A DNA stretch of 64,000 bases from Bradymonadia bacterium (lineage in GTDB: Bacteria > Myxococcota_A > Bradymonadia > UBA7976 > UBA1532): the NCBI GenBank assembly GCA_046290225.1, contig JBKAGE010000079.1, positions 216,861-280,860 of the forward strand, read 5' to 3'. Under the pieces are notes generated by a model. That model searched no databases and was not told the DNA's origin. It saw only the letters and a program-made list of their open reading frames with translations. Below, in pieces: positions 1 to 64,000 of the stretch. Positions within the stretch are counted from its first letter, which is position 1; each line of letters begins with the position of its first letter. Position numbers and translations under genes: made by a program.

Positions 1-1
1 T

Positions 2-565
2 GCTCTTGAGGGTGATCAGCGTGAGCACCATGAGCACGGCGCTGCCGATGATCTTGAACAACGTGGGATCAAAGGCGGCGCTGTTCGGGTTGAGGGGATC
101 CCACAGGTAGCCCACGGACTCGCAGAAGCCCACCACATAGAAAGTGATGCTCAGGGCCTGGGCGAGGAACAGCGGGATGCCGATCGAGGCGCCCACTGGC
201 GCCCCGAGAGACCTGCTGATCATGTAGTAGGCCCCACCGGGACCCACGGTGCGGTTGGTGGCGATGGCCGCCACCGAGAGCCCCGTGGCGAGGGAGATCA
301 GGTGGGAGAGCACCACCACGGCAAGGGCGCCCACGAGGCCGATGTTGCCCACCACCTCGCCGAAGCGCAGGTACATGATCACGCCGAGGATCGTGAGGAT
401 GCTCGGCGTGAACACGCCGCCAAAGGCACCAAAACGTCGACTGTCGCTCGGGGGCTGCTCGTCGAGGGTGTGCTGGCCGATGGGAGTGGGGGTGGGCTCG
501 AGGCTCAGAGACGCCGGGCCGCTCTCTGGCGGCGGGGCCTCAGGGGGGGCAGGGGTGTTGGACAT
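2..565 (-). CDS. Amino acid permease / cation-chloride cotransporter (SLC12-like), N-terminal part; runs off the window edge
   Basis: Hand translation from ATG at 565 gives ...FGAFGGVFTPSILTILGVIMYLRFGEVVGNIG...TGLSVAAIATNRTVGPGGAYYMISRSLG..., typical CCC-family motifs. Absent from the ORF track because it is truncated. Confidence 0.88.
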   Translation of the reverse strand, partial: MSNTPAPPEAPPPESGPASLSLEPTPTPIGQHTLDEQPPSDSRRFGAFGGVFTPSILTILGVIMYLRFGEVVGNIGLVGALAVVVLSHLISLATGLSVAAIATNRTVGPGGAYYMISRSLGAPVGASIGIPLFLAQALSITFYVVGFCESVGYLWDPLNPNSAAFDPTLFKIIGSAVLMVLTLITLKS

Positions 566-619
566 GCGGGCATTTATCCAGATACCCGCCCGTGGGGCAA
601 GAGTAAGGGCGCTTGCCTC

Positions 620-1723
620 TTACTGACCGCGATCGTAGCGCTTGGGCTGGTGGCGCACATAGCGATCGTTCATCTTCGCCACAGCGGCGATCCGGCGCTC
701 GGCGAGGGTGTTCGCCGCCTGCACCGTGGTGACCTCTTCTTCGCGGGCGATGCGGAAGATCTGCGTGGTGATGTCGTAGATGCTCCGGGCGTGCTTGAGG
801 GCCCGCTCCTGGTTGTAGCCCTCGAGCTCGTTGGCCACATTGATGAGACCACCGGCGTTCACCACATAGTCCGGGGCGTAGAGGATGTCGCGCTCGGCGA
901 GGGCCTTGGCGTGTTTGACCTCGTCGCCGAGGATGTTGTTGGCGCTGCCGGCCACCACGCTGCACTTGAGGCGGGGGATGGTCTCGTCGTTCACCACAGC
1001 GCCGAGGGCGCAGGGGGCGAAGACGTCGGCATCCACGTCGTAAATGGCGTCGGGGGCCACCACCTCTACGCCGTTGAAGTCTTTGGTCACTCGGGCGAGG
1101 GCCTCGGCGAAGATGTCGCAGATGAAGACGTGGGCGCCCTCCTCGACCAGGTACTTGGTCAGGTAGTAGCCCACATGCCCGGCGCCCTGAATCGCCACCT
1201 TCCGTCCCGCGAGGGACTCGTTGCCCGTGGTCCACTTCAGCGAGGCCTTGATGCCCTCGTAGGTGCCCAGGGCCGTCACCGGGCTCGGATCACCGGAGCC
1301 GCCCAGGGCCCGGCTGATGCCCACGACGTAGTCGGTCTCCATGCGCACCCACTCCATGTCCTGGACCGAGGTGCCCACATCTTCCGCGGTGATGTAGCGG
1401 CCGCCGATGCCCTGGATGAAGCGACCGTAGCTGCGCCACAGGAACTCGTTCTTCATCGTCTTGCTGTCGCCGATGATGACCGCCTTGCCACCGCCGAGGT
1501 TGAGCCCCGCCGCCGCAGACTTGTAGGTCATCCCCCGGGAGAGACGGAGCACGTCTCTCACTGCCTCTTCTTCAGAGGTGTAGTGCCACATGCGGGTGCC
1601 GCCGAGGGCGGGGCCGAGTGTGGTGTCGTGGATGCCCACGATGGCTTTGAGGCCGGTGACCTCGTCGTGGCAGAAGATCAGCTGCTCGTGATCCCGCTTG
1701 GCCATCTGGTCGAAGATGCTCAT
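620..1723 (-). CDS. ldh: Leucine dehydrogenase (Glu/Leu/Phe/Val dehydrogenase family)
   Basis: GPALGGTR, GMTYK, LGGGKAV, ITAEDVG, GxGxxG (QGAGHVG), AGSANN and NAGG motifs. Confidence 0.93.
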   Translation of the reverse strand: MSIFDQMAKRDHEQLIFCHDEVTGLKAIVGIHDTTLGPALGGTRMWHYTSEEEAVRDVLRLSRGMTYKSAAAGLNLGGGKAVIIGDSKTMKNEFLWRSYGRFIQGIGGRYITAEDVGTSVQDMEWVRMETDYVVGISRALGGSGDPSPVTALGTYEGIKASLKWTTGNESLAGRKVAIQGAGHVGYYLTKYLVEEGAHVFICDIFAEALARVTKDFNGVEVVAPDAIYDVDADVFAPCALGAVVNDETIPRLKCSVVAGSANNILGDEVKHAKALAERDILYAPDYVVNAGGLINVANELEGYNQERALKHARSIYDITTQIFRIAREEEVTTVQAANTLAERRIAAVAKMNDRYVRHQPKRYDRGQ

Positions 1724-1909
1724 GAAACCCTCCGTTCACACGCCTTCTACAGCCGTGTAAAAAGATTTACGCGTTCATGCGTATGTAGTGACAAAGATTG
1801 ACATCATCGCGCGCATAATGGGGCAAAGTCACTGGGCGAGCAACCGCTATCAGCACCCGATTTGGGGCGATCACCACAAAAGTACACGTGAGGTCGAAGG
1901 GCGGGGTGC

Positions 1910-3241
1910 TCAGTGCTTCGGACGCTGCACCGGGGTGGGGGATTTGATGAGTTTACCCGTGGATTGATACCGCACCGTGCGGTTACGACCGGAGCGCTTG
2001 GCTTCGTAGAGGGCCTGATCGGCCGCAGCGATGAGCAGCTCGCCGGTGTGGGCGGCGTTGGGGAAGGCGGCGACCCCTGCACTCAGGGTGACGTCGAGGT
2101 GCAGCGTGCGGCCGTCGGGCAGCACCACATCTACCCCGGCGTCGCTCAGGGTGCTCCGTAGGCGGTCGGCCATGAGGAAGGCATTCTCCAGGGGTGTCTC
2201 CGGCAGAATCAGCGCCACCTCTTCGCCCCCATAGCGGATCGCCCGGTCGGTGCTGCGGATGTTGCGCTTCACGTGGCCCGAGAGCCAGCGGATGACGTCG
2301 TCGCCCACTTGGTGACCGTGGGTGTCGTTGATTTGCTTGAAGTGATCGATGTCGAGCATGACCACAGCGAGGTGGCGCTCGTAGCGCTGGCAGCGATCGA
2401 GCTCCTCTTTAAGGAACCGGTCCATCTCCCGGCGGTTGTACAAGCCCGTGAGGGCGTCGCGGGTGGACATCTCCCTCAGCTGCTGCTCCAGTCGACGACG
2501 CTCTTCGATCTCAGAGGTGAGTTTGGCGTTGGCCTCGGTGAGATCGGCGGTTCGGGCCTGCACCCGGGCCTCGAGGGTGGCCTGATGGGCTTCGAGCTCC
2601 CGCTCGTAGCGCTTCTCGGTGGTGATGTCGATGATGATGCCTTCGAGGAAGGCAGGCTCTCCATTGAGATCGTTGATGGCGCAGCCCTGCTCCATCACCC
2701 ACTTCTCTTCGCCGCCGGCGGTGCGGATACGGTAAGTGGCTCGGAAGGGCTGCCCCGAGGCCACGGCCTCGTGAATGCCTCGGGCGACGATGGGCTGATC
2801 TTCGGGGTGAACCAGGGCGGCGTAGCTGACTTCGCGGTTGTCCTTGAGGGCTTCTGGCCCGTAGCCCGTGAGCGACTCGCTGCCCCCGCTCACGAAGGTC
2901 ATCGTGCGGGTGAAGTCATAGGCACAACGATAGGCAAGGCCCGGCAGGTGGCCGATGAGCGTCGCCAGGGCCCGCTCGCTCTCGGTGTGGGCCAGCTCCC
3001 CTCGGGTGCGGGTCACCAACAGCCTGAACGACAGTACATAGACGAAGAGCGTCGAGAGCAGGGCCAGGCCCCATTCTCCGTACTGCACGACCAGCGAGCC
3101 CGCGGGATGATGCTTGAGGGCGTCGGCGCCAAGGTTGGAGAGGCCGAGCCAGAGGGTGCAGACGACACCGTAGGAGAGGGTGACGCTGAGGGCCCAGGCC
3201 CGGGCGCTGCGGCGAGCGAGACGTTCTTCGTGGGTGCGCAC
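1910..3241 (-). CDS. Membrane-anchored PAS-GGDEF diguanylate cyclase
   Basis: Two N-terminal hydrophobic segments, a PAS/PAC region (VHPED), a coiled coil, DALTGLYNRR, DIDHFK and RSTD...RYGGEEV. Confidence 0.92.
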   Translation of the reverse strand: MRTHEERLARRSARAWALSVTLSYGVVCTLWLGLSNLGADALKHHPAGSLVVQYGEWGLALLSTLFVYVLSFRLLVTRTRGELAHTESERALATLIGHLPGLAYRCAYDFTRTMTFVSGGSESLTGYGPEALKDNREVSYAALVHPEDQPIVARGIHEAVASGQPFRATYRIRTAGGEEKWVMEQGCAINDLNGEPAFLEGIIIDITTEKRYERELEAHQATLEARVQARTADLTEANAKLTSEIEERRRLEQQLREMSTRDALTGLYNRREMDRFLKEELDRCQRYERHLAVVMLDIDHFKQINDTHGHQVGDDVIRWLSGHVKRNIRSTDRAIRYGGEEVALILPETPLENAFLMADRLRSTLSDAGVDVVLPDGRTLHLDVTLSAGVAAFPNAAHTGELLIAAADQALYEAKRSGRNRTVRYQSTGKLIKSPTPVQRPKH

Positions 3242-3382
3242 CTGTCGTGCCCTCCTCGGGAGACTTCACCACCAGACCTTCCACCGCAGTCGTGTGAAGC
3301 GTCCGAGTGATGGGCGCGCTTTAGGGGTGGGTGAGACTTTACTCCCCCGGCGAGCGATTCACCGCCAGGAGAGCCGGATCAC

Positions 3383-4195
3383 CTACTTCGACACCGCAAC
3401 GCCGTGCAGGCCCGGCCTCAGTGACTCGAGCATAGGGCGAGGATCAGCCCCGGACTCGAGGGTCTCCACAAGAGCCGTGCCCACGATGACGCCGTGGGCA
3501 TGTGGAGCCAGCTGATCCACCTGAGCAGAGGTGCGGATGCCGAAGCCCGCCATGATCGGCACCGGGGACTTCGCCCGCAAAGTGTCGAGGTAGCCCAGCA
3601 GATCACCACCGGCTTGCAGCTGCCCGCCGGTGGTGCCCGGGGCGGTGACGGCGTACAAGAAGCCGCCGCTCGATTCGGCGATGCGGGCGGCGCGATCCGC
3701 AGGGGTGAGCGGGCTCACGAGTTGAATCAAGGCCAGCCCGTGGGGTTTGAGGGCCGCCAGCATCTCGTCGGACTCTTCCAGAGGGAGATCAGGGACGATG
3801 AAACCGTCCACCCCAGCCTCGGCGGCCTCGGCAGCGAGGGCTTCGAAGCCCAACGAGAAGAGCGGATTCAGGTAGCTCATGAGCACCACAGGGGTGTCCC
3901 GGCTGGGCCGGGCTTTCAGTTGAGCCAGGATCCAGCGCAGGGTCACCCCGGCCTCCAGGGCGCTGTGGGCAGCCCGCTGCAGGGTCATGCCGTCGGCCAT
4001 GGGATCGCTGAACGGCACCCCGATCTCCACGACGTCGGCCACTTCGCCGATGCGGGCGAGGGTGGTCTGAAAGGTCTCGGCGAGATCGTCACCCGCGGGG
4101 TAGCCCGCGGTGAAGAAGGCGGCGAGGGCAGGCTGCCCCGATTCATGGCGACGGCGGATCGCTGCTTCGATGTGCTGGGCGCCGGCGGTCATCAT
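3383..4195 (-). CDS. trpA: Tryptophan synthase alpha subunit
   Basis: EIGVPFSDPMADG, MSYLNP, VPDLP, GFGI motifs; last gene of the trp operon. Confidence 0.97.
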   Translation of the reverse strand: MMTAGAQHIEAAIRRRHESGQPALAAFFTAGYPAGDDLAETFQTTLARIGEVADVVEIGVPFSDPMADGMTLQRAAHSALEAGVTLRWILAQLKARPSRDTPVVLMSYLNPLFSLGFEALAAEAAEAGVDGFIVPDLPLEESDEMLAALKPHGLALIQLVSPLTPADRAARIAESSGGFLYAVTAPGTTGGQLQAGGDLLGYLDTLRAKSPVPIMAGFGIRTSAQVDQLAPHAHGVIVGTALVETLESGADPRPMLESLRPGLHGVAVSK

Positions 4196-5448
4196 GCACC
4201 TCCTTCGGCGGGATCTCGGACTGGATGGCTCCGCTGCAGGGCGGGCAGATCTTTGTCGCCTCGACCCGAGAGGCCGACGACGATGAGCGCGCCCGGGTGC
4301 TCAGCGGCGTATCGTTTGGCCCCGGCGAGGGCGTGTGAGGTCTCCAGCGCGGGGATGATGCCTTCGAGGGCGCAGCAGTCATCGAAGGCGGCGAGCGCCT
4401 CGGTATCTTCCACGGCCTCGTAGCGGGCTCTACCAATGTGGGCGAGCAGGGCGTGCTCAGGGCCCACACCAGGGTAGTCGAGGCCCGCGGAGATGGAGTG
4501 AGTCTCGTGGACCTGACCCTCACCATCCTGGAGCAACATCGAGCGGGCGCCATGGAGCACCCCGAGGCGGGCCCCAAGGCCCTCGCGGGCGGCGGTGAGT
4601 GTGGCGGCGTGGTGGCCGGAGTCCAGCCCGTTGCCACCGGCTTCGATGCCGATGAGGGCCACCTCGGTATCGCCGACGAAGGGGTGAAAAAGCCCGATGG
4701 CGTTCGAACCTCCGCCGACGCAGGCGATGGCGGCGTCAGGCAGGCGCCCGCGCCGGGCCAGGCACTGGCTGCGAGCTTCACGGCCGATGACCGAGTGCAG
4801 TCGGCACACGAGCCAGGGGTAGGGATGAGGCCCCACGGCGCTGCCGAGCAGGTAGAAGGTGCCCTCTGGATCAGCGACCCAGGCCCGGAGTGCCTCGTCG
4901 ATGGCCGCCCGCAACGTGCGATCACCGCTCTGCACCGGCACCACCGTGGCGCCGAGGCGTCGCATGCGATCGACGTTGGGGGCCTGACGATCGACGTCGA
5001 TGGCGCCCATGTAGACCGTGCAGTCGATGCCCACACGCGCGCAGGCCGCTGCCGAGGCCACGCCGTGCTGCCCGGCGCCGGTCTCCGCCACCACACGGGT
5101 GGCCCCCATGCGTTTGGCCAGCATGGCCTGCCCCAAGGCGTTGTTGATCTTGTGGGCCCCGGTGTGGGCCAGATCTTCCCGCTTCAGCCAGATCTCCGCC
5201 CCCCAGGCCGCGCTCAACCCCGGTGCGGGGCAGAAGGGGGTCGGGCGCCCGACCCAGTCCCCGAGGGCTTCCTCGAGGCTCGACATGAAGGTGGCATCGT
5301 CGAGGGCCGCCCGGGCGTTCTCTTCGAGCCGGGTGATGGCCCCCATGAGGATCTCGGGGACGAAGCGCCCGCCGAAGGGGCCATAGCGCCCTCGGTCGTC
5401 GGGGAGCTGTTCTGCCACGAGGGCGTCGAGCAAATCGGTGTGTGCCAT
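4192..5448 (-). CDS. trpB: Tryptophan synthase beta subunit
   Basis: KREDLAHTGAHKINN (PLP lysine), AETGAGQHG, GGGSNA, SISAGLDYPGVGPEH, SGRGDKD. Confidence 0.98.
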   Translation of the reverse strand: MAHTDLLDALVAEQLPDDRGRYGPFGGRFVPEILMGAITRLEENARAALDDATFMSSLEEALGDWVGRPTPFCPAPGLSAAWGAEIWLKREDLAHTGAHKINNALGQAMLAKRMGATRVVAETGAGQHGVASAAACARVGIDCTVYMGAIDVDRQAPNVDRMRRLGATVVPVQSGDRTLRAAIDEALRAWVADPEGTFYLLGSAVGPHPYPWLVCRLHSVIGREARSQCLARRGRLPDAAIACVGGGSNAIGLFHPFVGDTEVALIGIEAGGNGLDSGHHAATLTAAREGLGARLGVLHGARSMLLQDGEGQVHETHSISAGLDYPGVGPEHALLAHIGRARYEAVEDTEALAAFDDCCALEGIIPALETSHALAGAKRYAAEHPGALIVVGLSGRGDKDLPALQRSHPVRDPAEGGA

Positions 5449-5462
5449 GAGCGTGCCTCAGT

Positions 5463-6164
5463 TCACGTGTGTACGGTCTGGTCAGGGGAAACTGGATCGA
5501 AGCTGTGGCCCCGAGCGGCGGCTCGGGCCGCAGCGATGAAGGCCTTGATCATCTGGGGGGACTTCTGCCCTCGGCTCGATTCGACACCGGAGCTGACATC
5601 GACGCCGTAGGGGCGCACGCGCTCGATGGCAGAGGCGACGTTCTTCGGAGAGAGCCCGCCAGCGAGAATCACCGGCGCTGACGCCGCTGCAGACTCCACT
5701 GCGGCCCAGTCACCCGTCTCGCCACTGCCTTCTGTGGGGCCGTCGATGACCCTCGGCCCTGGCAATTGCTCCGAGGTGGGCAGCGTCGCGCCGTCGCGGA
5801 AAGCAGGCAGCCAGCGTCGAACCCGGCCCGGTGGGTCTCGATGGCGTAGATGTGCCGCCGACTCGACGTTGGGCGGATAAACCTGCACTGCGTCGGGCCA
5901 CCAGCCCTCCACCGCCTCGGCGATGGTGTCGTTGTCGGCCCAGCGAAACACCGCCACCACGTCGAGCGGGCGCCCGAGGCGACGGGCCAGGCCACGGCCA
6001 TGGGCCGCCAGCGCTGCAGCCTGGAGCGGGCTCACCTGCCGGGGCGAAGAGACCATGACCAGGCCGATGGCGTCGGCGCCTGCTTCGACGGCTGCTGTCA
6101 CCGCGGCCTCGTCGGAGAGGCCGCAAATCTTCACATAGAGCGACTGCGCATAGCGCTCACCCAC
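5463..6164 (-). CDS. trpF: Phosphoribosylanthranilate isomerase
   Basis: VKICGL, LAGGL, GVDVSSGVE. The likely start is GTG at 6164 after a GGAGG RBS, overlapping the trpC stop. Confidence 0.93.
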   Translation of the reverse strand: MGERYAQSLYVKICGLSDEAAVTAAVEAGADAIGLVMVSSPRQVSPLQAAALAAHGRGLARRLGRPLDVVAVFRWADNDTIAEAVEGWWPDAVQVYPPNVESAAHLRHRDPPGRVRRWLPAFRDGATLPTSEQLPGPRVIDGPTEGSGETGDWAAVESAAASAPVILAGGLSPKNVASAIERVRPYGVDVSSGVESSRGQKSPQMIKAFIAAARAAARGHSFDPVSPDQTVHT

Positions 6165-7005
6165 CGGGCACCTCCCGGCGGCCAGTGTCGATGAGCGCTC
6201 GCGCTGCGTCGCGGGGGGTACCACTCGTCATGAGGGCCGAGCCGACGAGGGCCAGCCGGTAGCCCTGTCGGGCGCATCGGGCGGCGTGCCCTGGGGAGGA
6301 GAGGCCGCTCTCGGCCACCCGTAGCCCTTCAGGCCAGGGCAGGTCGTGGAACAGACGTTCGAAATCCACCTGCAGTGATTTGAGATCACGGCAGTTGAGG
6401 CCCAGGAGCACCCCAGGGTGGTCAGCGGCGGGAGACACACCGAGGCCCACCATGCGCCGAAGATCTTCAGCGTCAAAGGCCTCGAGCAGCACGAACAGGC
6501 CCAGATCTCGGGCCACTGTGAGCATCTCACTCAGGGCCTCGTCGGTGAGCATGCGCGTGATCAGCAACGCCCCTGAGGCCCCAGCGGCCCGGGTCTCGAG
6601 CAGCTGCACCGGATGCACCAGGAAGTCCTTGCGCATCACCGGCCTGCGACCCCCCACGGCGGCGACGACCATTCGAAGGTGATCGAGGTGTCCGAGGAAC
6701 CGACTGGGCTCAGTGAGTACGGAGAGGGCGGCGGCCCCGCCATCGACATAGGCCGTCGCCTGGCTGTGCAGCATCTGCTGGAGCGCTTGAGCATCTGCCT
6801 CGACATCGGCGAGGTTGCCCACCGAGGGGCTCGCCCGCTTGATCTCGGCGATGAGATCGAAGCGATCGTCCAGCGACAAAGGCACCACAGCAGGCGCCTC
6901 GAGGGCTTCGGCCTCGAGAGCTGCCCGACGTTGGCGCGCCCCTTCAGCGCGCTCGGTGCTCAGCCGGGCCATCTGGCACAGGAAGTCTTCGTGGGCAGCG
7001 CTCAT
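6157..7005 (-). CDS. trpC: Indole-3-glycerol phosphate synthase
   Basis: IAEIKRASPS, LSVLTE, MRKDF, VAESG. ATG at 7005 overlaps the trpD stop (ATGA). Confidence 0.95.
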   Translation of the reverse strand: MSAAHEDFLCQMARLSTERAEGARQRRAALEAEALEAPAVVPLSLDDRFDLIAEIKRASPSVGNLADVEADAQALQQMLHSQATAYVDGGAAALSVLTEPSRFLGHLDHLRMVVAAVGGRRPVMRKDFLVHPVQLLETRAAGASGALLITRMLTDEALSEMLTVARDLGLFVLLEAFDAEDLRRMVGLGVSPAADHPGVLLGLNCRDLKSLQVDFERLFHDLPWPEGLRVAESGLSSPGHAARCARQGYRLALVGSALMTSGTPRDAARALIDTGRREVPGG

Positions 7006-8035
7006 CGATGGCACCCGCGGAGCGTGTCGAGGTTGGCCCTGGCTTTGCCCTCGTCCAGGGCAGCCTCTGCGAGGGTGCGGGCCTGCTGCGGGCTCTCCGC
7101 TAGGCCGCAGACCTCGAGGACCAGCGCCGCGCCGAGGACGAGGGCGTGCCGATGAGGGCTCTGCTCGCCGTCGAAAACCGCCTCGATGGCTGCGGCATTG
7201 TAGGCAGCGTCGCCACCGGCGAGATCTGCGGCTGTGCATCGCGGGATCCCATAGACCTCCTGGGGATCCACCACAGTCTCTTCTACGCCGCTCTGCCCCA
7301 CCTTCAACAGCGTGAAGGGGCCCACAGGGGTGGCTTCATCCCAACCCTCGGCGCCGTGCACCACAAAGGCGCGGTGGGGCATGGGCAGTCGAAACAGCGC
7401 CTGGGCCATGAGACGAGCCGCCTCGAGGCTGAAGGCCCCCACGACCTGGAACTGCGGCCGGGCAGGGTTCACCAGAGGGCCCATCAGGTTGAAGACCGTG
7501 CGCACCCCGAGGCTGCGTCGCTGAGTGGCCACGGCCTTCAGCGCCGGGTGATAACGGGGGGCGAAGAGGAAGGCGAAACGCCCTGCCTGCAAGCCGGCCA
7601 TGTGCTGCGCCTCGGGGGCCTCTGGAGGCAGGCCCAGGGTCTTGAGCACGTCGGCGCTCCCCGAGCGACTGGAGATGGCCCGGTTGCCGTGCTTCACCAC
7701 GTGGGCGCCAGCGGCTGCGGCGAGCAGCGCGCCACCGGTGGACAAGTTGAGGCTGCCTGAGCCATCGCCACCGGTGCCGCAGAGATCCACCATGGGGGTG
7801 TCAGCGAGGTCCTCGGGCAGCTCGGGGCGGATGGCGAGATCGCGCAGCGCGCTGACGAAGCCCTTCACCTCGTCGGGAGTCTCGCCTTTGAGCCTCAGGC
7901 CGCCCAGGAGCGCGCCCACTTGCACCGCCTCTACGGGGGCATCGGCATCAGCAAGGGCACGCATCACCGCGTAGGCTTGCTCTTCCGTGAGATCAGCGCC
8001 ACCGAGCAGCGCGTCCAGAACACTCTTCAAGCCGC

Positions 8036-8039
<4 letters not shown>
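7002..8039 (-). CDS. trpD: Anthranilate phosphoribosyltransferase
   Basis: DLCGTGGDG, KHGNR, SGSADVL, RTVFNLMGPLVNP. Confidence 0.97.
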
Positions 8040-8613
<574 letters not shown>

Positions 8614-8617
<4 letters not shown>

Positions 8618-10017
8618 AGGCCTCCCTCCTCAGGCTTCTGGGCGGCGAGCTCCAGGGCCGCCCGGAGTCCGCGGCTCTTCGCCAGGACCTCGTCGAATTC
8701 ACGATCAGCCACGCTGTCGGCGACGATGCCCGCCCCCGCCTGAAGGGCCACCCGGCCTCCGCTGAACTGCAAAGTGCGGATGGCGATGGCCTGATCCATC
8801 GAGCCGCCGTGGCCGAAGTAGCCCACAGTGCCGGCGTACAGCCCGCGGCGGACCGGCTCCAGCTCGTCGAGGATCTCCATGGCCCTGATCTTGGGGGCGC
8901 CGCTCACGGTGCCCGCAGGGAACGAGGCGGCGAAGAGATCGAACTCGTCCATGCCGGGCTTCAGGATGCCCTCTACACCACTCACCAGATGCATCACGTG
9001 GCTGTAGCGCTCGATGATGCGGCTGGGGTTCACCTTCACCGTGCCGGCCTCCGCCACCCGGCCCAGATCGTTGCGGGCGAGGTCGACGAGCATCACGTGC
9101 TCTGCCGCCTCTTTGGGGCAGGCCTTGAGCTCTTCTTCCATGGCCAGATCCGAGGCGTCGTCCGCCCCTCGGGGCCGGGTACCGGCGATGGGCCTCAGCG
9201 TGGCTTTGCGACCGTCGAGCTTGACCAGAGCCTCAGGCGAGGAGCCCACCACCTGCAGATCGCCGAAGTCACAGAAGTAGAGGTAGGGCGAAGGGTTGAG
9301 CAGGCGCAGCGCACGGTAGACCTGGAAGGGCTCCAGATCGCACGGCCCCTCGAAGCGCGCCGAGAGGACGAGCTGGTAGAGATCGCCTGCGTGGATGTGG
9401 CCCTTGATGCGCTCCACACCTTCGATGAAGGCTTCGCGGCTCAAGCTGGGGATCAGCTCGCCCACACCGCCGATGGCGCCACGGGCAGGGGTGGCCCCTC
9501 TGAGAGCGCGGATGATCTCGCTCCGCAGCGACCGGCGCTCGGCCTCAGAGCCGTCGTGCAGCAGCGCCACACGGCGGCTGAGGTGATCGAAGACCAGCAT
9601 CGACTTCGGCGCCATGAGGGCCAGATCGGGCATGGGCTGATCCCCGAGGGCCCGAGGATCCGGGATCCGCTCGAAGCGGCGCACCAGATCGAAGGCGGTG
9701 ACCCCCACCAGACCCCCGTGGAAGGGGAGCGCCGCAGGCGAGACGCCCTCAGGGGTGAGCCGTGGCGCCTTCGACAAGGCGTCGCGCAGGAAGTTGAGCA
9801 CCACCGCCTGGGTGGACTCGCCCGGCACGCCCTCGGGCATGGCGCCAGGGGCGAGGCGCAGGGACTGCACATCGCCGAAGCCGATGAAGGAGTAGCGGCC
9901 CACCCGCTCGCCCCCCTCGACGCTCTCGAGCAGAAACCGGGGCTTGAAGGGGGCCAGTTTCAAATACGCCGAGACCGGCGTATCGAGATCGGCGGCGATG
10001 TCGAACGGTGGTTGCAT
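8614..10017 (-). CDS. trpE: Anthranilate synthase component I
   Basis: LLESVEGGE, NPSPY, GSSPE, PIAGT, EHVMLVDLARND, GAPKIRA. ATG at 10017 follows a GAGGAG RBS. Confidence 0.96.
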
Positions 10018-10102
10018 GAGCGCGTCTCTCCTCGTGTCGCTGTGACCAGAGTCTGTGAACTGCCTGTGGCCTTCGGCTGTAGAGGAAGCGGGCTCAAGAC
10101 AC

Positions 10103-10136
10103 AAAAAAACCCGCTTCCGAAGCTCGGAGGCGGGTT
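10103..10136 (-). terminator. Intrinsic terminator (3:4 hairpin) of the trp attenuator
   Basis: The minus strand reads AACCCGCCTCCGA-GCT-TCGGAAGCGGG-TTTTTTT, a GC-rich stem with one mismatch and a U7 tract, between the leader peptide and trpE. Confidence 0.92.
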
Positions 10137-10156
10137 GAATCGGTGTCGTTGCTGCG

Positions 10157-10255
10157 TCAGCCGCTGACCCGGACCCCCTCCGAGGAGATCCACCACCACC
10201 AGCTGCCCTTGGAGGCGGCCTCGATGACATCAGCGTGGGTGAGCAGTGTGTTCAT
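10157..10255 (-). CDS. trpL: trp operon leader peptide, 32 aa, MNTLLTHADVIEAASKGSWWWWISSEGVRVSG
   Basis: Hand-translated. Four consecutive TGG codons (10190-10201) lie just upstream of the terminator and trpE. Confidence 0.9.
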   Translation of the reverse strand: MNTLLTHADVIEAASKGSWWWWISSEGVRVSG

Positions 10256-10288
10256 GCGTTGAAGGGTGACGCAGCCTCGGCAGATCTG

Positions 10289-11461
10289 TCAACCGTGAAT
10301 GAGGTGGTGCAGCGCATCGCCCATTTGTCGGCCTTCGATGACGTTGAGGACGCTGAACGACTTCGCCCCGGTGTCATCGATCTGGAGCACCCAGTCATCC
10401 TCCAGCGCCCATGGGTTGAACGCCAGATCGGCCGCCGCCACCCATCGAGGCTGACAGGTCTTTCTGGGCATGGGCTCGAGATCAGGCCCTGGGCGGTCTG
10501 AGGTGCTCAGGATCGCGCCGTCAAGGCTGGTTCCGAGGCAAGTGGCCTGAGCGAAGTGTCCATGAAGCAGGCAAGCCCCATTGAGGCTGGCCCCCTGAAA
10601 GTTAGCCTGTGTGGCCGTCGCTCCGGTGAAGTCCGCGTGCATCAACTGCGCGCGATGCAGGGCCGCCTTCGACAGATCAGCGCGGGCGAAGCTGGCCTTC
10701 GACGCCTCCGTTTGGGTGAAGGTGCAGCCCACGAGGCGTGCGCCAGTCAGGCTGGCCCCACGTAGATCGGCTCTCTCGAAGGTCAGGCCGCTCAGGTTGG
10801 CCTCGTCGAGGCGGGCGTCGACGAGGTTGGCGATGTAGAAGCCAGCGACGTAGGGCCTCTTGCAGACCGTGAGATCCACACCCCGGAGATCTGCCCCCGA
10901 CAATGGGGCGCCAGTGAGGTAGTTGAACCCATCGCGAATCGCCTCGAGCAGCTGCGCGCGGTCAAAGCGGCTGGACGCGTCGAGGCCGGCCATGGGCCAC
11001 TCTGGCGCGCCCTGGAAGTCCACCACCGTGGCCCCGGACAGCCTCGCCCCCTGGAAGTGGGTGGAGAACAGCCTCGCTGATTGTATGTGAGCATCTACGA
11101 GGCACGCGTCCCCCAGCTGGGTGTGCACGAACTCTGCCCGATCGATGCGGGCACCCGTGAGATCAGCCCCCGTGAGATCAGTGTGGGCGAGGTCGGCGCC
11201 CGAAAGGTCTGCCCCTTTGAGACAGGCACCCCTCAGCCGGGCCCGGCCGAGTTTGGCCTTCACCAATGAAGCCCCCGTGAGATCGGCACCGTCGAGTTGA
11301 GCGCTCTTCAGGCTGGCGCCGTTCAAATCGACCTCTGACAGATCAGCGCCCTCGAGGCGCGCCCGGCCCAGCTTCAAGCGGCCCTTGCGATCTTGCTGGG
11401 GTGGTTTGCCCAGTAGGTCGTTGAGCGTGGAGATCGGATCTCGAAGCGAGGGTGTGCTCAT
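10289..11461 (-). CDS. Pentapeptide-repeat protein, paralog 1
   Basis: Many A(D/N)LxG repeats; start MSTPSLRDP chosen by alignment with the paralog. Confidence 0.9.
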   Translation of the reverse strand: MSTPSLRDPISTLNDLLGKPPQQDRKGRLKLGRARLEGADLSEVDLNGASLKSAQLDGADLTGASLVKAKLGRARLRGACLKGADLSGADLAHTDLTGADLTGARIDRAEFVHTQLGDACLVDAHIQSARLFSTHFQGARLSGATVVDFQGAPEWPMAGLDASSRFDRAQLLEAIRDGFNYLTGAPLSGADLRGVDLTVCKRPYVAGFYIANLVDARLDEANLSGLTFERADLRGASLTGARLVGCTFTQTEASKASFARADLSKAALHRAQLMHADFTGATATQANFQGASLNGACLLHGHFAQATCLGTSLDGAILSTSDRPGPDLEPMPRKTCQPRWVAAADLAFNPWALEDDWVLQIDDTGAKSFSVLNVIEGRQMGDALHHLIHG

Positions 11462-11594
11462 GCTGTTCGCTCTAGTGTTTTGAATGGGTGCGTAAAGTCG
11501 TGACTGCAGTGGAGTGTGTCTATGTCCGAGTGCATGCTGTGAATGTGCGTGGTCAAGGCCACTGCACATCGCCGCATCAGCTTCGGGGGATCAA

Positions 11595-12767
11595 TCAACC
11601 GTGAATGAGGTGGTGCAGGGCGTCGCCCATCTGCTGAGCCAACTCAATGTCCTGAGTACCCCGAGTGTCATCGTCGATCACCAGCACCCAATCGTCGTCG
11701 AAGTGCCAGCGCGCCTCGTTGCCGTAGATGTTGTCCGGCAACTCTGCTGTGGGCATCCACCGAGCGCTGCAGCCCTCGGCGGGCAGGCGCACTCGGTCGT
11801 CGCCTGGACGCTCAGCCAACTTGAGGAGCACCTGCGCCAGATGGGTGTCGAAGAGGTTGGCCTGCGAAAAGTGGCTGTGGGTCAAACAGCTGCCGAAGAG
11901 CGTGCTCCCTTGAAAGTTCGCTCTGGTGAAGATGGCGTCGGTGAAGTTGGCCCCCATCATCCCCGCGCTGCGCATGACCGCATCGGTGAGATCAGCCCCA
12001 GCGAAGTTCGTCCCGTAGCACGTCGTTTGAAAGAAGGTGCATCCCACGAGCCGCGCCTTCGACAAATCGGCCCGGCGGAGCGATGAGTTCTCAAAGGTGA
12101 GGCCGCTCAGGTTCGCGCCGTCGAGGTGTGACTCGGTGAGGTCGACGAAGGAGAGCGTGCTTGAGCCATCGCCGGTGAGATCTACGCCCCGAAGATCGAC
12201 CCTCGGCAGAGGGGCGCCCTTGAGGTGGGTGTACCCATCACGGATCGCCGCAACGAGCAGATCAAGGCGGAAGCACCCAGAGGCGTCGAGGCCTGCCATG
12301 GGCCACAGCGGCGTGCCGTCGAAGGAGGTCACCTCCGCGCCGGAGAGGCTCGCCCCCTCGAATCGAGGTACGTAGAGATCCGCAGATCGCATCCGCGCAC
12401 CCTTGAGGCGCGCATTGGAGAGGTTGGTCCCGTGCAACCGCGCGCCGTCCATGTGTGCGTCTGTGAGATCGGCATCGCTGAGCTCTGCGTTGCTGAGATC
12501 GGCGCCGGAGAGGTCGGCACCTCGCAGACAGGCACCGTACAGACGGGCACCGCTGAGATCCGCTTTCGCCAAGGAGGCACCAGAGAGATCGGCGTTGTCG
12601 AACCGCGCAGCGCCGAGGTTCGCCCCGCTCAAATCCACCTCTGAGAGATCAGCTTTTCTGAAGCTGATGCCCCGCACATTCAACTGACCCTTGCGGTTGC
12701 GCTTGGGGGGCTTTCCCTTGAGTGCTGTGAGCACAGTGACCGGATCTCGAAGGGAGGAGGTGCTCAT
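11595..12767 (-). CDS. Pentapeptide-repeat protein, paralog 2
   Basis: A(D/N)LSG repeats with the same N- and C-terminal motifs as paralog 1; alternative ATG at 12776. Confidence 0.9.
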   Translation of the reverse strand: MSTSSLRDPVTVLTALKGKPPKRNRKGQLNVRGISFRKADLSEVDLSGANLGAARFDNADLSGASLAKADLSGARLYGACLRGADLSGADLSNAELSDADLTDAHMDGARLHGTNLSNARLKGARMRSADLYVPRFEGASLSGAEVTSFDGTPLWPMAGLDASGCFRLDLLVAAIRDGYTHLKGAPLPRVDLRGVDLTGDGSSTLSFVDLTESHLDGANLSGLTFENSSLRRADLSKARLVGCTFFQTTCYGTNFAGADLTDAVMRSAGMMGANFTDAIFTRANFQGSTLFGSCLTHSHFSQANLFDTHLAQVLLKLAERPGDDRVRLPAEGCSARWMPTAELPDNIYGNEARWHFDDDWVLVIDDDTRGTQDIELAQQMGDALHHLIHG

Positions 12768-12896
12768 TGCTGTCATTTTAATTACTCAAATTGATTGAGG
12801 AACACGCTATATCAATGCAGTATCGTCTCATCAAGGTGTAGCTCGTTAAATATCATGGTGCTCGCAGTGTGATGAACTCGACCGAGTGAGGCATGG

Positions 12897-14333
12897 ATGG
12901 ATCCCTGGCGCTTCTCTGAAAAAGTCGACCCTTCCCAAGACTTCATGTTGCTCACGGCCCTCAGTCAAGGCCTCGCGGGCGCTGGCCGGTGGCCCATGCT
13001 CGCTCGACGGATTCTGAGGGCTCTGCAGCCTATGGTGCACGGCGTCGAAATCGGCCGCCTTGAGCACTTTGGCGCCCCTGTGGCTGCGGGCCACCGCGTC
13101 GATCGCTGGGGGCGTTGGGACACCGAGCGCCACCAGGACGCGTCACTGTGGGCGGCCGCTCAGGAAGAGGGTCGCCCGATCACTCGGGGGGTCAACCACG
13201 ATCACATCGGCCCGGAGCTCCACCCGTGGCAGCCCGTGGGCACTGCCCACATCATCCTCGCCGCCTCTGTCCACATCGTGGGCCTGCATGATGGCTATGT
13301 GGTGTTGCACCTCGGGCCCGAGGCTCAGGGCAGCCCGCTGATGAATCCACAGTGTATCGACGTCGTGGTGCAGATGATCACCGCCGCGATGGTGGTGGCC
13401 CGACGAGAGCACCGAGTGGCCACCCGGTGTCGCTTGGCCCATCAGCGGGTGCGGGTGCAACAACAGCGCATCGAGGTCGAAACCCAGCCATGGGGGCTCC
13501 GAGGTCACAGTCCGTTGATCGAGGGTGTACGTGGGCGAGCTCGGCAGATGGCTCAACTCCATCAACCTGGTCTGATCACCGGAGAAGTGGGTTGCGGGCA
13601 CTGGGCCGCAGCGCAATACGTGCATCAGATCAGCAGGCGCGCGAGTCGGCCAATTGTTCGGTTTTCGTGTGCTGGCCTGCCTGCCTCAGGTGAGATCAAC
13701 GCGTTGTGTGGTGCCGAGGGTCCCTTGAGCCAACCCCACGGGGGCACCGTGGTGCTTGAGGGGGTCGAGGCGTTGAGCCCGGGGGCGCAGCTCTCCCTCG
13801 CTCAACAACTCGCTGACAGAGAGGCGCCGCTCCCAGCGATCATCGCCACCACCAGCACCTTCGACGCCTTGAGGCCGGAGCTGGCGTGGGCGCTGGCCAC
13901 GGTGCATGTGCACCTGCCATCCCTCGCCGAGCGCGCCGTCGATGTCCCCGACATCGTCGAGGCGTGGCTGTTGCGGTGGGCGAGCAAGCGCCAGCGGGCG
14001 CTGCCGAGGGTACCTCAGGCCGTGCTCGACCACCTGCGGCGTCATCCCTGGCCGGGGAACCTGGCCGAGCTCGAAGGGGCCCTGACGCGCGCCCTCGCCG
14101 TGGGCCACAACGGGGAGCTTGGGCTGCCCGATCTCGGTCCGCCGCCGAGTCCGGAGACTCCAGTACAGACATTTGAAGAAGCGGTGAAGTCGTGCATCAC
14201 GGCGGCGCTGAAGGCCACAGGAGGGTCGATCTATGGCCCGGACGGCGCCGCTGCGATGTTGGGGCTCAACCCCAGCACGCTGCAGAGCAAGATGCGCAAG
14301 TACCGCATCAGGCGAGCACCGTTCACGCAGTAA
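12897..14333 (+). CDS. Degenerate sigma54-activator-like (FhlA/Fis-HTH) transcriptional regulator
   Basis: LITGEVGCG, HPWPGNLAELE and a C-terminal HTH (YGPDGAAAMLGLNPSTLQSKMRK); no GAFTGA. Confidence 0.85.
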   Translation: MDPWRFSEKVDPSQDFMLLTALSQGLAGAGRWPMLARRILRALQPMVHGVEIGRLEHFGAPVAAGHRVDRWGRWDTERHQDASLWAAAQEEGRPITRGVNHDHIGPELHPWQPVGTAHIILAASVHIVGLHDGYVVLHLGPEAQGSPLMNPQCIDVVVQMITAAMVVARREHRVATRCRLAHQRVRVQQQRIEVETQPWGLRGHSPLIEGVRGRARQMAQLHQPGLITGEVGCGHWAAAQYVHQISRRASRPIVRFSCAGLPASGEINALCGAEGPLSQPHGGTVVLEGVEALSPGAQLSLAQQLADREAPLPAIIATTSTFDALRPELAWALATVHVHLPSLAERAVDVPDIVEAWLLRWASKRQRALPRVPQAVLDHLRRHPWPGNLAELEGALTRALAVGHNGELGLPDLGPPPSPETPVQTFEEAVKSCITAALKATGGSIYGPDGAAAMLGLNPSTLQSKMRKYRIRRAPFTQ

Positions 14334-14342
14334 AGGCGTTGA

Positions 14343-16715
14343 TCAGAGCTGCTCGAGGAACTCGATCAGCGTGCCGCGATCTTCGGCGGTGAGGGCCTCG
14401 TAGGCCACCCGAGCAGCTTCGCCCTCGGCGAAGTGGGCCATGATGGCGGCGTCGAGGTTGGAGGCGCTGCCGTCGTGCATGTAGGGCGCAGTGTCGCTGA
14501 TGCCCCACAGGGGCGGCGTGCGGTAGAGGCGGGGCTCGATGCCCGCCTCGACGATGCCTGTGTGGTTCATCGACACCACATCGTGGAGCAGCAGGTCGGA
14601 GAACAGGTTCACCGGCCCGTCGGCGCCGGGCAGGGCAGGGGTGTGGCAGTCGGCACAGCCCACCTGCTCGAAGATCGACAGACCCTTCTCGCTGGGCGTC
14701 GACTTCGGCGCCGGGGCCCCAAGGTGCTCCATGAAGAAGGCCAGATCGTCGAGCATCTCGGGCTCAGCCTCGGGATCAGCCTCGCCATCAGCGTCTTCGA
14801 GGAAGCCGAAGGTGAAGCCCTCTTCCTCGGGTACGGTGAGGCCCAGCTCGTTGCTCATGGCGTCGCGGATGAACTCCTTGATGCTCGGGACACCGGCCTT
14901 CCAGCCGAAGCGCCCCAGCCGGCCATCGGCCAGATAGTGAGCGACACCCCTGATGCCGTCGCCGTCGAGATCTTCGGGATCTGCGTTGGCCACGATGGCC
15001 TCTTCGGAGATGCTCTCGATGAGGCCCAGGCCCAGAGTGGTGGGGGTCTGACGGGGCTCGAACACATTGTGCCCCGTTCCGTGCTCTCGCCGCCGCAGGT
15101 GCGGGTCGGACAGTTTCGCCAGCAGCGTGCCGTACTCAGGTGAGATGAACTCACCCTCGTCGTCGAAAGTGCCCGTGCGCATCACGTTCACTCCGATGGG
15201 GCCCGCCCCACCGATGATGGGATCGAAGTGGCAGGCGCGGCAGCTGTCGCCGTTGAAGTAGGGGCCCAGGCCGTCCTTGCGGAAGAACTCGCGATCGTAC
15301 ACAGCCCGGCCGCGGATCCACTTCTCCTCCTCCACCGAGGTGAGAGGGCGGGTGGGGCCACCGGTGGCTCCGACCTCGGGAACGGGGGTCTCGGGATGCA
15401 GCATGCCGCCGTCCACCTCGCTGCGGCCGCCGAGGCTCAGCAGAAACTCTTCGAGATCGGTCTTCTGATCCGCCTCGAGCTCCATGTAGGCCTTACGGGC
15501 CCGCTCACCCTCACCGCCGTGGGCCATGATGGCCTCTTCGATGGTGTCGGCGCGGCCGTCGGACATGTAGGGGGCATTCGCCGCGAGGCCCCAGAGGGGC
15601 TGGGTGCGGAACTCGCTGGCAGTGGCCAGGCCCATCTCGATGCCGTCGCCGTTCTCCTCGCCCATGTCGTGGAGCAGCAGGTCGGAGTAGAGGGGCACCA
15701 GACCCCGAGGACCCTCGAGGGTGGGCACGTGGCAGCTGGCGCAGCCGATCTCGGTGAAGTAGGTCAGCCCACGCTCGGTTTGCGCCGTGGGCGCGTCGGG
15801 CACTGGTGCTGCCAGGAGCATGGCCCAGCTGACGAGGGCGAAGAGATCGTCGTTCGACAGCTCGGGATCAGGCACGTCGTCATCGTCGAAGAGCGGCGTA
15901 CCGGGGGCTGCAGCCTGGGCTTGGGTCACCACACCAAAGGCGAGGCCCTGCTCCATGGTGCCGAAGTTCCCGTCAGCGTTGGAGGGCACCGGCAGGCGGG
16001 CGCGCTCGTCCTCGGTGAGGGGGTTCGAGGTGATGCCGGCGTGGTTGTTCAAGGGGCCGCGGATGAAGCCCTCGATGTTCGCCGTCTGCGACTTGGTGCC
16101 GAAGCGGCCCAGAAAGCCGTCGGAGTAGTTCGGACGACCACTGACACCGTCGCCATCGGCATCATCCGGATCAGCGTTGGCCAGAATGACCTCATCGGGC
16201 AGCTCGGCGATGAGGCCGATCCCGAAGAAGGGGATCGGGTTGCGTTGAGCAGAGACGTTCACGACCTCTGGCACCCGGGGGCGGGTCACGCCGTCGACGG
16301 TGCCGTAGCTGCTCACCACACCGCCGCGCTCTTCGGGCACCGGTAGATAGGCACCGTCGGCGGTTTTCTCCGCGGTGATGTAGAAGTTGCGGTATCGGCC
16401 TGCGGTGCCGCCAAAGTCAGGCTTCTCGTGGCATGCTCCACAGAACGAGACGTTGAATTGAGGGCCGAGGCCCTCTTCAGGTGTGAAACGTCTTCGCGCC
16501 ACCTCGAGGCCTCTGTCGAAGACCTCTTTTTGCTCGGCGGTGGCGGCGGGCATGATCTCGCCGGGGCGAGCGAAGATGCCTTCGGCGATGGTCGCCTCGG
16601 GTTTCGTGGGGTCCGTGCTCTGTGTCTCGTCGTCACAGCCCACGAGGGCTGCCGAGAGGGTCATCATCCATACACCAGAAACCGCAAAGCGTCGCGTCAT
16701 GCTCAAACCTTTCAT
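14343..16715 (-). CDS. Di-heme oxidoreductase (DHOR/DUF1111-like) lipoprotein with two tandem domains and four CxxCH motifs
   Basis: Lipobox LVGC. The motif set GLGPxFN..C..CH / G(I/L)GLI / GRFG / SDLLLHD / RTxPLWG occurs twice. CxxCH motifs are CGACH, CASCH, CRACH and CADCH. Confidence 0.88.
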   Translation of the reverse strand: MKGLSMTRRFAVSGVWMMTLSAALVGCDDETQSTDPTKPEATIAEGIFARPGEIMPAATAEQKEVFDRGLEVARRRFTPEEGLGPQFNVSFCGACHEKPDFGGTAGRYRNFYITAEKTADGAYLPVPEERGGVVSSYGTVDGVTRPRVPEVVNVSAQRNPIPFFGIGLIAELPDEVILANADPDDADGDGVSGRPNYSDGFLGRFGTKSQTANIEGFIRGPLNNHAGITSNPLTEDERARLPVPSNADGNFGTMEQGLAFGVVTQAQAAAPGTPLFDDDDVPDPELSNDDLFALVSWAMLLAAPVPDAPTAQTERGLTYFTEIGCASCHVPTLEGPRGLVPLYSDLLLHDMGEENGDGIEMGLATASEFRTQPLWGLAANAPYMSDGRADTIEEAIMAHGGEGERARKAYMELEADQKTDLEEFLLSLGGRSEVDGGMLHPETPVPEVGATGGPTRPLTSVEEEKWIRGRAVYDREFFRKDGLGPYFNGDSCRACHFDPIIGGAGPIGVNVMRTGTFDDEGEFISPEYGTLLAKLSDPHLRRREHGTGHNVFEPRQTPTTLGLGLIESISEEAIVANADPEDLDGDGIRGVAHYLADGRLGRFGWKAGVPSIKEFIRDAMSNELGLTVPEEEGFTFGFLEDADGEADPEAEPEMLDDLAFFMEHLGAPAPKSTPSEKGLSIFEQVGCADCHTPALPGADGPVNLFSDLLLHDVVSMNHTGIVEAGIEPRLYRTPPLWGISDTAPYMHDGSASNLDAAIMAHFAEGEAARVAYEALTAEDRGTLIEFLEQL

Positions 16716-17746
16716 CAACGGCCCTCCAGCACGACACCTTCGTACGGCGGGGCCATGTCCAGGCTGCCGCCCACGGCGAAGAGGGTGCCCTCGGGGGACC
16801 CCCACACGGCGTGGAGCACCAGCAATGTACCGCTCTGATCCCGATCGAAATCAAACCCTTCTGCAATCCGGGCGGCGCTGCCCCGGTTACCGACCACCTG
16901 CACCTGCCCCGCAGCAGACATCCAGATGCCGTTGAGCCCTGGCAGGCCCGCCAGATCAGAGGTCTGCCAGGCGGTGCCGTCCCAGCGGGACAGCACACCA
17001 CCGGCGCGGCCACCGACAACAGCGATGTCGTCCGGCCCGGAACCCCAGAGGCTGATCAAATCTTCACCGGTGCCTGTGGTCTCCTGAGCCCACTCGGTGC
17101 CGTTGTAGCGCAGGAGCACCCCACGGCCGCCTACAGCAATTACGTTGTCGGGCCCCGTGCCCCAGACCTTGAACAGGGCCTTGGGGGCCGTGCGATCGAG
17201 GGCGGGCAGGGGCACCTGGCTCCAGGCGGTGCCGTCGAAGTGCAGAAGTACGGGCTGGGGCTCTTCGTCTGCAGGGCGCAGAGCATCCCCACCGACGGCC
17301 CACACATCATCAGGGGCCGCAGCCCAGACCCCCCACAACGGATCAGTGACGCCCGTGTCGGTGGCCTCGAAGTTGCCATCGCCGGTCTTGCGCAGTGCCC
17401 GACCGTTATTGCCCACCACCCAGAGGGTGTCTCCGGCACCATGCACCCAGTTGAGCAGGGGGCCGTCGGGCACATCGGAGGCTTTGGTCCAGCCATCGGC
17501 ATCACGGTGGTAGATCACCCCCGCCTCGGGCTGACCACCCACCGTCCACACGTCGGTCTCACTCGTGCCCCACACGCTCATGAACGTGCCTTCGTCACCG
17601 GGCTCGAAGCCCGCACCCCAGGTGACCTCTTCAGAGGTGCCCGCGTCGGGTGTCGTCTCGCTGCTTTCGTCGCTGCCGCAGGCTACGAGAGTGAGCAGAA
17701 GGGTGGTGAAACCGAAGGCTTTCAGATGGGTGTGTGTGAAGTGCAT
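16715..17746 (-). CDS. Lipoprotein with repeated 'VWG...DVWAVG' beta-propeller blades
   Basis: Lipobox LVAC and about 7 repeats of (V/L/I)WG/xxWxVG. Its stop overlaps the DHOR start (TGATG). Confidence 0.8.
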   Translation of the reverse strand: MHFTHTHLKAFGFTTLLLTLVACGSDESSETTPDAGTSEEVTWGAGFEPGDEGTFMSVWGTSETDVWTVGGQPEAGVIYHRDADGWTKASDVPDGPLLNWVHGAGDTLWVVGNNGRALRKTGDGNFEATDTGVTDPLWGVWAAAPDDVWAVGGDALRPADEEPQPVLLHFDGTAWSQVPLPALDRTAPKALFKVWGTGPDNVIAVGGRGVLLRYNGTEWAQETTGTGEDLISLWGSGPDDIAVVGGRAGGVLSRWDGTAWQTSDLAGLPGLNGIWMSAAGQVQVVGNRGSAARIAEGFDFDRDQSGTLLVLHAVWGSPEGTLFAVGGSLDMAPPYEGVVLEGR

Positions 17747-18021
17747 GAGCCCTTGTCGTGTGCCGTTGTTCATGGGTCAGAAGATAGCGGGAAATCAAAA
17801 AGGGGGTTCCCATCGGGGTGCAAGTTGTCGTACATGTAGGGTTTTTGGGGGCGGGGTGCGCGCGGGGGCCGTGACCACGAATCGTCCGACGTGCTTTCAT
17901 TGCATAGTTTCATAAAACGTTATGATTTCAGCTGTTATACGGCCTGTTGGTTTTTCTCTGCGCCTTTGACGGAATATCCGATGGCTTCTGATCGATGGAC
18001 TGTGGAAGAGCCATATAAAGG

Positions 18022-18759
18022 ATGATTGTCATGGGCAACCGTTTCTCTCCCCGATTCACTTTGTTGTCATGCCTGCTCACCAGCCTGCTCGGCGTGGGTC
18101 TCACCGGCTGTGGTGAAGAGCAAACCCCCGCTGATCCTCAGGCGAAGGTGGTCATGATGCACACCTCGGGGGTCTTGGGCGAGGTGGTCTTCAGAGTCAA
18201 CGATGAAGTGGTGGCCCGGTTGAGACCAGGGGCCATGACCGAGCCTGTCTCGTTGCCCGTGGGCCCCGTCGATTTGAGCATTCGCGCCCCTGGCGCAGCG
18301 ACCAATCTCATCGACGAGCGCATCGATCTCCGGGCTCAGCCCTATGTGGTGGCTGTGGTGGGCCAGCAGCTGAGCGATCTGCAGTTCTGGAAGGTGGACG
18401 AGCCGGCCCCTGATCTCGCTGAGGGCGAGTCTGCGCTCAAGGTGGTGAACCTCGATCACGCCGGCTACACCTACGATGTCTACGTCGAAGATGCTGAGGG
18501 GGTGCGCCGGCCTCTGGTGAAGGCGCTCGGATACAATGACGACTCTCGCTTCACCGAGCTCTCGCTGCCCACATCCGCTGTGGGGACGCCGGAGCATCTC
18601 AAGGTGCGTCTGCTGGGCTTCGACATCGGCGACAATCCCGAAGGCCGCCCGGAGATGTCCGTCGACCTGGAGCTGGTCGACGGGGTGCCCTACATGGCCC
18701 TGATTCAGAGTGATCCTCAGACGGACACCCCCTTCTTCTCCATCATCACTGCTCGCTGA
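18022..18759 (+). CDS. Lipoprotein, DUF4397-like
   Basis: Lipobox LTGC and two beta-rich halves (AKVVMMH..., LKVVNL...YDVYV). Confidence 0.65.
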   Translation: MIVMGNRFSPRFTLLSCLLTSLLGVGLTGCGEEQTPADPQAKVVMMHTSGVLGEVVFRVNDEVVARLRPGAMTEPVSLPVGPVDLSIRAPGAATNLIDERIDLRAQPYVVAVVGQQLSDLQFWKVDEPAPDLAEGESALKVVNLDHAGYTYDVYVEDAEGVRRPLVKALGYNDDSRFTELSLPTSAVGTPEHLKVRLLGFDIGDNPEGRPEMSVDLELVDGVPYMALIQSDPQTDTPFFSIITAR

Positions 18760-18890
18760 GTCTGCCCGGGCACCCTCCACATCACCGAGCCCCTCAGAAC
18801 GAGCCTGCCTCCGAACTCCGCGATTGCCCTGCCGTTCCCCTCGAGAATGATGATAAAACCACCTCGACGTGCGTCAGAGGAGAGGGACAT

Positions 18891-21800
18891 ATGCGGAGGG
18901 TGATCAGGACTGTCTGCCTGGCATCCGTGCTCGGGTCCATGGCGGCCTGCGACGATGGCGATCAAAATCCCGATGTGCCCAGCGCCGACGCGCGCCCTGA
19001 CACGTCCATGACGGACGCTGCGTTTGCTGAGGACATGTCGGTCGACGTCCCTGACGATGGCACTCAGGACGCCCGTATGGCTGATGCTGGGCCTCTGGAC
19101 GCTGATGTGCCTGATGTCCTGCCATCAGATGCAGACACACCTGATGCTGTCCTCCGCGATATGGAGCTTCTGGATGGAGACATTCCAGATGTAGAGCGCC
19201 TCGATGCTGAAACATCAGACTCTGATGTCGCTGACGTTGAGATTCGAGACGTAGAGATCCCAGACGTAGAGATCCCAGACGTAGAGATCCCAGACGCAGA
19301 GATTCCAGACAGCACGCCGCCTGACATGATGATCATCGTACCTCCGGATGCCGAGGTGCCCGATCTCGAAGTCCCCGATGTCGAAGTCCCCGACGTCGAG
19401 GTGCCAGATGTCGAAATCCCCGATGCGGAAATCCCTGATGTCGAGGTCCCGGACCTGGAGGTGCCCGACGCTGCCTGTGTGCCTGTGGACGAGGCATGCA
19501 ATGGCCTGGACGACGACTGTGATGGCAACAGCGACGAGTCGATCTCGCCGAGGCTGTGTTTCGTCGAGGGCCTGGGCCTGTGCGGGCAGGGGACAACTGT
19601 GTGCGAGGGTGGAGTCGAGCGTTGTGAAGCTCGGGTCGATGTCCCGGTCGACGAGATCTGTGACAGCCAGGACAATGATTGTGACGGCCTCGTAGATGAA
19701 GCCCTCGCCAGCGTCGAGGTGGTTGTGGAGCCCGCCCCGGAGAGCGTCACTGTTGTGGACGCGCGCTGGGCCGAGGGGCATCGGATCACTGCCTACATCG
19801 CCGACGGCACGCTCGAACTGCGCGGAGGAGCTGCACCCTCATCCAGCCCGGGACGCATCGAGGGGGGAGGGTGGTCTCGAGTCATAGGCCCCATCGAGGA
19901 GGCCGCCAGCACCGCCGTGGCGCTCGTCGAGGGCACACCGCAGGCCGCGGTGGCGTACGTGACCCGAGATGGGAACTTCGTGGAGCAGGTCACCCTCCAG
20001 GTGCTCGATGACCTCGCCGAGATCCCGGCGCCTTTGCCTGAGGGGATCCGCCTCAGCGAGGGGATCGCCCGTGGCGCGGCACCTCATCTCATTCGCGGCC
20101 ATGGTCATTGGGCGGTGACCTGGCTCGACGCACGTCACGGGAACGACGAGATCTATTTTGCCCTCAGCGATGGCGCAGGCATCGACCACACCGTGCGGGT
20201 GAGCGCTCACGTCAGTCGCTCTGCGCGACCTGTCGTGGCGGCTCGCCCGGAGGGCTATGCCGTGATCTGGCTCGATGATCGAGATGGGGCCAGGCGGCTG
20301 TATTTCAGAGCTCTCGACGAGGCAGGCGACCCCTACACCGAGGAGTTGCAACTCACCGAGCCCCTCGTAGAAGAAGCAACCCTGGTCTGGGATGGCTCAG
20401 CCTATGGTGTGCTCTATGGTGTCGACGAAGGCGGCGCCGCACCGTCTTTGTATCTGCTGAGGGTCAATCATCAAGGCCGCCCTTTGGGTGATCCGTTGCC
20501 AGTGGGCAGCGGCCGAGGGCCGAAGATCGCGTTCAACGGCAGCCGCTACGTGCTGACGTGGCGAGGCGTAGATGGCGTGCCCAGGCTGACCCGGAGAGAG
20601 CCTGGAGCGCCCTTTGGGCCACCGGCTGCAACCCTGGCGCCTGCAGCGTCGAGCGTCGGTGTCGCTCTGCTCAGCTCCAACACCGACAGCACCGTGATCA
20701 GCCTGACCGAAGAGGGCACCATCGAGCGCATCTCCGGCAACCTCGCCGGGTGCGGCGGGCAGCTGGGCTGTGTGCCAGAGGTCTTTACGCCACAGATCGT
20801 GTGTGGTGTCGGGCTGTGTCGGGCAGATGCCGAGCCTTCTCGTTGTGTCGACGGCCTCGTACAGCAGTGTGTGCCCGGCGTGCCGAGCCCTGTGGAGATC
20901 GCCTGTGATGGCGCCGACGAAGATTGCAACGGCGTCGTGGACGATCCGCCATTGCTCGCAGAGGCTGAATCGGTCCTCGTCTCTTTCGAGTCAGAGCCCG
21001 ACAGCCCCGAAGCGGCCTGGACCGGCACATCGGTGGGTGTGGGCTGGATCGACGAGATCAGCGGCAACGCCGAAGTGAAATTCCAGGTGTTCACCCTCGA
21101 GGGGGAGCCACTGAGCCCACCATTGTCCATCACCGAGCATGGTGCCCGATCCGCCGGGTTGCGCGTCGTGTTCAGCGGATCCACTTTCGGGATCACCTGG
21201 TACGACAACCGGGCAGGCAATGACGACATCTACTTCGCCTTGGTGAGTGCCGATGGCGATGCCCTCGGAGAGCCCATCGCCATCACCGATGGAGACGGCC
21301 GCCAGCAGACACCGGACCTGAGCTTCGACGGGCGACACTTCAATGTGGTCTGGCGCGACTTCAGGGCCGGCGAAGGCAACGAGATCTATCTCTCGCAAAT
21401 CGACACCGGCGGCCAGCTGATCGTCGATCAGCTGCCGCTCACCGCCAGCCCGCTGAGCGCAGTGAGCCCCACTGTGGCCTCCATGAGCGCCGCCGAGGGT
21501 ATGGGGGTGGTGTGGCGAATGGGCCAGGGTGGTCTGCAGGACCTGTGGTTCGGGCGCTACGACAGCGCAGGTGTGGCTGCGGATGAGCCTCAGCAGATCA
21601 CCGACAGCGGCGTGGTGTTGGCACCCGACCTGGTGTGGACAGGCACACACTTCGGGCTCACGTGGGTCGATCGACGCAACGCCACTGAAGACGTCTTCTT
21701 CCAGCTGGTCTCTCCGGAAGGCCAGGCCATCGGTGAGCCTGTCGCCGTGGCAGATGGCCCGAGGAGCGCGCTGAACCCTCAGATCAGCTGGCTCGGATCA

Positions 21801-22130
21801 CACTTCGCCCTGATCTGGGACGAGGACAGTGGGGGCATCTTCCGAGAATCGTGGTTCCAGCTGCTCGGCGCCGATGGGGCGCTGATCGGCGAGCCGCTTC
21901 AGATTTCACCGAACTCGGATCCCTCTGAAGATCCCAGCCTGATCTTTACTGGACATACATTGTGGGCGGTGTACCAGGATTACCGACTGCAGGACCCTGA
22001 GTTATATGGCAGGTCAGGCTTCTTTGGCGGCTGTGAGCCCCTCGAAGCCTGTGTCTCCGCCGCTGCCCCCGAGCAGCTCGATGGCCGGGACAATGACTGC
22101 GACGGGCTCATCGATGAGCAGTTGCGTTGA
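18891..22130 (+). CDS. Large surface lipoprotein with acidic stalk, MopE-like Cys/Asp repeats and two propeller-like regions
   Basis: Lipobox MAAC, PDxE(I/V) repeats, C(N/D)GxD(D/N)DCDG motifs and repeated WxDxRxG..(I/V)YF blades. Confidence 0.85.
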   Translation: MRRVIRTVCLASVLGSMAACDDGDQNPDVPSADARPDTSMTDAAFAEDMSVDVPDDGTQDARMADAGPLDADVPDVLPSDADTPDAVLRDMELLDGDIPDVERLDAETSDSDVADVEIRDVEIPDVEIPDVEIPDAEIPDSTPPDMMIIVPPDAEVPDLEVPDVEVPDVEVPDVEIPDAEIPDVEVPDLEVPDAACVPVDEACNGLDDDCDGNSDESISPRLCFVEGLGLCGQGTTVCEGGVERCEARVDVPVDEICDSQDNDCDGLVDEALASVEVVVEPAPESVTVVDARWAEGHRITAYIADGTLELRGGAAPSSSPGRIEGGGWSRVIGPIEEAASTAVALVEGTPQAAVAYVTRDGNFVEQVTLQVLDDLAEIPAPLPEGIRLSEGIARGAAPHLIRGHGHWAVTWLDARHGNDEIYFALSDGAGIDHTVRVSAHVSRSARPVVAARPEGYAVIWLDDRDGARRLYFRALDEAGDPYTEELQLTEPLVEEATLVWDGSAYGVLYGVDEGGAAPSLYLLRVNHQGRPLGDPLPVGSGRGPKIAFNGSRYVLTWRGVDGVPRLTRREPGAPFGPPAATLAPAASSVGVALLSSNTDSTVISLTEEGTIERISGNLAGCGGQLGCVPEVFTPQIVCGVGLCRADAEPSRCVDGLVQQCVPGVPSPVEIACDGADEDCNGVVDDPPLLAEAESVLVSFESEPDSPEAAWTGTSVGVGWIDEISGNAEVKFQVFTLEGEPLSPPLSITEHGARSAGLRVVFSGSTFGITWYDNRAGNDDIYFALVSADGDALGEPIAITDGDGRQQTPDLSFDGRHFNVVWRDFRAGEGNEIYLSQIDTGGQLIVDQLPLTASPLSAVSPTVASMSAAEGMGVVWRMGQGGLQDLWFGRYDSAGVAADEPQQITDSGVVLAPDLVWTGTHFGLTWVDRRNATEDVFFQLVSPEGQAIGEPVAVADGPRSALNPQISWLGSHFALIWDEDSGGIFRESWFQLLGADGALIGEPLQISPNSDPSEDPSLIFTGHTLWAVYQDYRLQDPELYGRSGFFGGCEPLEACVSAAAPEQLDGRDNDCDGLIDEQLR
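19236..19470 (+). repeat. Coding 15-nt tandem repeats encoding PD(V/A/L)E(I/V)
   Basis: gacgtagagatccca occurs in tandem, followed by diverged copies, in two blocks. Confidence 0.8.
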
Positions 22131-22158
22131 CCGAGATGCACTACACGGAGAACTGAAC

Positions 22159-22920
22159 GTGAAAGCAGCCCTCGCTTTTCTGCTGGTCGCCGCCGTCGGC
22201 GGTGCCCTGTATTTCGCTTTGCGGCAACCCGACAATCTCAAGGAGAAGGACAAGCCCGCGAAGGTGGCCCAGCAGGACAAACCCGCCACCAAAGCCCCAG
22301 CGCCCAAGATCGATGATGGCCCCGAGCCTCTCGCCAAAGATCCGGGCGAGCCTGAGATGCCGCCTTCGGCCTTCCCCACGATCAACCCCGATCGCCCCAA
22401 GGGGCTCGACGCCTTCGCCGACATCAAGAGCAGCGGGGAGCCGGTGACGCCTCGTCGTCCGTGGGCGGGCCTTGAGTCCCTCGGGCTGCCCACCCTCTCG
22501 GGCACCAGCATCGCCATGCAACACGGTGACTTCGCGAAGTCGAGGCCCAAAGCCCGTCACCTGGGTGGAGATCCGGAGAAGGACTGGTCGATCAACTACG
22601 AAGAGTCCAAGCCCATGGAGGGGGTCTCGCGGGTGGCCTACCAGTTCAACCGACGGGCCCAAGGTGACGAGCCGTTCCTCAACAGCGTCTCCGTGCTGCT
22701 CGACGCCAACGCCGTCGGTGGAGAGCCGGTCTGGCAGGAGATGATGCAGAAGGCCACCGAAGCAGGTTGGGGCAAGCACAAAGAGATCTTCGAGGAGACT
22801 GATCGCCGGCGCACCTTCTGGCAGAACGAGAAGTGGATGGGCTCGCTCTCGGTCCACCGTGAGACCGGCGAGTTGGAGTGGATCATCGAGTTCCGGACGC
22901 CCCCCGCCGATCCGGAATAG
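22159..22920 (+). CDS. Hypothetical membrane-anchored protein
   Basis: GTG after GGAG; N-terminal hydrophobic helix, Pro/Lys linker and high GC3 codon usage. Confidence 0.7.
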   Translation: MKAALAFLLVAAVGGALYFALRQPDNLKEKDKPAKVAQQDKPATKAPAPKIDDGPEPLAKDPGEPEMPPSAFPTINPDRPKGLDAFADIKSSGEPVTPRRPWAGLESLGLPTLSGTSIAMQHGDFAKSRPKARHLGGDPEKDWSINYEESKPMEGVSRVAYQFNRRAQGDEPFLNSVSVLLDANAVGGEPVWQEMMQKATEAGWGKHKEIFEETDRRRTFWQNEKWMGSLSVHRETGELEWIIEFRTPPADPE

Positions 22921-22944
22921 AGCTGACGAGCAAACTTCTGGCAG

Positions 22945-25404
22945 CTATCTCGGTCGCAACACTCTGTCGAGGAGCGGCAAGCCCACTGTGATCTCCGTCC
23001 CTGTGCCGATGATGCTCTCCACCGACACAAATCCTTCGTGACTGCGCACGGTGGCCATCACCGAGGCGAGGCCCAGACCGTTCCCCGAGCCCTTGGTGGT
23101 GAAGAATGGATCGAACATTCGAGCCATGACCTCCGGAGGTATCCCGCCGCCATTGTCGCTCACCTTCAGCACCGCATATCGACCTGGGATCAGTGAGCAG
23201 TCCTGCCGAACCGTGGCGAGCTGTGCTGCGGACATCTCTTCTGCACGCAGCTGCAGGCTCACTCGCCCTCGGTCGTGATGCATGGCCTCGATGGCGTTGA
23301 TCACCAGGTTGAAGACGACCTGCTTGAGTTGGATGGCTGCGCCAAGCACGGAGAGAGGCTCTGGCGCTGCGTCCAAGCTCAGCTCCGCCCGTCCTCGCAC
23401 CGAGGCTTCGAGCAGAGCTGAGACCTCGCTGATCAGGCAGTTGAGATCGAGCTGCTCCAAGGTGAGGTTGGATCGACGGGCGTACGCCATCAGCTCCCGG
23501 GGCAGGCGCTCCGCTTCCTGGGTCTGGCGGAGCAGCAGCGAGATGGTCTCGTAGGCCAGAGAATCTCTGGGCAGATCGAGCAGAGCCGCCTGAGCAGAGA
23601 GGCTCAGGGTGGTGAGATGATTCTTGAAGTCATGGGCCACCCCCGCAGCCATGAGCTCGAGGCTCTCGACTTTGGACAAGGCCTGAATTCTGCTATCGAG
23701 GCGTCGGCGACCTTCTTCGGCGAGGTGCTGTTGTGTGATGTCCTGCACCACCCCACGGATGCGCACCACTCGGCCTGCTTCGATGACCGGTGTGCCGATG
23801 ACGCGCAGCCACCGCGGCGATGTGCTCTGGCTTTGAAAGGGCAGTTGCAGATCGAAAGAGGAGCCGTGTTGCGCGCACCGACTCAGAGCTTCCTGAAGGC
23901 GGCTCTGGCCCTCAGGGGCGTAGAAGGTCATCACCGCATCAGCATCGAGGGGCTCGGCGTGAGAGAGCCCGTAGATGGCGTACACACCAGGGGTCCAGCT
24001 CACGGCGCCGGTCTCGACCACCATCTCCCAGCCCCCGACCCGGGCGAGACTCTCCGCCTCGCGCATCAGGGCTTCGCTGCGTTCGAGGTTGATCTCCACC
24101 CTGCGGCGGGCGGTGATGTCCTGACACTGCAGGCGCATGAGCCTGTTCGAGCTGTCGGGGATACGACGCAAACGCAGAAAGATCTCGTAGCCCGCGGGGT
24201 GCGTGCCGCGACACTCGCATTCCATCTGCACGGACTGTGGCCGCAGGATCAGCTCGACGAGGGCGCGATCTTCTGGGTAGATGCGCCGGAGCAGATGCTG
24301 GTGTGTGGGCGTCGTCTGTGCATCGTACCCCAGCATCTTGAAGATCTGAGGCGACCACTGCACCTCGGCGGTGGGGGCCGCGTGTTGCCACGTGATGGTG
24401 CCCAGGCGACCCATCTCCCGAACTTCGGTGAGCATCTGCCGGGTCTCGGTGAGACTGTGCTCCGCGCCGACGTCGATGAAGGTGCACGCTGTGCGGGCGT
24501 GCAGCCCACCTTCCATCTCTCGCGTCGCCAGCAGGCGGAAGTGCTTGGGCGGCCCTGCGCCTTCCAAGGTGACCACCTCGTCGAGATGGTCTTTGCTGCG
24601 CAAAAAGGCCGAGCACCATCGCTGCACCGAAGGCAAAGAGCCCTTCAGGAAGTCGGTGAGCGCGTGGTTCATCACCACCTGAGGGTCTTTTTGGCCAAAG
24701 GCGTCGAGGGCCTTCGAATTCACCTCGATGACCCGCCCGTTGAGCATCTGCATCAGCTGATCTGCATGGGGTAGGGCAGGATCTATGGGCGGATCGTGGG
24801 CCAGCCAGACTGTGGCCACCTGACTCTGCTCCAAGAAGGTGGAGTGGCGGTGGGTGACGCGGCGCTCGTTGGTGATGTCGGTGAAGTTCACCAGCACCAC
24901 CGGCTCCGGGGCGCGGTGATCATCCACATATTGAGCGTTCACCTTCAACCACACCCGGGTGTGGTTGAGCGGGCGCCAGACCCCCATGACCACACCTTCC
25001 ACTAGGCTCTGCGTCGTACGCGCGCGGCTCGAGGGGTGCATCTCGCCGGGCATTTCGGCGCCATCTTCTCCGATGACACGCCAGTTTGGATCCAGGGTCG
25101 TACGACCCTGAATCTGATCGAGGGTCAGGCCGAGCAGGCGCAACGCTGCCGGATTGGCGTACACGATGGCCAGATCAGAGGCACGGTGAATGACGATGCC
25201 TTGATCGAGGTGAGCCAGGGCCAGAATCGGATCGAGGCTGTAGAGATCGGAGATTGAGCCCTCACCCACAGAGTCGAGGGCTTCGAGGCGGGCCTTGAGT
25301 CGTCGATTCTCTGCGTTGAGGCGTTCGAGTTGAGCCTTGAGCATCTGATGCGCGTGATCGCGCTCCTCAACCAGGGTCACCGCGGGATCGGTGTCGTCCT
25401 GCAT
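22945..25404 (-). CDS. Multi-PAS sensor histidine kinase without a receiver domain
   Basis: PAS/PAC repeats, H-box AHDFKN, N-box [24 protein letters not shown]; start uncertain (25404 or 25419). Confidence 0.9.
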
Positions 25405-25613
25405 GACTCGAACTCCCATCCAGGTCTTGTTGACTGGGCTCGAAACAATATGTGGGTTTTTGAGTTTGCCCTGTCCCAGTGTTGAATCGAACTCAAGTAG
25501 AGTCAACCCGTATCGACGCCATTCATACCCACACCACCGAGGGGACTTTCCAAAACCGCAGAGTTGACGTAGTTTCCTCGCCTCTCGTGGAAAGGTGGTG
25601 CTCGGTGTCACAG

Positions 25614-26318
25614 ATGAATACGACCCTCTGGCTGCGCAGTTTGACCTTTTCTGCCCTGGCCCTGAGCGCCGTCGCCTGTGGTGAGGCTGAGCAGACTCCG
25701 GACACACCTCGAGAGGCTGTGGAGTCTGCTGAAACCCTGGACCAGGCCTGGCCTGGTCGTGATCCTAAGACCGACGCCACGTGTCATCAGCGGGCTGCCT
25801 GGTGCCCTGCCCGAGATCTTGCTCCATGGTCCAGCCTCACCGAGCAGGCAGTGTCGATCCGGTTCAACATCGGCGACGTCGACCCCAAGAGCGTGGTGAC
25901 CTCGGAGGAGACCGAGACCACGGCCACCGACGGCGCTGTGGAGATCAACACCCGGGTGAGGACCACCGCCGAGGCGTCGAGCTTCGGCCTCATCAAAGAG
26001 TTCGCCCCGTACTATGTCGAGGTGGAAGGCCCTGGTGTGCTCGAGGTGGAGATCATCCCCGAGCAGGCCGACGACGAGGCCAGCTGGTTGATCTTGACCC
26101 CTGAGATGGAGAAGTTCGGGCGCTTCGACGGCCTCAAGGCCCAGGTGACCACCGAGAAGGGTGGCCTGATCAAGGTGGCGGTGCTCCCAGAGTCGGCCCA
26201 CGCCGAGATGCACGGCGGTGAGCTGGTGGCCACCTTGAAGTACGAGATCGAAGCCCGCTGGTACCCTCAGAGCCCCGATGAGACCGGCCGCTCTGACGAG
26301 GGCAGCCGGGTCGAGTAG
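25614..26318 (+). CDS. Hypothetical lipoprotein
   Basis: Signal MNTTLWLRSLTFSALALSAVAC and high GC3 codon usage. Confidence 0.75.
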   Translation: MNTTLWLRSLTFSALALSAVACGEAEQTPDTPREAVESAETLDQAWPGRDPKTDATCHQRAAWCPARDLAPWSSLTEQAVSIRFNIGDVDPKSVVTSEETETTATDGAVEINTRVRTTAEASSFGLIKEFAPYYVEVEGPGVLEVEIIPEQADDEASWLILTPEMEKFGRFDGLKAQVTTEKGGLIKVAVLPESAHAEMHGGELVATLKYEIEARWYPQSPDETGRSDEGSRVE

Positions 26319-26337
26319 CTCTGCCTGGGGCTGGCGT

Positions 26338-27546
26338 TCAGTCCAACCCGTCCTGAGCGAGGATGGCGCCGATGGCCCGAGCGGCGCGGTTGAGGGCGTC
26401 TCGGCCAGGGTACCCCGCCATGGCCACCACCCACCGACGTCGTGAGTTGTAGCGGTAGACGTAGATCACGTCGCTCATCCAGTTCTCCGAGAAACCGGGC
26501 TTGTGATAGAAGGCCACTTGTCCCTTCTTGAAGCGCGACTCGATGCCCTTCACGATCTCCATGCCCCGCTTTCGGTTGGACTTCAGCGCGTTTCTGATGG
26601 CTCGCAGCTCGCGAATGCCCAAGTTGTAGCGCTGACTCGACGGGATCTGTTCATGGAGCATGAGCCGGCGCATGACCTCGGCGAGATCTTCCAGGCTGGC
26701 GCAGGCCGAGCTGTACTTGCACGCATAGGTCTTCTTCGACGAGCGGGATGGGATCGTGCGCTTCTTCGAGCCCTGTCTCAATTTGATCTTCGGCGATGTG
26801 CGGAAGTGGTCGGCGCCCGTCAGCGGCAACCAGCGCGACTTCTCGTAGGGCTTGTGGATCGCCGCCGTCGGCGCGCCTTTGCGGGCGAGCACCCTGCCGT
26901 TCATCCAGTCATAACCTGCGAGCTGTGACAGGCGATTGTGGGCGATGTTGTTGCTGGGCCCCAGGGCGTCGGCGATCAGGTCGGCCACGCGATAGCTCTT
27001 GGGGCCGCCCTTCTTGTCATAGAAGGTTGCCGAGGTGTTCACGCCGAACCCCCTGGATCTCAGATAGTCCAGGGCGGCCACCCCGGAGAAGAGCTTGATG
27101 GTGGAGGCGGGGTTCCAGTGCGTGTCGTCCCCCGTGCTCTTCCACTGGAAGGTCTCGGTCTTCACCACCCGGGTGCGGCTCTTGTTGAGGGTGTACTGCA
27201 CCACCAGCGCCTTGAACTTCGCCGGAGGCCGGAAGCCCTCGGCCCGCATCAGGCTCTCGAGATCTGCCTTCTTGCCCTTGCGTCGGGTGCTGCGCTTGCT
27301 GCTGCGCCGCCTCGACGTGCTGGAGCTTCGGGGCTGAGTGCAGCCTCGGGGGATCTTGAGCGTGGCTCCGGCGCGGATGGAGGTGCCCGAGAGCCCGTTG
27401 TGAGCCTGGATACGCTCCACTGTGCAGTCGAAGCGCGCTGCGATGCGCCCCAGGGTGTCTCCACGCTCGATGGTGTACGTACGGGCCTCGGCGGCGGAGA
27501 TCACCGCAAAGAGTCCGCACAACAGGCTGGCCGCGACACGGTTCAT
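26338..27546 (-). CDS. Secreted LysM + serine beta-lactamase/PBP-fold hydrolase
   Basis: Signal peptide, LysM (YTIERGDTLGRIA), SxxK (ASTIK), SNN and HKPG. Confidence 0.85.
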   Translation of the reverse strand: MNRVAASLLCGLFAVISAAEARTYTIERGDTLGRIAARFDCTVERIQAHNGLSGTSIRAGATLKIPRGCTQPRSSSTSRRRSSKRSTRRKGKKADLESLMRAEGFRPPAKFKALVVQYTLNKSRTRVVKTETFQWKSTGDDTHWNPASTIKLFSGVAALDYLRSRGFGVNTSATFYDKKGGPKSYRVADLIADALGPSNNIAHNRLSQLAGYDWMNGRVLARKGAPTAAIHKPYEKSRWLPLTGADHFRTSPKIKLRQGSKKRTIPSRSSKKTYACKYSSACASLEDLAEVMRRLMLHEQIPSSQRYNLGIRELRAIRNALKSNRKRGMEIVKGIESRFKKGQVAFYHKPGFSENWMSDVIYVYRYNSRRRWVVAMAGYPGRDALNRAARAIGAILAQDGLD

Positions 27547-27585
27547 GTGAGGAGAGACCTCCCAGCGGGGCAGATGGCGCTGATG

Positions 27586-28269
27586 TCAGCGCCCGGTGAT
27601 CGAGAAGTGCATGAAGTCTTTGATGCGCCCTTCGATGGTGCCGCCCCACTTCCAGAACTCACCAAAGGCGGAGTGCACTGGCCCCCCTTCGACGACGGTG
27701 GTCTTGGGGCGCTTCTCTGGATCCCAGGCCCCACCGACCCGGAGCGAGCAGCGCTTGATGTCGGCGGCGGTCTTGGGGGCCTTCTTCAAAGCGCAGCGTG
27801 CGTACAGGCCGTTGTGGCCGGCGTTCACGTCGATGGCTGTACCGTAGGAGTGGTTGCTGAACTGCGTGCGCAGATCATCGACCACCTTCCCCCGAGTACG
27901 GCCCACCCGGTAGCCGATGAGGGTCTTGATTTTGAAGCCGCTCTCTTTGGCTTGGAGCAGCGCTTTGCTCACGGCCTCAGCGTGGTGCTTGCACACTGTC
28001 ACTTTGGGCAATCCCTCGAGTTCGAGGGTGGTCTGATCCTCACTGCACACGGTACAGCGGGGATCGTCCGGATCCTTCTCTTCGTCGGTGAGCTCTGCCC
28101 GGGTCTTGCGCACCTTCTTGCGGCCCACCACCTTCTTCTTCTTCACGTGCCACGAAGACGTACGGTAGGTGCACACCTCTCCACCGGCGTCACCTACGCT
28201 CTCAGCCCCTGCATCTCCCACAGAGAGCGTCAACGCAGCGAGGAGCAGTGATGGGATCAAGGCTCTCAA
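27586..28269 (-). CDS. Secreted M15-family Zn metallopeptidase
   Basis: SNHSYGTAIDVN, WKWGG and DFMHFS motifs; signal peptide. Confidence 0.88.
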   Translation of the reverse strand: MRALIPSLLLAALTLSVGDAGAESVGDAGGEVCTYRTSSWHVKKKKVVGRKKVRKTRAELTDEEKDPDDPRCTVCSEDQTTLELEGLPKVTVCKHHAEAVSKALLQAKESGFKIKTLIGYRVGRTRGKVVDDLRTQFSNHSYGTAIDVNAGHNGLYARCALKKAPKTAADIKRCSLRVGGAWDPEKRPKTTVVEGGPVHSAFGEFWKWGGTIEGRIKDFMHFSITGR

Positions 28270-29309
28270 CGACGCCTCCGCTTCTTGCGCTCTGCCGGCG
28301 GCGGCGGGGTGGTGCGGGTGATGGTGAGGGGGATCTCATCCTCCTTGAGGCGGGTCCAGGGCACCACGTCGCGCACGCGCTTCACCCAGGGCTGGTCGAG
28401 CCACTCCTGGAAGTTGCGGCCCAGGTGGGCGTTGTACCGGTAGTCGCCGTTGCTCTTCATGCTGGCCACAGTGCGCAGGAGCCACCCGTCTTCGGCGAAG
28501 TTGAGGGCTTTGATGTTCTCTCGATAAACCTTTTTGAAAGGCCAGTATTCCTCGGCGTTCGACACGTACAGCACCCGGATGGGCACCCCGAGGGCCCGAG
28601 AGGCGTCGCCGAGGCCCTTCATGGCCTGCTCGCCGATGAGGTTGCACAGCATGGGGCGTACGCGATCCGCCATGACCAGCTTGCGGATGAAGGCATATGA
28701 AGCGTCATCGGTGACGAAGCTGGGGATCCCCGCTTTGGGCAGGGTGGCCTTGAGGCGCTTGAACCGCCGCACCACCTTGGGCCGGGCGATCTTGAACACC
28801 CGGATGATGTGATCGCGATCAGGGTGCTCGGCGTAGATGATCTTGAGCAGCGAGGTGGCCTTCTTGAGGTGCTGCTTCTCCCAGAGCCCCAGGAACGCCT
28901 CGCGGCTGTCGGCCTCTTTGAAGAAGCCCACGTAGGCCCAGTGCAGGTGCCGCACCCACGGATCGTAATCGGTGAGCCACACCAGCTCCGCCTTCATCCA
29001 GTCGGCGAACAGGTAGGCTTGATCGGTGCCCACCCCCATGTAGGCGCCGCCGATGCCTTTGATGGTGTCGTGGAACTTGTGCAGGTTGCGCTCGTCTCCA
29101 GTGAGATAGTGGCGCCCCTGAAGCTCTTTGCGGCTGGCCAGCAGCAGCTCGGGGGCCTTGTCCTCAGCAGTGTCCCAGAAAAGGCGCTTGTGGGCCTCGT
29201 CGAGGGGGCCGTGGCCGTTGGGTGACGCCTGAGCAGAGGCGGACTGAGCGAAGAACGCGATCGGCAACAGCAAGCCGAGGAGCGCGGTGAGCAGCATCGG
29301 TCGGCGCAT
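28266..29309 (-). CDS. Secreted hypothetical protein, possibly a Rossmann/MTase-like fold
   Basis: Signal peptide; GGAYMGVGTDQ and LYVSNAEEYW segments; stop overlaps the M15 gene start. Confidence 0.7.
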   Translation of the reverse strand: MRRPMLLTALLGLLLPIAFFAQSASAQASPNGHGPLDEAHKRLFWDTAEDKAPELLLASRKELQGRHYLTGDERNLHKFHDTIKGIGGAYMGVGTDQAYLFADWMKAELVWLTDYDPWVRHLHWAYVGFFKEADSREAFLGLWEKQHLKKATSLLKIIYAEHPDRDHIIRVFKIARPKVVRRFKRLKATLPKAGIPSFVTDDASYAFIRKLVMADRVRPMLCNLIGEQAMKGLGDASRALGVPIRVLYVSNAEEYWPFKKVYRENIKALNFAEDGWLLRTVASMKSNGDYRYNAHLGRNFQEWLDQPWVKRVRDVVPWTRLKEDEIPLTITRTTPPPPAERKKRRRR

Positions 29310-29411
29310 GGGCCCTCCGGAGCGTGGGGTGGAGTGGACAGTGAGCGCACCCCCCGAAGGGAGAACGGTGGGTGCTGAACTGCCATGATCCGCCGGCGTT
29401 GCCAACCCCTC

Positions 29412-31508
29412 TCAGGGCTTGAGCGTCGTCGGGCAGCGGTGAGAGACCGGATAGGGCAGCGAGATCTTCACTGTGGTGTGTCCTTTGACTTGAACCGTCT
29501 GCCGGTGGGGCCTGCGGCCACGCACGGAAACCTCGAGAGTATAGGTGCCCTCACTGGGGAGCAGGCGGGTGAAGTGACCGTCTCGACAGCGGGCGCGCCA
29601 GCGCTCTCCGTTGTTCAGGGCGATCTCTGTGATGTGCACCTGAGCCCCCACGGGGCGCCCCCGTGCGTCCACCACCTCGCCAGAGATCGTGGGTCCGTCG
29701 ACGACACGATCGAGAAGCACGGGCCACGTCGTGCGCACTTTCTCGATGATGCGTTGCCGCCGCTCGGGGTGCACCGGCGTCCAGATGGCCCCTTCCACGA
29801 GCATGGCCACAGTACCGTAGGTGTGCATCAGCCAGTCCTGGTCGACCCCGTCCACAGGGTAGAGGTTCTTGAGCACAGGCACCGGCCGGCCTTGCGGGTG
29901 TTCGCCCACCGCGGCGGCCATGGCCTCGGCGAGAGGCATCGCCACGTCGGGCTTCGGATTCTCCACTTTCTCGATGGTGTAGGGGGTGAGCACGGCGATG
30001 GTGCCAGTGTGGAACGACAGCGAGGCGGCGAAACGCTCAGCATCAGCGAGCTTCATGATGGCCTTGACCTCGGGCTCGGTGGCGGGCCCCTCACCGCGGA
30101 AATATCTCGAGTACGGGTCAGATCGGCTACCACGCTCTCCGTGAGCGCCCCACATGAAGGGGTAGTTCCGGTTGAGATCCACCCCCTCGAGGGGGCTCAG
30201 GTGACCATCTTCGTCCACATCACGTCGGTTTTTACGGCCCGCCTTCGAGGTCTCGCGCAAGTACGCGGCGTTGCCGTCCGGGTTCACCAGAGGCACACAC
30301 CAGATCGCCAGGGTGGAGAGCCACCGTCGCGGTGGACCTGATGTGCCTTCGGCAGCGGCCTTGAGCAGCTGGCGGGCGGCATCGAGGGTAAAGTCCACGG
30401 AGAGCAGCTCGTTGCCGTGGTGGGCACCGTTGATCAAGACCGAGGGTCGTCGAGAGATGTCTGCAGAGTGGATGTCGTCGGCGATGAGCAGACCATAGAT
30501 GGGCCGGCCGCCGTGGCTGGTGCCCAGACGTTCGAGTCGGCTGTGGCGTGGGAACCGCGCCGCGAGGGCCTCGAGAGTGGCCTGAACCATCTGCGGATCC
30601 GAGTAGCCCGCGTCGAAGAAAGGGTCTGCGGCAAGCTGGCCGCGTACAGCCTCGTCGACGGCGTGATAGCGCGGATCTCTCAAGCGCCAGGGCGGAGAAG
30701 GTACGAGATCGCCGAGACGGTGATCGGCGCAGTGATGGCGCTCGAGCCCGTCGACATCTGTGAGAAAGCTGACCTTTCCGCGACGGCTGGTGGCCATGAC
30801 CTGACCATAGGGTGCACCATCGACGTCTTCTGCGGGCAATGCCATGACGATGGGGGGCTCGTAGACTGCAGGCATCGTCGGGGCAGGCAGGGTACACAGA
30901 GGCCGCCCGGAGAGTCGCCGAACGCCCCCCACCCATCGTCGACGCGGCAAGAGGGCGATGCCCTTCAAGGCCCTGGTCTTGATCTCCGAGCCGCGATAGA
31001 GCCCCGCCCCAAGTGGTGTCTGACGGTCGGGATCAAAGGCCGTTGCCACCAGAGTGTCGCCCAGAATCCGCAGGGTGATTTGAACCCGCTCACGGTTGAA
31101 AAACGATCTGAACCGGAAACGGGCGAGCACCCTGGTGCGCTTGCCCTTCACTTGAACCAGGGCGGCCCGTCGGCCGGCCAGGCGAATGCCCAGGCCGGTG
31201 CGCACCTTGCCTCGCTTGGGGGCCGCGGCGAAGAGCAGAGTGCCTCTGATCTCCGTCGGTGTGTCGAACTCCGCGGTGAGGGCCATCGAGATGCTGTGAT
31301 CAGCAGAGAGCGGCGTCCACCAGATCTCCGAAGGGCTCTGAGGGGCCCAGGCCCCGTTCACGGTGGACCACTGTGCATCGTCATCGCCTGAAGCAGGTCG
31401 CCCTTCGTCGATGAAGACCCATCCCTCGAGATCAGGCGCGCAGAGCGCCGTGGTGATCAGGGACAGGTACACGAGCGGGACCAGGAGAAAGTTCCGGATC
31501 TTCACCAT
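29412..31508 (-). CDS. M14 zinc carboxypeptidase with C-terminal regulatory-like beta domain
   Basis: HHGNE, VNPDG, RKN, GVDLNRNY, EPE and SFH motifs. Confidence 0.9.
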   Translation of the reverse strand: MVKIRNFLLVPLVYLSLITTALCAPDLEGWVFIDEGRPASGDDDAQWSTVNGAWAPQSPSEIWWTPLSADHSISMALTAEFDTPTEIRGTLLFAAAPKRGKVRTGLGIRLAGRRAALVQVKGKRTRVLARFRFRSFFNRERVQITLRILGDTLVATAFDPDRQTPLGAGLYRGSEIKTRALKGIALLPRRRWVGGVRRLSGRPLCTLPAPTMPAVYEPPIVMALPAEDVDGAPYGQVMATSRRGKVSFLTDVDGLERHHCADHRLGDLVPSPPWRLRDPRYHAVDEAVRGQLAADPFFDAGYSDPQMVQATLEALAARFPRHSRLERLGTSHGGRPIYGLLIADDIHSADISRRPSVLINGAHHGNELLSVDFTLDAARQLLKAAAEGTSGPPRRWLSTLAIWCVPLVNPDGNAAYLRETSKAGRKNRRDVDEDGHLSPLEGVDLNRNYPFMWGAHGERGSRSDPYSRYFRGEGPATEPEVKAIMKLADAERFAASLSFHTGTIAVLTPYTIEKVENPKPDVAMPLAEAMAAAVGEHPQGRPVPVLKNLYPVDGVDQDWLMHTYGTVAMLVEGAIWTPVHPERRQRIIEKVRTTWPVLLDRVVDGPTISGEVVDARGRPVGAQVHITEIALNNGERWRARCRDGHFTRLLPSEGTYTLEVSVRGRRPHRQTVQVKGHTTVKISLPYPVSHRCPTTLKP

Positions 31509-31615
31509 CTACTCAGTATGGGGAGCCAGTGTGGAAAACGCGACCTGCGATCAGGGCCAGGGAATGGCCTGTGGGTCAAGTCCGACAACACAATGAAAGG
31601 AGAGCAGACGATTCG

Positions 31616-31675
31616 CTCAACAGCTGGGCGCTCGACAACTGGGCGCTCAACAACTGGGCGCTCAACAACTGGGCG
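31616..31675. repeat. Four tandem 15-nt repeats, consensus CTCAACAACTGGGCG
   Basis: ctcaacagctgggcg ctcgacaactgggcg ctcaacaactgggcg ctcaacaactgggcg. Confidence 0.9.
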
Positions 31676-31877
31676 TCTGGGCCTCGGGGCGAAGGGCCTG
31701 CACCCGGCGTACGATGGCCGGACCCAGGATGTCGTCAGGGAAGGGGGGCAGAGCGCCGGGATCGATGGCCTCTTCAACAGGGGTCATCGACCAGCCCTCA
31801 GGGCCATAACGTACCGGCAGCGCTTTGCTGCCAGGGGCCGGCGAGGGGCAAATCTGAAGCTCCGATGTAATCGACAT
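31662..31877 (-). CDS. Small hypothetical protein (71 aa, Pro-rich)
   Basis: GAGGAGG RBS 5 nt before the ATG at 31877. Confidence 0.55.
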   Translation of the reverse strand: MSITSELQICPSPAPGSKALPVRYGPEGWSMTPVEEAIDPGALPPFPDDILGPAIVRRVQALRPEAQTPSC

Positions 31878-32040
31878 GGGGACCTCCTCGATGACCCGAG
31901 GTGCCGTGGGCACGCTCGAGTGGTGGGGATGCTAGCGAAACACCCCAGTTCGAATCCGCCCGATCTGTACAGATATCTCGATTTGTATCGAGCAGGGCAG
32001 ACTCTGGCTGGTCCCGACGAAAGAGATCAGCTCAGAATTC

Positions 32041-32280
32041 TCAACTCAGAATTTTCTGGAGCAACGGGTGCAGGTCGTCCGTCAATTCCCCAGGAAGCAC
32101 AGAACCCTTGCTGCTGGCCATGGCCGACATGAACAGATCGAGGCCACGGCTGTGGTCGTTGGTGGTGGCCAGACGGTCACACTGAGCTTCGGGGGCCTCG
32201 CGCATGGCCTCGAAGGCGATGGTGTCGAGCATGTGATCCGCAGCATCTTCGGTGATGATGGCCTTGCCGTGCTGAGCCAT
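32041..32280 (-). CDS. Small hypothetical protein (79 aa)
   Basis: GAGGAG RBS before the ATG and plausible codon usage. Confidence 0.6.
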   Translation of the reverse strand: MAQHGKAIITEDAADHMLDTIAFEAMREAPEAQCDRLATTNDHSRGLDLFMSAMASSKGSVLPGELTDDLHPLLQKILS

Positions 32281-32399
32281 GGTGCTTTCTCCTCATCGGT
32301 GACTTGAAGTGGGCCTTTCGACCCGCGCTCTGAGTTAATCGGTCTTATCCGGAGGACTTTTTAGGGGGGTGAGCGAAAAAAAATGCGAAAGATGGCTAA

Positions 32400-32762
32400 A
32401 TGGTCGAATTGGAAGAAATAAAAGCTGGTCGTTTTTTCTGCTTCTCCCTTGGGAACGATATCTCAGGTGGGGGGTGGGTCATCGCGACCACCCCAGAAAC
32501 GGTCAGTGTGGCCCTGAGCGAAGGGGTCTGGTCGTGCACCCCCAATGGGCTGGCCATCGAACAGATGGGCTGGCTGGTGGAGCACATCGTGCTGCGTCTT
32601 GAGGCCCTCGACGGGGTCACGTGGGTCGGCGAGGGCACCCTCGACCCGGAGCTGGTGGCCCGACATGAGCAGTGGCTGGCTCAACCACCCTCGGCCCGGG
32701 TGATCACCAACGCGCCACCTCAGGTGCTCGTCGCTGCGCTCATGGGTGAGGTCGAGGGATGA
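32400..32762 (+). CDS. Hypothetical protein
   Basis: ORF whose stop overlaps the GNAT start (ATGA). Confidence 0.6.
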   Translation: MVELEEIKAGRFFCFSLGNDISGGGWVIATTPETVSVALSEGVWSCTPNGLAIEQMGWLVEHIVLRLEALDGVTWVGEGTLDPELVARHEQWLAQPPSARVITNAPPQVLVAALMGEVEG

Positions 32763-33226
32763 TGTACGTGGCGTCGGTGCACGTGAGCCAGGGAGAGATC
32801 GCCGATCACGCCTCTGTGCTGGCGGTGATGCACGCTGCCTTCGCAACAACCCGCGAGACACCGTATCCGTCGAGCGCTTTGAAGCTGACCCTGGCAGATC
32901 TCGCCGAGACGCAGACTCTTGTTGCTCGAGGAGAAGATGCCCAGGTGCTCGGCGCCGTGACCTGGGCACTGCGAGGGCAGGCGGTGTCGTTCAGTCGCCT
33001 GGCGGTCGAGCCATCACGGCAAGGGCAGGGGATCGGCAGCGCGATGGTTGAGGCTATAGAGCATATGGCCCGTAGGGTGGGGGCCGCTCGGGTGGAGTGC
33101 ACCGCTCGATCCATATACCCTGACAATCGTAGCTTTTACGCCCGCCGTGGGTACGTCGTGGTGGGCTACTCCGGCCGCTATGGCGTCCCCGATATTCGCA
33201 CTCACCTCACCTTACCTCTGGGGTGA
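32759..33226 (+). CDS. GNAT family N-acetyltransferase
   Basis: [17 protein letters not shown] (motif A) and [10 protein letters not shown]. Confidence 0.9.
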
Positions 33227-33302
33227 TCTCGGGAAACTGTTGCGTTCAGCGGCGTCACAGATACACTCCCCCCCGCAGCGATGGCGCTGCATTGGAGGTA
33301 TT

Positions 33303-33521
33303 ATGGCCAAAGAAGAAGCCATTACGGTCGAGGGGACGGTCATCGAGCCTCTCCCCAACGCGATGTTCCGGGTCGAGCTCGAGAACGGTCACAAGATCCT
33401 GGCCCACGTCTCTGGGAAGATGCGCAAGTTCTTCATCCGCATCCTGCCCGGTGACAAGGTCACCGTCGAGGTGTCCCCCTACGATCTCACTCGCGGTCGG
33501 ATCACCTACCGGGCCCGTTGA
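33303..33521 (+). CDS. infA: Translation initiation factor IF-1
   Basis: [30 protein letters not shown]...SGKMR...[19 protein letters not shown]. Confidence 0.98.
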
Positions 33522-36500
33522 GCCTGAGCGAGCCCGCACCGCCCTTTGTCGATCTTCAGCCCCTCGGACGGGGGGCCATGGGGGTGGTGTTTTCAGGGCA
33601 GCACCCTCGCAGTGGTCGGGCGGTGGCCCTCAAGGTGCTCACCGACAAGGGTGCTTTCGATCCTCGCTATCAACGTGCCTTCCGTGAAGAGGTTCGTGCC
33701 TCAGCGGCGCTGGACCATCCCCGCATCGTCTCCACCTTCGACGTGGGACGTCTCGCGGCACCTCTGAAGTACGTCGACGACGGTTGGCAGGCGCTGTGCC
33801 CTGAGGGCAGCCCCTTCCTGGTGATGGAGCGGGTACACGGCGAGCCCCTCACCCGATGGCGAGGGCAAGTGCAGTGGGCACCGCTGAGGCACATCGTGCT
33901 CGCGCTGCTCGATGCCCTGGCCCACGCCCACGCCCGTGGGGTGATCCATCGCGATCTCAAGCCGTCGAACGTGCTGTGGTTCCCCTGTAAGGGGGCCTTC
34001 GATCTCAAGCTCACCGACTTCGGACTGGCCCACGCTCTCGATCGAGACGGCCGTTTATCGGGTGGCCTGGCTCGAGGAGGCACGCCGGCCTATATGTCAC
34101 CCGAGCAGATCGAAGGCCGATGGCGCGACTTCGGTCCATGGACTGATCTCTACGCACTCGGCTGCCTGATCCACGCTCTGGTCTCTGGCCACTCACCCTT
34201 CGCCCGGCCCACGGCGAAGGCCAGTCAGGAGGCTCACCGCACCCTGACTCCTCCGCCGCTCCTGCTCGACGAGGCACCGCCGGGATTCTCCGCCTGGGTT
34301 GATCGCTTGCTGTGTAAATCGCCAGAGGGACGGTTTCGATGTGCGGCTGATGCAGCCTGGGCCTTCGTCGGCCTCGACGAGCGCCCTTTCGAGGGCCCTG
34401 TGCCCTGGGTGGCCCCCCTGGGCATGGAGCAGGGGCCTGCACCGCTGGAGGAGCCTGCCAGCGAGCCGTCGACGGCATGGTACCCCTCAGGTGCGCAGGA
34501 GGTCTGGTTCGACGCCGTCACCGCCGTGGGCGCCAGCCCGCAACCCTCAGATGCCCCACCGATCCCTACAGACTGGCGCACCCCGGGAGTAGAGGACGGC
34601 CGTTGGGCGCCGCGCCCCCCTGGCATGGGCCTCGCCCTGTTTGATCAGAGATCCACCCCTCTTGTGGGCCGCGGTCCCCTGTGTGACGAGCTGTGGTCCA
34701 GCCTGAGGCTCGTCGACGCCTTCCGCGGCCCCCGAGGTGTGGTGCTGGAGGGCGCAGGTGGAGTGGGCAAGAGCACGCTGGCGCGCTGGCTGACCCTGAA
34801 GGCCTCTGCCTTGGGCGCCGCCACAGTGCTCAAGGCCACCCACAGCCAGAGCCTGGGGCCCTTTGACGGCCTGGGTCCGATGGTGGCCCGGGCCCACCAG
34901 TGCCTCGGCCTGAGCCGGGAGGCGCTGAAGGCACGCCTCGATGAAACCTTGAGCAAGTGGTCCATCGGCGGATCAGCGGAGGCCCTCACGGGGGTCATCG
35001 CCGGAGATTTGCCCGGCACACGGGGGGTGAGCCGGTTCGAGCGCCTCGCCGATCACCTCGGGCGCCTTGCCCGACAACGACCGCTCATCGTGTGGGTGGA
35101 CGATGCACAGTGGGGCCCCGAGGCGTTGTCCTTCGGGTTGCATCTTTTCGACCAGGCCGCTCGGGGCAGGCCCTTGCCGATCTTGATGGTGATCACCATC
35201 AACACCGATCGTCCGCCCTCGGGTCGAGCGGAGATCCTGCTCCGACGCTGGCGCCAGCGCCCCGAGGTGCAGCGCCGCCGCATCGACCCTTTGGAGGCCC
35301 CCTCGATGGGGGCACTGGTGACCGAGATCCTGGGGCTCTCGCCGCCCCTTGCTCAAGAGGTGATCCGTCGCACACGGGGCAACCCGCTCTTCGCGGTGCA
35401 GCTCGTGGGCGACTGGGTGCACCGTGCGCTCCTGGAGAGCGGCCCTGAGGGTTTTCGACGCACAGGCGAAGCGCCCGAGTCCCTGCCCGACGAGCTGCAC
35501 CTGCTCTGGCAGGACCGTCTCCGGTACGCCCTTCGGGTGCTCACCTTCGACGGGTGGTGGGTCATGGAGCGCGGCGCCATCCTGGGCCAGACGGTCGATC
35601 TCCGCGAGTGGGCTGCCGCCTGCGGCTTCGATCGTGGTCCCGCCCGTGAGCGCATGGATTTACTGCTCAACCGCCTCGCCGACGAGGGGTTGATGCTGCC
35701 TCAAGCAGAAGGCACCGAGGCGTGGCGCTTCGTGCACCCGATGCTGCAAGAGGCGTTGATACGGCACGCTCGGGAGTCGGGGCGTCTGGTGGCGCATCAT
35801 CTGGCCTGCGCCCAGATGCTCGAGGGCAGGAGAGTCCCCCTCGACCAGGGGCGCCGTGGAGAGCATCTGCTCGCCGCAGGTGAAGCTCACCAGGCTCTCA
35901 AGCCCCTGTATACCGCCGCCTGGGATCGCGCCATCGCTCGAGACTTCGAACGGGCTGAGATCTTTGCCCGGCGCTGGCGCGCTGCTGCGCGTCAGTCTGG
36001 CCTGAAGGCTGACGATCCGCGGCGGGGGCAGGGCGTGATCCTCGCGAGCCGTATCGCCCGGGGCCGAGGGCAAGGGCGCCGCAGCCGGTGGATGATCGAG
36101 GCTCTGGAGAAAGCGGCCCGGCGCTTCGGCTGGGGTGAGGTGCGAGCCCGGGCCCTCGTTGATCGCGCCTGGGCGCTGGAGAACGAAGGCCTCTGGGCAC
36201 AAGCGGCCGATCTACTCGACGAGGCTGCAGAGCTGGCTCACGACTTGGGATTGAGGGGTCTCGAGGCATCTACGCGACGGAACCTCGGGGCGATCCTCAT
36301 GCAACGCGCAGGGGCCGAAGAGGCCCGGCGACCCCTGCTCGCCGCGATGGATCTGCACCGTGGCGGTCGATGGCCTCATGGTGAGGCGTTGTGTCATCTC
36401 GAACTGGCACAGCTCGATCGTATGCACGGCGCGTTGAGCGAGGCTGCGGCGCATTGCAAGCAAGCACGGGCGATCTTCGAGCGATGCAACGCCCCCTGGG

Positions 36501-36979
36501 GTGTCGCCGCCGCTGACCTGGAGCAGGGCCGGGTGTGTCAGGCCCTGGGTGATCTGTCGGCTGCTGAATCTCTCATCGCCGGCGCCGTAGAACAGTATCG
36601 AGCCACCCAGAGCGAGGGCCGCCCTGTGGCGGAGCTGTCTCTGGCCTGGGTGCGCCTGGCCCAGGGGCACGTGGAGCAGGCCCGTACGATCTTCGATACG
36701 GTGGAGGGCCACTTCGCCAGGGCAGGGCGCCGTGGTCGGGCGTTGAGCGCCACCCTCGGTCGCCTCGCCGTGGGCCTCGGGGTGACCACCGAGCTGCATT
36801 GGGATCGGCTGCTCGAGCGCGTAGAGGTGGAGCTCGCCGCCCACCACACGCGGGAGATCGACCACTTGCTTCACATGCTGAGAGCGCTCGCTGATCGGTT
36901 GGGCACCGAGGAGCAAATCGAGGCCCTGGCCGCGTTGAGGCTTGAGCCTGACCACCTTCAGAGAGAGGAACGCCCATGA
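33518..36979 (+). CDS. Ser/Thr protein kinase + AAA ATPase + TPR protein
   Basis: [31 protein letters not shown]; Walker A GAGGVGKS, Walker B VWVDD, GNPLF; helical repeats at the C-terminus. Confidence 0.92.
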
Positions 36980-38022
36980 TCACCCTGATGGTTTTGAGCG
37001 CTGTACTCGCCGGCCCGTTCCCGCCTCTTACCGAAGACGGCAAGCCGAACATTCAGAGCCGCGCTGCGGTGGTGATCGATCTCGACACGGGAAAGACCCT
37101 CTATGCCCGGAAGGCCGACGAGGTGAGAGCCATCGCCTCGATCTCCAAGGTGATGGCCGCTCTGGTGGTCTTGGACAAGGGCCTCGACCTCGAGGCTGAC
37201 ACCCGCCTGAAGAAAGAGGATTGGGCGGCGGCGAAGGGTGGCCCGTGGGGTCGACTCAAGCCCGGATGGCGCATCAACCACCGCGATCTACTCGAGGCGG
37301 CCCTCGGGGCCTCGGACAATGTGGCAGTCATCGCCATGGGGCGGGCCGTGGGCCTCAGCCCCAAAGCCTTTGGCAAGGCCATGACCGCCAAGGCGAAGGC
37401 CCTGAGCTTGAAGCACATGAAGTTCAGAGAGCCCACGGGGTTGAGCTATCGGAACAAGGCCACGGCCCGTGAGGTGGTCGTCCTGCTCGCCGAGGCCATG
37501 AAGCGTCCCGAGCTCGCCGATATCCTCAAGGCGCCCACGTTCTCCATCGAGCCCGTGGGCACCAAACGCCGCCTTGAGTATCGGCACACTGTGCGCCCGC
37601 TCTGGGGCGGTAAGTGGGTGATCCTCGGGGGCAAGACCGGCTTCAACAAAGCGGCGAAGTACAGCGTAGTCATGGCCAGCAGGCTCAAAGACGGCCGCCG
37701 GCTGGGCATGGCCTTCCTCGGTGCTGACGGCAAGCTGACCCGCTTCGGAGATTTTGGCCGGGTCATGCACTGGCTCAAAGAGGCCCCCAAGGGGCAGACC
37801 TTCAAGGCCAGCTCAGATAAAAAACAATCAGCCAGGGCCATGCCCAAACCTGACAATCAGGTGTCAAAGGGCCGGGGTAAACGGAGCGTGAAGACCACCC
37901 ACGCTCGCCCCGAGGCCGGTCGAGCTTCTGCGAAGAAGGCCAAAGCCAGGCGCGCAGAGGCCGAGTCAGAGCCGCCGAGGGTGCGGGACGAAGACGCCCC
38001 CCCGGGCTGGAGCAATCCCTGA
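36976..38022 (+). CDS. Peptidase S11 D-Ala-D-Ala endo/carboxypeptidase (PBP7-like)
   Basis: IASISK, SDN, EPTGL and KTG motifs; basic C-terminal tail. Confidence 0.9.
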   Translation: MITLMVLSAVLAGPFPPLTEDGKPNIQSRAAVVIDLDTGKTLYARKADEVRAIASISKVMAALVVLDKGLDLEADTRLKKEDWAAAKGGPWGRLKPGWRINHRDLLEAALGASDNVAVIAMGRAVGLSPKAFGKAMTAKAKALSLKHMKFREPTGLSYRNKATAREVVVLLAEAMKRPELADILKAPTFSIEPVGTKRRLEYRHTVRPLWGGKWVILGGKTGFNKAAKYSVVMASRLKDGRRLGMAFLGADGKLTRFGDFGRVMHWLKEAPKGQTFKASSDKKQSARAMPKPDNQVSKGRGKRSVKTTHARPEAGRASAKKAKARRAEAESEPPRVRDEDAPPGWSNP

Positions 38023-39170
38023 TGGGCACCCCGTTCAAAGAGCGCCTCAACCAGGCCGCCATCTCCGACATCGCCACGGCCGTACAGAGCGCTTGGGCAG
38101 AGTTTCCCGCCGCTGCGTTCATTCAGACCGCCAGCGATGGCCTCGACGCCCTCGAGCTGATGGCCCGAGTGGCCCAGATCGCTCAGGCGTTGGGGCAACA
38201 CTTGCCCGACGACTTCGCCACGGCCAGCGATGTCCTGGTCCGTGCCCTCGGTGAGGCTGCACCGGTCGATGCGCCTGAGGCCGCTACGCGCGAAGGGCAG
38301 GGCATCCGAGGCTTTCTCGCGCTGCCGGTCACCCGGTGGGTGGCGGACTCTGGCCAGGAAAACCCTCAGGCTGCTCTCCAGGCCTTGGGGGAGATGACCA
38401 GCCGGTTCAGCGCTGAGTTTGACATCCGGGCCTTCATCGCCCAACACCCTGAGATCACATGGGCTCAGCTGAAGGTCTGGGCCACCGATGCAGATCCCCA
38501 TCGGCGACGGCTCGCCAGCGAGGGACCGAGGCCCTACTTGCCATGGGGCCGTAAGATCAAAGCCCTCATCGAGGATCCGGCACCTGGGCTCGAGATCCTC
38601 GAGATGCTCCGCGACGATCCTGAGCTGTACGTGCGGCGGTCGGTGGCCAACCATCTGAACGACATCGCCCGCCACCAGCCCGGTCTGGTGGTGCAGGTGG
38701 CCCGTCGATGGTTGGAGGAGCCCCTCGAAGGGGAGGCCCTGGCGCGACGGCGTCAGATGGTGCGTCACGCTTTGCGGGGGCTGCTCAAGAAGGCCGATCC
38801 GGGGGCTCTGGATCTCATGGGATATCACCGAGAGAGCCCCGCGCAGATCGAAGGTCTCAGCGCCGACGACACTGCGAGCCTTGGCTCTGCGCTCACATGG
38901 TCCTTCGAGGCTCACAACCCCTCAGATGCACCTGTTCAGGTGCGCCTCGACTATGTGCTGCATCGACCCCTCGCCAAGGGCAAGATCGGCACGCGCATTT
39001 GTCACATCGCCGAGCGGCAGCTTGAGGCCGGCCAGCGCGTGCTCTACGACCGCACTCACAGCTTCAAGGCTGTCACCACCCGATCTGACTATCCAGGGGC
39101 GCATCGCATCGAGGTGCGGATCAACGGTGTGGTGAGATCAGAGGTGGGTTTCGAGGTGGTGACGGCCTGA
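38022..39170 (+). CDS. DNA alkylation repair (AlkC/AlkD-like HEAT-repeat) protein
   Basis: FSAEFDIR, RRLASEGPRPYLPW, YVRRSVANHLNDI, and a C-terminal Ig-like part (HSFKAVTTR..YPG). Confidence 0.85.
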   Translation: MGTPFKERLNQAAISDIATAVQSAWAEFPAAAFIQTASDGLDALELMARVAQIAQALGQHLPDDFATASDVLVRALGEAAPVDAPEAATREGQGIRGFLALPVTRWVADSGQENPQAALQALGEMTSRFSAEFDIRAFIAQHPEITWAQLKVWATDADPHRRRLASEGPRPYLPWGRKIKALIEDPAPGLEILEMLRDDPELYVRRSVANHLNDIARHQPGLVVQVARRWLEEPLEGEALARRRQMVRHALRGLLKKADPGALDLMGYHRESPAQIEGLSADDTASLGSALTWSFEAHNPSDAPVQVRLDYVLHRPLAKGKIGTRICHIAERQLEAGQRVLYDRTHSFKAVTTRSDYPGAHRIEVRINGVVRSEVGFEVVTA

Positions 39171-39199
39171 GTAGGGCGCCTGTCGGAGCAGGGCACCTG

Positions 39200-40375
39200 T
39201 CAGAGCAGGCTGCCCACCCAGAAGGCGCCCACCCAGGCACCCAGCGCCGAGCCGATCGTGGCCAACGTGGCCACCACCAGCACCCGTAAGAACGGGTTGC
39301 GGTAGAAGCCCTTCATCGTCTGCACATCTTGGGGAATCCGCTCGCAGTCTTCCACCGTGGGTTTTCGTAACCAGGCCTCAACCAAGCCCACCACCATACC
39401 TGCGCCCAGCGCCGGGTTGAGCGAGGTGATGGGAGAAGCGATGAAGGCCGTGAGGATGGACAAAGGCTTGCCCATACCCACTGCTGTGAGCAGCGCACAC
39501 ATGATGGAGTTGGGCAGGATCCAGGCGTAGAGCATCTGGCTCAGGCCCTCGCCCTCGTGCTTCTGGTAGCCGAAGTAGAAGGCGATCAAAATCAGCGCCG
39601 GGATGACCCACTTGAGGGCCTTCACCCACAAGCGAGTAGGCGGGATCACCGAGAGGGCCTCTCGATCGGCCCCCTTGCCGAAGTGAGCCACCATGCCTGG
39701 GACGTGGGCCGCCCCCACCACGGAGACCACCGTCTTACCAGGGGCGTCTTCCGTGGCCGACATCAGAAAGTGATCGCGCTCGTCGATGAGGGGCCGCTTC
39801 ACCCCAGGGATGCGTCGGGCGAACTCCGCCATCATCTCCCCGAGGGTGTCTTTGTCTTTCATCTTCTCGAGGGTCTCTTCGGTGAGCTCTTCGCCCTCAC
39901 CGAAGAATGACCCCATGAGCTCGCCGAGCACCTTGAAGCGATCAAGGAGCGACATGTTGTGCCAGGTGCGCTTGAGCGTTGCCTGGATGTTCCGATCGGC
40001 GAGGACCAACTCGGCATCGTGCTCCCTGGCTTTCTCGATGGCCGCGGTCATCTCGGCGCCGGGGTTCACCCCCAGCTTCTCGCCCATCTGCTTCTGGTAG
40101 GCAGAGAGGGCGAGGTTCGATAGCAAGAACAGCACCTTGCCCTGCTTGATGATCTGGAAGATGTCGAGCTTCCGCCAGCGATCGGGATCGTTGAGGGTGT
40201 CATAGCGGGTCTGACACAGCTCGACGCACACCGTGTCGGGCTGCAGCGTGTCGATGACGTGTTTGACCTCGTCGACGCTGCGCTGGCTGATGTGGGCGGT
40301 GCCCACGAGATAGAAAGTGCGGCCGTCACGCTCGAGGACGGTGACATTCTCGAAATCGGGGTTGGGGCTGTTCAT
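39200..40375 (-). CDS. TraB/PrgY (GumN) family membrane protein
   Basis: LVGTAHIS, VCVELC, PGAEM, LADR, LIDERD, VVGAAHVPG and C-terminal TM helices. Confidence 0.92.
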   Translation of the reverse strand: MNSPNPDFENVTVLERDGRTFYLVGTAHISQRSVDEVKHVIDTLQPDTVCVELCQTRYDTLNDPDRWRKLDIFQIIKQGKVLFLLSNLALSAYQKQMGEKLGVNPGAEMTAAIEKAREHDAELVLADRNIQATLKRTWHNMSLLDRFKVLGELMGSFFGEGEELTEETLEKMKDKDTLGEMMAEFARRIPGVKRPLIDERDHFLMSATEDAPGKTVVSVVGAAHVPGMVAHFGKGADREALSVIPPTRLWVKALKWVIPALILIAFYFGYQKHEGEGLSQMLYAWILPNSIMCALLTAVGMGKPLSILTAFIASPITSLNPALGAGMVVGLVEAWLRKPTVEDCERIPQDVQTMKGFYRNPFLRVLVVATLATIGSALGAWVGAFWVGSLL

Positions 40376-40508
40376 GCAGGTCGCTTCTGTGGCCAGATCG
40401 GGGGCTGGCAGGGTACATGACTCGATACCCAGCGGCAATGAGAGCCCCCATAAATCGCCGAAGCCCTTAGAGGTTCCAGGTTCTGGGCCTGTCACATCGG
40501 TGGGCGCC

Positions 40509-41975
40509 TCACCCGCCCGGGGCCGGGGTCATCTGAAGCAACTGCTCGAGGCTCTTCGGGTCTTGGGCCACCCGCATGGCCTCGTCGAGATCCACCATGC
40601 CCGTGGCCACCATCTCCGCCAGCGAGACGTCGAAGGGCAGCATGCCTTCCTGACGGCCTGTCTGTAGCTGGCTGACCATGAGGTGGGTCTTGCCCTCGCG
40701 GATCAGGTTCGAGATGGCGTAGTTCACCCGCATCATCTCCACCACCGGCAGCCGGCGCCGGCCGTCGGCAGAGGGCACCAGACGTTGAGTGATCACCGCT
40801 CGGAGGACCTCGGCGATCTGGGTGCGGGCCTGCCCCTGCTGTGACTCCGGGAAGGCATTCACCATGCGCTCCACGGCCTGGTAGGCGCTGCCGGAGTGCA
40901 GGGTGGAGAGCACGAGGTGGCCGGTCTCTGCCGCGGTGAGCGCCGCTGACATGGTGCTCAGATCACGCATTTCGCCGAGGAGGATGATGTCGGGGGCTTC
41001 GCGCAGCGCTGAGCGCAGGCCGTGGGCGTATGACTTCACGTGAATGCCCAGCTCGCGTTGCTGGATCAGGCTGCGCTTGCCCTTGAAGCGATACTCGATC
41101 GGATCTTCGAGGGTGATGATGTGCTTGGGGTAGCGCTGGTTGATGTGCTCTACCAGAGCCGCCAGCGTGGTGGACTTGCCGGAGCCCGTGGGGCCACAGA
41201 CCAGGATCAAGCCGTGGGGGAGCTCGGTGAGCACCGGCACGTCCCGGGGGATGTTGAGCCGCCTGAAGTCGGGCACCACGTCCCAGATCCAGCGAAAGAC
41301 CGCGGAGATGCCCCGGAGCTGCTTGAAGACGTTCACGCGGAAGCGGCAGGCCTTGCGCGTGATGCGCGAGTTGAACTCGAGGGCGAGATCGACGCTGCCG
41401 GTCTCGTCGAAGGTGGCCCTGCGCTCTGGAGTGAAGGCGTCTTTGAGCAGCTGCATCAAATCCTGCTCTTCGAAGATCACCTCGGGTACGGGGATCATCT
41501 TGCCCATGATGCGCAACGTCGTGGACTCACCAGCGGCGATCACCACGTCGGAGGCCCCTTGCTCTACGGATTGCTCGAGCAGTTGATGCAGCGAGATCCC
41601 CCGGCGGTCCGATACAGGCTTCGGGGTGGCCACCTTGGGGGGCGGCGTGGCGTTCCGGCTCTCCTTCGAAGGTCGGACCACCACCGACCAGCCCTCTCGG
41701 CTACGTTGAATCTGCACCGTGAAGCGACCCATGTGGGGCACGCGGTAGCTGACCTTGAGCTCACCGGTCTTCTTGAGCAGTTGCCATTGACGATCGTCGC
41801 CGAGCAGGCACTCCAGGACCGCTTGCAGATCGTCTGATTCCAGGGCGGGCTCGGAGAGCGGTCGGAACCGGTTGCCGATGAACAGGGCAGGGGGCTGGAG
41901 GGTTTGGAGCAGCAGCGAGGAGGCCTGCTGGTCCAGCATGAGGCGCATCAGATTGTGCAGTCGCTCAGGGTACAC
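40509..41975 (-). CDS. pilT: PilT/PilU-family type IV pilus ATPase with duplicated N-terminal domain
   Basis: GPTGSGKSTT, ITLEDPIE, LREAPD, GEMRD, AAETGHLV, AISNLIRE. Confidence 0.88.
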   Translation of the reverse strand: MYPERLHNLMRLMLDQQASSLLLQTLQPPALFIGNRFRPLSEPALESDDLQAVLECLLGDDRQWQLLKKTGELKVSYRVPHMGRFTVQIQRSREGWSVVVRPSKESRNATPPPKVATPKPVSDRRGISLHQLLEQSVEQGASDVVIAAGESTTLRIMGKMIPVPEVIFEEQDLMQLLKDAFTPERRATFDETGSVDLALEFNSRITRKACRFRVNVFKQLRGISAVFRWIWDVVPDFRRLNIPRDVPVLTELPHGLILVCGPTGSGKSTTLAALVEHINQRYPKHIITLEDPIEYRFKGKRSLIQQRELGIHVKSYAHGLRSALREAPDIILLGEMRDLSTMSAALTAAETGHLVLSTLHSGSAYQAVERMVNAFPESQQGQARTQIAEVLRAVITQRLVPSADGRRRLPVVEMMRVNYAISNLIREGKTHLMVSQLQTGRQEGMLPFDVSLAEMVATGMVDLDEAMRVAQDPKSLEQLLQMTPAPGG

Positions 41976-42060
41976 CGTGAACTCACTTGGGCCCCTGGAC
42001 AGTGGGGCGCTCGACTCGGGGCTCGCCGGCGATCACCCTCGACTGCGCGAAGGCCGAGGC

Positions 42061-43236
42061 TCAGCCGCAGCCGCCACAGCCTCCACCACACGAAGAGCCG
42101 CAGGACGAGCCGCAGGACGAGCCACAGGAGGAGCCACAGGACGAGCCACAAGAAGACCCGCTGTCGCCAGCATCGAAATCGCTCCCTCCTGCGTCTACCG
42201 TATCCGACCAGCCGCCAGAAGACACTTCCTCAATGACGGGATCTGCAGCAGCGGGCTCGCTGATGGCGGCGTCTACGGCGAGATCATCGCCGTCGAAGCT
42301 CACGGCGTCGTTGCCCACCCAGCCATCATCAGCATGGGCCGTGGCTTGATCAGCGGTAAAGAGGGCCTCGCCTGCAGGGTCGACCACCATCACGTCCGGG
42401 GTGTGCAAGGCCGCCACATGGCTGTGCACCATGGCGTCGACGAGCACGTAGTTCATGTACATGTAGTAGGGGTCGCTGTAGTAGTAGAAGAAAGGGTCCG
42501 CGTAGGCCCCGGAGCGCGCCCTGCTGGGCACCGGGCGGTATGCGGGCTTCGGGGCGTCGTCGCTGAAATCGAGCTTCCTGAAGCGGCCGATCTCGGTGGC
42601 GTCGGGGCGGATCACCTTGATGCCCGCCTCCTGAGACTTCACCACTGCACCTGGCACTTTCTTGCGGATTGCCTCTCCGAGGGTGCTCGTGAACTCCTCG
42701 AGAATCAGTCGGTAACCCGAGAGGGCGCCATCTTCCTTGGCGAAGGCCTTGACCCGATCAGCGTAGGCCTTGGCCGACTCGCCGGCCTGAATGCGCAGGC
42801 TCTCCACGCGGGCTGAGCACTTGATCTCCATCTCCGCTTCACCGAGGAGCACCTCGTTCTGAATGCACACGTCGATGATGACGTGCAGGCCGTTCACCGA
42901 GTGATCCAGGGCGAGGTGCATTTCTTTGAAGGCCCGATCTGCGAGCTGAGTGTGCTCGGCGGCCTCCAGAATGAGGGGCAGATCGTTGTCGACGTCATCG
43001 GTGTCGAGGTAGATGACTTTCTTGTCAGCGAGCAGCGAGATCGCGTTGTTGCAACCCACAGCGGCAAAGGCGTTCGCCAACCCTTCGAGCAGGGCGAGGG
43101 CACCGATGGTGAGGGCCTCCTTGCCACTGCGCAGGTCGAGCTCGGCGCCGAAGAGCGAGCGTACCCACTCAATGGGGCCCTTTCGGCGGAGGGTCTCTTC
43201 ACTGGGCAGATCGACGGTGAGGGCAGCGTGCAGCAT
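42061..43236 (-). CDS. 391-aa protein with a C-terminal (GSSC)6-GGGC-GGCG tail; putative MNIO substrate
   Basis: The 8-Cys low-complexity tail resembles the ends of TIGR04222-type proteins; last gene of the DUF692 operon. Confidence 0.85.
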   Translation of the reverse strand: MLHAALTVDLPSEETLRRKGPIEWVRSLFGAELDLRSGKEALTIGALALLEGLANAFAAVGCNNAISLLADKKVIYLDTDDVDNDLPLILEAAEHTQLADRAFKEMHLALDHSVNGLHVIIDVCIQNEVLLGEAEMEIKCSARVESLRIQAGESAKAYADRVKAFAKEDGALSGYRLILEEFTSTLGEAIRKKVPGAVVKSQEAGIKVIRPDATEIGRFRKLDFSDDAPKPAYRPVPSRARSGAYADPFFYYYSDPYYMYMNYVLVDAMVHSHVAALHTPDVMVVDPAGEALFTADQATAHADDGWVGNDAVSFDGDDLAVDAAISEPAAADPVIEEVSSGGWSDTVDAGGSDFDAGDSGSSCGSSCGSSCGSSCGSSCGSSCGGGCGGCG

Positions 43237-43249
43237 CAGTTCTGACCTT

Positions 43250-43984
43250 TCATTTCAGGCTCTGTTGGCGTTGGCGAACGGTGGAATGGAGCGCAGCGAT
43301 TTGGTTGCCGGCGGTGCGCAGACGGCCCACGGCCACTGGATCTTCAGGGTTGGATCTGACGGCTCTGATCGCCGCGTCGAGCTCGCGGCGGAGTGGGTCG
43401 GCCTGTGACATCAGCTCAGTGGCCGATTCCGGCAGTCGCTCGACATCGATGATCAAGTCTGCGAACTGGCCTTCAGCCTCGTCGATGAGGGCCGTGGCAT
43501 CACGCTCATGGCCCAGTCGCCGCCGGCGATGCACGATCGCCAGCAGCCCGACGAGGGCCACAGCACCTCCAGACAGGCCGATGACCAGACTCATGGGTGT
43601 CTCTCCTGCTTTGTCCCGAGCCTTGGCGAGGGCGTCGAGGGCTCCGGTGATTTTGAGGGCGTAGTGCCCTGTGATCGAGCGCGCCTCGAGGAGCACGTCG
43701 GTGATGCGCTCAGGTTCGAGCCCCCAGCCTACGGCCCGCCAAGCCTCACCATTGAACACCAGCAGCAGGTGAGACTCGGCGTCGAGGCCGAGGGCTGGCC
43801 AGACTGCAGATGATGCGCTCAAGGGCGCCCCTCGGGCGACGACCAGCACATAGGCCCGCAGGCCACGTGATCTCAACGTCGAGAGGGCCTCGCGGATCAT
43901 GCGACGGCCCCCGGCCTTGAGCAGGCCCCCGCGATCGAGCAGGGGATCTGCACGGAGCGCTTCGGCGATCTGTGCTGGGGTCAT
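43250..43984 (-). CDS. Single-pass membrane protein, TPM-domain-like N-region plus helical C-region
   Basis: LLDRGGLL...AYVLVV...WPALGL...LLLVF pattern and a TM helix followed by RRRR; ATGA overlap with the DUF692 stop. Confidence 0.7.
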   Translation of the reverse strand: MTPAQIAEALRADPLLDRGGLLKAGGRRMIREALSTLRSRGLRAYVLVVARGAPLSASSAVWPALGLDAESHLLLVFNGEAWRAVGWGLEPERITDVLLEARSITGHYALKITGALDALAKARDKAGETPMSLVIGLSGGAVALVGLLAIVHRRRRLGHERDATALIDEAEGQFADLIIDVERLPESATELMSQADPLRRELDAAIRAVRSNPEDPVAVGRLRTAGNQIAALHSTVRQRQQSLK

Positions 43985-44853
43985 GGGCGGGCCTCGGCGT
44001 CTTCGTCTGCATGAAGCTGAAGCCACAGGCCCTCGGCTCTGGCGGCTTCGTCGATGAGTACGTCCACCGTCGGATAATGATCATCTCGCTCGATGATGAT
44101 GGTCATGAGGGGTGCACGACGGGCCAGGACCTTCAGCAAATCGTAGCTCTCGTCGGCGACTTCGACAGTGTGGCTGTCCACCCACCAGCCGTCGGCGCTC
44201 TGAAAGCCCCCTGCGAGGTGCACCTGCCACACCGCGTGCAGTGGGAAGCTGTGCAGATGGGCCTCGGCGTCGTAGCCGAAGTTGCGGCTGTTGTAGAGCA
44301 CGTTGGTGAGATCCATCAGCAGTCCACAGCCAGTCTGCTCCACCAATCGGTGGGCGAACTCGCCCTCGGAGAGGGTGGAGCCTGGGAGGACGAAGGGTTG
44401 GGCAGTGATCTCCAGAGCCACGGGGGCCTGAACGCGATCTTGAAGATGCTTCACCCGGTCGGAGACCACGCTCAGGCCCGTCTCGGTGAGGGGGACCGGT
44501 CCGAGGTGTCCGAGATCACGCCCTGGGGCGCTCACTGTGGTGGCAAGATGGTCGCTCACCAGACGGGGGGCACTGCGGCGAGCGAGGCGGGCCATGGCGT
44601 CGACCCGCTCGGCCAGCGCGGCGCCACCAGGGCCTTCGAGGGGGGTGCCCATACTCAGCCCCACGCCGTGAAACACCAGGGGGAACTGCTCAGCGAGGGC
44701 GTCGAGCGCATCAGGATCACCATGAAAGTGCTCGGGGATGATCTCCAGCACTTCACAGCCTGGCCCCGGCCCCCGATGAAGCAGCGGGCGCCGATATCGC
44801 CTGCGGAAGCCGACACCAGCACCGAGCCAGACCCCCGCGCCCTCACGCTTCAT
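43981..44853 (-). CDS. DUF692 / multinuclear non-heme iron oxidative enzyme (MNIO; MbnB/TglH/ChrH family)
   Basis: GVGFR, LEIIPEH, HGVGLSMG, VSDHL, LLMDLTNV, VHLAGG, VDSH, IIERD. Confidence 0.93.
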   Translation of the reverse strand: MKREGAGVWLGAGVGFRRRYRRPLLHRGPGPGCEVLEIIPEHFHGDPDALDALAEQFPLVFHGVGLSMGTPLEGPGGAALAERVDAMARLARRSAPRLVSDHLATTVSAPGRDLGHLGPVPLTETGLSVVSDRVKHLQDRVQAPVALEITAQPFVLPGSTLSEGEFAHRLVEQTGCGLLMDLTNVLYNSRNFGYDAEAHLHSFPLHAVWQVHLAGGFQSADGWWVDSHTVEVADESYDLLKVLARRAPLMTIIIERDDHYPTVDVLIDEAARAEGLWLQLHADEDAEARP

Positions 44854-45457
44854 GCCGGCCTCCGAGCGATTGCCACTGCACACGACCGCCGAGGCAGCGG
44901 AAGGCCGTGCGTACAGGCTGAGGATCCACGGGGAGCTCGCCCGATCTCAACGCAGTGACGAGCAGATCTGCGCGATGATCACAGGTAAACGTGCGGGTCG
45001 CGCCGTCCTCGATGCTCGCTGCGACATAGAGCTCGTAGACCAGGACGTCGGGGGCATAGGGGGCCACGGGACCATCTACGGCGATGATGGCGCGCAGGTG
45101 ATCTTTGAGATGCGCCAGCGCCCGTATCCCCTCGGCGATGCCCGGGCTCTGAATCAGATCTCCGGGTGGAGCAGGGTGTTCGTCGAGCCAGCGGCGATAG
45201 ACCTCTACGAGATCAGGGGCGAGTTTGAGGGTGAGCGGGATCGCCCGAGACAGCTCGAGGGCCCGCTTGGCCACGAGAGACTGAGCATATCGTTCGAGAT
45301 CGACGAAGGGCAGCTCGACGAGGGGCGCAGCCCCAGGCATCCACGGCGCCAGGGCCTCTCTCGGGTGAGTGCGAAAGCGGCGGCGGAGCGGGCCGTCTGT
45401 GGCCAGTTCGACCCATGCTGCCTGAAACTGGATGTAGTGGGAGGTGTCGGCGCTCAC
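44843..45457 (-). CDS. Putative MNIO partner protein (DUF2063/RRE-like)
   Basis: Overlaps the DUF692 start; the YAQSLVAKR...AIPLT...YE helical pattern resembles MNIO partner proteins. The family call is inference. Confidence 0.65.
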   Translation of the reverse strand: MSADTSHYIQFQAAWVELATDGPLRRRFRTHPREALAPWMPGAAPLVELPFVDLERYAQSLVAKRALELSRAIPLTLKLAPDLVEVYRRWLDEHPAPPGDLIQSPGIAEGIRALAHLKDHLRAIIAVDGPVAPYAPDVLVYELYVAASIEDGATRTFTCDHRADLLVTALRSGELPVDPQPVRTAFRCLGGRVQWQSLGGRHEA

Positions 45458-45534
45458 GGCGCCAATATTTCACGAATGGGTCAGAGGCCGGAGAAAAAAG
45501 CGTCTCGAGCGGGCCTCTCAGGTCCAGTCTGGGC

Positions 45535-46746
45535 CTAGACCGCGTTGATTTGCTCCGCCCAGCCGAGAGACTCCTGATACATCTCCGGCAGGCGTTTCTC
45601 CTGGAGGCCGAGGCGGTTGCTCACAGCACAGGCCTTGTCCCATTCGCCCTCGGCATAGTGCTGGCAGAGCGCCAGGGCATGACCCATGGGGTTGTTGCGG
45701 AAGACCAGCGCGTCGTGCACGTCCTGGGCGAGGCCCAGGCTGCCGATGAGCTCGTCCATGGGTCGATTCACCATGGCGTCCATCACGGAGAACAGCCCCA
45801 CGAGGAACAAGTCGAAGGTTCTGGGCTTGAGGCTGCTGCTCTCGGCGATGAGCTCGCACATCCGGGCCCGCTGCAGGGCGGTGAGGACCAGCTCTGGTGG
45901 CTTGTCCTCGCCGATGCCGGTGAGGGCCACCAGCGAGGCCCATTTCTTCAGGGGCTGATGCCCCAGCAAGACCAGACCCTGGCGGATCGAAGAGACGCGC
46001 TGTCGCAAGCCGAAGGCTGCAGAGTTCAGGTATTTGAGCAGCTTCACCGAGAGCGAGGGCTCGAGGCGGATGATCTCCGCCACCTGATTGAAGTTGATGT
46101 CGGGCTTGTTGAGCACGCTGAGCAGCTTGAGGTAGTTCCCCTTGAAGGCGGGGATCGACTGCCGGGAAATCATCTCCGGGCGGCAGAAGAAGTACCCTTG
46201 GAACATCGAGTAGCCTGCCTGGTAGGCCTCTCGAAAGTCATCGACGGTCTCCACCTTCTCTGCGAGCAGAGTGATCTTCTGCCGTTGAAGCTGCCGTGCG
46301 ATGCGCACTCGATCTCGCCCCTGGGTGGTGAGGAAGTCGATCTTGATGATGTCCGCGAGCTCGATGAAGGGCTTGAGCGACGGTCGGTAGACGAAGTCGT
46401 CCAGGGCGATCTTGTAGCCCGCCTGCTTGAGCCCCTTGATGGCCCTGAGCAGCTCAGGATCCGGCTCGACGTCTTCGAGGATCTCCACCACGGTGTTCGC
46501 TGGGGGAAGCATCTCGATCATGCCATCGACCAGAATGCGGCGCGTGGTGTTGATGAAGGCCCGTCGACCGTTGGTGACACCATCCTCGAACACGTGCAGC
46601 TGGTCGCTGATGATCCGCGAGCAGGCGATGTCGGGATCCTGACTCAAATCGAAGAAATTCTCAGGACCCGATCTGAACAGCAGCTCGTACGCGACGACGC
46701 TGCGTTTACGGTCGAAAATCGGTTGTCTGGCGACGAACACTTCCAC
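45535..46746 (-). CDS. EAL-HDOD domain c-di-GMP protein (YuxH/CdgJ-like)
   Basis: VARQPI, YELLFR, IALDDF, AEKVET, QGYFF, LLKYLNS, GLFS. Confidence 0.92.
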   Translation of the reverse strand: MEVFVARQPIFDRKRSVVAYELLFRSGPENFFDLSQDPDIACSRIISDQLHVFEDGVTNGRRAFINTTRRILVDGMIEMLPPANTVVEILEDVEPDPELLRAIKGLKQAGYKIALDDFVYRPSLKPFIELADIIKIDFLTTQGRDRVRIARQLQRQKITLLAEKVETVDDFREAYQAGYSMFQGYFFCRPEMISRQSIPAFKGNYLKLLSVLNKPDINFNQVAEIIRLEPSLSVKLLKYLNSAAFGLRQRVSSIRQGLVLLGHQPLKKWASLVALTGIGEDKPPELVLTALQRARMCELIAESSSLKPRTFDLFLVGLFSVMDAMVNRPMDELIGSLGLAQDVHDALVFRNNPMGHALALCQHYAEGEWDKACAVSNRLGLQEKRLPEMYQESLGWAEQINAV

Positions 46747-46831
46747 AAGCCCACTCCGCGGGGTGCGACACTTCCCTCAACGTTTTTCATCGACGTGTTG
46801 GCAGGAGATCTGCAGAGGGGGGTCGATGAGA

Positions 46832-48220
46832 TTACGTGTTCAGATGTGACACGAATGCGATGAGCATGAGGTGGGCCGTGGCGGGCATTTGATCGAGGGC
46901 GTGCAGGGCCTCCGGTCGCCACGACGGGCCCAAGGTGGCAAGGTCGGCGCCAAGGGCGCTCGCCTGAGGGGCGACGTAGACCAGGCGGCCTGCGCCGAGG
47001 GCCTGAAGCGGGCCCATCAGCTCAGCACCAAAGGGTGATCTCATCCCGTGAATCACCACCTTGTCGAATCGCTCGCCCTTGCTGAGCAGTCGACGGATCG
47101 TCCGGGCACCGTCGCCCACTCGGAACACCAGCCTCGAAGGGTCAAGGCCGCACGCCGCGCCATTGCGCTGAGCACTCAGGATGGCCGCGCGGGTGTGATC
47201 CACCCCCACCCAGTGTCGGGCCTGAGTCGCCAGGGCCACACTGTGCGTGCCCACCCCGCACCCGATCTCCAACACGCGATCAGTGGGGGCAAGGTCGAGC
47301 CCCGTGCGTACGATGTCGAGCAGCGCTCGAGTGCTGCCCGGGCTCTGAGGCGTCCAGGCGAGGGGGGCTGCTTCGAGGGTCTGGCCGCCGGGGCCCTCGA
47401 AGTAGAGCGTCTCGGGCCCTCTCAAGTGCTCGGGGGCGCGGAGCAGTCCTCCACCTCGGCGAGGGAGCACATCGAGCCATATGCCCGGGAGATCCGTCTC
47501 GCCCTCGAACAGGCGATGGACCGGCTCATCCGCGGAGGGTGGCCGGCTCAACGCGAAGATGAGGCGTCCGGGCCCGAGGCCTGTGTGCTCGGCGTGCACA
47601 GCCTTGACGAGCCCGGTGTCCAGTCGGGGATCGTAGGCGGTGAGCCCCAGAGCCTCGATGGCTCGCCCTGCTCGGGCGATCAGCGCGCGACAGTCTGTTG
47701 TGTGGGCAGGGCACTCGCTCAGCGGAATCAACGCCCCGCCAGGGTGGGGCACCATCCCCAGGACCACTTTGCCCTTGGGTGTGCGCAAGGCCCGCGCCAC
47801 GGCTCTGCTGCGATAGCCCGCAGCGTCGATGGGCCGATGTGTGTTGAGAGAGGGCCACTGGGTGTCCGGGCATCGGCTCTCGAGTCGCCTCAGGGCCTGT
47901 TGGGCTTTGAAGCCGAATGCCCGGTCCGCATGGAGGTGCCGGGTGACGCAGCCAGGGCAGGTCTGGGCACGCTCACATTGAGGATCACGATGCGTCACAG
48001 CCCGATGGCGCCAGCGGTGCACGTGGCCGAGGCATCCACCACCTGTGGGGTAAACCGCGATATCGACGACATCGCCTACGTCGGTGAGGGGGATCTCGAT
48101 GAGGGCGCCGTCGAAGGGGTCGAGCCAGGGCGCTCGGGGCCAGCGGCCATGAATGCGGCCGAGACCATGGCCTCGAGGGCTCAGGGCCTCAATGGTGATC
48201 TCGGTGTAGGCGGGGAGGAT
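46832..48220 (-). CDS. RlmD/TrmA-like RNA methyltransferase homolog, degenerate; start uncertain
   Basis: In-frame TRAM-like segment upstream of GTG 48022, CxxxxxCPGC...C, YRSR and SAM motif LEIGCGVG; catalytic motifs altered. Confidence 0.75.
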   Translation of the reverse strand: MLPAYTEITIEALSPRGHGLGRIHGRWPRAPWLDPFDGALIEIPLTDVGDVVDIAVYPTGGGCLGHVHRWRHRAVTHRDPQCERAQTCPGCVTRHLHADRAFGFKAQQALRRLESRCPDTQWPSLNTHRPIDAAGYRSRAVARALRTPKGKVVLGMVPHPGGALIPLSECPAHTTDCRALIARAGRAIEALGLTAYDPRLDTGLVKAVHAEHTGLGPGRLIFALSRPPSADEPVHRLFEGETDLPGIWLDVLPRRGGGLLRAPEHLRGPETLYFEGPGGQTLEAAPLAWTPQSPGSTRALLDIVRTGLDLAPTDRVLEIGCGVGTHSVALATQARHWVGVDHTRAAILSAQRNGAACGLDPSRLVFRVGDGARTIRRLLSKGERFDKVVIHGMRSPFGAELMGPLQALGAGRLVYVAPQASALGADLATLGPSWRPEALHALDQMPATAHLMLIAFVSHLNT

Positions 48221-48232
48221 GGCGGTGGGTGA

Positions 48233-50341
48233 TCAGGGGACCGAGTTGTAGAAGCGATCGCGGGCCACGACGCGGCGCACGTTCTGAGCAGGGATCCACT
48301 CGATGCCCACCACGTGCCAGAAGTTCCCGGTGACTTGCATCTCTCGGGAGCCTTCCCACTCGAGGACCCCGCCGAGGAAGATGCGCATGGTCACGAGGCT
48401 GGCACCCAGCTGTGCGCCACCGAAGATCTCCGAGCGGTAGTACAACACACCCACCTCGTAGAGGCCGCCGAGCAGGCTGGTGTCCTCGGGGCGGTCGACG
48501 CTGATGTTCTCGGGGCCGGCGCCGTTGGTGTCGTCGATGTCCAGGGTGCAGTCGTCGGCAGGATCACCCAGCTGACCCCAGTCGGGGTTGGTGTTGGCGA
48601 AGTAGCAGTCGCCGGGCTGGATGTTCCAGCCCAGGTTCTGGGGGTAGAGCATGTGGATGTCGATGTCGGTGCCGACGTTGTCGGTCTCGTTGTCATCGGC
48701 GGGGGTGGTCCAGCTCATCTGGGCGAGGATGCCGCCGTCGGGGGTGGCGGTGATGTTGATGGTGGCCACGGGCTCGGGGCAGATGTCGGAAGGCGCCGAC
48801 AGGCCCTGCTCGTCGGTGACGCGCAGCTCGATGACGTAGTCGCCGGCGAGGTCGACGAAGAACAGCGCCTCGGGGGTGGCGGGATCGTCAGCGGGGCCAC
48901 CATCGGCAGGACGGGCCACGTTGCTGAACCGCTCCACGGGCTGGGAGGTGGAGTCCATGGGGCGCTCGATCACCGTCCACTCGTAGCGCACGGGGCGGCC
49001 ACCGGCGGAGTCCTCGTCGATGGAGGGGCCGCCGTTGAGGGTGATGATGTCGAGGGGCAGCACCGCGAACTCGTCCTGCTGCACCTGGGGCACAGGGCAG
49101 ACGTTCTGCAGGCCACGACCGGAGAGGGGCACCTCGAGGGTGGGCTGGAAGCCGTCGTTGCTCTCGATGATGATCGTGCCGTCGTACACCTCTTCAGCAT
49201 CAGGGCTGAAGGTGACGGTGAGCAGGCGGCTCGGGGGATCCTGGTCAGGCGTGCGGGCGGGGAGGGGGGCGCTGGTGATGTCGGCGACGTCGGCCTCGCT
49301 CAAGGTGAAGGCGGCGTCGGTGTCGTCGGAGAGCCGGATGCTGGAGACGTCGAGGGGCTCACCGCCGCAGCTGGCGATGACCAGGGACTTCTCGTTGTCG
49401 GCGTCGACGAGGCCAGCGCCGAAGGCGAGGCCGTCGGCGGGCACCACCTCGATGCAGGGGGTGGCGCCGTTGGCCGTCAGCTCCAGGGTGCTGATGGGGC
49501 TGATGGGATCATTGGTCTGGATGGCCAGCTCACCGGAGTCGGAGCCCTCGGCAGGGGGCGCGTAGGTCACCTGAATCTCGAAAGAGGACTGCGGGGCCAG
49601 GCCTTCCTGGCCGTCGCCGTCGGGATCCGCGAGCAGCATGGCGTTGTTGATGGGGTCCTCGCCGCGGATCTGCACCGAGTAGTCGGCGCTGCCGGCGAGG
49701 TTCATGGCGTTGAAGAACAACACCTCGGTGCCCACGTTGTTCACCGTGGCCGTCATGGTCTTGGTGGCGTTGGCGGCGACACGCTCGAAGTCGAGGACCC
49801 GGGGGCTGATGCGCAGCTCGGGGCCCGAGGCGGCGTGCACGATGGGCAAGGCCACCTCGCGGTTGGCCGGATCGTTGGTGTTGATCACCAAAGTGCCTGG
49901 ATCAGTGCCCTCGTCGAGGGGGGCGTAGTTCAGGTACAGGAACACCGTCTGCTCAGGCTCGATGACGATGGGGCCGTCCTGGCGCTGGGCGTTGCCGCGA
50001 TCGACGAGGGCGAAGCGCGCGTTGGCCTCGTCGGTGTCGTAGCGCCACGTGAGCTCGTACTCGTCGCTGGGCAGGTTGCTCACCGAGGTGATGGCGAGCT
50101 GAGCGTTGCCCACGTTGATCACCTCGACCACCTGGGTGTTGTTCTGCCCCATGGCCACCGAAGTGTAGTTGAAGCTGTCGGGCCGAAGCTCGATCTCAGG
50201 TGTGGCACCACCCTCGAGGCTGTTGTCTTCACAAGCAGTGAGGCCACAGCTCAAGGCCACCACGAGCGCGGTGAGGCAAGTGCTCGTCAGAAATGTACGT
50301 GTGGAGCGGGTGCAGCCCATAAGTCGGCTCCTCATTGGCAT
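48233..50341 (-). CDS. Surface lipoprotein with tandem choice-of-anchor-D/ASH Ig-like domains, a PKD-like domain and a YfaP-like C-domain
   Basis: Lipobox LTAC, repeated NVG...I(N/Q/E)(T/S)ND segments, DIDIH...LDIDD..G.GPENI. Confidence 0.8.
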   Translation of the reverse strand: MPMRSRLMGCTRSTRTFLTSTCLTALVVALSCGLTACEDNSLEGGATPEIELRPDSFNYTSVAMGQNNTQVVEVINVGNAQLAITSVSNLPSDEYELTWRYDTDEANARFALVDRGNAQRQDGPIVIEPEQTVFLYLNYAPLDEGTDPGTLVINTNDPANREVALPIVHAASGPELRISPRVLDFERVAANATKTMTATVNNVGTEVLFFNAMNLAGSADYSVQIRGEDPINNAMLLADPDGDGQEGLAPQSSFEIQVTYAPPAEGSDSGELAIQTNDPISPISTLELTANGATPCIEVVPADGLAFGAGLVDADNEKSLVIASCGGEPLDVSSIRLSDDTDAAFTLSEADVADITSAPLPARTPDQDPPSRLLTVTFSPDAEEVYDGTIIIESNDGFQPTLEVPLSGRGLQNVCPVPQVQQDEFAVLPLDIITLNGGPSIDEDSAGGRPVRYEWTVIERPMDSTSQPVERFSNVARPADGGPADDPATPEALFFVDLAGDYVIELRVTDEQGLSAPSDICPEPVATINITATPDGGILAQMSWTTPADDNETDNVGTDIDIHMLYPQNLGWNIQPGDCYFANTNPDWGQLGDPADDCTLDIDDTNGAGPENISVDRPEDTSLLGGLYEVGVLYYRSEIFGGAQLGASLVTMRIFLGGVLEWEGSREMQVTGNFWHVVGIEWIPAQNVRRVVARDRFYNSVP

Positions 50342-50495
50342 AGAGCGGGGTGTCCGGGGCCCAGGATGCGGGGCACAGTAAAGTAGCGTGTACGTCCACA
50401 TCCGACAATTCGATGCCGCGTAGCGTGGACGATTTAAGCCGTCTACATCAAGTGTCACACATTGCACCGGTCGATTTTCAGTGTCGGCAGGGGCT

Positions 50496-52946
50496 TCAGC
50501 CGCCCTTGAGGGCATCTGCAAGGCCCCGTCGTTCGACGGCGAGGGCCGCACACGCCCGCGCTGCGCCAGAGAGTCGATGGCAGGCTCGGCTGTGAGCGTC
50601 GCCGGGGAGCGCAGCGCACCACGCTTCGATGCGGGCGGCGTCGTCGGGGGCGCACAGGCCCGCTGCGAGGGTCAGGATCGGAGCAGGGCCCGACGAGGCA
50701 GAGGGCGCGCCTTCGAGGTGTCCGCGCAGCTGGCTCGCCGTCTGTGGCCGGCGCGCCAGTTGAGCCCAAAGGGCCTCCCGCTCTTCGTCGAGCAGATCGC
50801 CAGACTGAGAGAAACGCAGTGTCGCTTCGATGAGTTCCGGCGAGGCTACATGACCCAGGGCCATGAGCAGACCCGAACGGCTGTGGGCATCTGCAGCGGC
50901 TTCGAAGGCCGCGACGAGGGCTCGATGCTGGTCTGCAGTGGCGCCGAGGGTGCACAGCGCGATGCTGCGGACGTCTGCTTCGGAGAGCCCACCAGCCCCC
51001 GTCGTCACCTCGGCGAGCTGAGGCGAGATGCCGGACCAGCCTTCAGGGCAAAGCTCTGCTGGTGTCAGCGCCTTGAGGTCCACCAGCGCCGTGCTCAGCG
51101 CGAGGTGAGGTCGGCCCTGTTGTCGCCGGGCCACCACAGAGGGGGCCACATGACGTCGGGCCCAGTGTGCCAGCTGAGTGGCCATGGCGGGATCAGGCGT
51201 GAGGCGGGCAAGCAGATGCACACCATCAGCGACCCCTTCGAGGACCAGCGGGTGGTGCTTGGCCGAGAGTGCCGCGAGGGCCTCGAGGAACTGGTGGCCG
51301 TCGAGGTGCCCATGACGCAGCTGGCCGATGAGGGCGCCGGGCATGGAGATACGTTGGGACACGCTCAGCTGATCCCAGTGGCGATTGATCACATCGAGGG
51401 TGAGGGCCGGCGCCATTTGCCAGTGATGGTTGTGCAGCGTGTCAGGGGCCAGCCACGTGGGGCATCGAGGAAGCTCTATGGTGTGCGTCTCCGCCGACCA
51501 GCGCAGGCAATGCTCCGTCGATGCACCATCGAGGCCAACGTGCATACAGAGGGGCAATCCATTGGGGATCTCAGCCCCAGAGGCGGGAGAGAGCTGGACC
51601 TGGGCAGGGGCAGAGGCTCGGGCGCCACATCGCACTGCATAGTTGACACGGGGTGGCTCAGCGGCGCTGACGAGGCCGCCGAGCAGCCCGGAGAGCGGTT
51701 GACGGGTCGACGTGTCGATGGCGGCAAACCATTGCGCCACGTCGCCCCCACGGTGGGCGAGCCATTGGCTGCCGAGCGTCTCGAAGCGTTGCTTGCCCAC
51801 GAGATGGCGAACCGTGTCGAGGATGGACCACCAGCGCACTGGAGGGTGGGGGTCGAGAGGACCGAGGCCCATGGCCATGCTTGCCCGCTGACGACGCAGC
51901 AGGTGAGGCTCGTGTGCCGGGTGCAATACGTCGAGCACTGTGTCGGCGTGATCGTGGATGAGGGTGCCATCGAGGGTGTCAGCTTCAGGGCTGATGCCTC
52001 GTTGGTGACAATATGCGTCGCTGAGCTGATCTCCAGCGTGAAGCGGGTTGGTGAGGCGCTCATCGTCGAGGGCGGCGATCACCAATCCCTGGGCGGTGCT
52101 TGTGGGCAGGCCCCAGCCAGGTACGAGGACCACCTGTAAAGGGGCTTCTGTCGCCTCGAGAGGCAGAGACTGCACCTTTTTGCTCCAGGTGGTGAGCTGA
52201 CGCGCCAGCGCTGCAGTTTCGGCCTTGACCGAGCCTGGAGCAAAGAGCACGACCCCCCCACCACAGGTCACAGATTCAAAGGGGCCAGCGACCCAGCGGA
52301 TGTCGCTGGGGATCGCCGCGGGTTGCTGCAGCAGCGTGATCCCAGGCTCAGGGCTGCTGTGTGGTGCACCTGCACCGATGACCCGCCAGCCCTCGGGGTG
52401 CTTCACCTTCAAGGTCAGAGGTGCCTCGAAGCCGTGCACGTCGAACCCTGGTGTGTAATGGCGGCCGAGGCTCGACGCCAGGCCTGACCAGATCCCGCCG
52501 AGGGCGGATGTACGCCAGAGTCCGGGGGCCCCGAGACCAAAGTCCGCCGTGTACTCCACCGTCAGCTTCACCGGACCAGGGGGGAGGGGCGTGTCGAACC
52601 AGAGCGCGAGCCCGTCATGAGGCATGCTCTGAAAGCGCCCTGTCCGCTGCCCCCATTCACCCTCAGCCTGCAACCGCGTCACCTGCAGTGTGCCCCCGTG
52701 CATCGGGATCAGCTGTGTGGGTTGCTTGAGATGAAGCGAGAACTCAGCGCGACCCTCGAGAGGGCCCTGCTCGGCGAGCTGGAGCGTCAGGGCCCACGCC
52801 TGAGGGCGTAGATCCTCAGACGGGCGCTCGGCGCCATCGAACTCGGGGATGGCCGGCGGCGCAGGTGGATCAGGTGGAGGGGGCGGAGGGCGCTCCATAC
52901 AACCTGCGAGCAGAGTACAGAGACAGAACAGCCTCGAGGGGGACAT
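50496..52946 (-). CDS. M1 aminopeptidase-like lipoprotein lacking catalytic motifs
   Basis: Lipobox LAGC; APN-like N-domain (LRP..W.LTL, GLWR, PGFD) and a helical ERAP1_C-like C-terminus; no GAMEN or HEXXH. Confidence 0.7.
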   Translation of the reverse strand: MSPSRLFCLCTLLAGCMERPPPPPPDPPAPPAIPEFDGAERPSEDLRPQAWALTLQLAEQGPLEGRAEFSLHLKQPTQLIPMHGGTLQVTRLQAEGEWGQRTGRFQSMPHDGLALWFDTPLPPGPVKLTVEYTADFGLGAPGLWRTSALGGIWSGLASSLGRHYTPGFDVHGFEAPLTLKVKHPEGWRVIGAGAPHSSPEPGITLLQQPAAIPSDIRWVAGPFESVTCGGGVVLFAPGSVKAETAALARQLTTWSKKVQSLPLEATEAPLQVVLVPGWGLPTSTAQGLVIAALDDERLTNPLHAGDQLSDAYCHQRGISPEADTLDGTLIHDHADTVLDVLHPAHEPHLLRRQRASMAMGLGPLDPHPPVRWWSILDTVRHLVGKQRFETLGSQWLAHRGGDVAQWFAAIDTSTRQPLSGLLGGLVSAAEPPRVNYAVRCGARASAPAQVQLSPASGAEIPNGLPLCMHVGLDGASTEHCLRWSAETHTIELPRCPTWLAPDTLHNHHWQMAPALTLDVINRHWDQLSVSQRISMPGALIGQLRHGHLDGHQFLEALAALSAKHHPLVLEGVADGVHLLARLTPDPAMATQLAHWARRHVAPSVVARRQQGRPHLALSTALVDLKALTPAELCPEGWSGISPQLAEVTTGAGGLSEADVRSIALCTLGATADQHRALVAAFEAAADAHSRSGLLMALGHVASPELIEATLRFSQSGDLLDEEREALWAQLARRPQTASQLRGHLEGAPSASSGPAPILTLAAGLCAPDDAARIEAWCAALPGDAHSRACHRLSGAARACAALAVERRGLADALKGG

Positions 52947-52960
52947 GCAACTCCTCAGAG

Positions 52961-55534
52961 TCACCGGCGGTGGGATCTCCGACGGCGAAGGGGGTACAAG
53001 CACAAGAGCCACAGCAGGGGGCTCGGCCGGCTCTGGGTATGATCACACGCACAGCCAGCGCCGCTGCCCGTGATGGTGCTGCCATCGCCGAGGAAACCAG
53101 TATCATTGACCGGCGCCCCCGCATCAGTCTCGGGGGTGGCGTCGGTCTCAGGCGAGGCGTCGATCTCCGAGCCAGCATCCGAGGCAGAGGCATCCGCGGC
53201 GACACCTTCATCAGCGTCGCCCATGCCCGCATCGCCCGGACCCGCATCAGGTACGCCCTGATCTGGCAGTTCGTCTCCAGGTAGAGGGCCAGGATGCTGC
53301 TCGGGGTAGACACACTGTGGCGGCGACTGAGTCGGATCACAATATTGTCCCAGCGGGCAAACCACCTGAGCGCAGGGGTTCGGTACACAATCCCCGTCGT
53401 CGCAGATGAAGTTCTCCTCGCACGTGACACCAGCGCAGGGATCGTCGCCACAGACACCGGCGACACAGGCCTCACCTGCACCACAGGCCACCTCGAAACA
53501 TGGGTCTGGAACACAGTCGCCGTCGAGGCAACGCTGGGCGAAACGGCACGAAACAGGGCCGCATGCGGGTACGCACGCCCCATTGCGACACATTTGATCC
53601 GCCGGGCACATCACATCAGCGCACTCGTCGGGTACACATGCATCACCGAAACAGACCTGACCTGTGGGGCAGGGCGCCTCGCGGCAATCATCAGGATCTT
53701 CCTCAGGTGCGCACAGCCCGGTCTCGAGCACGCACCGCTCACCCTCCGGACAACCCTGAGCCACACAGGGCGGTACGCAAGCGCCGTCTAGGCAGATGGC
53801 GGGGGCGGGGCAGCTGCCATCTCCGTCACAGGGGGGCCAGCAGCCGCCGGCGACACACAGATCGCCACCTGGACAGTCAGCCGCTTCGTCTACGGCGCCG
53901 TCACAGTCGTCGTCATCGCCGTTACAGGCGTCTACTTCGAGAGGGCCACAGGCTTCACAGGCGTTACGTGTGGATTCGTCGACAACGCCGTCGCAGTCGA
54001 CGTCGAAGCCATCACAGGTCTCCGAGCGCGGGGCGTTGTCGGCGACACACTCCAGGACGCCGTTCTCGCACGAGGTCCTGCCTGCGGCACACAGGCCGAA
54101 ACCACCTGCGTCACAGCGGACCCCTGCAGTCTCCTCGTCGACGAGGCCATCACAATCGTCGTCGACGCCGTCACAGTCTTCGCCCCCGGGATCAGGTACA
54201 CAGCACTCACCCCGGTCGAAGTTTTCCTGGTTCGGGCAGTTGTCACAGAGATCGCCAGCACCGTCACCGTCAGCGTCGGCCTGCCCCGGGTTGGGCACCT
54301 CAGGGCAGTTGTCGAGGGGGTCACAGGGGCCATCACCGTCGGTGTCGATGCATGCGCCACCGAGGGAGCGCTCCATCAGCAGCAAGGCCATCACGGTGTC
54401 CACCTCGACCTGCGCGGGGAGGTTGCCCCCGTTGAACCACGAGCCATCGGGGCGCTGGGTGCTCATCAGCCACCAGGTAAAGTCGTAATAGTAGCCACGC
54501 GGGGCTTCAGGGTAACCGTCAGCCACTGGATCGCGGGCACCACCCACATCGTCGGCGCTCAGTACCCCTTCAGCACCTTCAGGCAGCAGCGTCGTGGCCC
54601 GGTAGGCCTTGTACGACAGCCAGAGATAGAGGTTGTGATATCGGAGCATCCAATCACTGGCGTCTTCGCGCCGGGCCGGATGCTGGCTGTGATCTGCATA
54701 GGTGTACGTGCCCTGCAGCCACTCGAGAGAGTTTTGCAGTCGGGCATCGGTGACGCTGACGCCGGCGAGGCGGTAGGACCACAGCGCAGCCGTGGTGAGC
54801 GTGGCTGAACGCTGATCCCAGTCTTCTCCGATGACGTAGTGATGCGAGCCGTTGGCGTTGCTGTTGGCATCGAGGAAGCTCACCACACGGGGGAGTGCCT
54901 CAGCGGCATCAGGCTCGATGACCTGAGCTGCAGAAAGGGCCGAGACCACCATGTGGGTGCACGAGCCGTCAGCGCGGCTGTCACCGCCAGGGAGCGCGGC
55001 GCTGTCGGCGACACCGTAGCCCCAGCCACCGAGGCTGGCGCCCTGGCTGCTCTGGCGGGCCACCAAGGCCAGCACCCCGTTGCGCAGCGCCGTGGTGAGG
55101 GGGACCCCCGCCACCTCGAAGTCAGGGCCTCCGGTGAGGCGCCATCGGGTGATGGCCATGATCAGCGTCGAGGTGTTGTAGCACTGCGACGTCGCCTGTG
55201 GACCCAGGAGCATGGCCCCTGGGGAGGCGCCTGCTTCGATGGACAAGCTGTAAGAAAGCGCCTGCGTCATCAGATCGCGATCCGCATCGCTCAAGCCCCG
55301 CCAGCCCCCAGGTGTGCGCTCGAGGAACGCCAGCACCGCCAGAGCGGTGACTTGACCGCTGGAGAGGCTGCCCGTGTTTGGATCGGCCTGAGTACGGAAC
55401 CACGCCAGGCCACGCTCGATCGTGGCGTTGACGTCTTGCTGGAACGGGGTGAGCTCGTTCTGTGCACGGGCACCAAAAGCCCACACGGTGACACATACGC
55501 TGCACAGCAGCGCCGTCCTCCATCTCGTCGTCAT
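52961..55534 (-). CDS. Secreted protein with prenyltransferase/squalene-cyclase-like barrel, TSP3/MopE/Cys-rich repeats and a MYXO-CTERM-like tail
   Basis: GGAGGAGG RBS and signal peptide; ERGLAWF, QSSQG..GGWGY, QRPDGSW, DNCP..NPGQAD, CDGVDDDCDG; ends GCAC...LLWLLCLYPLRRRR. Confidence 0.82.
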   Translation of the reverse strand: MTTRWRTALLCSVCVTVWAFGARAQNELTPFQQDVNATIERGLAWFRTQADPNTGSLSSGQVTALAVLAFLERTPGGWRGLSDADRDLMTQALSYSLSIEAGASPGAMLLGPQATSQCYNTSTLIMAITRWRLTGGPDFEVAGVPLTTALRNGVLALVARQSSQGASLGGWGYGVADSAALPGGDSRADGSCTHMVVSALSAAQVIEPDAAEALPRVVSFLDANSNANGSHHYVIGEDWDQRSATLTTAALWSYRLAGVSVTDARLQNSLEWLQGTYTYADHSQHPARREDASDWMLRYHNLYLWLSYKAYRATTLLPEGAEGVLSADDVGGARDPVADGYPEAPRGYYYDFTWWLMSTQRPDGSWFNGGNLPAQVEVDTVMALLLMERSLGGACIDTDGDGPCDPLDNCPEVPNPGQADADGDGAGDLCDNCPNQENFDRGECCVPDPGGEDCDGVDDDCDGLVDEETAGVRCDAGGFGLCAAGRTSCENGVLECVADNAPRSETCDGFDVDCDGVVDESTRNACEACGPLEVDACNGDDDDCDGAVDEAADCPGGDLCVAGGCWPPCDGDGSCPAPAICLDGACVPPCVAQGCPEGERCVLETGLCAPEEDPDDCREAPCPTGQVCFGDACVPDECADVMCPADQMCRNGACVPACGPVSCRFAQRCLDGDCVPDPCFEVACGAGEACVAGVCGDDPCAGVTCEENFICDDGDCVPNPCAQVVCPLGQYCDPTQSPPQCVYPEQHPGPLPGDELPDQGVPDAGPGDAGMGDADEGVAADASASDAGSEIDASPETDATPETDAGAPVNDTGFLGDGSTITGSGAGCACDHTQSRPSPLLWLLCLYPLRRRRSHRR

Positions 55535-55946
55535 GTTGCCTCCTCCCACTTACATATCAGACCCGGGCGCCCCCGTAGAACCCTCGGGTTGAGGGTGCCA
55601 CGAGAGGAGGGGGTGGGTCATCAACGACCCGGTGGGTCTTTTTTCTCAAACCCACCCCAAAGGTTTGCCGAAGGGTTGTCTACAGGCGCGAAGCACGCCG
55701 CGTCGAAACAGCGAGAGCTGGCACAGAGGGAACACATATGTGGATGCGCACTGAAGATTGGGACCAGGGTCAATTGTCTGTGGAGCGTACGCTCGAGCAA
55801 CCCCGACTCAAGACACGGACACTGCAGCCGTCCACGCGCACGGTCAGGCCGGCCCACACCCTTGAAAAGTCCGCCACCCTCCCTCGCCGTCGAGCTGCCT
55901 GAGTCAGATTCTCGCCCCTGCGTCGGCGTCAGCGCATACTGCGTAC

Positions 55947-56708
55947 ATGAACAGCCTCCGCGTCACCTTCCTCGGCTCTGCCGATGCGTTCAACAGCGCC
56001 GGCCGAGCGCACAGTTGTTATCTCGTCGAAGATCCACATGGTTGTTTTGCCGTCGACTTCGGTCCCACGGCGCTGGTGCAGTGCAAACGTCTCGGGGTCG
56101 ATCCCGATCGTCTCGATGCTGTCGTCATGACCCATATGCATGGTGACCATGTGGGTGGAGTGCCGGTGCTGCTCGTCGATTTGCAGTACCGCGCGTGGCG
56201 CACCCGGCCGTTCAGCCTCGTGGGACCTCCAGGGGGCCAGAAGCGGTTGGGCGACCTGCGCATCGGCAGTTATCCGGAGATCACCCGTCGTGGCCTGCGC
56301 TACCCCTTGCAGTGGCAGGATCTCAGCGTGCCGGGCACCCTGCAGATGGGCCCCCGAAAGATCACGGCGATCCGCGCTCACCATGAGCAGAACGCTGTGT
56401 CCACATCGCTCAAAATCGAGACCGCTGGACACACCCTGGTCTTCAGTGGTGACACTGGCTGGCATCAGCCCCTCGTCGATCTCGCCCGTGGTGCTGATCT
56501 CTTCATCTGTGAATGCTCATCCGTGAGCCCGCAGACCGATCGACACATTTGTCTCGAAGAGCTCGAGATGCATCGAGCGCTCATCAACGTGAAGCAATGG
56601 GTCTTGACGCACTTGAACGGAGAGATGAGGCAGGCGAGGGCGAGGGTGGAGGCCCTTGGCGCTCACCTCGCGGATGATGGGATGGTGATCGAGCTCAAGG
56701 CCACTTGA
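55947..56708 (+). CDS. MBL-fold metallo-hydrolase (RNase Z/BN-like)
   Basis: FLGSAD, THMHGDHVGG, FSGDT, LTH. Confidence 0.9.
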   Translation: MNSLRVTFLGSADAFNSAGRAHSCYLVEDPHGCFAVDFGPTALVQCKRLGVDPDRLDAVVMTHMHGDHVGGVPVLLVDLQYRAWRTRPFSLVGPPGGQKRLGDLRIGSYPEITRRGLRYPLQWQDLSVPGTLQMGPRKITAIRAHHEQNAVSTSLKIETAGHTLVFSGDTGWHQPLVDLARGADLFICECSSVSPQTDRHICLEELEMHRALINVKQWVLTHLNGEMRQARARVEALGAHLADDGMVIELKAT

Positions 56709-56720
56709 GCCCGTGCCTGA

Positions 56721-58193
56721 TCAAGGCATGCACACCCCGAGGGTGGAGAAGTTCACTCGGGCGGAGTCCGAGAGGCCCGCAGGCTGGGGATCCTCGTCGA
56801 AGGTGAAGAAGGCCCCGAGGCGAGACAGGTTGCCGGCGATGGAGAGTCCCTCACCGATGCCTTCGCGACCGTAATCCATCACGTAGAAGTCAGGTGACAC
56901 CCCGTTGGTGTTGAAGCGGGAGAAGCCGAGGCGGATGCTGCCCTCGGGGGGGCTATCCTGCCAGGCCACCCCGAAGAACTGGGGATCCATCCACGTGACG
57001 TCGGTGACCACGGCGTAGCCCATGGGCCCGGTGAGCTGGGGAGAGGCCAGGATGTCACCCTCGGAGTCGAGGAGGGTGAGCCGGGGGCTGAGGTTGCCCT
57101 CGGGGGTGACCATGCTCCAGCCGATGCCGAAGATGTCGGCGCCGTAGGCGATGTGGTTCTGGCCGGCGATGTTGTCGGCCACCTGGACGCGACGCAGGGT
57201 GCCGTCGCCTCGGGTCAGAGGCGTGGCGTCCTCTTCGTCGAGCAGCTGGAAGATCAAGCTGCTGGGCAGCTCTTCTGCAGGGGAGGCCGGGGTGAACCAG
57301 ACCGCGCCCCAGTTGCCGTTCCCGTACACCACCGCAGGGCTGCGCGCGGCGCCCTCGGACAAGATCACCTCTTCACCGAGGCTGCCGTCGGGGGTGATGG
57401 GCAGAGCAAAGAGACCATCAGCGCCGAGGCGGCCGCGGGTGAACAAGAGCACACCACCGACGCCTGGAGCCCAGCCCAGGGCGATCTGCTCGGCGTTGAA
57501 GCTGCTGGCCACCTCGGAGGCAGAGCCTACGGGCTCGCCACTGCCGTTGAGCAACTGCACGCGGATGCCTTCGAATGAGTCAGTGGGCGTGCGGCGGTTC
57601 ATCCACACCGCAGCGTACCCGCTGCCCGTGTGCACAATGTCGTACGCCGCGGTCTGAATCTGGCCGAGGGCCCGGGTCTCACCTGCAGGAGTGCCCGTGT
57701 TGTCGAACCGGCCGAAGTAGAGCTGATCGAGCTCGCTGTCGGCGACCTCCTGCGTCCAGATGACGCCCCACTCGGCACCCGTCCAGGCCACGCGAGGGCT
57801 GTGGGTGATCTGCTCGGTGGGGGTGGCGATGCTGGCAAAGTCGAGCTGGCCATAGTTGGAGGGTGGGCACACAGGTGCTTCACCCATACCGCCCATACCG
57901 GCCTCACCGCCGGCGCCGCCCATACCGGCTTCGCCACCAGCACCGCCCATGCCGGCTTCGCCGCCCATGCCGGCCTCACCGCCAGCGCCGCCCATGCCGG
58001 CCTCACCACCAGCGCCGCCCATACCGGCCTCGCCGCCAGCGCCGCCCATGGCACCTGCTCCGGCTTCGCCCCCGGCGCCGCCAGAGCTGCTGCCCCCGTC
58101 ATCGCCGTCATCACACGCCCACAGCCCGATGGCGAGCAGCGCACACGTTAGATTGAGGCCACGTCGACGGCCCAGGAAAGAGGAGTTCAACAT
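56721..58193 (-). CDS. Lipoprotein with Gly-rich linker and propeller-like domain
   Basis: Lipobox LWAC, GGAGGEAGM repeats, and blades similar to those of 18891..22130. Confidence 0.82.
   Translation of the reverse strand: MLNSSFLGRRRGLNLTCALLAIGLWACDDGDDGGSSSGGAGGEAGAGAMGGAGGEAGMGGAGGEAGMGGAGGEAGMGGEAGMGGAGGEAGMGGAGGEAGMGGMGEAPVCPPSNYGQLDFASIATPTEQITHSPRVAWTGAEWGVIWTQEVADSELDQLYFGRFDNTGTPAGETRALGQIQTAAYDIVHTGSGYAAVWMNRRTPTDSFEGIRVQLLNGSGEPVGSASEVASSFNAEQIALGWAPGVGGVLLFTRGRLGADGLFALPITPDGSLGEEVILSEGAARSPAVVYGNGNWGAVWFTPASPAEELPSSLIFQLLDEEDATPLTRGDGTLRRVQVADNIAGQNHIAYGADIFGIGWSMVTPEGNLSPRLTLLDSEGDILASPQLTGPMGYAVVTDVTWMDPQFFGVAWQDSPPEGSIRLGFSRFNTNGVSPDFYVMDYGREGIGEGLSIAGNLSRLGAFFTFDEDPQPAGLSDSARVNFSTLGVCMP
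57886..58083 (-). repeat. Coding 27-nt tandem repeats encoding GGAGGEAGM
   Basis: About six diverged copies visible in both DNA and protein. Confidence 0.85.
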
Positions 58194-58451
58194 CGATGTC
58201 TCCGAAGGTAGGTCACCGGGTGACTTCTACCAATGGTCCCGAGTTCCGGGCAAGGTCAGCGCGCTCGCGCCACACCCGATGTCCATTTTGTGCGCCGAAG
58301 ACTCCCATGAAAGTCGATGACATACATGTGTTGGCCGAAAACTCATTTCCATACATCAAGTGTTGGAGTAGTCTGATAACGGAGAAAATTCAGCAAATAG
58401 TCGTATTTTAAGACTTAGGTTCGTTTGAGGAAGCTCTTGAGGGAGAGATTC

Positions 58452-61400
58452 ATGACGAAGAATTCACGCCGCTCACGCATTCAGTGGGCTTGTTTTGTGG
58501 CGTTGTTGGCGACAGGGTTGGGGGCCACCACGGCCTCAGCGCTGTCTGTGGTGACGGTGCCACAGAGCCCGCAGGACACGACGATCCCCCATGGGGCGAT
58601 CAACAACGAGCCGACGCGATTCATGGCCATCGCCCGCGATGGCGCGGCACCTTACACGGTGTCGTGGGACTACGACGGCAACGGCACGTGGGACACGACG
58701 TTCAACACGAACGACCCCTACAACCTGGCCGCTGACTACACATATCCGGTTCAGGCCAGCGACAACCTGTTCGTGGCCAACGTGCGGGTGGTCGATGGTG
58801 GGGGCAACACTGCATTCGGCAGCTTCCCCGTCCTCGTCTACGCCAATGTGCCCCGACTCTCTCAGGCCAACTCTGCCACTGAAGAGCAGCTCAACGTGAT
58901 GCGGAACCGGGCCATCACCCGGGGCCTCTGGTGGCTGCACGTGAACTACTTCGCCGGCCGGGCGGGCTCAGGCTCTGCGATCTCGGGCTACATGGACAAG
59001 CGCGATGGTCTGAGGGCAGGAAGTTACGCAACGGTGGATTATGCGCTCACGGGTGCATACCTCTGGGCCCTGGCGCTCAACGGGCACTTCCCAGCCTATG
59101 AGCCCGGCACCTACGCGGGCCCCTCAACCCCAGACTGGGTGGCTCAGAACAACGCCCTCTGGAACAACACCCCCTTCGCAGAAGACGCCATCCGCATGGT
59201 CAACTGGGGGCTGAACACCTTTAATTTCGTCAACATCCCCGCCGCTGACGAGGCAGACGACGGCAACCCTGCCATCGCTGGCACCAATGACGGCATCGGG
59301 TTCGCGTGGACCACCACCAGGTACGGCACCTACTCCATGCCACACCTCCTGGGTGGTTTTGCCGCAGCGACCAAGGTGCTGGTGGGCACCAACACCCAGA
59401 CCGGCAACGCCACTTACGTGAGCGGCCGCACCTGGCCCTACATCATGCAGCAGATCGTGGACTGGGCGGTCTTCGCTCAGATGGACGGCGGACAGGACGT
59501 CAACGGCGCTGGGGCGTGGCTCTACACCGCCAACCCTGGCACTTCGGCCAGCAACGCCGACGGCTCGACCACCCAGTGGATGATGATTGGCCTCGAGGCT
59601 GCAAAGCGTAAGTTCGAGGACGAAGGCGTCTACCTCAACAACATGCTCATCGGCCGCATCGCCAACCAGCTCCGTTTTGGCCAGGACTCGATCTCTGGTG
59701 GGGTGAAGTACCGCAACAGCGCGACGTGGGCCGACGGATGGAGTGGCGGTTATGGCCGCCTCAACCTGACCGGCGGCGGCGTGGTGGGCTCTGGCCTGCT
59801 GAATTGGAACGACACCACCCAGTTCAACTGTGATGGCTCGAATGGTGTGGTGACGACGAACCAGCCATACCTGGGCTACACGTCGTTGACGCGCTGTGAT
59901 GCCCACAACATCTACACCCGCTACTACAACTACCTGACCACGTACTACAACTCGCACTGGAATGACGGGAACTACAACACGAACACCGTCACTGCCGGTC
60001 GTATGTACGCGATCTACAGTACTCAGAAGGGCGCCCGCTCTCTCATCCCAGAGCTTCCGGCGTACGGCGCCCGTGATTGGTACCGCGAGTTCAGCGTTTA
60101 TCTGGTGAAGTCGCAGTACAGCGCGGGCCAGTGGGTGAGTAATGATGGTTACATTTCCCAGAACTACACGGCCACTGACCTGAACACTGCCTACGGCGTG
60201 CTGATTCTGACGCCTTCTCTGTTCAACCCGAAGCCCGAGGCTGTGGGTCAGGCCAACCCGGCCACCGTGGTCGAAGGTTGCACCGGCGCCGGGGCCGGCG
60301 AGGTCACCGTGAGCCACGCTGACTCTTTCCACCCCGATCCCGAGAACCAGATCGCCGCCTACCAGTGGGATGTCGACAACAGCGATGGTGTCTGGTGGGA
60401 CACGGGCGCTGCCCCCGACTTCGAGACTGCTGATCGCAACCAGTCGTTCACCCACACCTACACCACCCGAGGGACCTACACGCTGACCTTGCGCGTGGTC
60501 GACGAGGCTCAGCCCGAGGCAGGCACTGACATCGCCAACTTCACGGTGACGGTGGAGGCAGGCGAGAACCTGGCACCTTCAGCGAACGCGAACGGGGCAT
60601 ACGTCATCAACGACGGTGACGATCTGACGCTGAACGGCTCTGGCTCGGATCCGAACACAAACTGTGGAGACAGCATCTCTGCAGCATGGGATCTGGACGG
60701 CGATGGTGCGTTCGACGACGCGATTGGCCTCACGCCCACAGTCGGTGCTGGCGCCTTGAGCGGTCTTGCCCGGAGCCAGGCGCTTCCGATTACGCTTCGG
60801 GTGACGGACAGCGCAGGTGCTTCGACTGACTCTTCGACGACCCTGACGATCTTCAACAACCGTCCGCTGGCGTGCTTCAACGTCAACCCGAACCGTGGCT
60901 CTTGCGGTCAGGCCATCACCCTCGACGCCGGGTGTACGACGCACCTCGCGCCTGATGGCCAGATTGTGGGCTACAGCTGGGATCTGAACAACGACGGGAC
61001 CTTCGGTGACTCCACCGACGTGTCCACCCAGATTACCCCCAACGCCTTTGGCGACATCACCGTGACTCTGCGGGTGACGGACAGCGAAGGCACCACGGAC
61101 GACGAGACCATCGTGATTCCCGTGGACCAGGGCAACAGCCCGCCGACGGCGAACGCGAACGGCCCCTACCAGGTGCTCTTGAACAGCAGCGTGACCCTCT
61201 CTGCTGCAGGCTCGAGCGATCCGGACGGGGCGTGTGGTGACAGCATCGTGTCCTACAGCTGGGACTTGGATGGCAACGGTGTCTTCGGTGACGCCGTAGG
61301 TGCCAGCCCCGAGGTGACGGGTGCAGCGCTTCAGGGCCTTGGCCTGGGCGTCGCGAGCCCCACCAGCGGCCAGCCCCGCCACGAGATTCGGGTGCGGGTG

Positions 61401-64000
61401 ACCGACAGCCTCGGTGTGAGCAACGAAGACACCGCCGTTCTGGTGCTGTACGGCTCCGCGCCGGTGGCTGTGGGGCTGCAGGATCCCCAGGTGGGCGCCA
61501 TTCTGATCGAGCAGTTCGACCCCAACATCGCAGGTGTGGCGATCGTGCTGCTGGACGGCACGCGCTCCTACCACGAGGACCCCAACAAGGGCATCGTGCA
61601 GTGGGCCTGGGACGTTGACGACGATGGCAGCGTGGACGCCAACGGCTCCAGCGCCAACATTCCCGTCTTCTTCCCCGAAATGCCCGATGGTGAGACGACC
61701 CGTACGATTCGCCTGACTGTCACCGACAACACCGGGACTCAGGCCACGACGACTTTCCAGGCGGCTTACAAGCCCCCCCCGACGCCTCCCAGCACCGATG
61801 CTGACCCCGATGACGACCTGCCCGAGGATGGCTACACCATCAACCTCGGCGATGGCGTCACCTTCGACGGCAGCAACACCACCGACCCCGACGTTGCAGA
61901 GTTCAACGACTACGTGAAGACCATGGAGTGGGACATCGACGGCGATGGCACCTACGACTACAGCTTCACCCGTAACGATGCCTTCGACAACCTCGACATG
62001 ACCGTCGCGCTGACCGCACAGGATCTGGCCAACTACGGCATCGACAGCCCTGGTGACTACGTTGTGACTCTGCGTGCTCGCGACAGCATTGGCTTGAGCG
62101 CCACTGACACCACGACCCTCACCGTGCTCGGTGTTGCTCCCGTGGCAATCATCAGCGCCGACGGTGGTCAGGCTGCTTGTGGTGCCCCCGTGGACTTCAG
62201 CGCTTCCGAGAGCTACCACGAGAACCCCAACCGCAACATCATCAGCTACAGCTGGGACTTCGACGGCGATGGCAACGAGGATTCCGACCAGGTGTCCGAC
62301 ACTTTCCAGTTCCCGGCCTTCGGTGACTACACTGCCAGCCTGACTGTGACCGACGACTTCGGCACTCAGGCCACTGAGACCTTCGAGATCAGCGTCACGG
62401 GTGGCAACCAGCCTCCTGTGGCGGGTACCAACGGGCCCTTCGTCATCAACGTCGGGCAGACCCTCTCCGTCAGCGGCGCGTCCTCCGTCGACCCCAACAC
62501 CGACTGTGGTGACGCCATCGTGCGTTACAACTGGGACTTCGACAACGACGGCTTCTACGATCTCTCCACCGTCAACGCCAATGGCAGCATCGACTACAAC
62601 ACGCTGACCAACACCGCCAACGTGTTGGTGGCGAACCCCTCGACGGGTGAGCCCAAGAACACTGTGACGCTGACCGTTGAAGACGGTCAGGGCGCGGTGG
62701 ACACCATCAGCACGACCCTGACGATCTACGGGACTGACCCTGTGGCCTCTGCGAACGTGGACCAGGGCGTCGTTGGCTGTCAGTCACCGGTGACGTTCAG
62801 CCCTGCTGGCACCTACCACCAGGACCCCCGTCGTAGCATCGTGAGCTACCAGTGGGACATCGACTACGACGGCAACTTCCAGGTGGACTTCAACGCTGAG
62901 TCCCCCAGCTTCACGTTCACCGCGCCTGGGGCACACACTGTGGCGCTCCGTGTCACTGATGATCAGGGCCGTACGGACATTGACCTTGTCACCGTCGACC
63001 TGTCGATTCAGAACGTCGCCCCCACTGCTGATGCAGGTGGTCCCTACCAGACTGCAATCGTAAACGGTGCTGCTGTGCCCGTGGACATCGACGCCAGCGC
63101 CTCTTTCGACGCCAACGCACCCTGTGACAGGATCGTGAGCTACGAGTGGGACTTCAACGGTGATGGTGTCTTCGACGATGCCAACGGCGCCATCGTCGAG
63201 GGCTACACCAACCCCAACTGGGCCCCTGGCCTCTCCCAGGTCGTCAAGGTCCGTATCACGGACGAGAGTGGCGCCACTGCTGAGTCACAAGCTCAGATTC
63301 AGGTCCAGGCCGAGCCGCCTCCGAGCGTCGAGGCCCTCACGCCTGAGGCTGGTTTGCGCATTTGTGCCGCCACCACCGCCACCTTCAACGTCAGCGACCC
63401 CGAGGGTGATGTCGTCACCGTCATCGCCCGGATCGGGAATGATGAGCTGGGTCGTGTTGATGTGGACACCCCCGACGACGGCTCCTCCGTGGGCGGCTCC
63501 ATCAACTTCAACCCCGGCGATTTCGAGGATGGTGATTACCTCGTGACCTTCACCGCCCGCGATGCTGGTGGTGGTGAAGACCAGGACGTGACGGGCGGCA
63601 CCTTCGCCATCACGTGTGACTCCGACGCTGACGGCGACCTTGTGCCCGACGTCGAGGACAACTGCCCCAACGACGCCAACCTGGACCAGGCTGACACTGA
63701 CGGTGACGGCCTCGGTGACGCCTGTGACGCCTGCATCTTCGACGCTGACAACGACGTCGATGGTGATGGCATTTGCGGCGACGTCGACAACTGCCCCCGC
63801 CACGCCAACCCCGACCAGGTTGACGCCAATGGTGACGGCTTCGGTGACGTGTGCATCGACCCCACGGCTGACTTGGGCGACCGCGGCAACATCGGCGACG
63901 GTGTGGGCGTGGGCGCTGGCTCCGACGTGGGCAACGACGCCATCATCGGCAACAACGTAGACATCGGCGACAACGTGGACTTCGGCAACGCTGTGGACCT
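58452..64000 (+). CDS. Giant secreted protein (>1800 aa, truncated) with cyclase-like barrel, ~11 PKD-like repeats, TSP3 repeats and hexapeptide repeats
   Basis: Hand translation from ATG 58452 (MTKNSRRSRIQWACFVALLATGLGATTASA), spot-checked as the same frame at 63615 and 63861; repeated Y(S/Q/E)WDxDxDG; DNCPNDANLDQADTDGDG. Not in the ORF track because there is no stop in the window. Confidence 0.88.
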   Translation, partial: MTKNSRRSRIQWACFVALLATGLGATTASALSVVTVPQSPQDTTIPHGAINNEPTRFMAIARDGAAPYTVSWDYDGNGTWDTTFNTNDPYNLAADYTYPVQASDNLFVANVRVVDGGGNTAFGSFPVLVYANVPRLSQANSATEEQLNVMRNRAITRGLWWLHVNYFAGRAGSGSAISGYMDKRDGLRAGSYATVDYALTGAYLWALALNGHFPAYEPGTYAGPSTPDWVAQNNALWNNTPFAEDAIRMVNWGLNTFNFVNIPAADEADDGNPAIAGTNDGIGFAWTTTRYGTYSMPHLLGGFAAATKVLVGTNTQTGNATYVSGRTWPYIMQQIVDWAVFAQMDGGQDVNGAGAWLYTANPGTSASNADGSTTQWMMIGLEAAKRKFEDEGVYLNNMLIGRIANQLRFGQDSISGGVKYRNSATWADGWSGGYGRLNLTGGGVVGSGLLNWNDTTQFNCDGSNGVVTTNQPYLGYTSLTRCDAHNIYTRYYNYLTTYYNSHWNDGNYNTNTVTAGRMYAIYSTQKGARSLIPELPAYGARDWYREFSVYLVKSQYSAGQWVSNDGYISQNYTATDLNTAYGVLILTPSLFNPKPEAVGQANPATVVEGCTGAGAGEVTVSHADSFHPDPENQIAAYQWDVDNSDGVWWDTGAAPDFETADRNQSFTHTYTTRGTYTLTLRVVDEAQPEAGTDIANFTVTVEAGENLAPSANANGAYVINDGDDLTLNGSGSDPNTNCGDSISAAWDLDGDGAFDDAIGLTPTVGAGALSGLARSQALPITLRVTDSAGASTDSSTTLTIFNNRPLACFNVNPNRGSCGQAITLDAGCTTHLAPDGQIVGYSWDLNNDGTFGDSTDVSTQITPNAFGDITVTLRVTDSEGTTDDETIVIPVDQGNSPPTANANGPYQVLLNSSVTLSAAGSSDPDGACGDSIVSYSWDLDGNGVFGDAVGASPEVTGAALQGLGLGVASPTSGQPRHEIRVRVTDSLGVSNEDTAVLVLYGSAPVAVGLQDPQVGAILIEQFDPNIAGVAIVLLDGTRSYHEDPNKGIVQWAWDVDDDGSVDANGSSANIPVFFPEMPDGETTRTIRLTVTDNTGTQATTTFQAAYKPPPTPPSTDADPDDDLPEDGYTINLGDGVTFDGSNTTDPDVAEFNDYVKTMEWDIDGDGTYDYSFTRNDAFDNLDMTVALTAQDLANYGIDSPGDYVVTLRARDSIGLSATDTTTLTVLGVAPVAIISADGGQAACGAPVDFSASESYHENPNRNIISYSWDFDGDGNEDSDQVSDTFQFPAFGDYTASLTVTDDFGTQATETFEISVTGGNQPPVAGTNGPFVINVGQTLSVSGASSVDPNTDCGDAIVRYNWDFDNDGFYDLSTVNANGSIDYNTLTNTANVLVANPSTGEPKNTVTLTVEDGQGAVDTISTTLTIYGTDPVASANVDQGVVGCQSPVTFSPAGTYHQDPRRSIVSYQWDIDYDGNFQVDFNAESPSFTFTAPGAHTVALRVTDDQGRTDIDLVTVDLSIQNVAPTADAGGPYQTAIVNGAAVPVDIDASASFDANAPCDRIVSYEWDFNGDGVFDDANGAIVEGYTNPNWAPGLSQVVKVRITDESGATAESQAQIQVQAEPPPSVEALTPEAGLRICAATTATFNVSDPEGDVVTVIARIGNDELGRVDVDTPDDGSSVGGSINFNPGDFEDGDYLVTFTARDAGGGEDQDVTGGTFAITCDSDADGDLVPDVEDNCPNDANLDQADTDGDGLGDACDACIFDADNDVDGDGICGDVDNCPRHANPDQVDANGDGFGDVCIDPTADLGDRGNIGDGVGVGAGSDVGNDAIIGNNVDIGDNVDFGNAVD

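Follow-up and report, generated by a model that had tools for sequence, protein, structure and literature searches.

An MNIO (DUF692) enzyme encoded in a compact operon of the window (the whole 64,000-nt stretch of DNA analysed) probably oxidises the Cys residues in the tail of a 391-aa carrier protein from the same operon, so that the tail would be its substrate; we draw this reading from sequence comparisons. The product is plausibly a 5-thiooxazole, and we suggest more tentatively that the modified tail binds metal and stays attached to the protein. An earlier note on this DNA had proposed the tail of the 391-aa protein as the substrate. Comparative support for that proposal now comes from the gene order, the lack of a conserved short precursor, the fold of the partner protein and the match between tail and enzyme; 13 Cys-tailed carriers with none of the searched maturases nearby count against it.

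The operon and its four proteins

The gene order is partner-MNIO-G3-carrier, all on the minus strand, with the following features.

44843..45457, minus strand: putative MNIO partner protein, PME-type 2, 204 aa, GTG start (fold match)
43981..44853, minus strand: MNIO/DUF692 enzyme, 290 aa (PF05114)
43250..43984, minus strand: single-pass membrane protein G3, 244 aa (hydropathy, weak TPM likeness)
42061..43236, minus strand: carrier protein, 391 aa, of a family without a known name (open reading frame)
42064..42159, minus strand: Cys-repeat tail (GSSC)6-GGGC-GGCG, the proposed substrate (read from the sequence)

Successive genes are joined by an 11-nt overlap, an ATGA overlap and a 13-nt gap, and position, strand, overlaps and gap are all as the earlier note had described them for four packed minus-strand genes. 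The operon has 77 nt of room beside it upstream and 85 nt downstream in the window; no sigma-70-like promoter was found at the operon, and terminator-like sites occur there at chance level.

The earlier identification of a DUF692 enzyme with metal-binding motifs holds: the protein scores 209.3 bits against PF05114 (cut-off 25) and has sequence matches to 3bww, TglH and MbnB. Residues H62, H102, E148, D181, N184, H212, D226, H228, E255 and D257 are invariant across 30 operon MNIOs, and the metal-ligand positions (H62, H102, E148, D181, H212, H228 and E255), which we take to be iron ligands, align with those of TglH/MbnB. Among NCBIfam models BufB is best at 177.9 bits (cut-off 310), followed by HvfB at 147.7 bits (cut-off 360), with ApyH, ChrH and MbnB at 95, 59 and 59 bits. 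Since the enzyme reaches no NCBIfam subfamily cut-off, family membership does not reveal its chemistry.

The partner has no Pfam or NCBIfam match, and none of 20 members of its family matched DUF2063 at E 0.1. Its AlphaFold model (pLDDT 94.9) has a helical N-domain and a small beta C-domain, and a VIA comparison with 48,161 chains ranked TglI first (8hci; Z 9.3, rmsd 4.2, 184 aligned), with NGO1945 (3dee; Z 7.4) and MbnC (7dz9; Z 5.8) second and third. Foldseek also placed TglI and NGO1945 at the top, yet with E values of 0.04-0.4. Going by the predicted structure, the protein is a PME-type 2 partner, related in structure to NGO1945/TglI and without the DUF2063 signature. The partner role suggested previously is thus backed by fold (TglI, NGO1945 and MbnC) and not by sequence. 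Sequence searches of the PDB with partner and G3 profiles gave nothing, or TM-helix noise.

G3 consists of an N-terminal alpha/beta domain, one TM helix at about residues 133-151 (hydropathy peak 2.5), the motif RRRR after the helix, and a helical C-domain; it has no Cys and no visible signal peptide. Its earlier description as a TPM-like membrane protein stands as regards the membrane segment; the TPM likeness is weak, PF04536 being touched by 4 of 35 G3 members (best E 1.5e-4) and the window's protein having no Pfam or NCBIfam match. The look-alikes of G3 in the Atlas are DUF5129/TPM proteins (score 0.87, TM 0.47), and the N-terminal domain may belong to the TPM clan.

The carrier, a single-copy gene in its genome, combines a folded domain (about residues 1-325) with an acidic disordered linker and the Cys-repeat tail. 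Its model has a pLDDT of 78.9, with most of residues 334-391 below 50. No Pfam or NCBIfam model matched it, TIGR04222 included (E 0.1 for NCBIfam); a search of the whole genome for TIGR04222 gave no hit either, though its positive control gave none as well. Neither a TM helix nor a signal peptide was found in the carrier; the maximum 19-residue hydropathy among 30 carrier members is 0.79-1.73, and the model is globular alpha/beta. The claim of an apparently soluble 391-aa protein ending in this tail is thereby upheld, and since the carrier lacks a TM helix its tail probably lies in the cytoplasm and not in the periplasm. A Foldseek search with the carrier found no match, residues beyond about 205 being barely tested, and the best VIA match (Z 8.1 over 94 residues) is to a common helix-grip/KA1-type arrangement; all Atlas look-alikes are unnamed clusters. 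These fold comparisons point to no function for the carrier. The carrier and G3 are not homologous.

The window's tail has 8 Cys, and the mixed synonymous codons that encode it make its DNA an imperfect repeat. Such endings are rare: a six-frame scan of the 8.58-Mb genome found Cys/Gly/Ser-repeat endings in 3 of 170,342 frames, namely the carrier and two short frames of 41 and 48 aa. At least two [ST]C[GS] motifs occur in the last 60 residues of 48 of the 51 homologues of 340 aa or more (P0058, of 431 aa and without a tail, was removed by hand from this count). Among 30 close homologues, tails hold 3-9 Cys, with Ser before 163 of 185 tail Cys and Gly after 103 of 185.

Tails and enzymes across the carrier family

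The four-gene neighbourhood, whose conservation the earlier note had put forward as a check, is well kept. Of the 33 related loci, redundant ones counted, that have 1,700 nt or more of flanking sequence, 30 carry an MNIO upstream; the other three comprise two truncated carriers and one locus cut by a contig end. No conserved fifth gene or short ORF was found among 132 short ORFs in 23 loci, nor was a conserved protease or exporter found in MNIO-type loci. The operon's lack of short precursor, protease and exporter is shared by related loci, and the separate conserved precursor that would have spoken against the tail as substrate did not appear.

We built a carrier tree of 127 rows from which tails were excluded. 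The window's clade has 42 rows, 31 of them with an MNIO in cis. Three of its members (L107, L111, L114) have no Cys tail, have no operon, and come from genomes without this partner family; their placement is unsure because they sit on long branches. A sister clade of 20 rows keeps G3 and the carrier; G3 lies directly upstream of the carrier in MNIO-type and radical SAM (rSAM)-type loci alike. Here Asp precedes all 184 tail Cys and stands at +3 of 131 of them, giving Cys-Xn-Asp motifs. A PapB-like rSAM gene lies directly downstream in 16 of 21 sister-clade loci and elsewhere in the genome in the other five. These enzymes score 89.8-129.1 bits against NCBIfam PapB, below its cut-off of 340, and the top model for all four that were scanned is PapB or QHNDH maturase. 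Of 80 genomes with a carrier, 11 were found to have the rSAM subfamily, and each of these belongs to the sister clade's family; the partner family was likewise found strongly in 11 of the 80, every one with a Cys-tailed carrier.

A third enzyme type appears beside Ser-Cys-Gly tails. In locus L096 an enzyme of the SbtM family is encoded 6 nt after a Ser-Cys-Gly-tailed carrier. It scores 464.6 bits against TIGR04082 (cut-off 350) and matches model positions 196-516 only; Gly precedes only one of the three tail Cys, Gly-Cys being the motif reported for SbtM. Locus L055 likewise pairs a Ser-Cys-Gly carrier with an SbtM-like gene, partial and at 141 bits, and upstream of two other SbtM-like genes (L197, L198) no gene for a Cys-tailed protein could be seen.

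Among 98 scored carriers, 44 have a Cys tail and a maturase in cis, 41 are Cys-free without one, and none is Cys-free with one. Left out of this table were L045 and L024, which have an MNIO and a broken tail, one behind an in-frame stop and the other cut short. Tail type and enzyme type thus change in step, a pattern suggesting the tail as the target of modification. Independent contrasts on well-supported branches number only four, and the median sign-test p of 0.25 is not significant. An AU test of MNIO-type and rSAM-type carriers as one clade gave p 0.116, so that one joining of G3 and carrier cannot be distinguished from two. The earlier note had held that homologues occurring mostly without DUF692 would speak against its reading. 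This is so for most distant homologues, but 41 are Cys-free and 22 lie beside another class of Cys-modifying enzyme.

The remaining 13 of 57 scored Cys-tailed carriers, all distant homologues, have no MNIO, partner or searched rSAM gene in their flanks. Twelve of these are of the Ser-Cys-Gly type; the partner family is present in only one of their genomes (G911) and SbtM over cut-off in none, and every one of the 12 such genomes that were tested and have no rSAM gene adjacent contains other MNIOs. Three plasmid records place Bacteroidota carriers in context, with Cys-free tails in all and the searched partner genes in none. Four Cys-tailed distant proteins (P0194, P0196, P0199, P0204) are known without gene context. 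Upstream of eight distant Ser-Cys-Gly carriers we also note a small gene encoding a PSxxVDxAWH...HHDP protein, which has no Pfam or NCBIfam family match; a tentative likeness to GRDP/DUF1399 was not confirmed.

Proposed modification of the tail and its alternatives

We propose that the operon acts as a cassette for protein modification. With the TglI-like partner holding it, the MNIO would act in the cytoplasm and oxidise Cys of the carrier's disordered Ser-Cys-Gly tail; 5-thiooxazoles would be the likeliest product, with a change of -4 Da per Cys and absorbance near 305 nm. Thiooxazole is the product of bufferin and captophorin MNIOs (PMC11626156; PMC12668002), and SbtM also converts Cys to thiooxazole (PMC9204691), as stated in the available parts of these papers. 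A thiooxazole tail would be a multi-site binder of soft metal, probably Cu, kept on the folded protein, and the carrier would probably be held at the inner membrane by single-pass G3, a putative contact. More broadly, the carrier could be a general scaffold, an idea we advance with caution: a folded cytoplasmic domain docked at the membrane via its TPM-like partner, with a plug-in C-terminal tail re-matched in evolution to at least three unrelated types of Cys-modifying enzyme (MNIO, SbtM-type rSAM and PapB-type rSAM), possibly to a fourth (the small HHDP protein), and kept after modification as a metal-binding or signalling element.

The alternative that survives best, while unlikely, takes the tail as substrate just as our preferred explanation does in its first step; what sets it apart is the product and the purpose. 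Heterocycles, thioether rings or a TglH/ChrH-type rearrangement would rigidify or cap the tail, making it a protease-resistant tag for a membrane complex. Consistent with this, the partner fold is closest to TglI, no copper or metal-stress gene is conserved near MNIO-type or rSAM-type loci, and Cys-free acidic Gly/Asp tails fill the same position in other carrier clades. Furthermore, PapB accepts Cys-Xn-Asp with n = 0-6, according to the part of the report available (PMC9413430); the rSAM-type clade would use up its thiols in Cys-Asp thioethers and so have no free thiol ligands. Nonetheless, the MNIO is nearer to BufB and HvfB than to ApyH, ChrH or MbnB, and the alternative enzyme beside Ser-Cys-Gly tails belongs to the SbtM thiooxazole family.

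It is improbable that the tail works unmodified, as a metallothionein-like or disulfide-forming Cys cluster, with the MNIO and partner having another substrate: a precursor encoded elsewhere, a small molecule, or G3 or the carrier at a residue other than Cys. The 13 Cys-tailed carriers without a searched maturase in cis would fit such an arrangement, as would the abundance of MNIOs (six in the window's genome; present in 18 of 21 genomes tested) and the separation of partner and MNIO from the carrier in three genomes (G402, G772 and G911). A third of genomes with TIGR04222 genes also lack MNIO genes, according to the accessible part of a recent survey (PMC12452194). However, where the strong partner family occurs it is always alongside a Cys-tailed carrier, in the three genomes where partner and MNIO stand apart from it no gene for a short Cys-rich precursor is visible next to them, and the other MNIO loci of the window's genome (L116, L117) have candidate precursors of their own. 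The appearance of Asp-Cys repeats exactly where an enzyme type for Cys-Asp cross-linking appears would also be hard to explain.

Lastly, we give little credence to a standard RiPP whose leader would be folded and exceptionally large, in which the MNIO modifies the tail and a protease encoded elsewhere frees a short working peptide: the tail is disordered and a long acidic linker separates it from the folded domain, and M12-type metallopeptidase models match just over cut-off in 2 of 5 scanned genes upstream of G3 in rSAM-type loci (L099, L106), but MNIO-type loci have no conserved protease or exporter, the linker is conserved in neither length nor sequence, and the 325-residue domain is conserved in many relatives with no tail at all, which implies a role of its own for that domain.

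Comparison with known systems

Modification of bona fide proteins by MNIOs has already been proposed in silico for the tails of TIGR04222 membrane proteins, and whether MNIO enzymes modify whole proteins is a stated open question (Antoine et al. 2025, PMC12452194, in the parts available). What is new here is the carrier family and the joint switch of tail and enzyme, for which a literature search that fell short of most subscription papers found no published description; it likewise found nothing linking DUF692 with a TPM domain, on the tail motifs, or on rSAM-modified tails. The candidates published so far cross the membrane several times, which makes their expression and analysis difficult, whereas the window's system offers a soluble candidate substrate with a short regular repeat in a compact four-gene operon, and natural controls in sister proteins with a different tail and enzyme and in tailless relatives. 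If our proposal is correct, RiPP chemistry would extend to cytoplasmic protein modification, with enzymes that install multiple heterocycles or thioether rings on a portable tag at the C-terminus.

The TIGR04222-MNIO-PME-type 2 clusters are alike in having a large protein that lacks a Sec signal and ends in a disordered Ser/Gly stretch interspersed with Cys, an MNIO with a partner lacking the DUF2063 signature, and a loose association across the wider family (PMC12452194). By contrast, the carrier here has neither a TIGR04222 match nor a TM helix, the membrane part being a separate gene. The survey's precursors are encoded by the gene before the MNIO, the place held here by the partner, and its accessible text does not describe a swap to rSAM enzymes; its adjamnio-I precursors, also encoded before the MNIO, are 122-293 aa long, compared with a 391-aa carrier encoded two genes after it (PMC12452194).

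Bufferins and captophorins (BufABC, HvfABC, FonABC) resemble the window's system in their use of an MNIO and partner on repeated Cys motifs, in providing the nearest NCBIfam models, and in a predicted 5-thiooxazole product with Cu binding (PMC11626156; PMC12668002; available parts). They differ in that their precursors are small and exported by Sec, their partners are of the DUF2063 type (PME-type 1), their motifs are Lys-Cys or Cys-Lys, and DoxX is often present; the window's operon has none of these features. In such loci a short Cys precursor with a Sec signal stands directly before the MNIO, where the partner gene stands here, and the window's MNIO, unlike theirs, is below the BufB and HvfB cut-offs. 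TglHI (pearlin) and MbnBC (methanobactin) share the partner fold and the aligned MNIO metal-ligand positions; however, their substrates are short precursors in which one or two Cys are modified, the window's operon has no PEARL or export genes, and the partners are only 8-10% identical.

That RiPP-type Cys chemistry can be applied to proteins is shown by the radical SAM enzymes of the QhpD/QhpC, CrpC/CrpA (PMC13692751), PapB (PMC9413430) and SbtM (PMC9204691) systems. None of them, in the available text of these reports, is described as acting on a repeat tail that looks detachable and is borne by a shared scaffold. Beside sister carriers it is the PapB- and SbtM-type radical SAM families that take the place of the MNIO.

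The operon, its products and its surroundings

Re-reading of the sequence bore out the earlier description of the four ORFs, of how they adjoin and of the (GSSC)6GGGCGGCG tail on the last product, the carrier. The operon has the same GC content as its surroundings. Both flanking genes are on its own strand: the upstream one, 77 nt away, encodes an EAL/HDOD protein, and the downstream one, after 85 nt, a PilT-family ATPase. Neither recurs in related loci.

Neighbours of the operon in the window (the first five are ordinary neighbours)
33518-36979, plus strand: Ser/Thr kinase-ATPase-like protein (by eye)
39200-40495, minus strand: TraB-family protein
40509-41975, minus strand: PilT-family ATPase with an additional N-terminal domain
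45535-46746, minus strand: EAL/HDOD protein
46832-48022, minus strand: RlmD-like methyltransferase
48233-50551, minus strand: lipoprotein-like ORF of 772 aa, containing repeated segments that look Ig-like

The second gene encodes an MNIO (PF05114 match, 209 bits) in which, aligned with TglH and MbnB, ten His/Asp/Glu/Asn positions are invariant among 30 operon sequences; the BufB and HvfB models are the nearest NCBIfam subfamilies, with every subfamily cut-off missed. The partner, encoded by the first gene, has no family match, and none of 20 partner-family members matches DUF2063; with its predicted model (pLDDT 94.9), the three best-ranked of 48,161 chains were TglI, NGO1945 and MbnC. Because these fold matches come without DUF2063, the modelled partner fits the definition of PME-type 2 in PMC12452194, where this type is tied to precursors without a signal peptide. 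In another genome (G911), this subfamily's partner and MNIO are fused in a single ORF (locus L188, 5178-6887); no precursor is visible beside it, and the short-tailed carrier of G911 lies on another contig. The third product, G3, has a single hydrophobic helix followed by RRRR, no Cys and weak TPM-clan signals. The carrier is predicted to have a folded domain of ~325 residues, followed by a disordered acidic linker and the tail; it has no transmembrane helix or signal, and family scans and fold searches gave no named family and no clear fold.

The window's genome (8.58 Mb, 99% complete; window on contig C79) has five MNIO loci besides the operon (L115-L120). In L116, an ORF upstream of the MNIO has repeated, EGKCG-like KSCSGEKGCSG units; L117 has a bufferin-like precursor accompanied by a sigma-factor-like gene pair, and L119 an extended MNIO of 426 aa.

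Conservation of the operon

Among 56 close homologues of the carrier, the Ser-Cys-Gly/Ser tail is kept in 48 of the 51 counted as full-length. Most of the named records come from Myxococcota-type MAGs (Polyangiaceae, Kofleriaceae, Myxococcales, Nannocystaceae, Bradymonadia), and one is from an Acidobacteriota. We fetched 64 loci, 33 of which contain the carrier start and at least 1,700 nt upstream; with near-duplicate loci counted, the MNIO is upstream in 30 of these 33, and the three misses are truncated or cut carriers. G3 is absent from L003 and L024. Related loci share no conserved fifth gene, and 132 short ORFs flanking 23 loci gave seven weak pairwise matches, none involving the window's ORFs; the tail is thus the only conserved Cys-rich candidate.

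Damaged copies include L045, with an in-frame stop at 4921 ahead of an intact tail, L033, with a truncated MNIO and no partner, and L024, with a shortened carrier tail; the carriers of L052 (6956-8878) and L050 are split or truncated and the operon is absent. Genes for ion channels (with TrkA_N/Ion_trans_2 or another channel domain) adjoin the operon or carrier in several loci from different clades (L025, L054 and L055, and the Pfam-checked L003, L037, L043, L096 and L185).

Tails and enzymes across the carrier family

Searching with a carrier profile gave 370 representatives at E 0.001; Ser-Cys-Gly, Asp-Cys and acidic Cys-free tails, as well as tailless forms, are all seen among the best 150. 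Whole-genome searches found the family in 35/401 genomes of the phylum, 59/401 of one class, and 2/301 and 2/112 of two further samples. We built a tree of 127 non-redundant domains, tails excluded (quick ML, SH-aLRT support only). Clade (a) holds 42 carriers, including the window's; 31 have an MNIO in cis, eight others are Cys-tailed (seven near a contig end, and L006 with partner and MNIO elsewhere in the genome), and three long-branch members have neither Cys tail nor operon. Beside it lies group (b), L096 and L047. Group (d) comprises large Cys-free clades with none of the maturase or partner genes, and group (e), a distant clade plus a small short-tail clade, has Ser-Cys-Gly tails and no MNIO.

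Clade (c) consists of 20 carriers from one family of the same phylum (f16), in which the protein is present in 23 of 29 genomes sampled. G3 is upstream of the carrier in 21/21 loci, and each of the 184 tail Cys residues is preceded by Asp. The gene directly downstream in 16/21 loci encodes a PapB/QhpD-like radical SAM enzyme, which in 5/21 is encoded elsewhere in the genome. The f16 loci (L069-L090, L098-L108) run G3, carrier with a (DCSS/DCSW/DCSF)n tail, radical SAM gene, and are a candidate system, near family-wide, for installing Cys-Asp thioethers at multiple positions of a protein tail. By eye, MNIO-type G3 proteins (n=35) begin directly with the domain, with no signal peptide visible, whereas radical SAM-type G3 proteins (six aligned) have a hydrophobic N-terminus.

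A further enzyme type follows short Ser-Cys-Gly tails in L096 and its relative L055, where an SbtM-family radical SAM gene begins 6-7 nt downstream. This link comprises two related loci only, and the match lacks the N-terminal 195 model positions; similar genes in genomes G061 and G718 have no Cys-tailed neighbour. In L174, from group (e), the ACGX/SbtM-related enzyme scores below cut-off. The L096 frame has no stop before another radical SAM domain (842 aa), and the linker between the domains resembles non-coding-frame sequence.

Ser-Cys-Gly-tailed carriers directly before an SbtM-family/ACGX-type radical SAM gene
L096, 4968-8726
L055, 572-2133
L174, 1570-3786

Eight group (e) members (L176-L182, L185) have a small protein of 145-175 aa encoded directly upstream of the carrier, with an invariant TPS..D..WHE..L.TR.Y...C...FG...HH.PGG and a C-terminal CGxC; Pfam and NCBIfam scans gave no match, and it is possibly a metal-binding protein or a new tail-modifying enzyme. 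In L131, L135 and L137 a short-tailed carrier precedes an HD-domain gene, two also with a nucleotidyltransferase-like gene; since these genomes are closely related, the arrangement could simply be synteny.

The wider family provides a natural experiment on the pairing of tail and enzyme. Cys tails occur with a maturase in 44 rows and without one in 13; Cys-free carriers lack one in 41 and have one in none. This table covers 98 of 127 rows, five labelled by hand; the 29 exclusions (short flanks, open or ambiguous tails) include two MNIO loci with broken tails. "Without a maturase" means without a match to four searched profiles, other classes having been sought by Pfam on 72 neighbouring ORFs only. 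Because kin share labels, these counts reduce to only four independent contrasts, none of which runs against the pairing (median p 0.25). In the 80 of 92 carrier-bearing genomes searched, 11 have a strong match to the partner family, each with a Cys-tailed carrier, and 11 have the PapB-like subfamily, each with Asp-Cys tails. The match in chemistry persuades us more than the row counts. PapB is described as joining Cys to Asp (PMC9413430), and the Asp-Cys tail occurs exactly with the PapB-like gene; thiooxazole is described as the product both of SbtM (PMC9204691) and of bufferin-type MNIOs (PMC11626156, PMC12668002), and SbtM-family genes and MNIOs both adjoin Ser-Cys-Gly tails, on sister scaffolds.

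Proposed action and relation to known systems

We propose that partner and MNIO would form a complex and engage the carrier in the cytoplasm, the MNIO oxidising Ser-Cys-Gly units one after another, probably to 5-thiooxazoles. The modified tail would remain on the carrier and bind a soft metal, and G3 would hold the carrier at the membrane. Linkage argues well for the first step, action of partner and MNIO on the carrier tail, which we consider fairly probable; product, metal role, tail retention and carrier binding by G3 are suggested by analogies only. Metal binding has a serious rival in a structural or recognition function of the modified tail, since no metal-homeostasis gene is conserved near the operon and the thioether version would consume thiols.

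Judged from sequence, the system is real and conserved, and the headline idea of whole-protein modification by an MNIO is already in print. PMC12452194 proposes that bona fide proteins may be substrates of some MNIOs, naming TIGR04222 membrane proteins with Ser/Gly/Cys tails and PME-type 2 partners, an association described there as loose; radical SAM cross-linking of proteins is reported for QhpC and CrpA in PMC13692751. The literature searched yielded no paper on the carrier family, its tail motifs or the swapping of enzymes, though subscription papers and the supplement of PMC12452194 could still be relevant. The window system works like the TIGR04222-MNIO clusters, yet is not a member, because its carrier is neither TIGR04222 nor a membrane protein, and the carrier gene is the second after the MNIO, a position in which that survey sought no precursors. 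We suggest that it would make a better test system than the candidates published so far.
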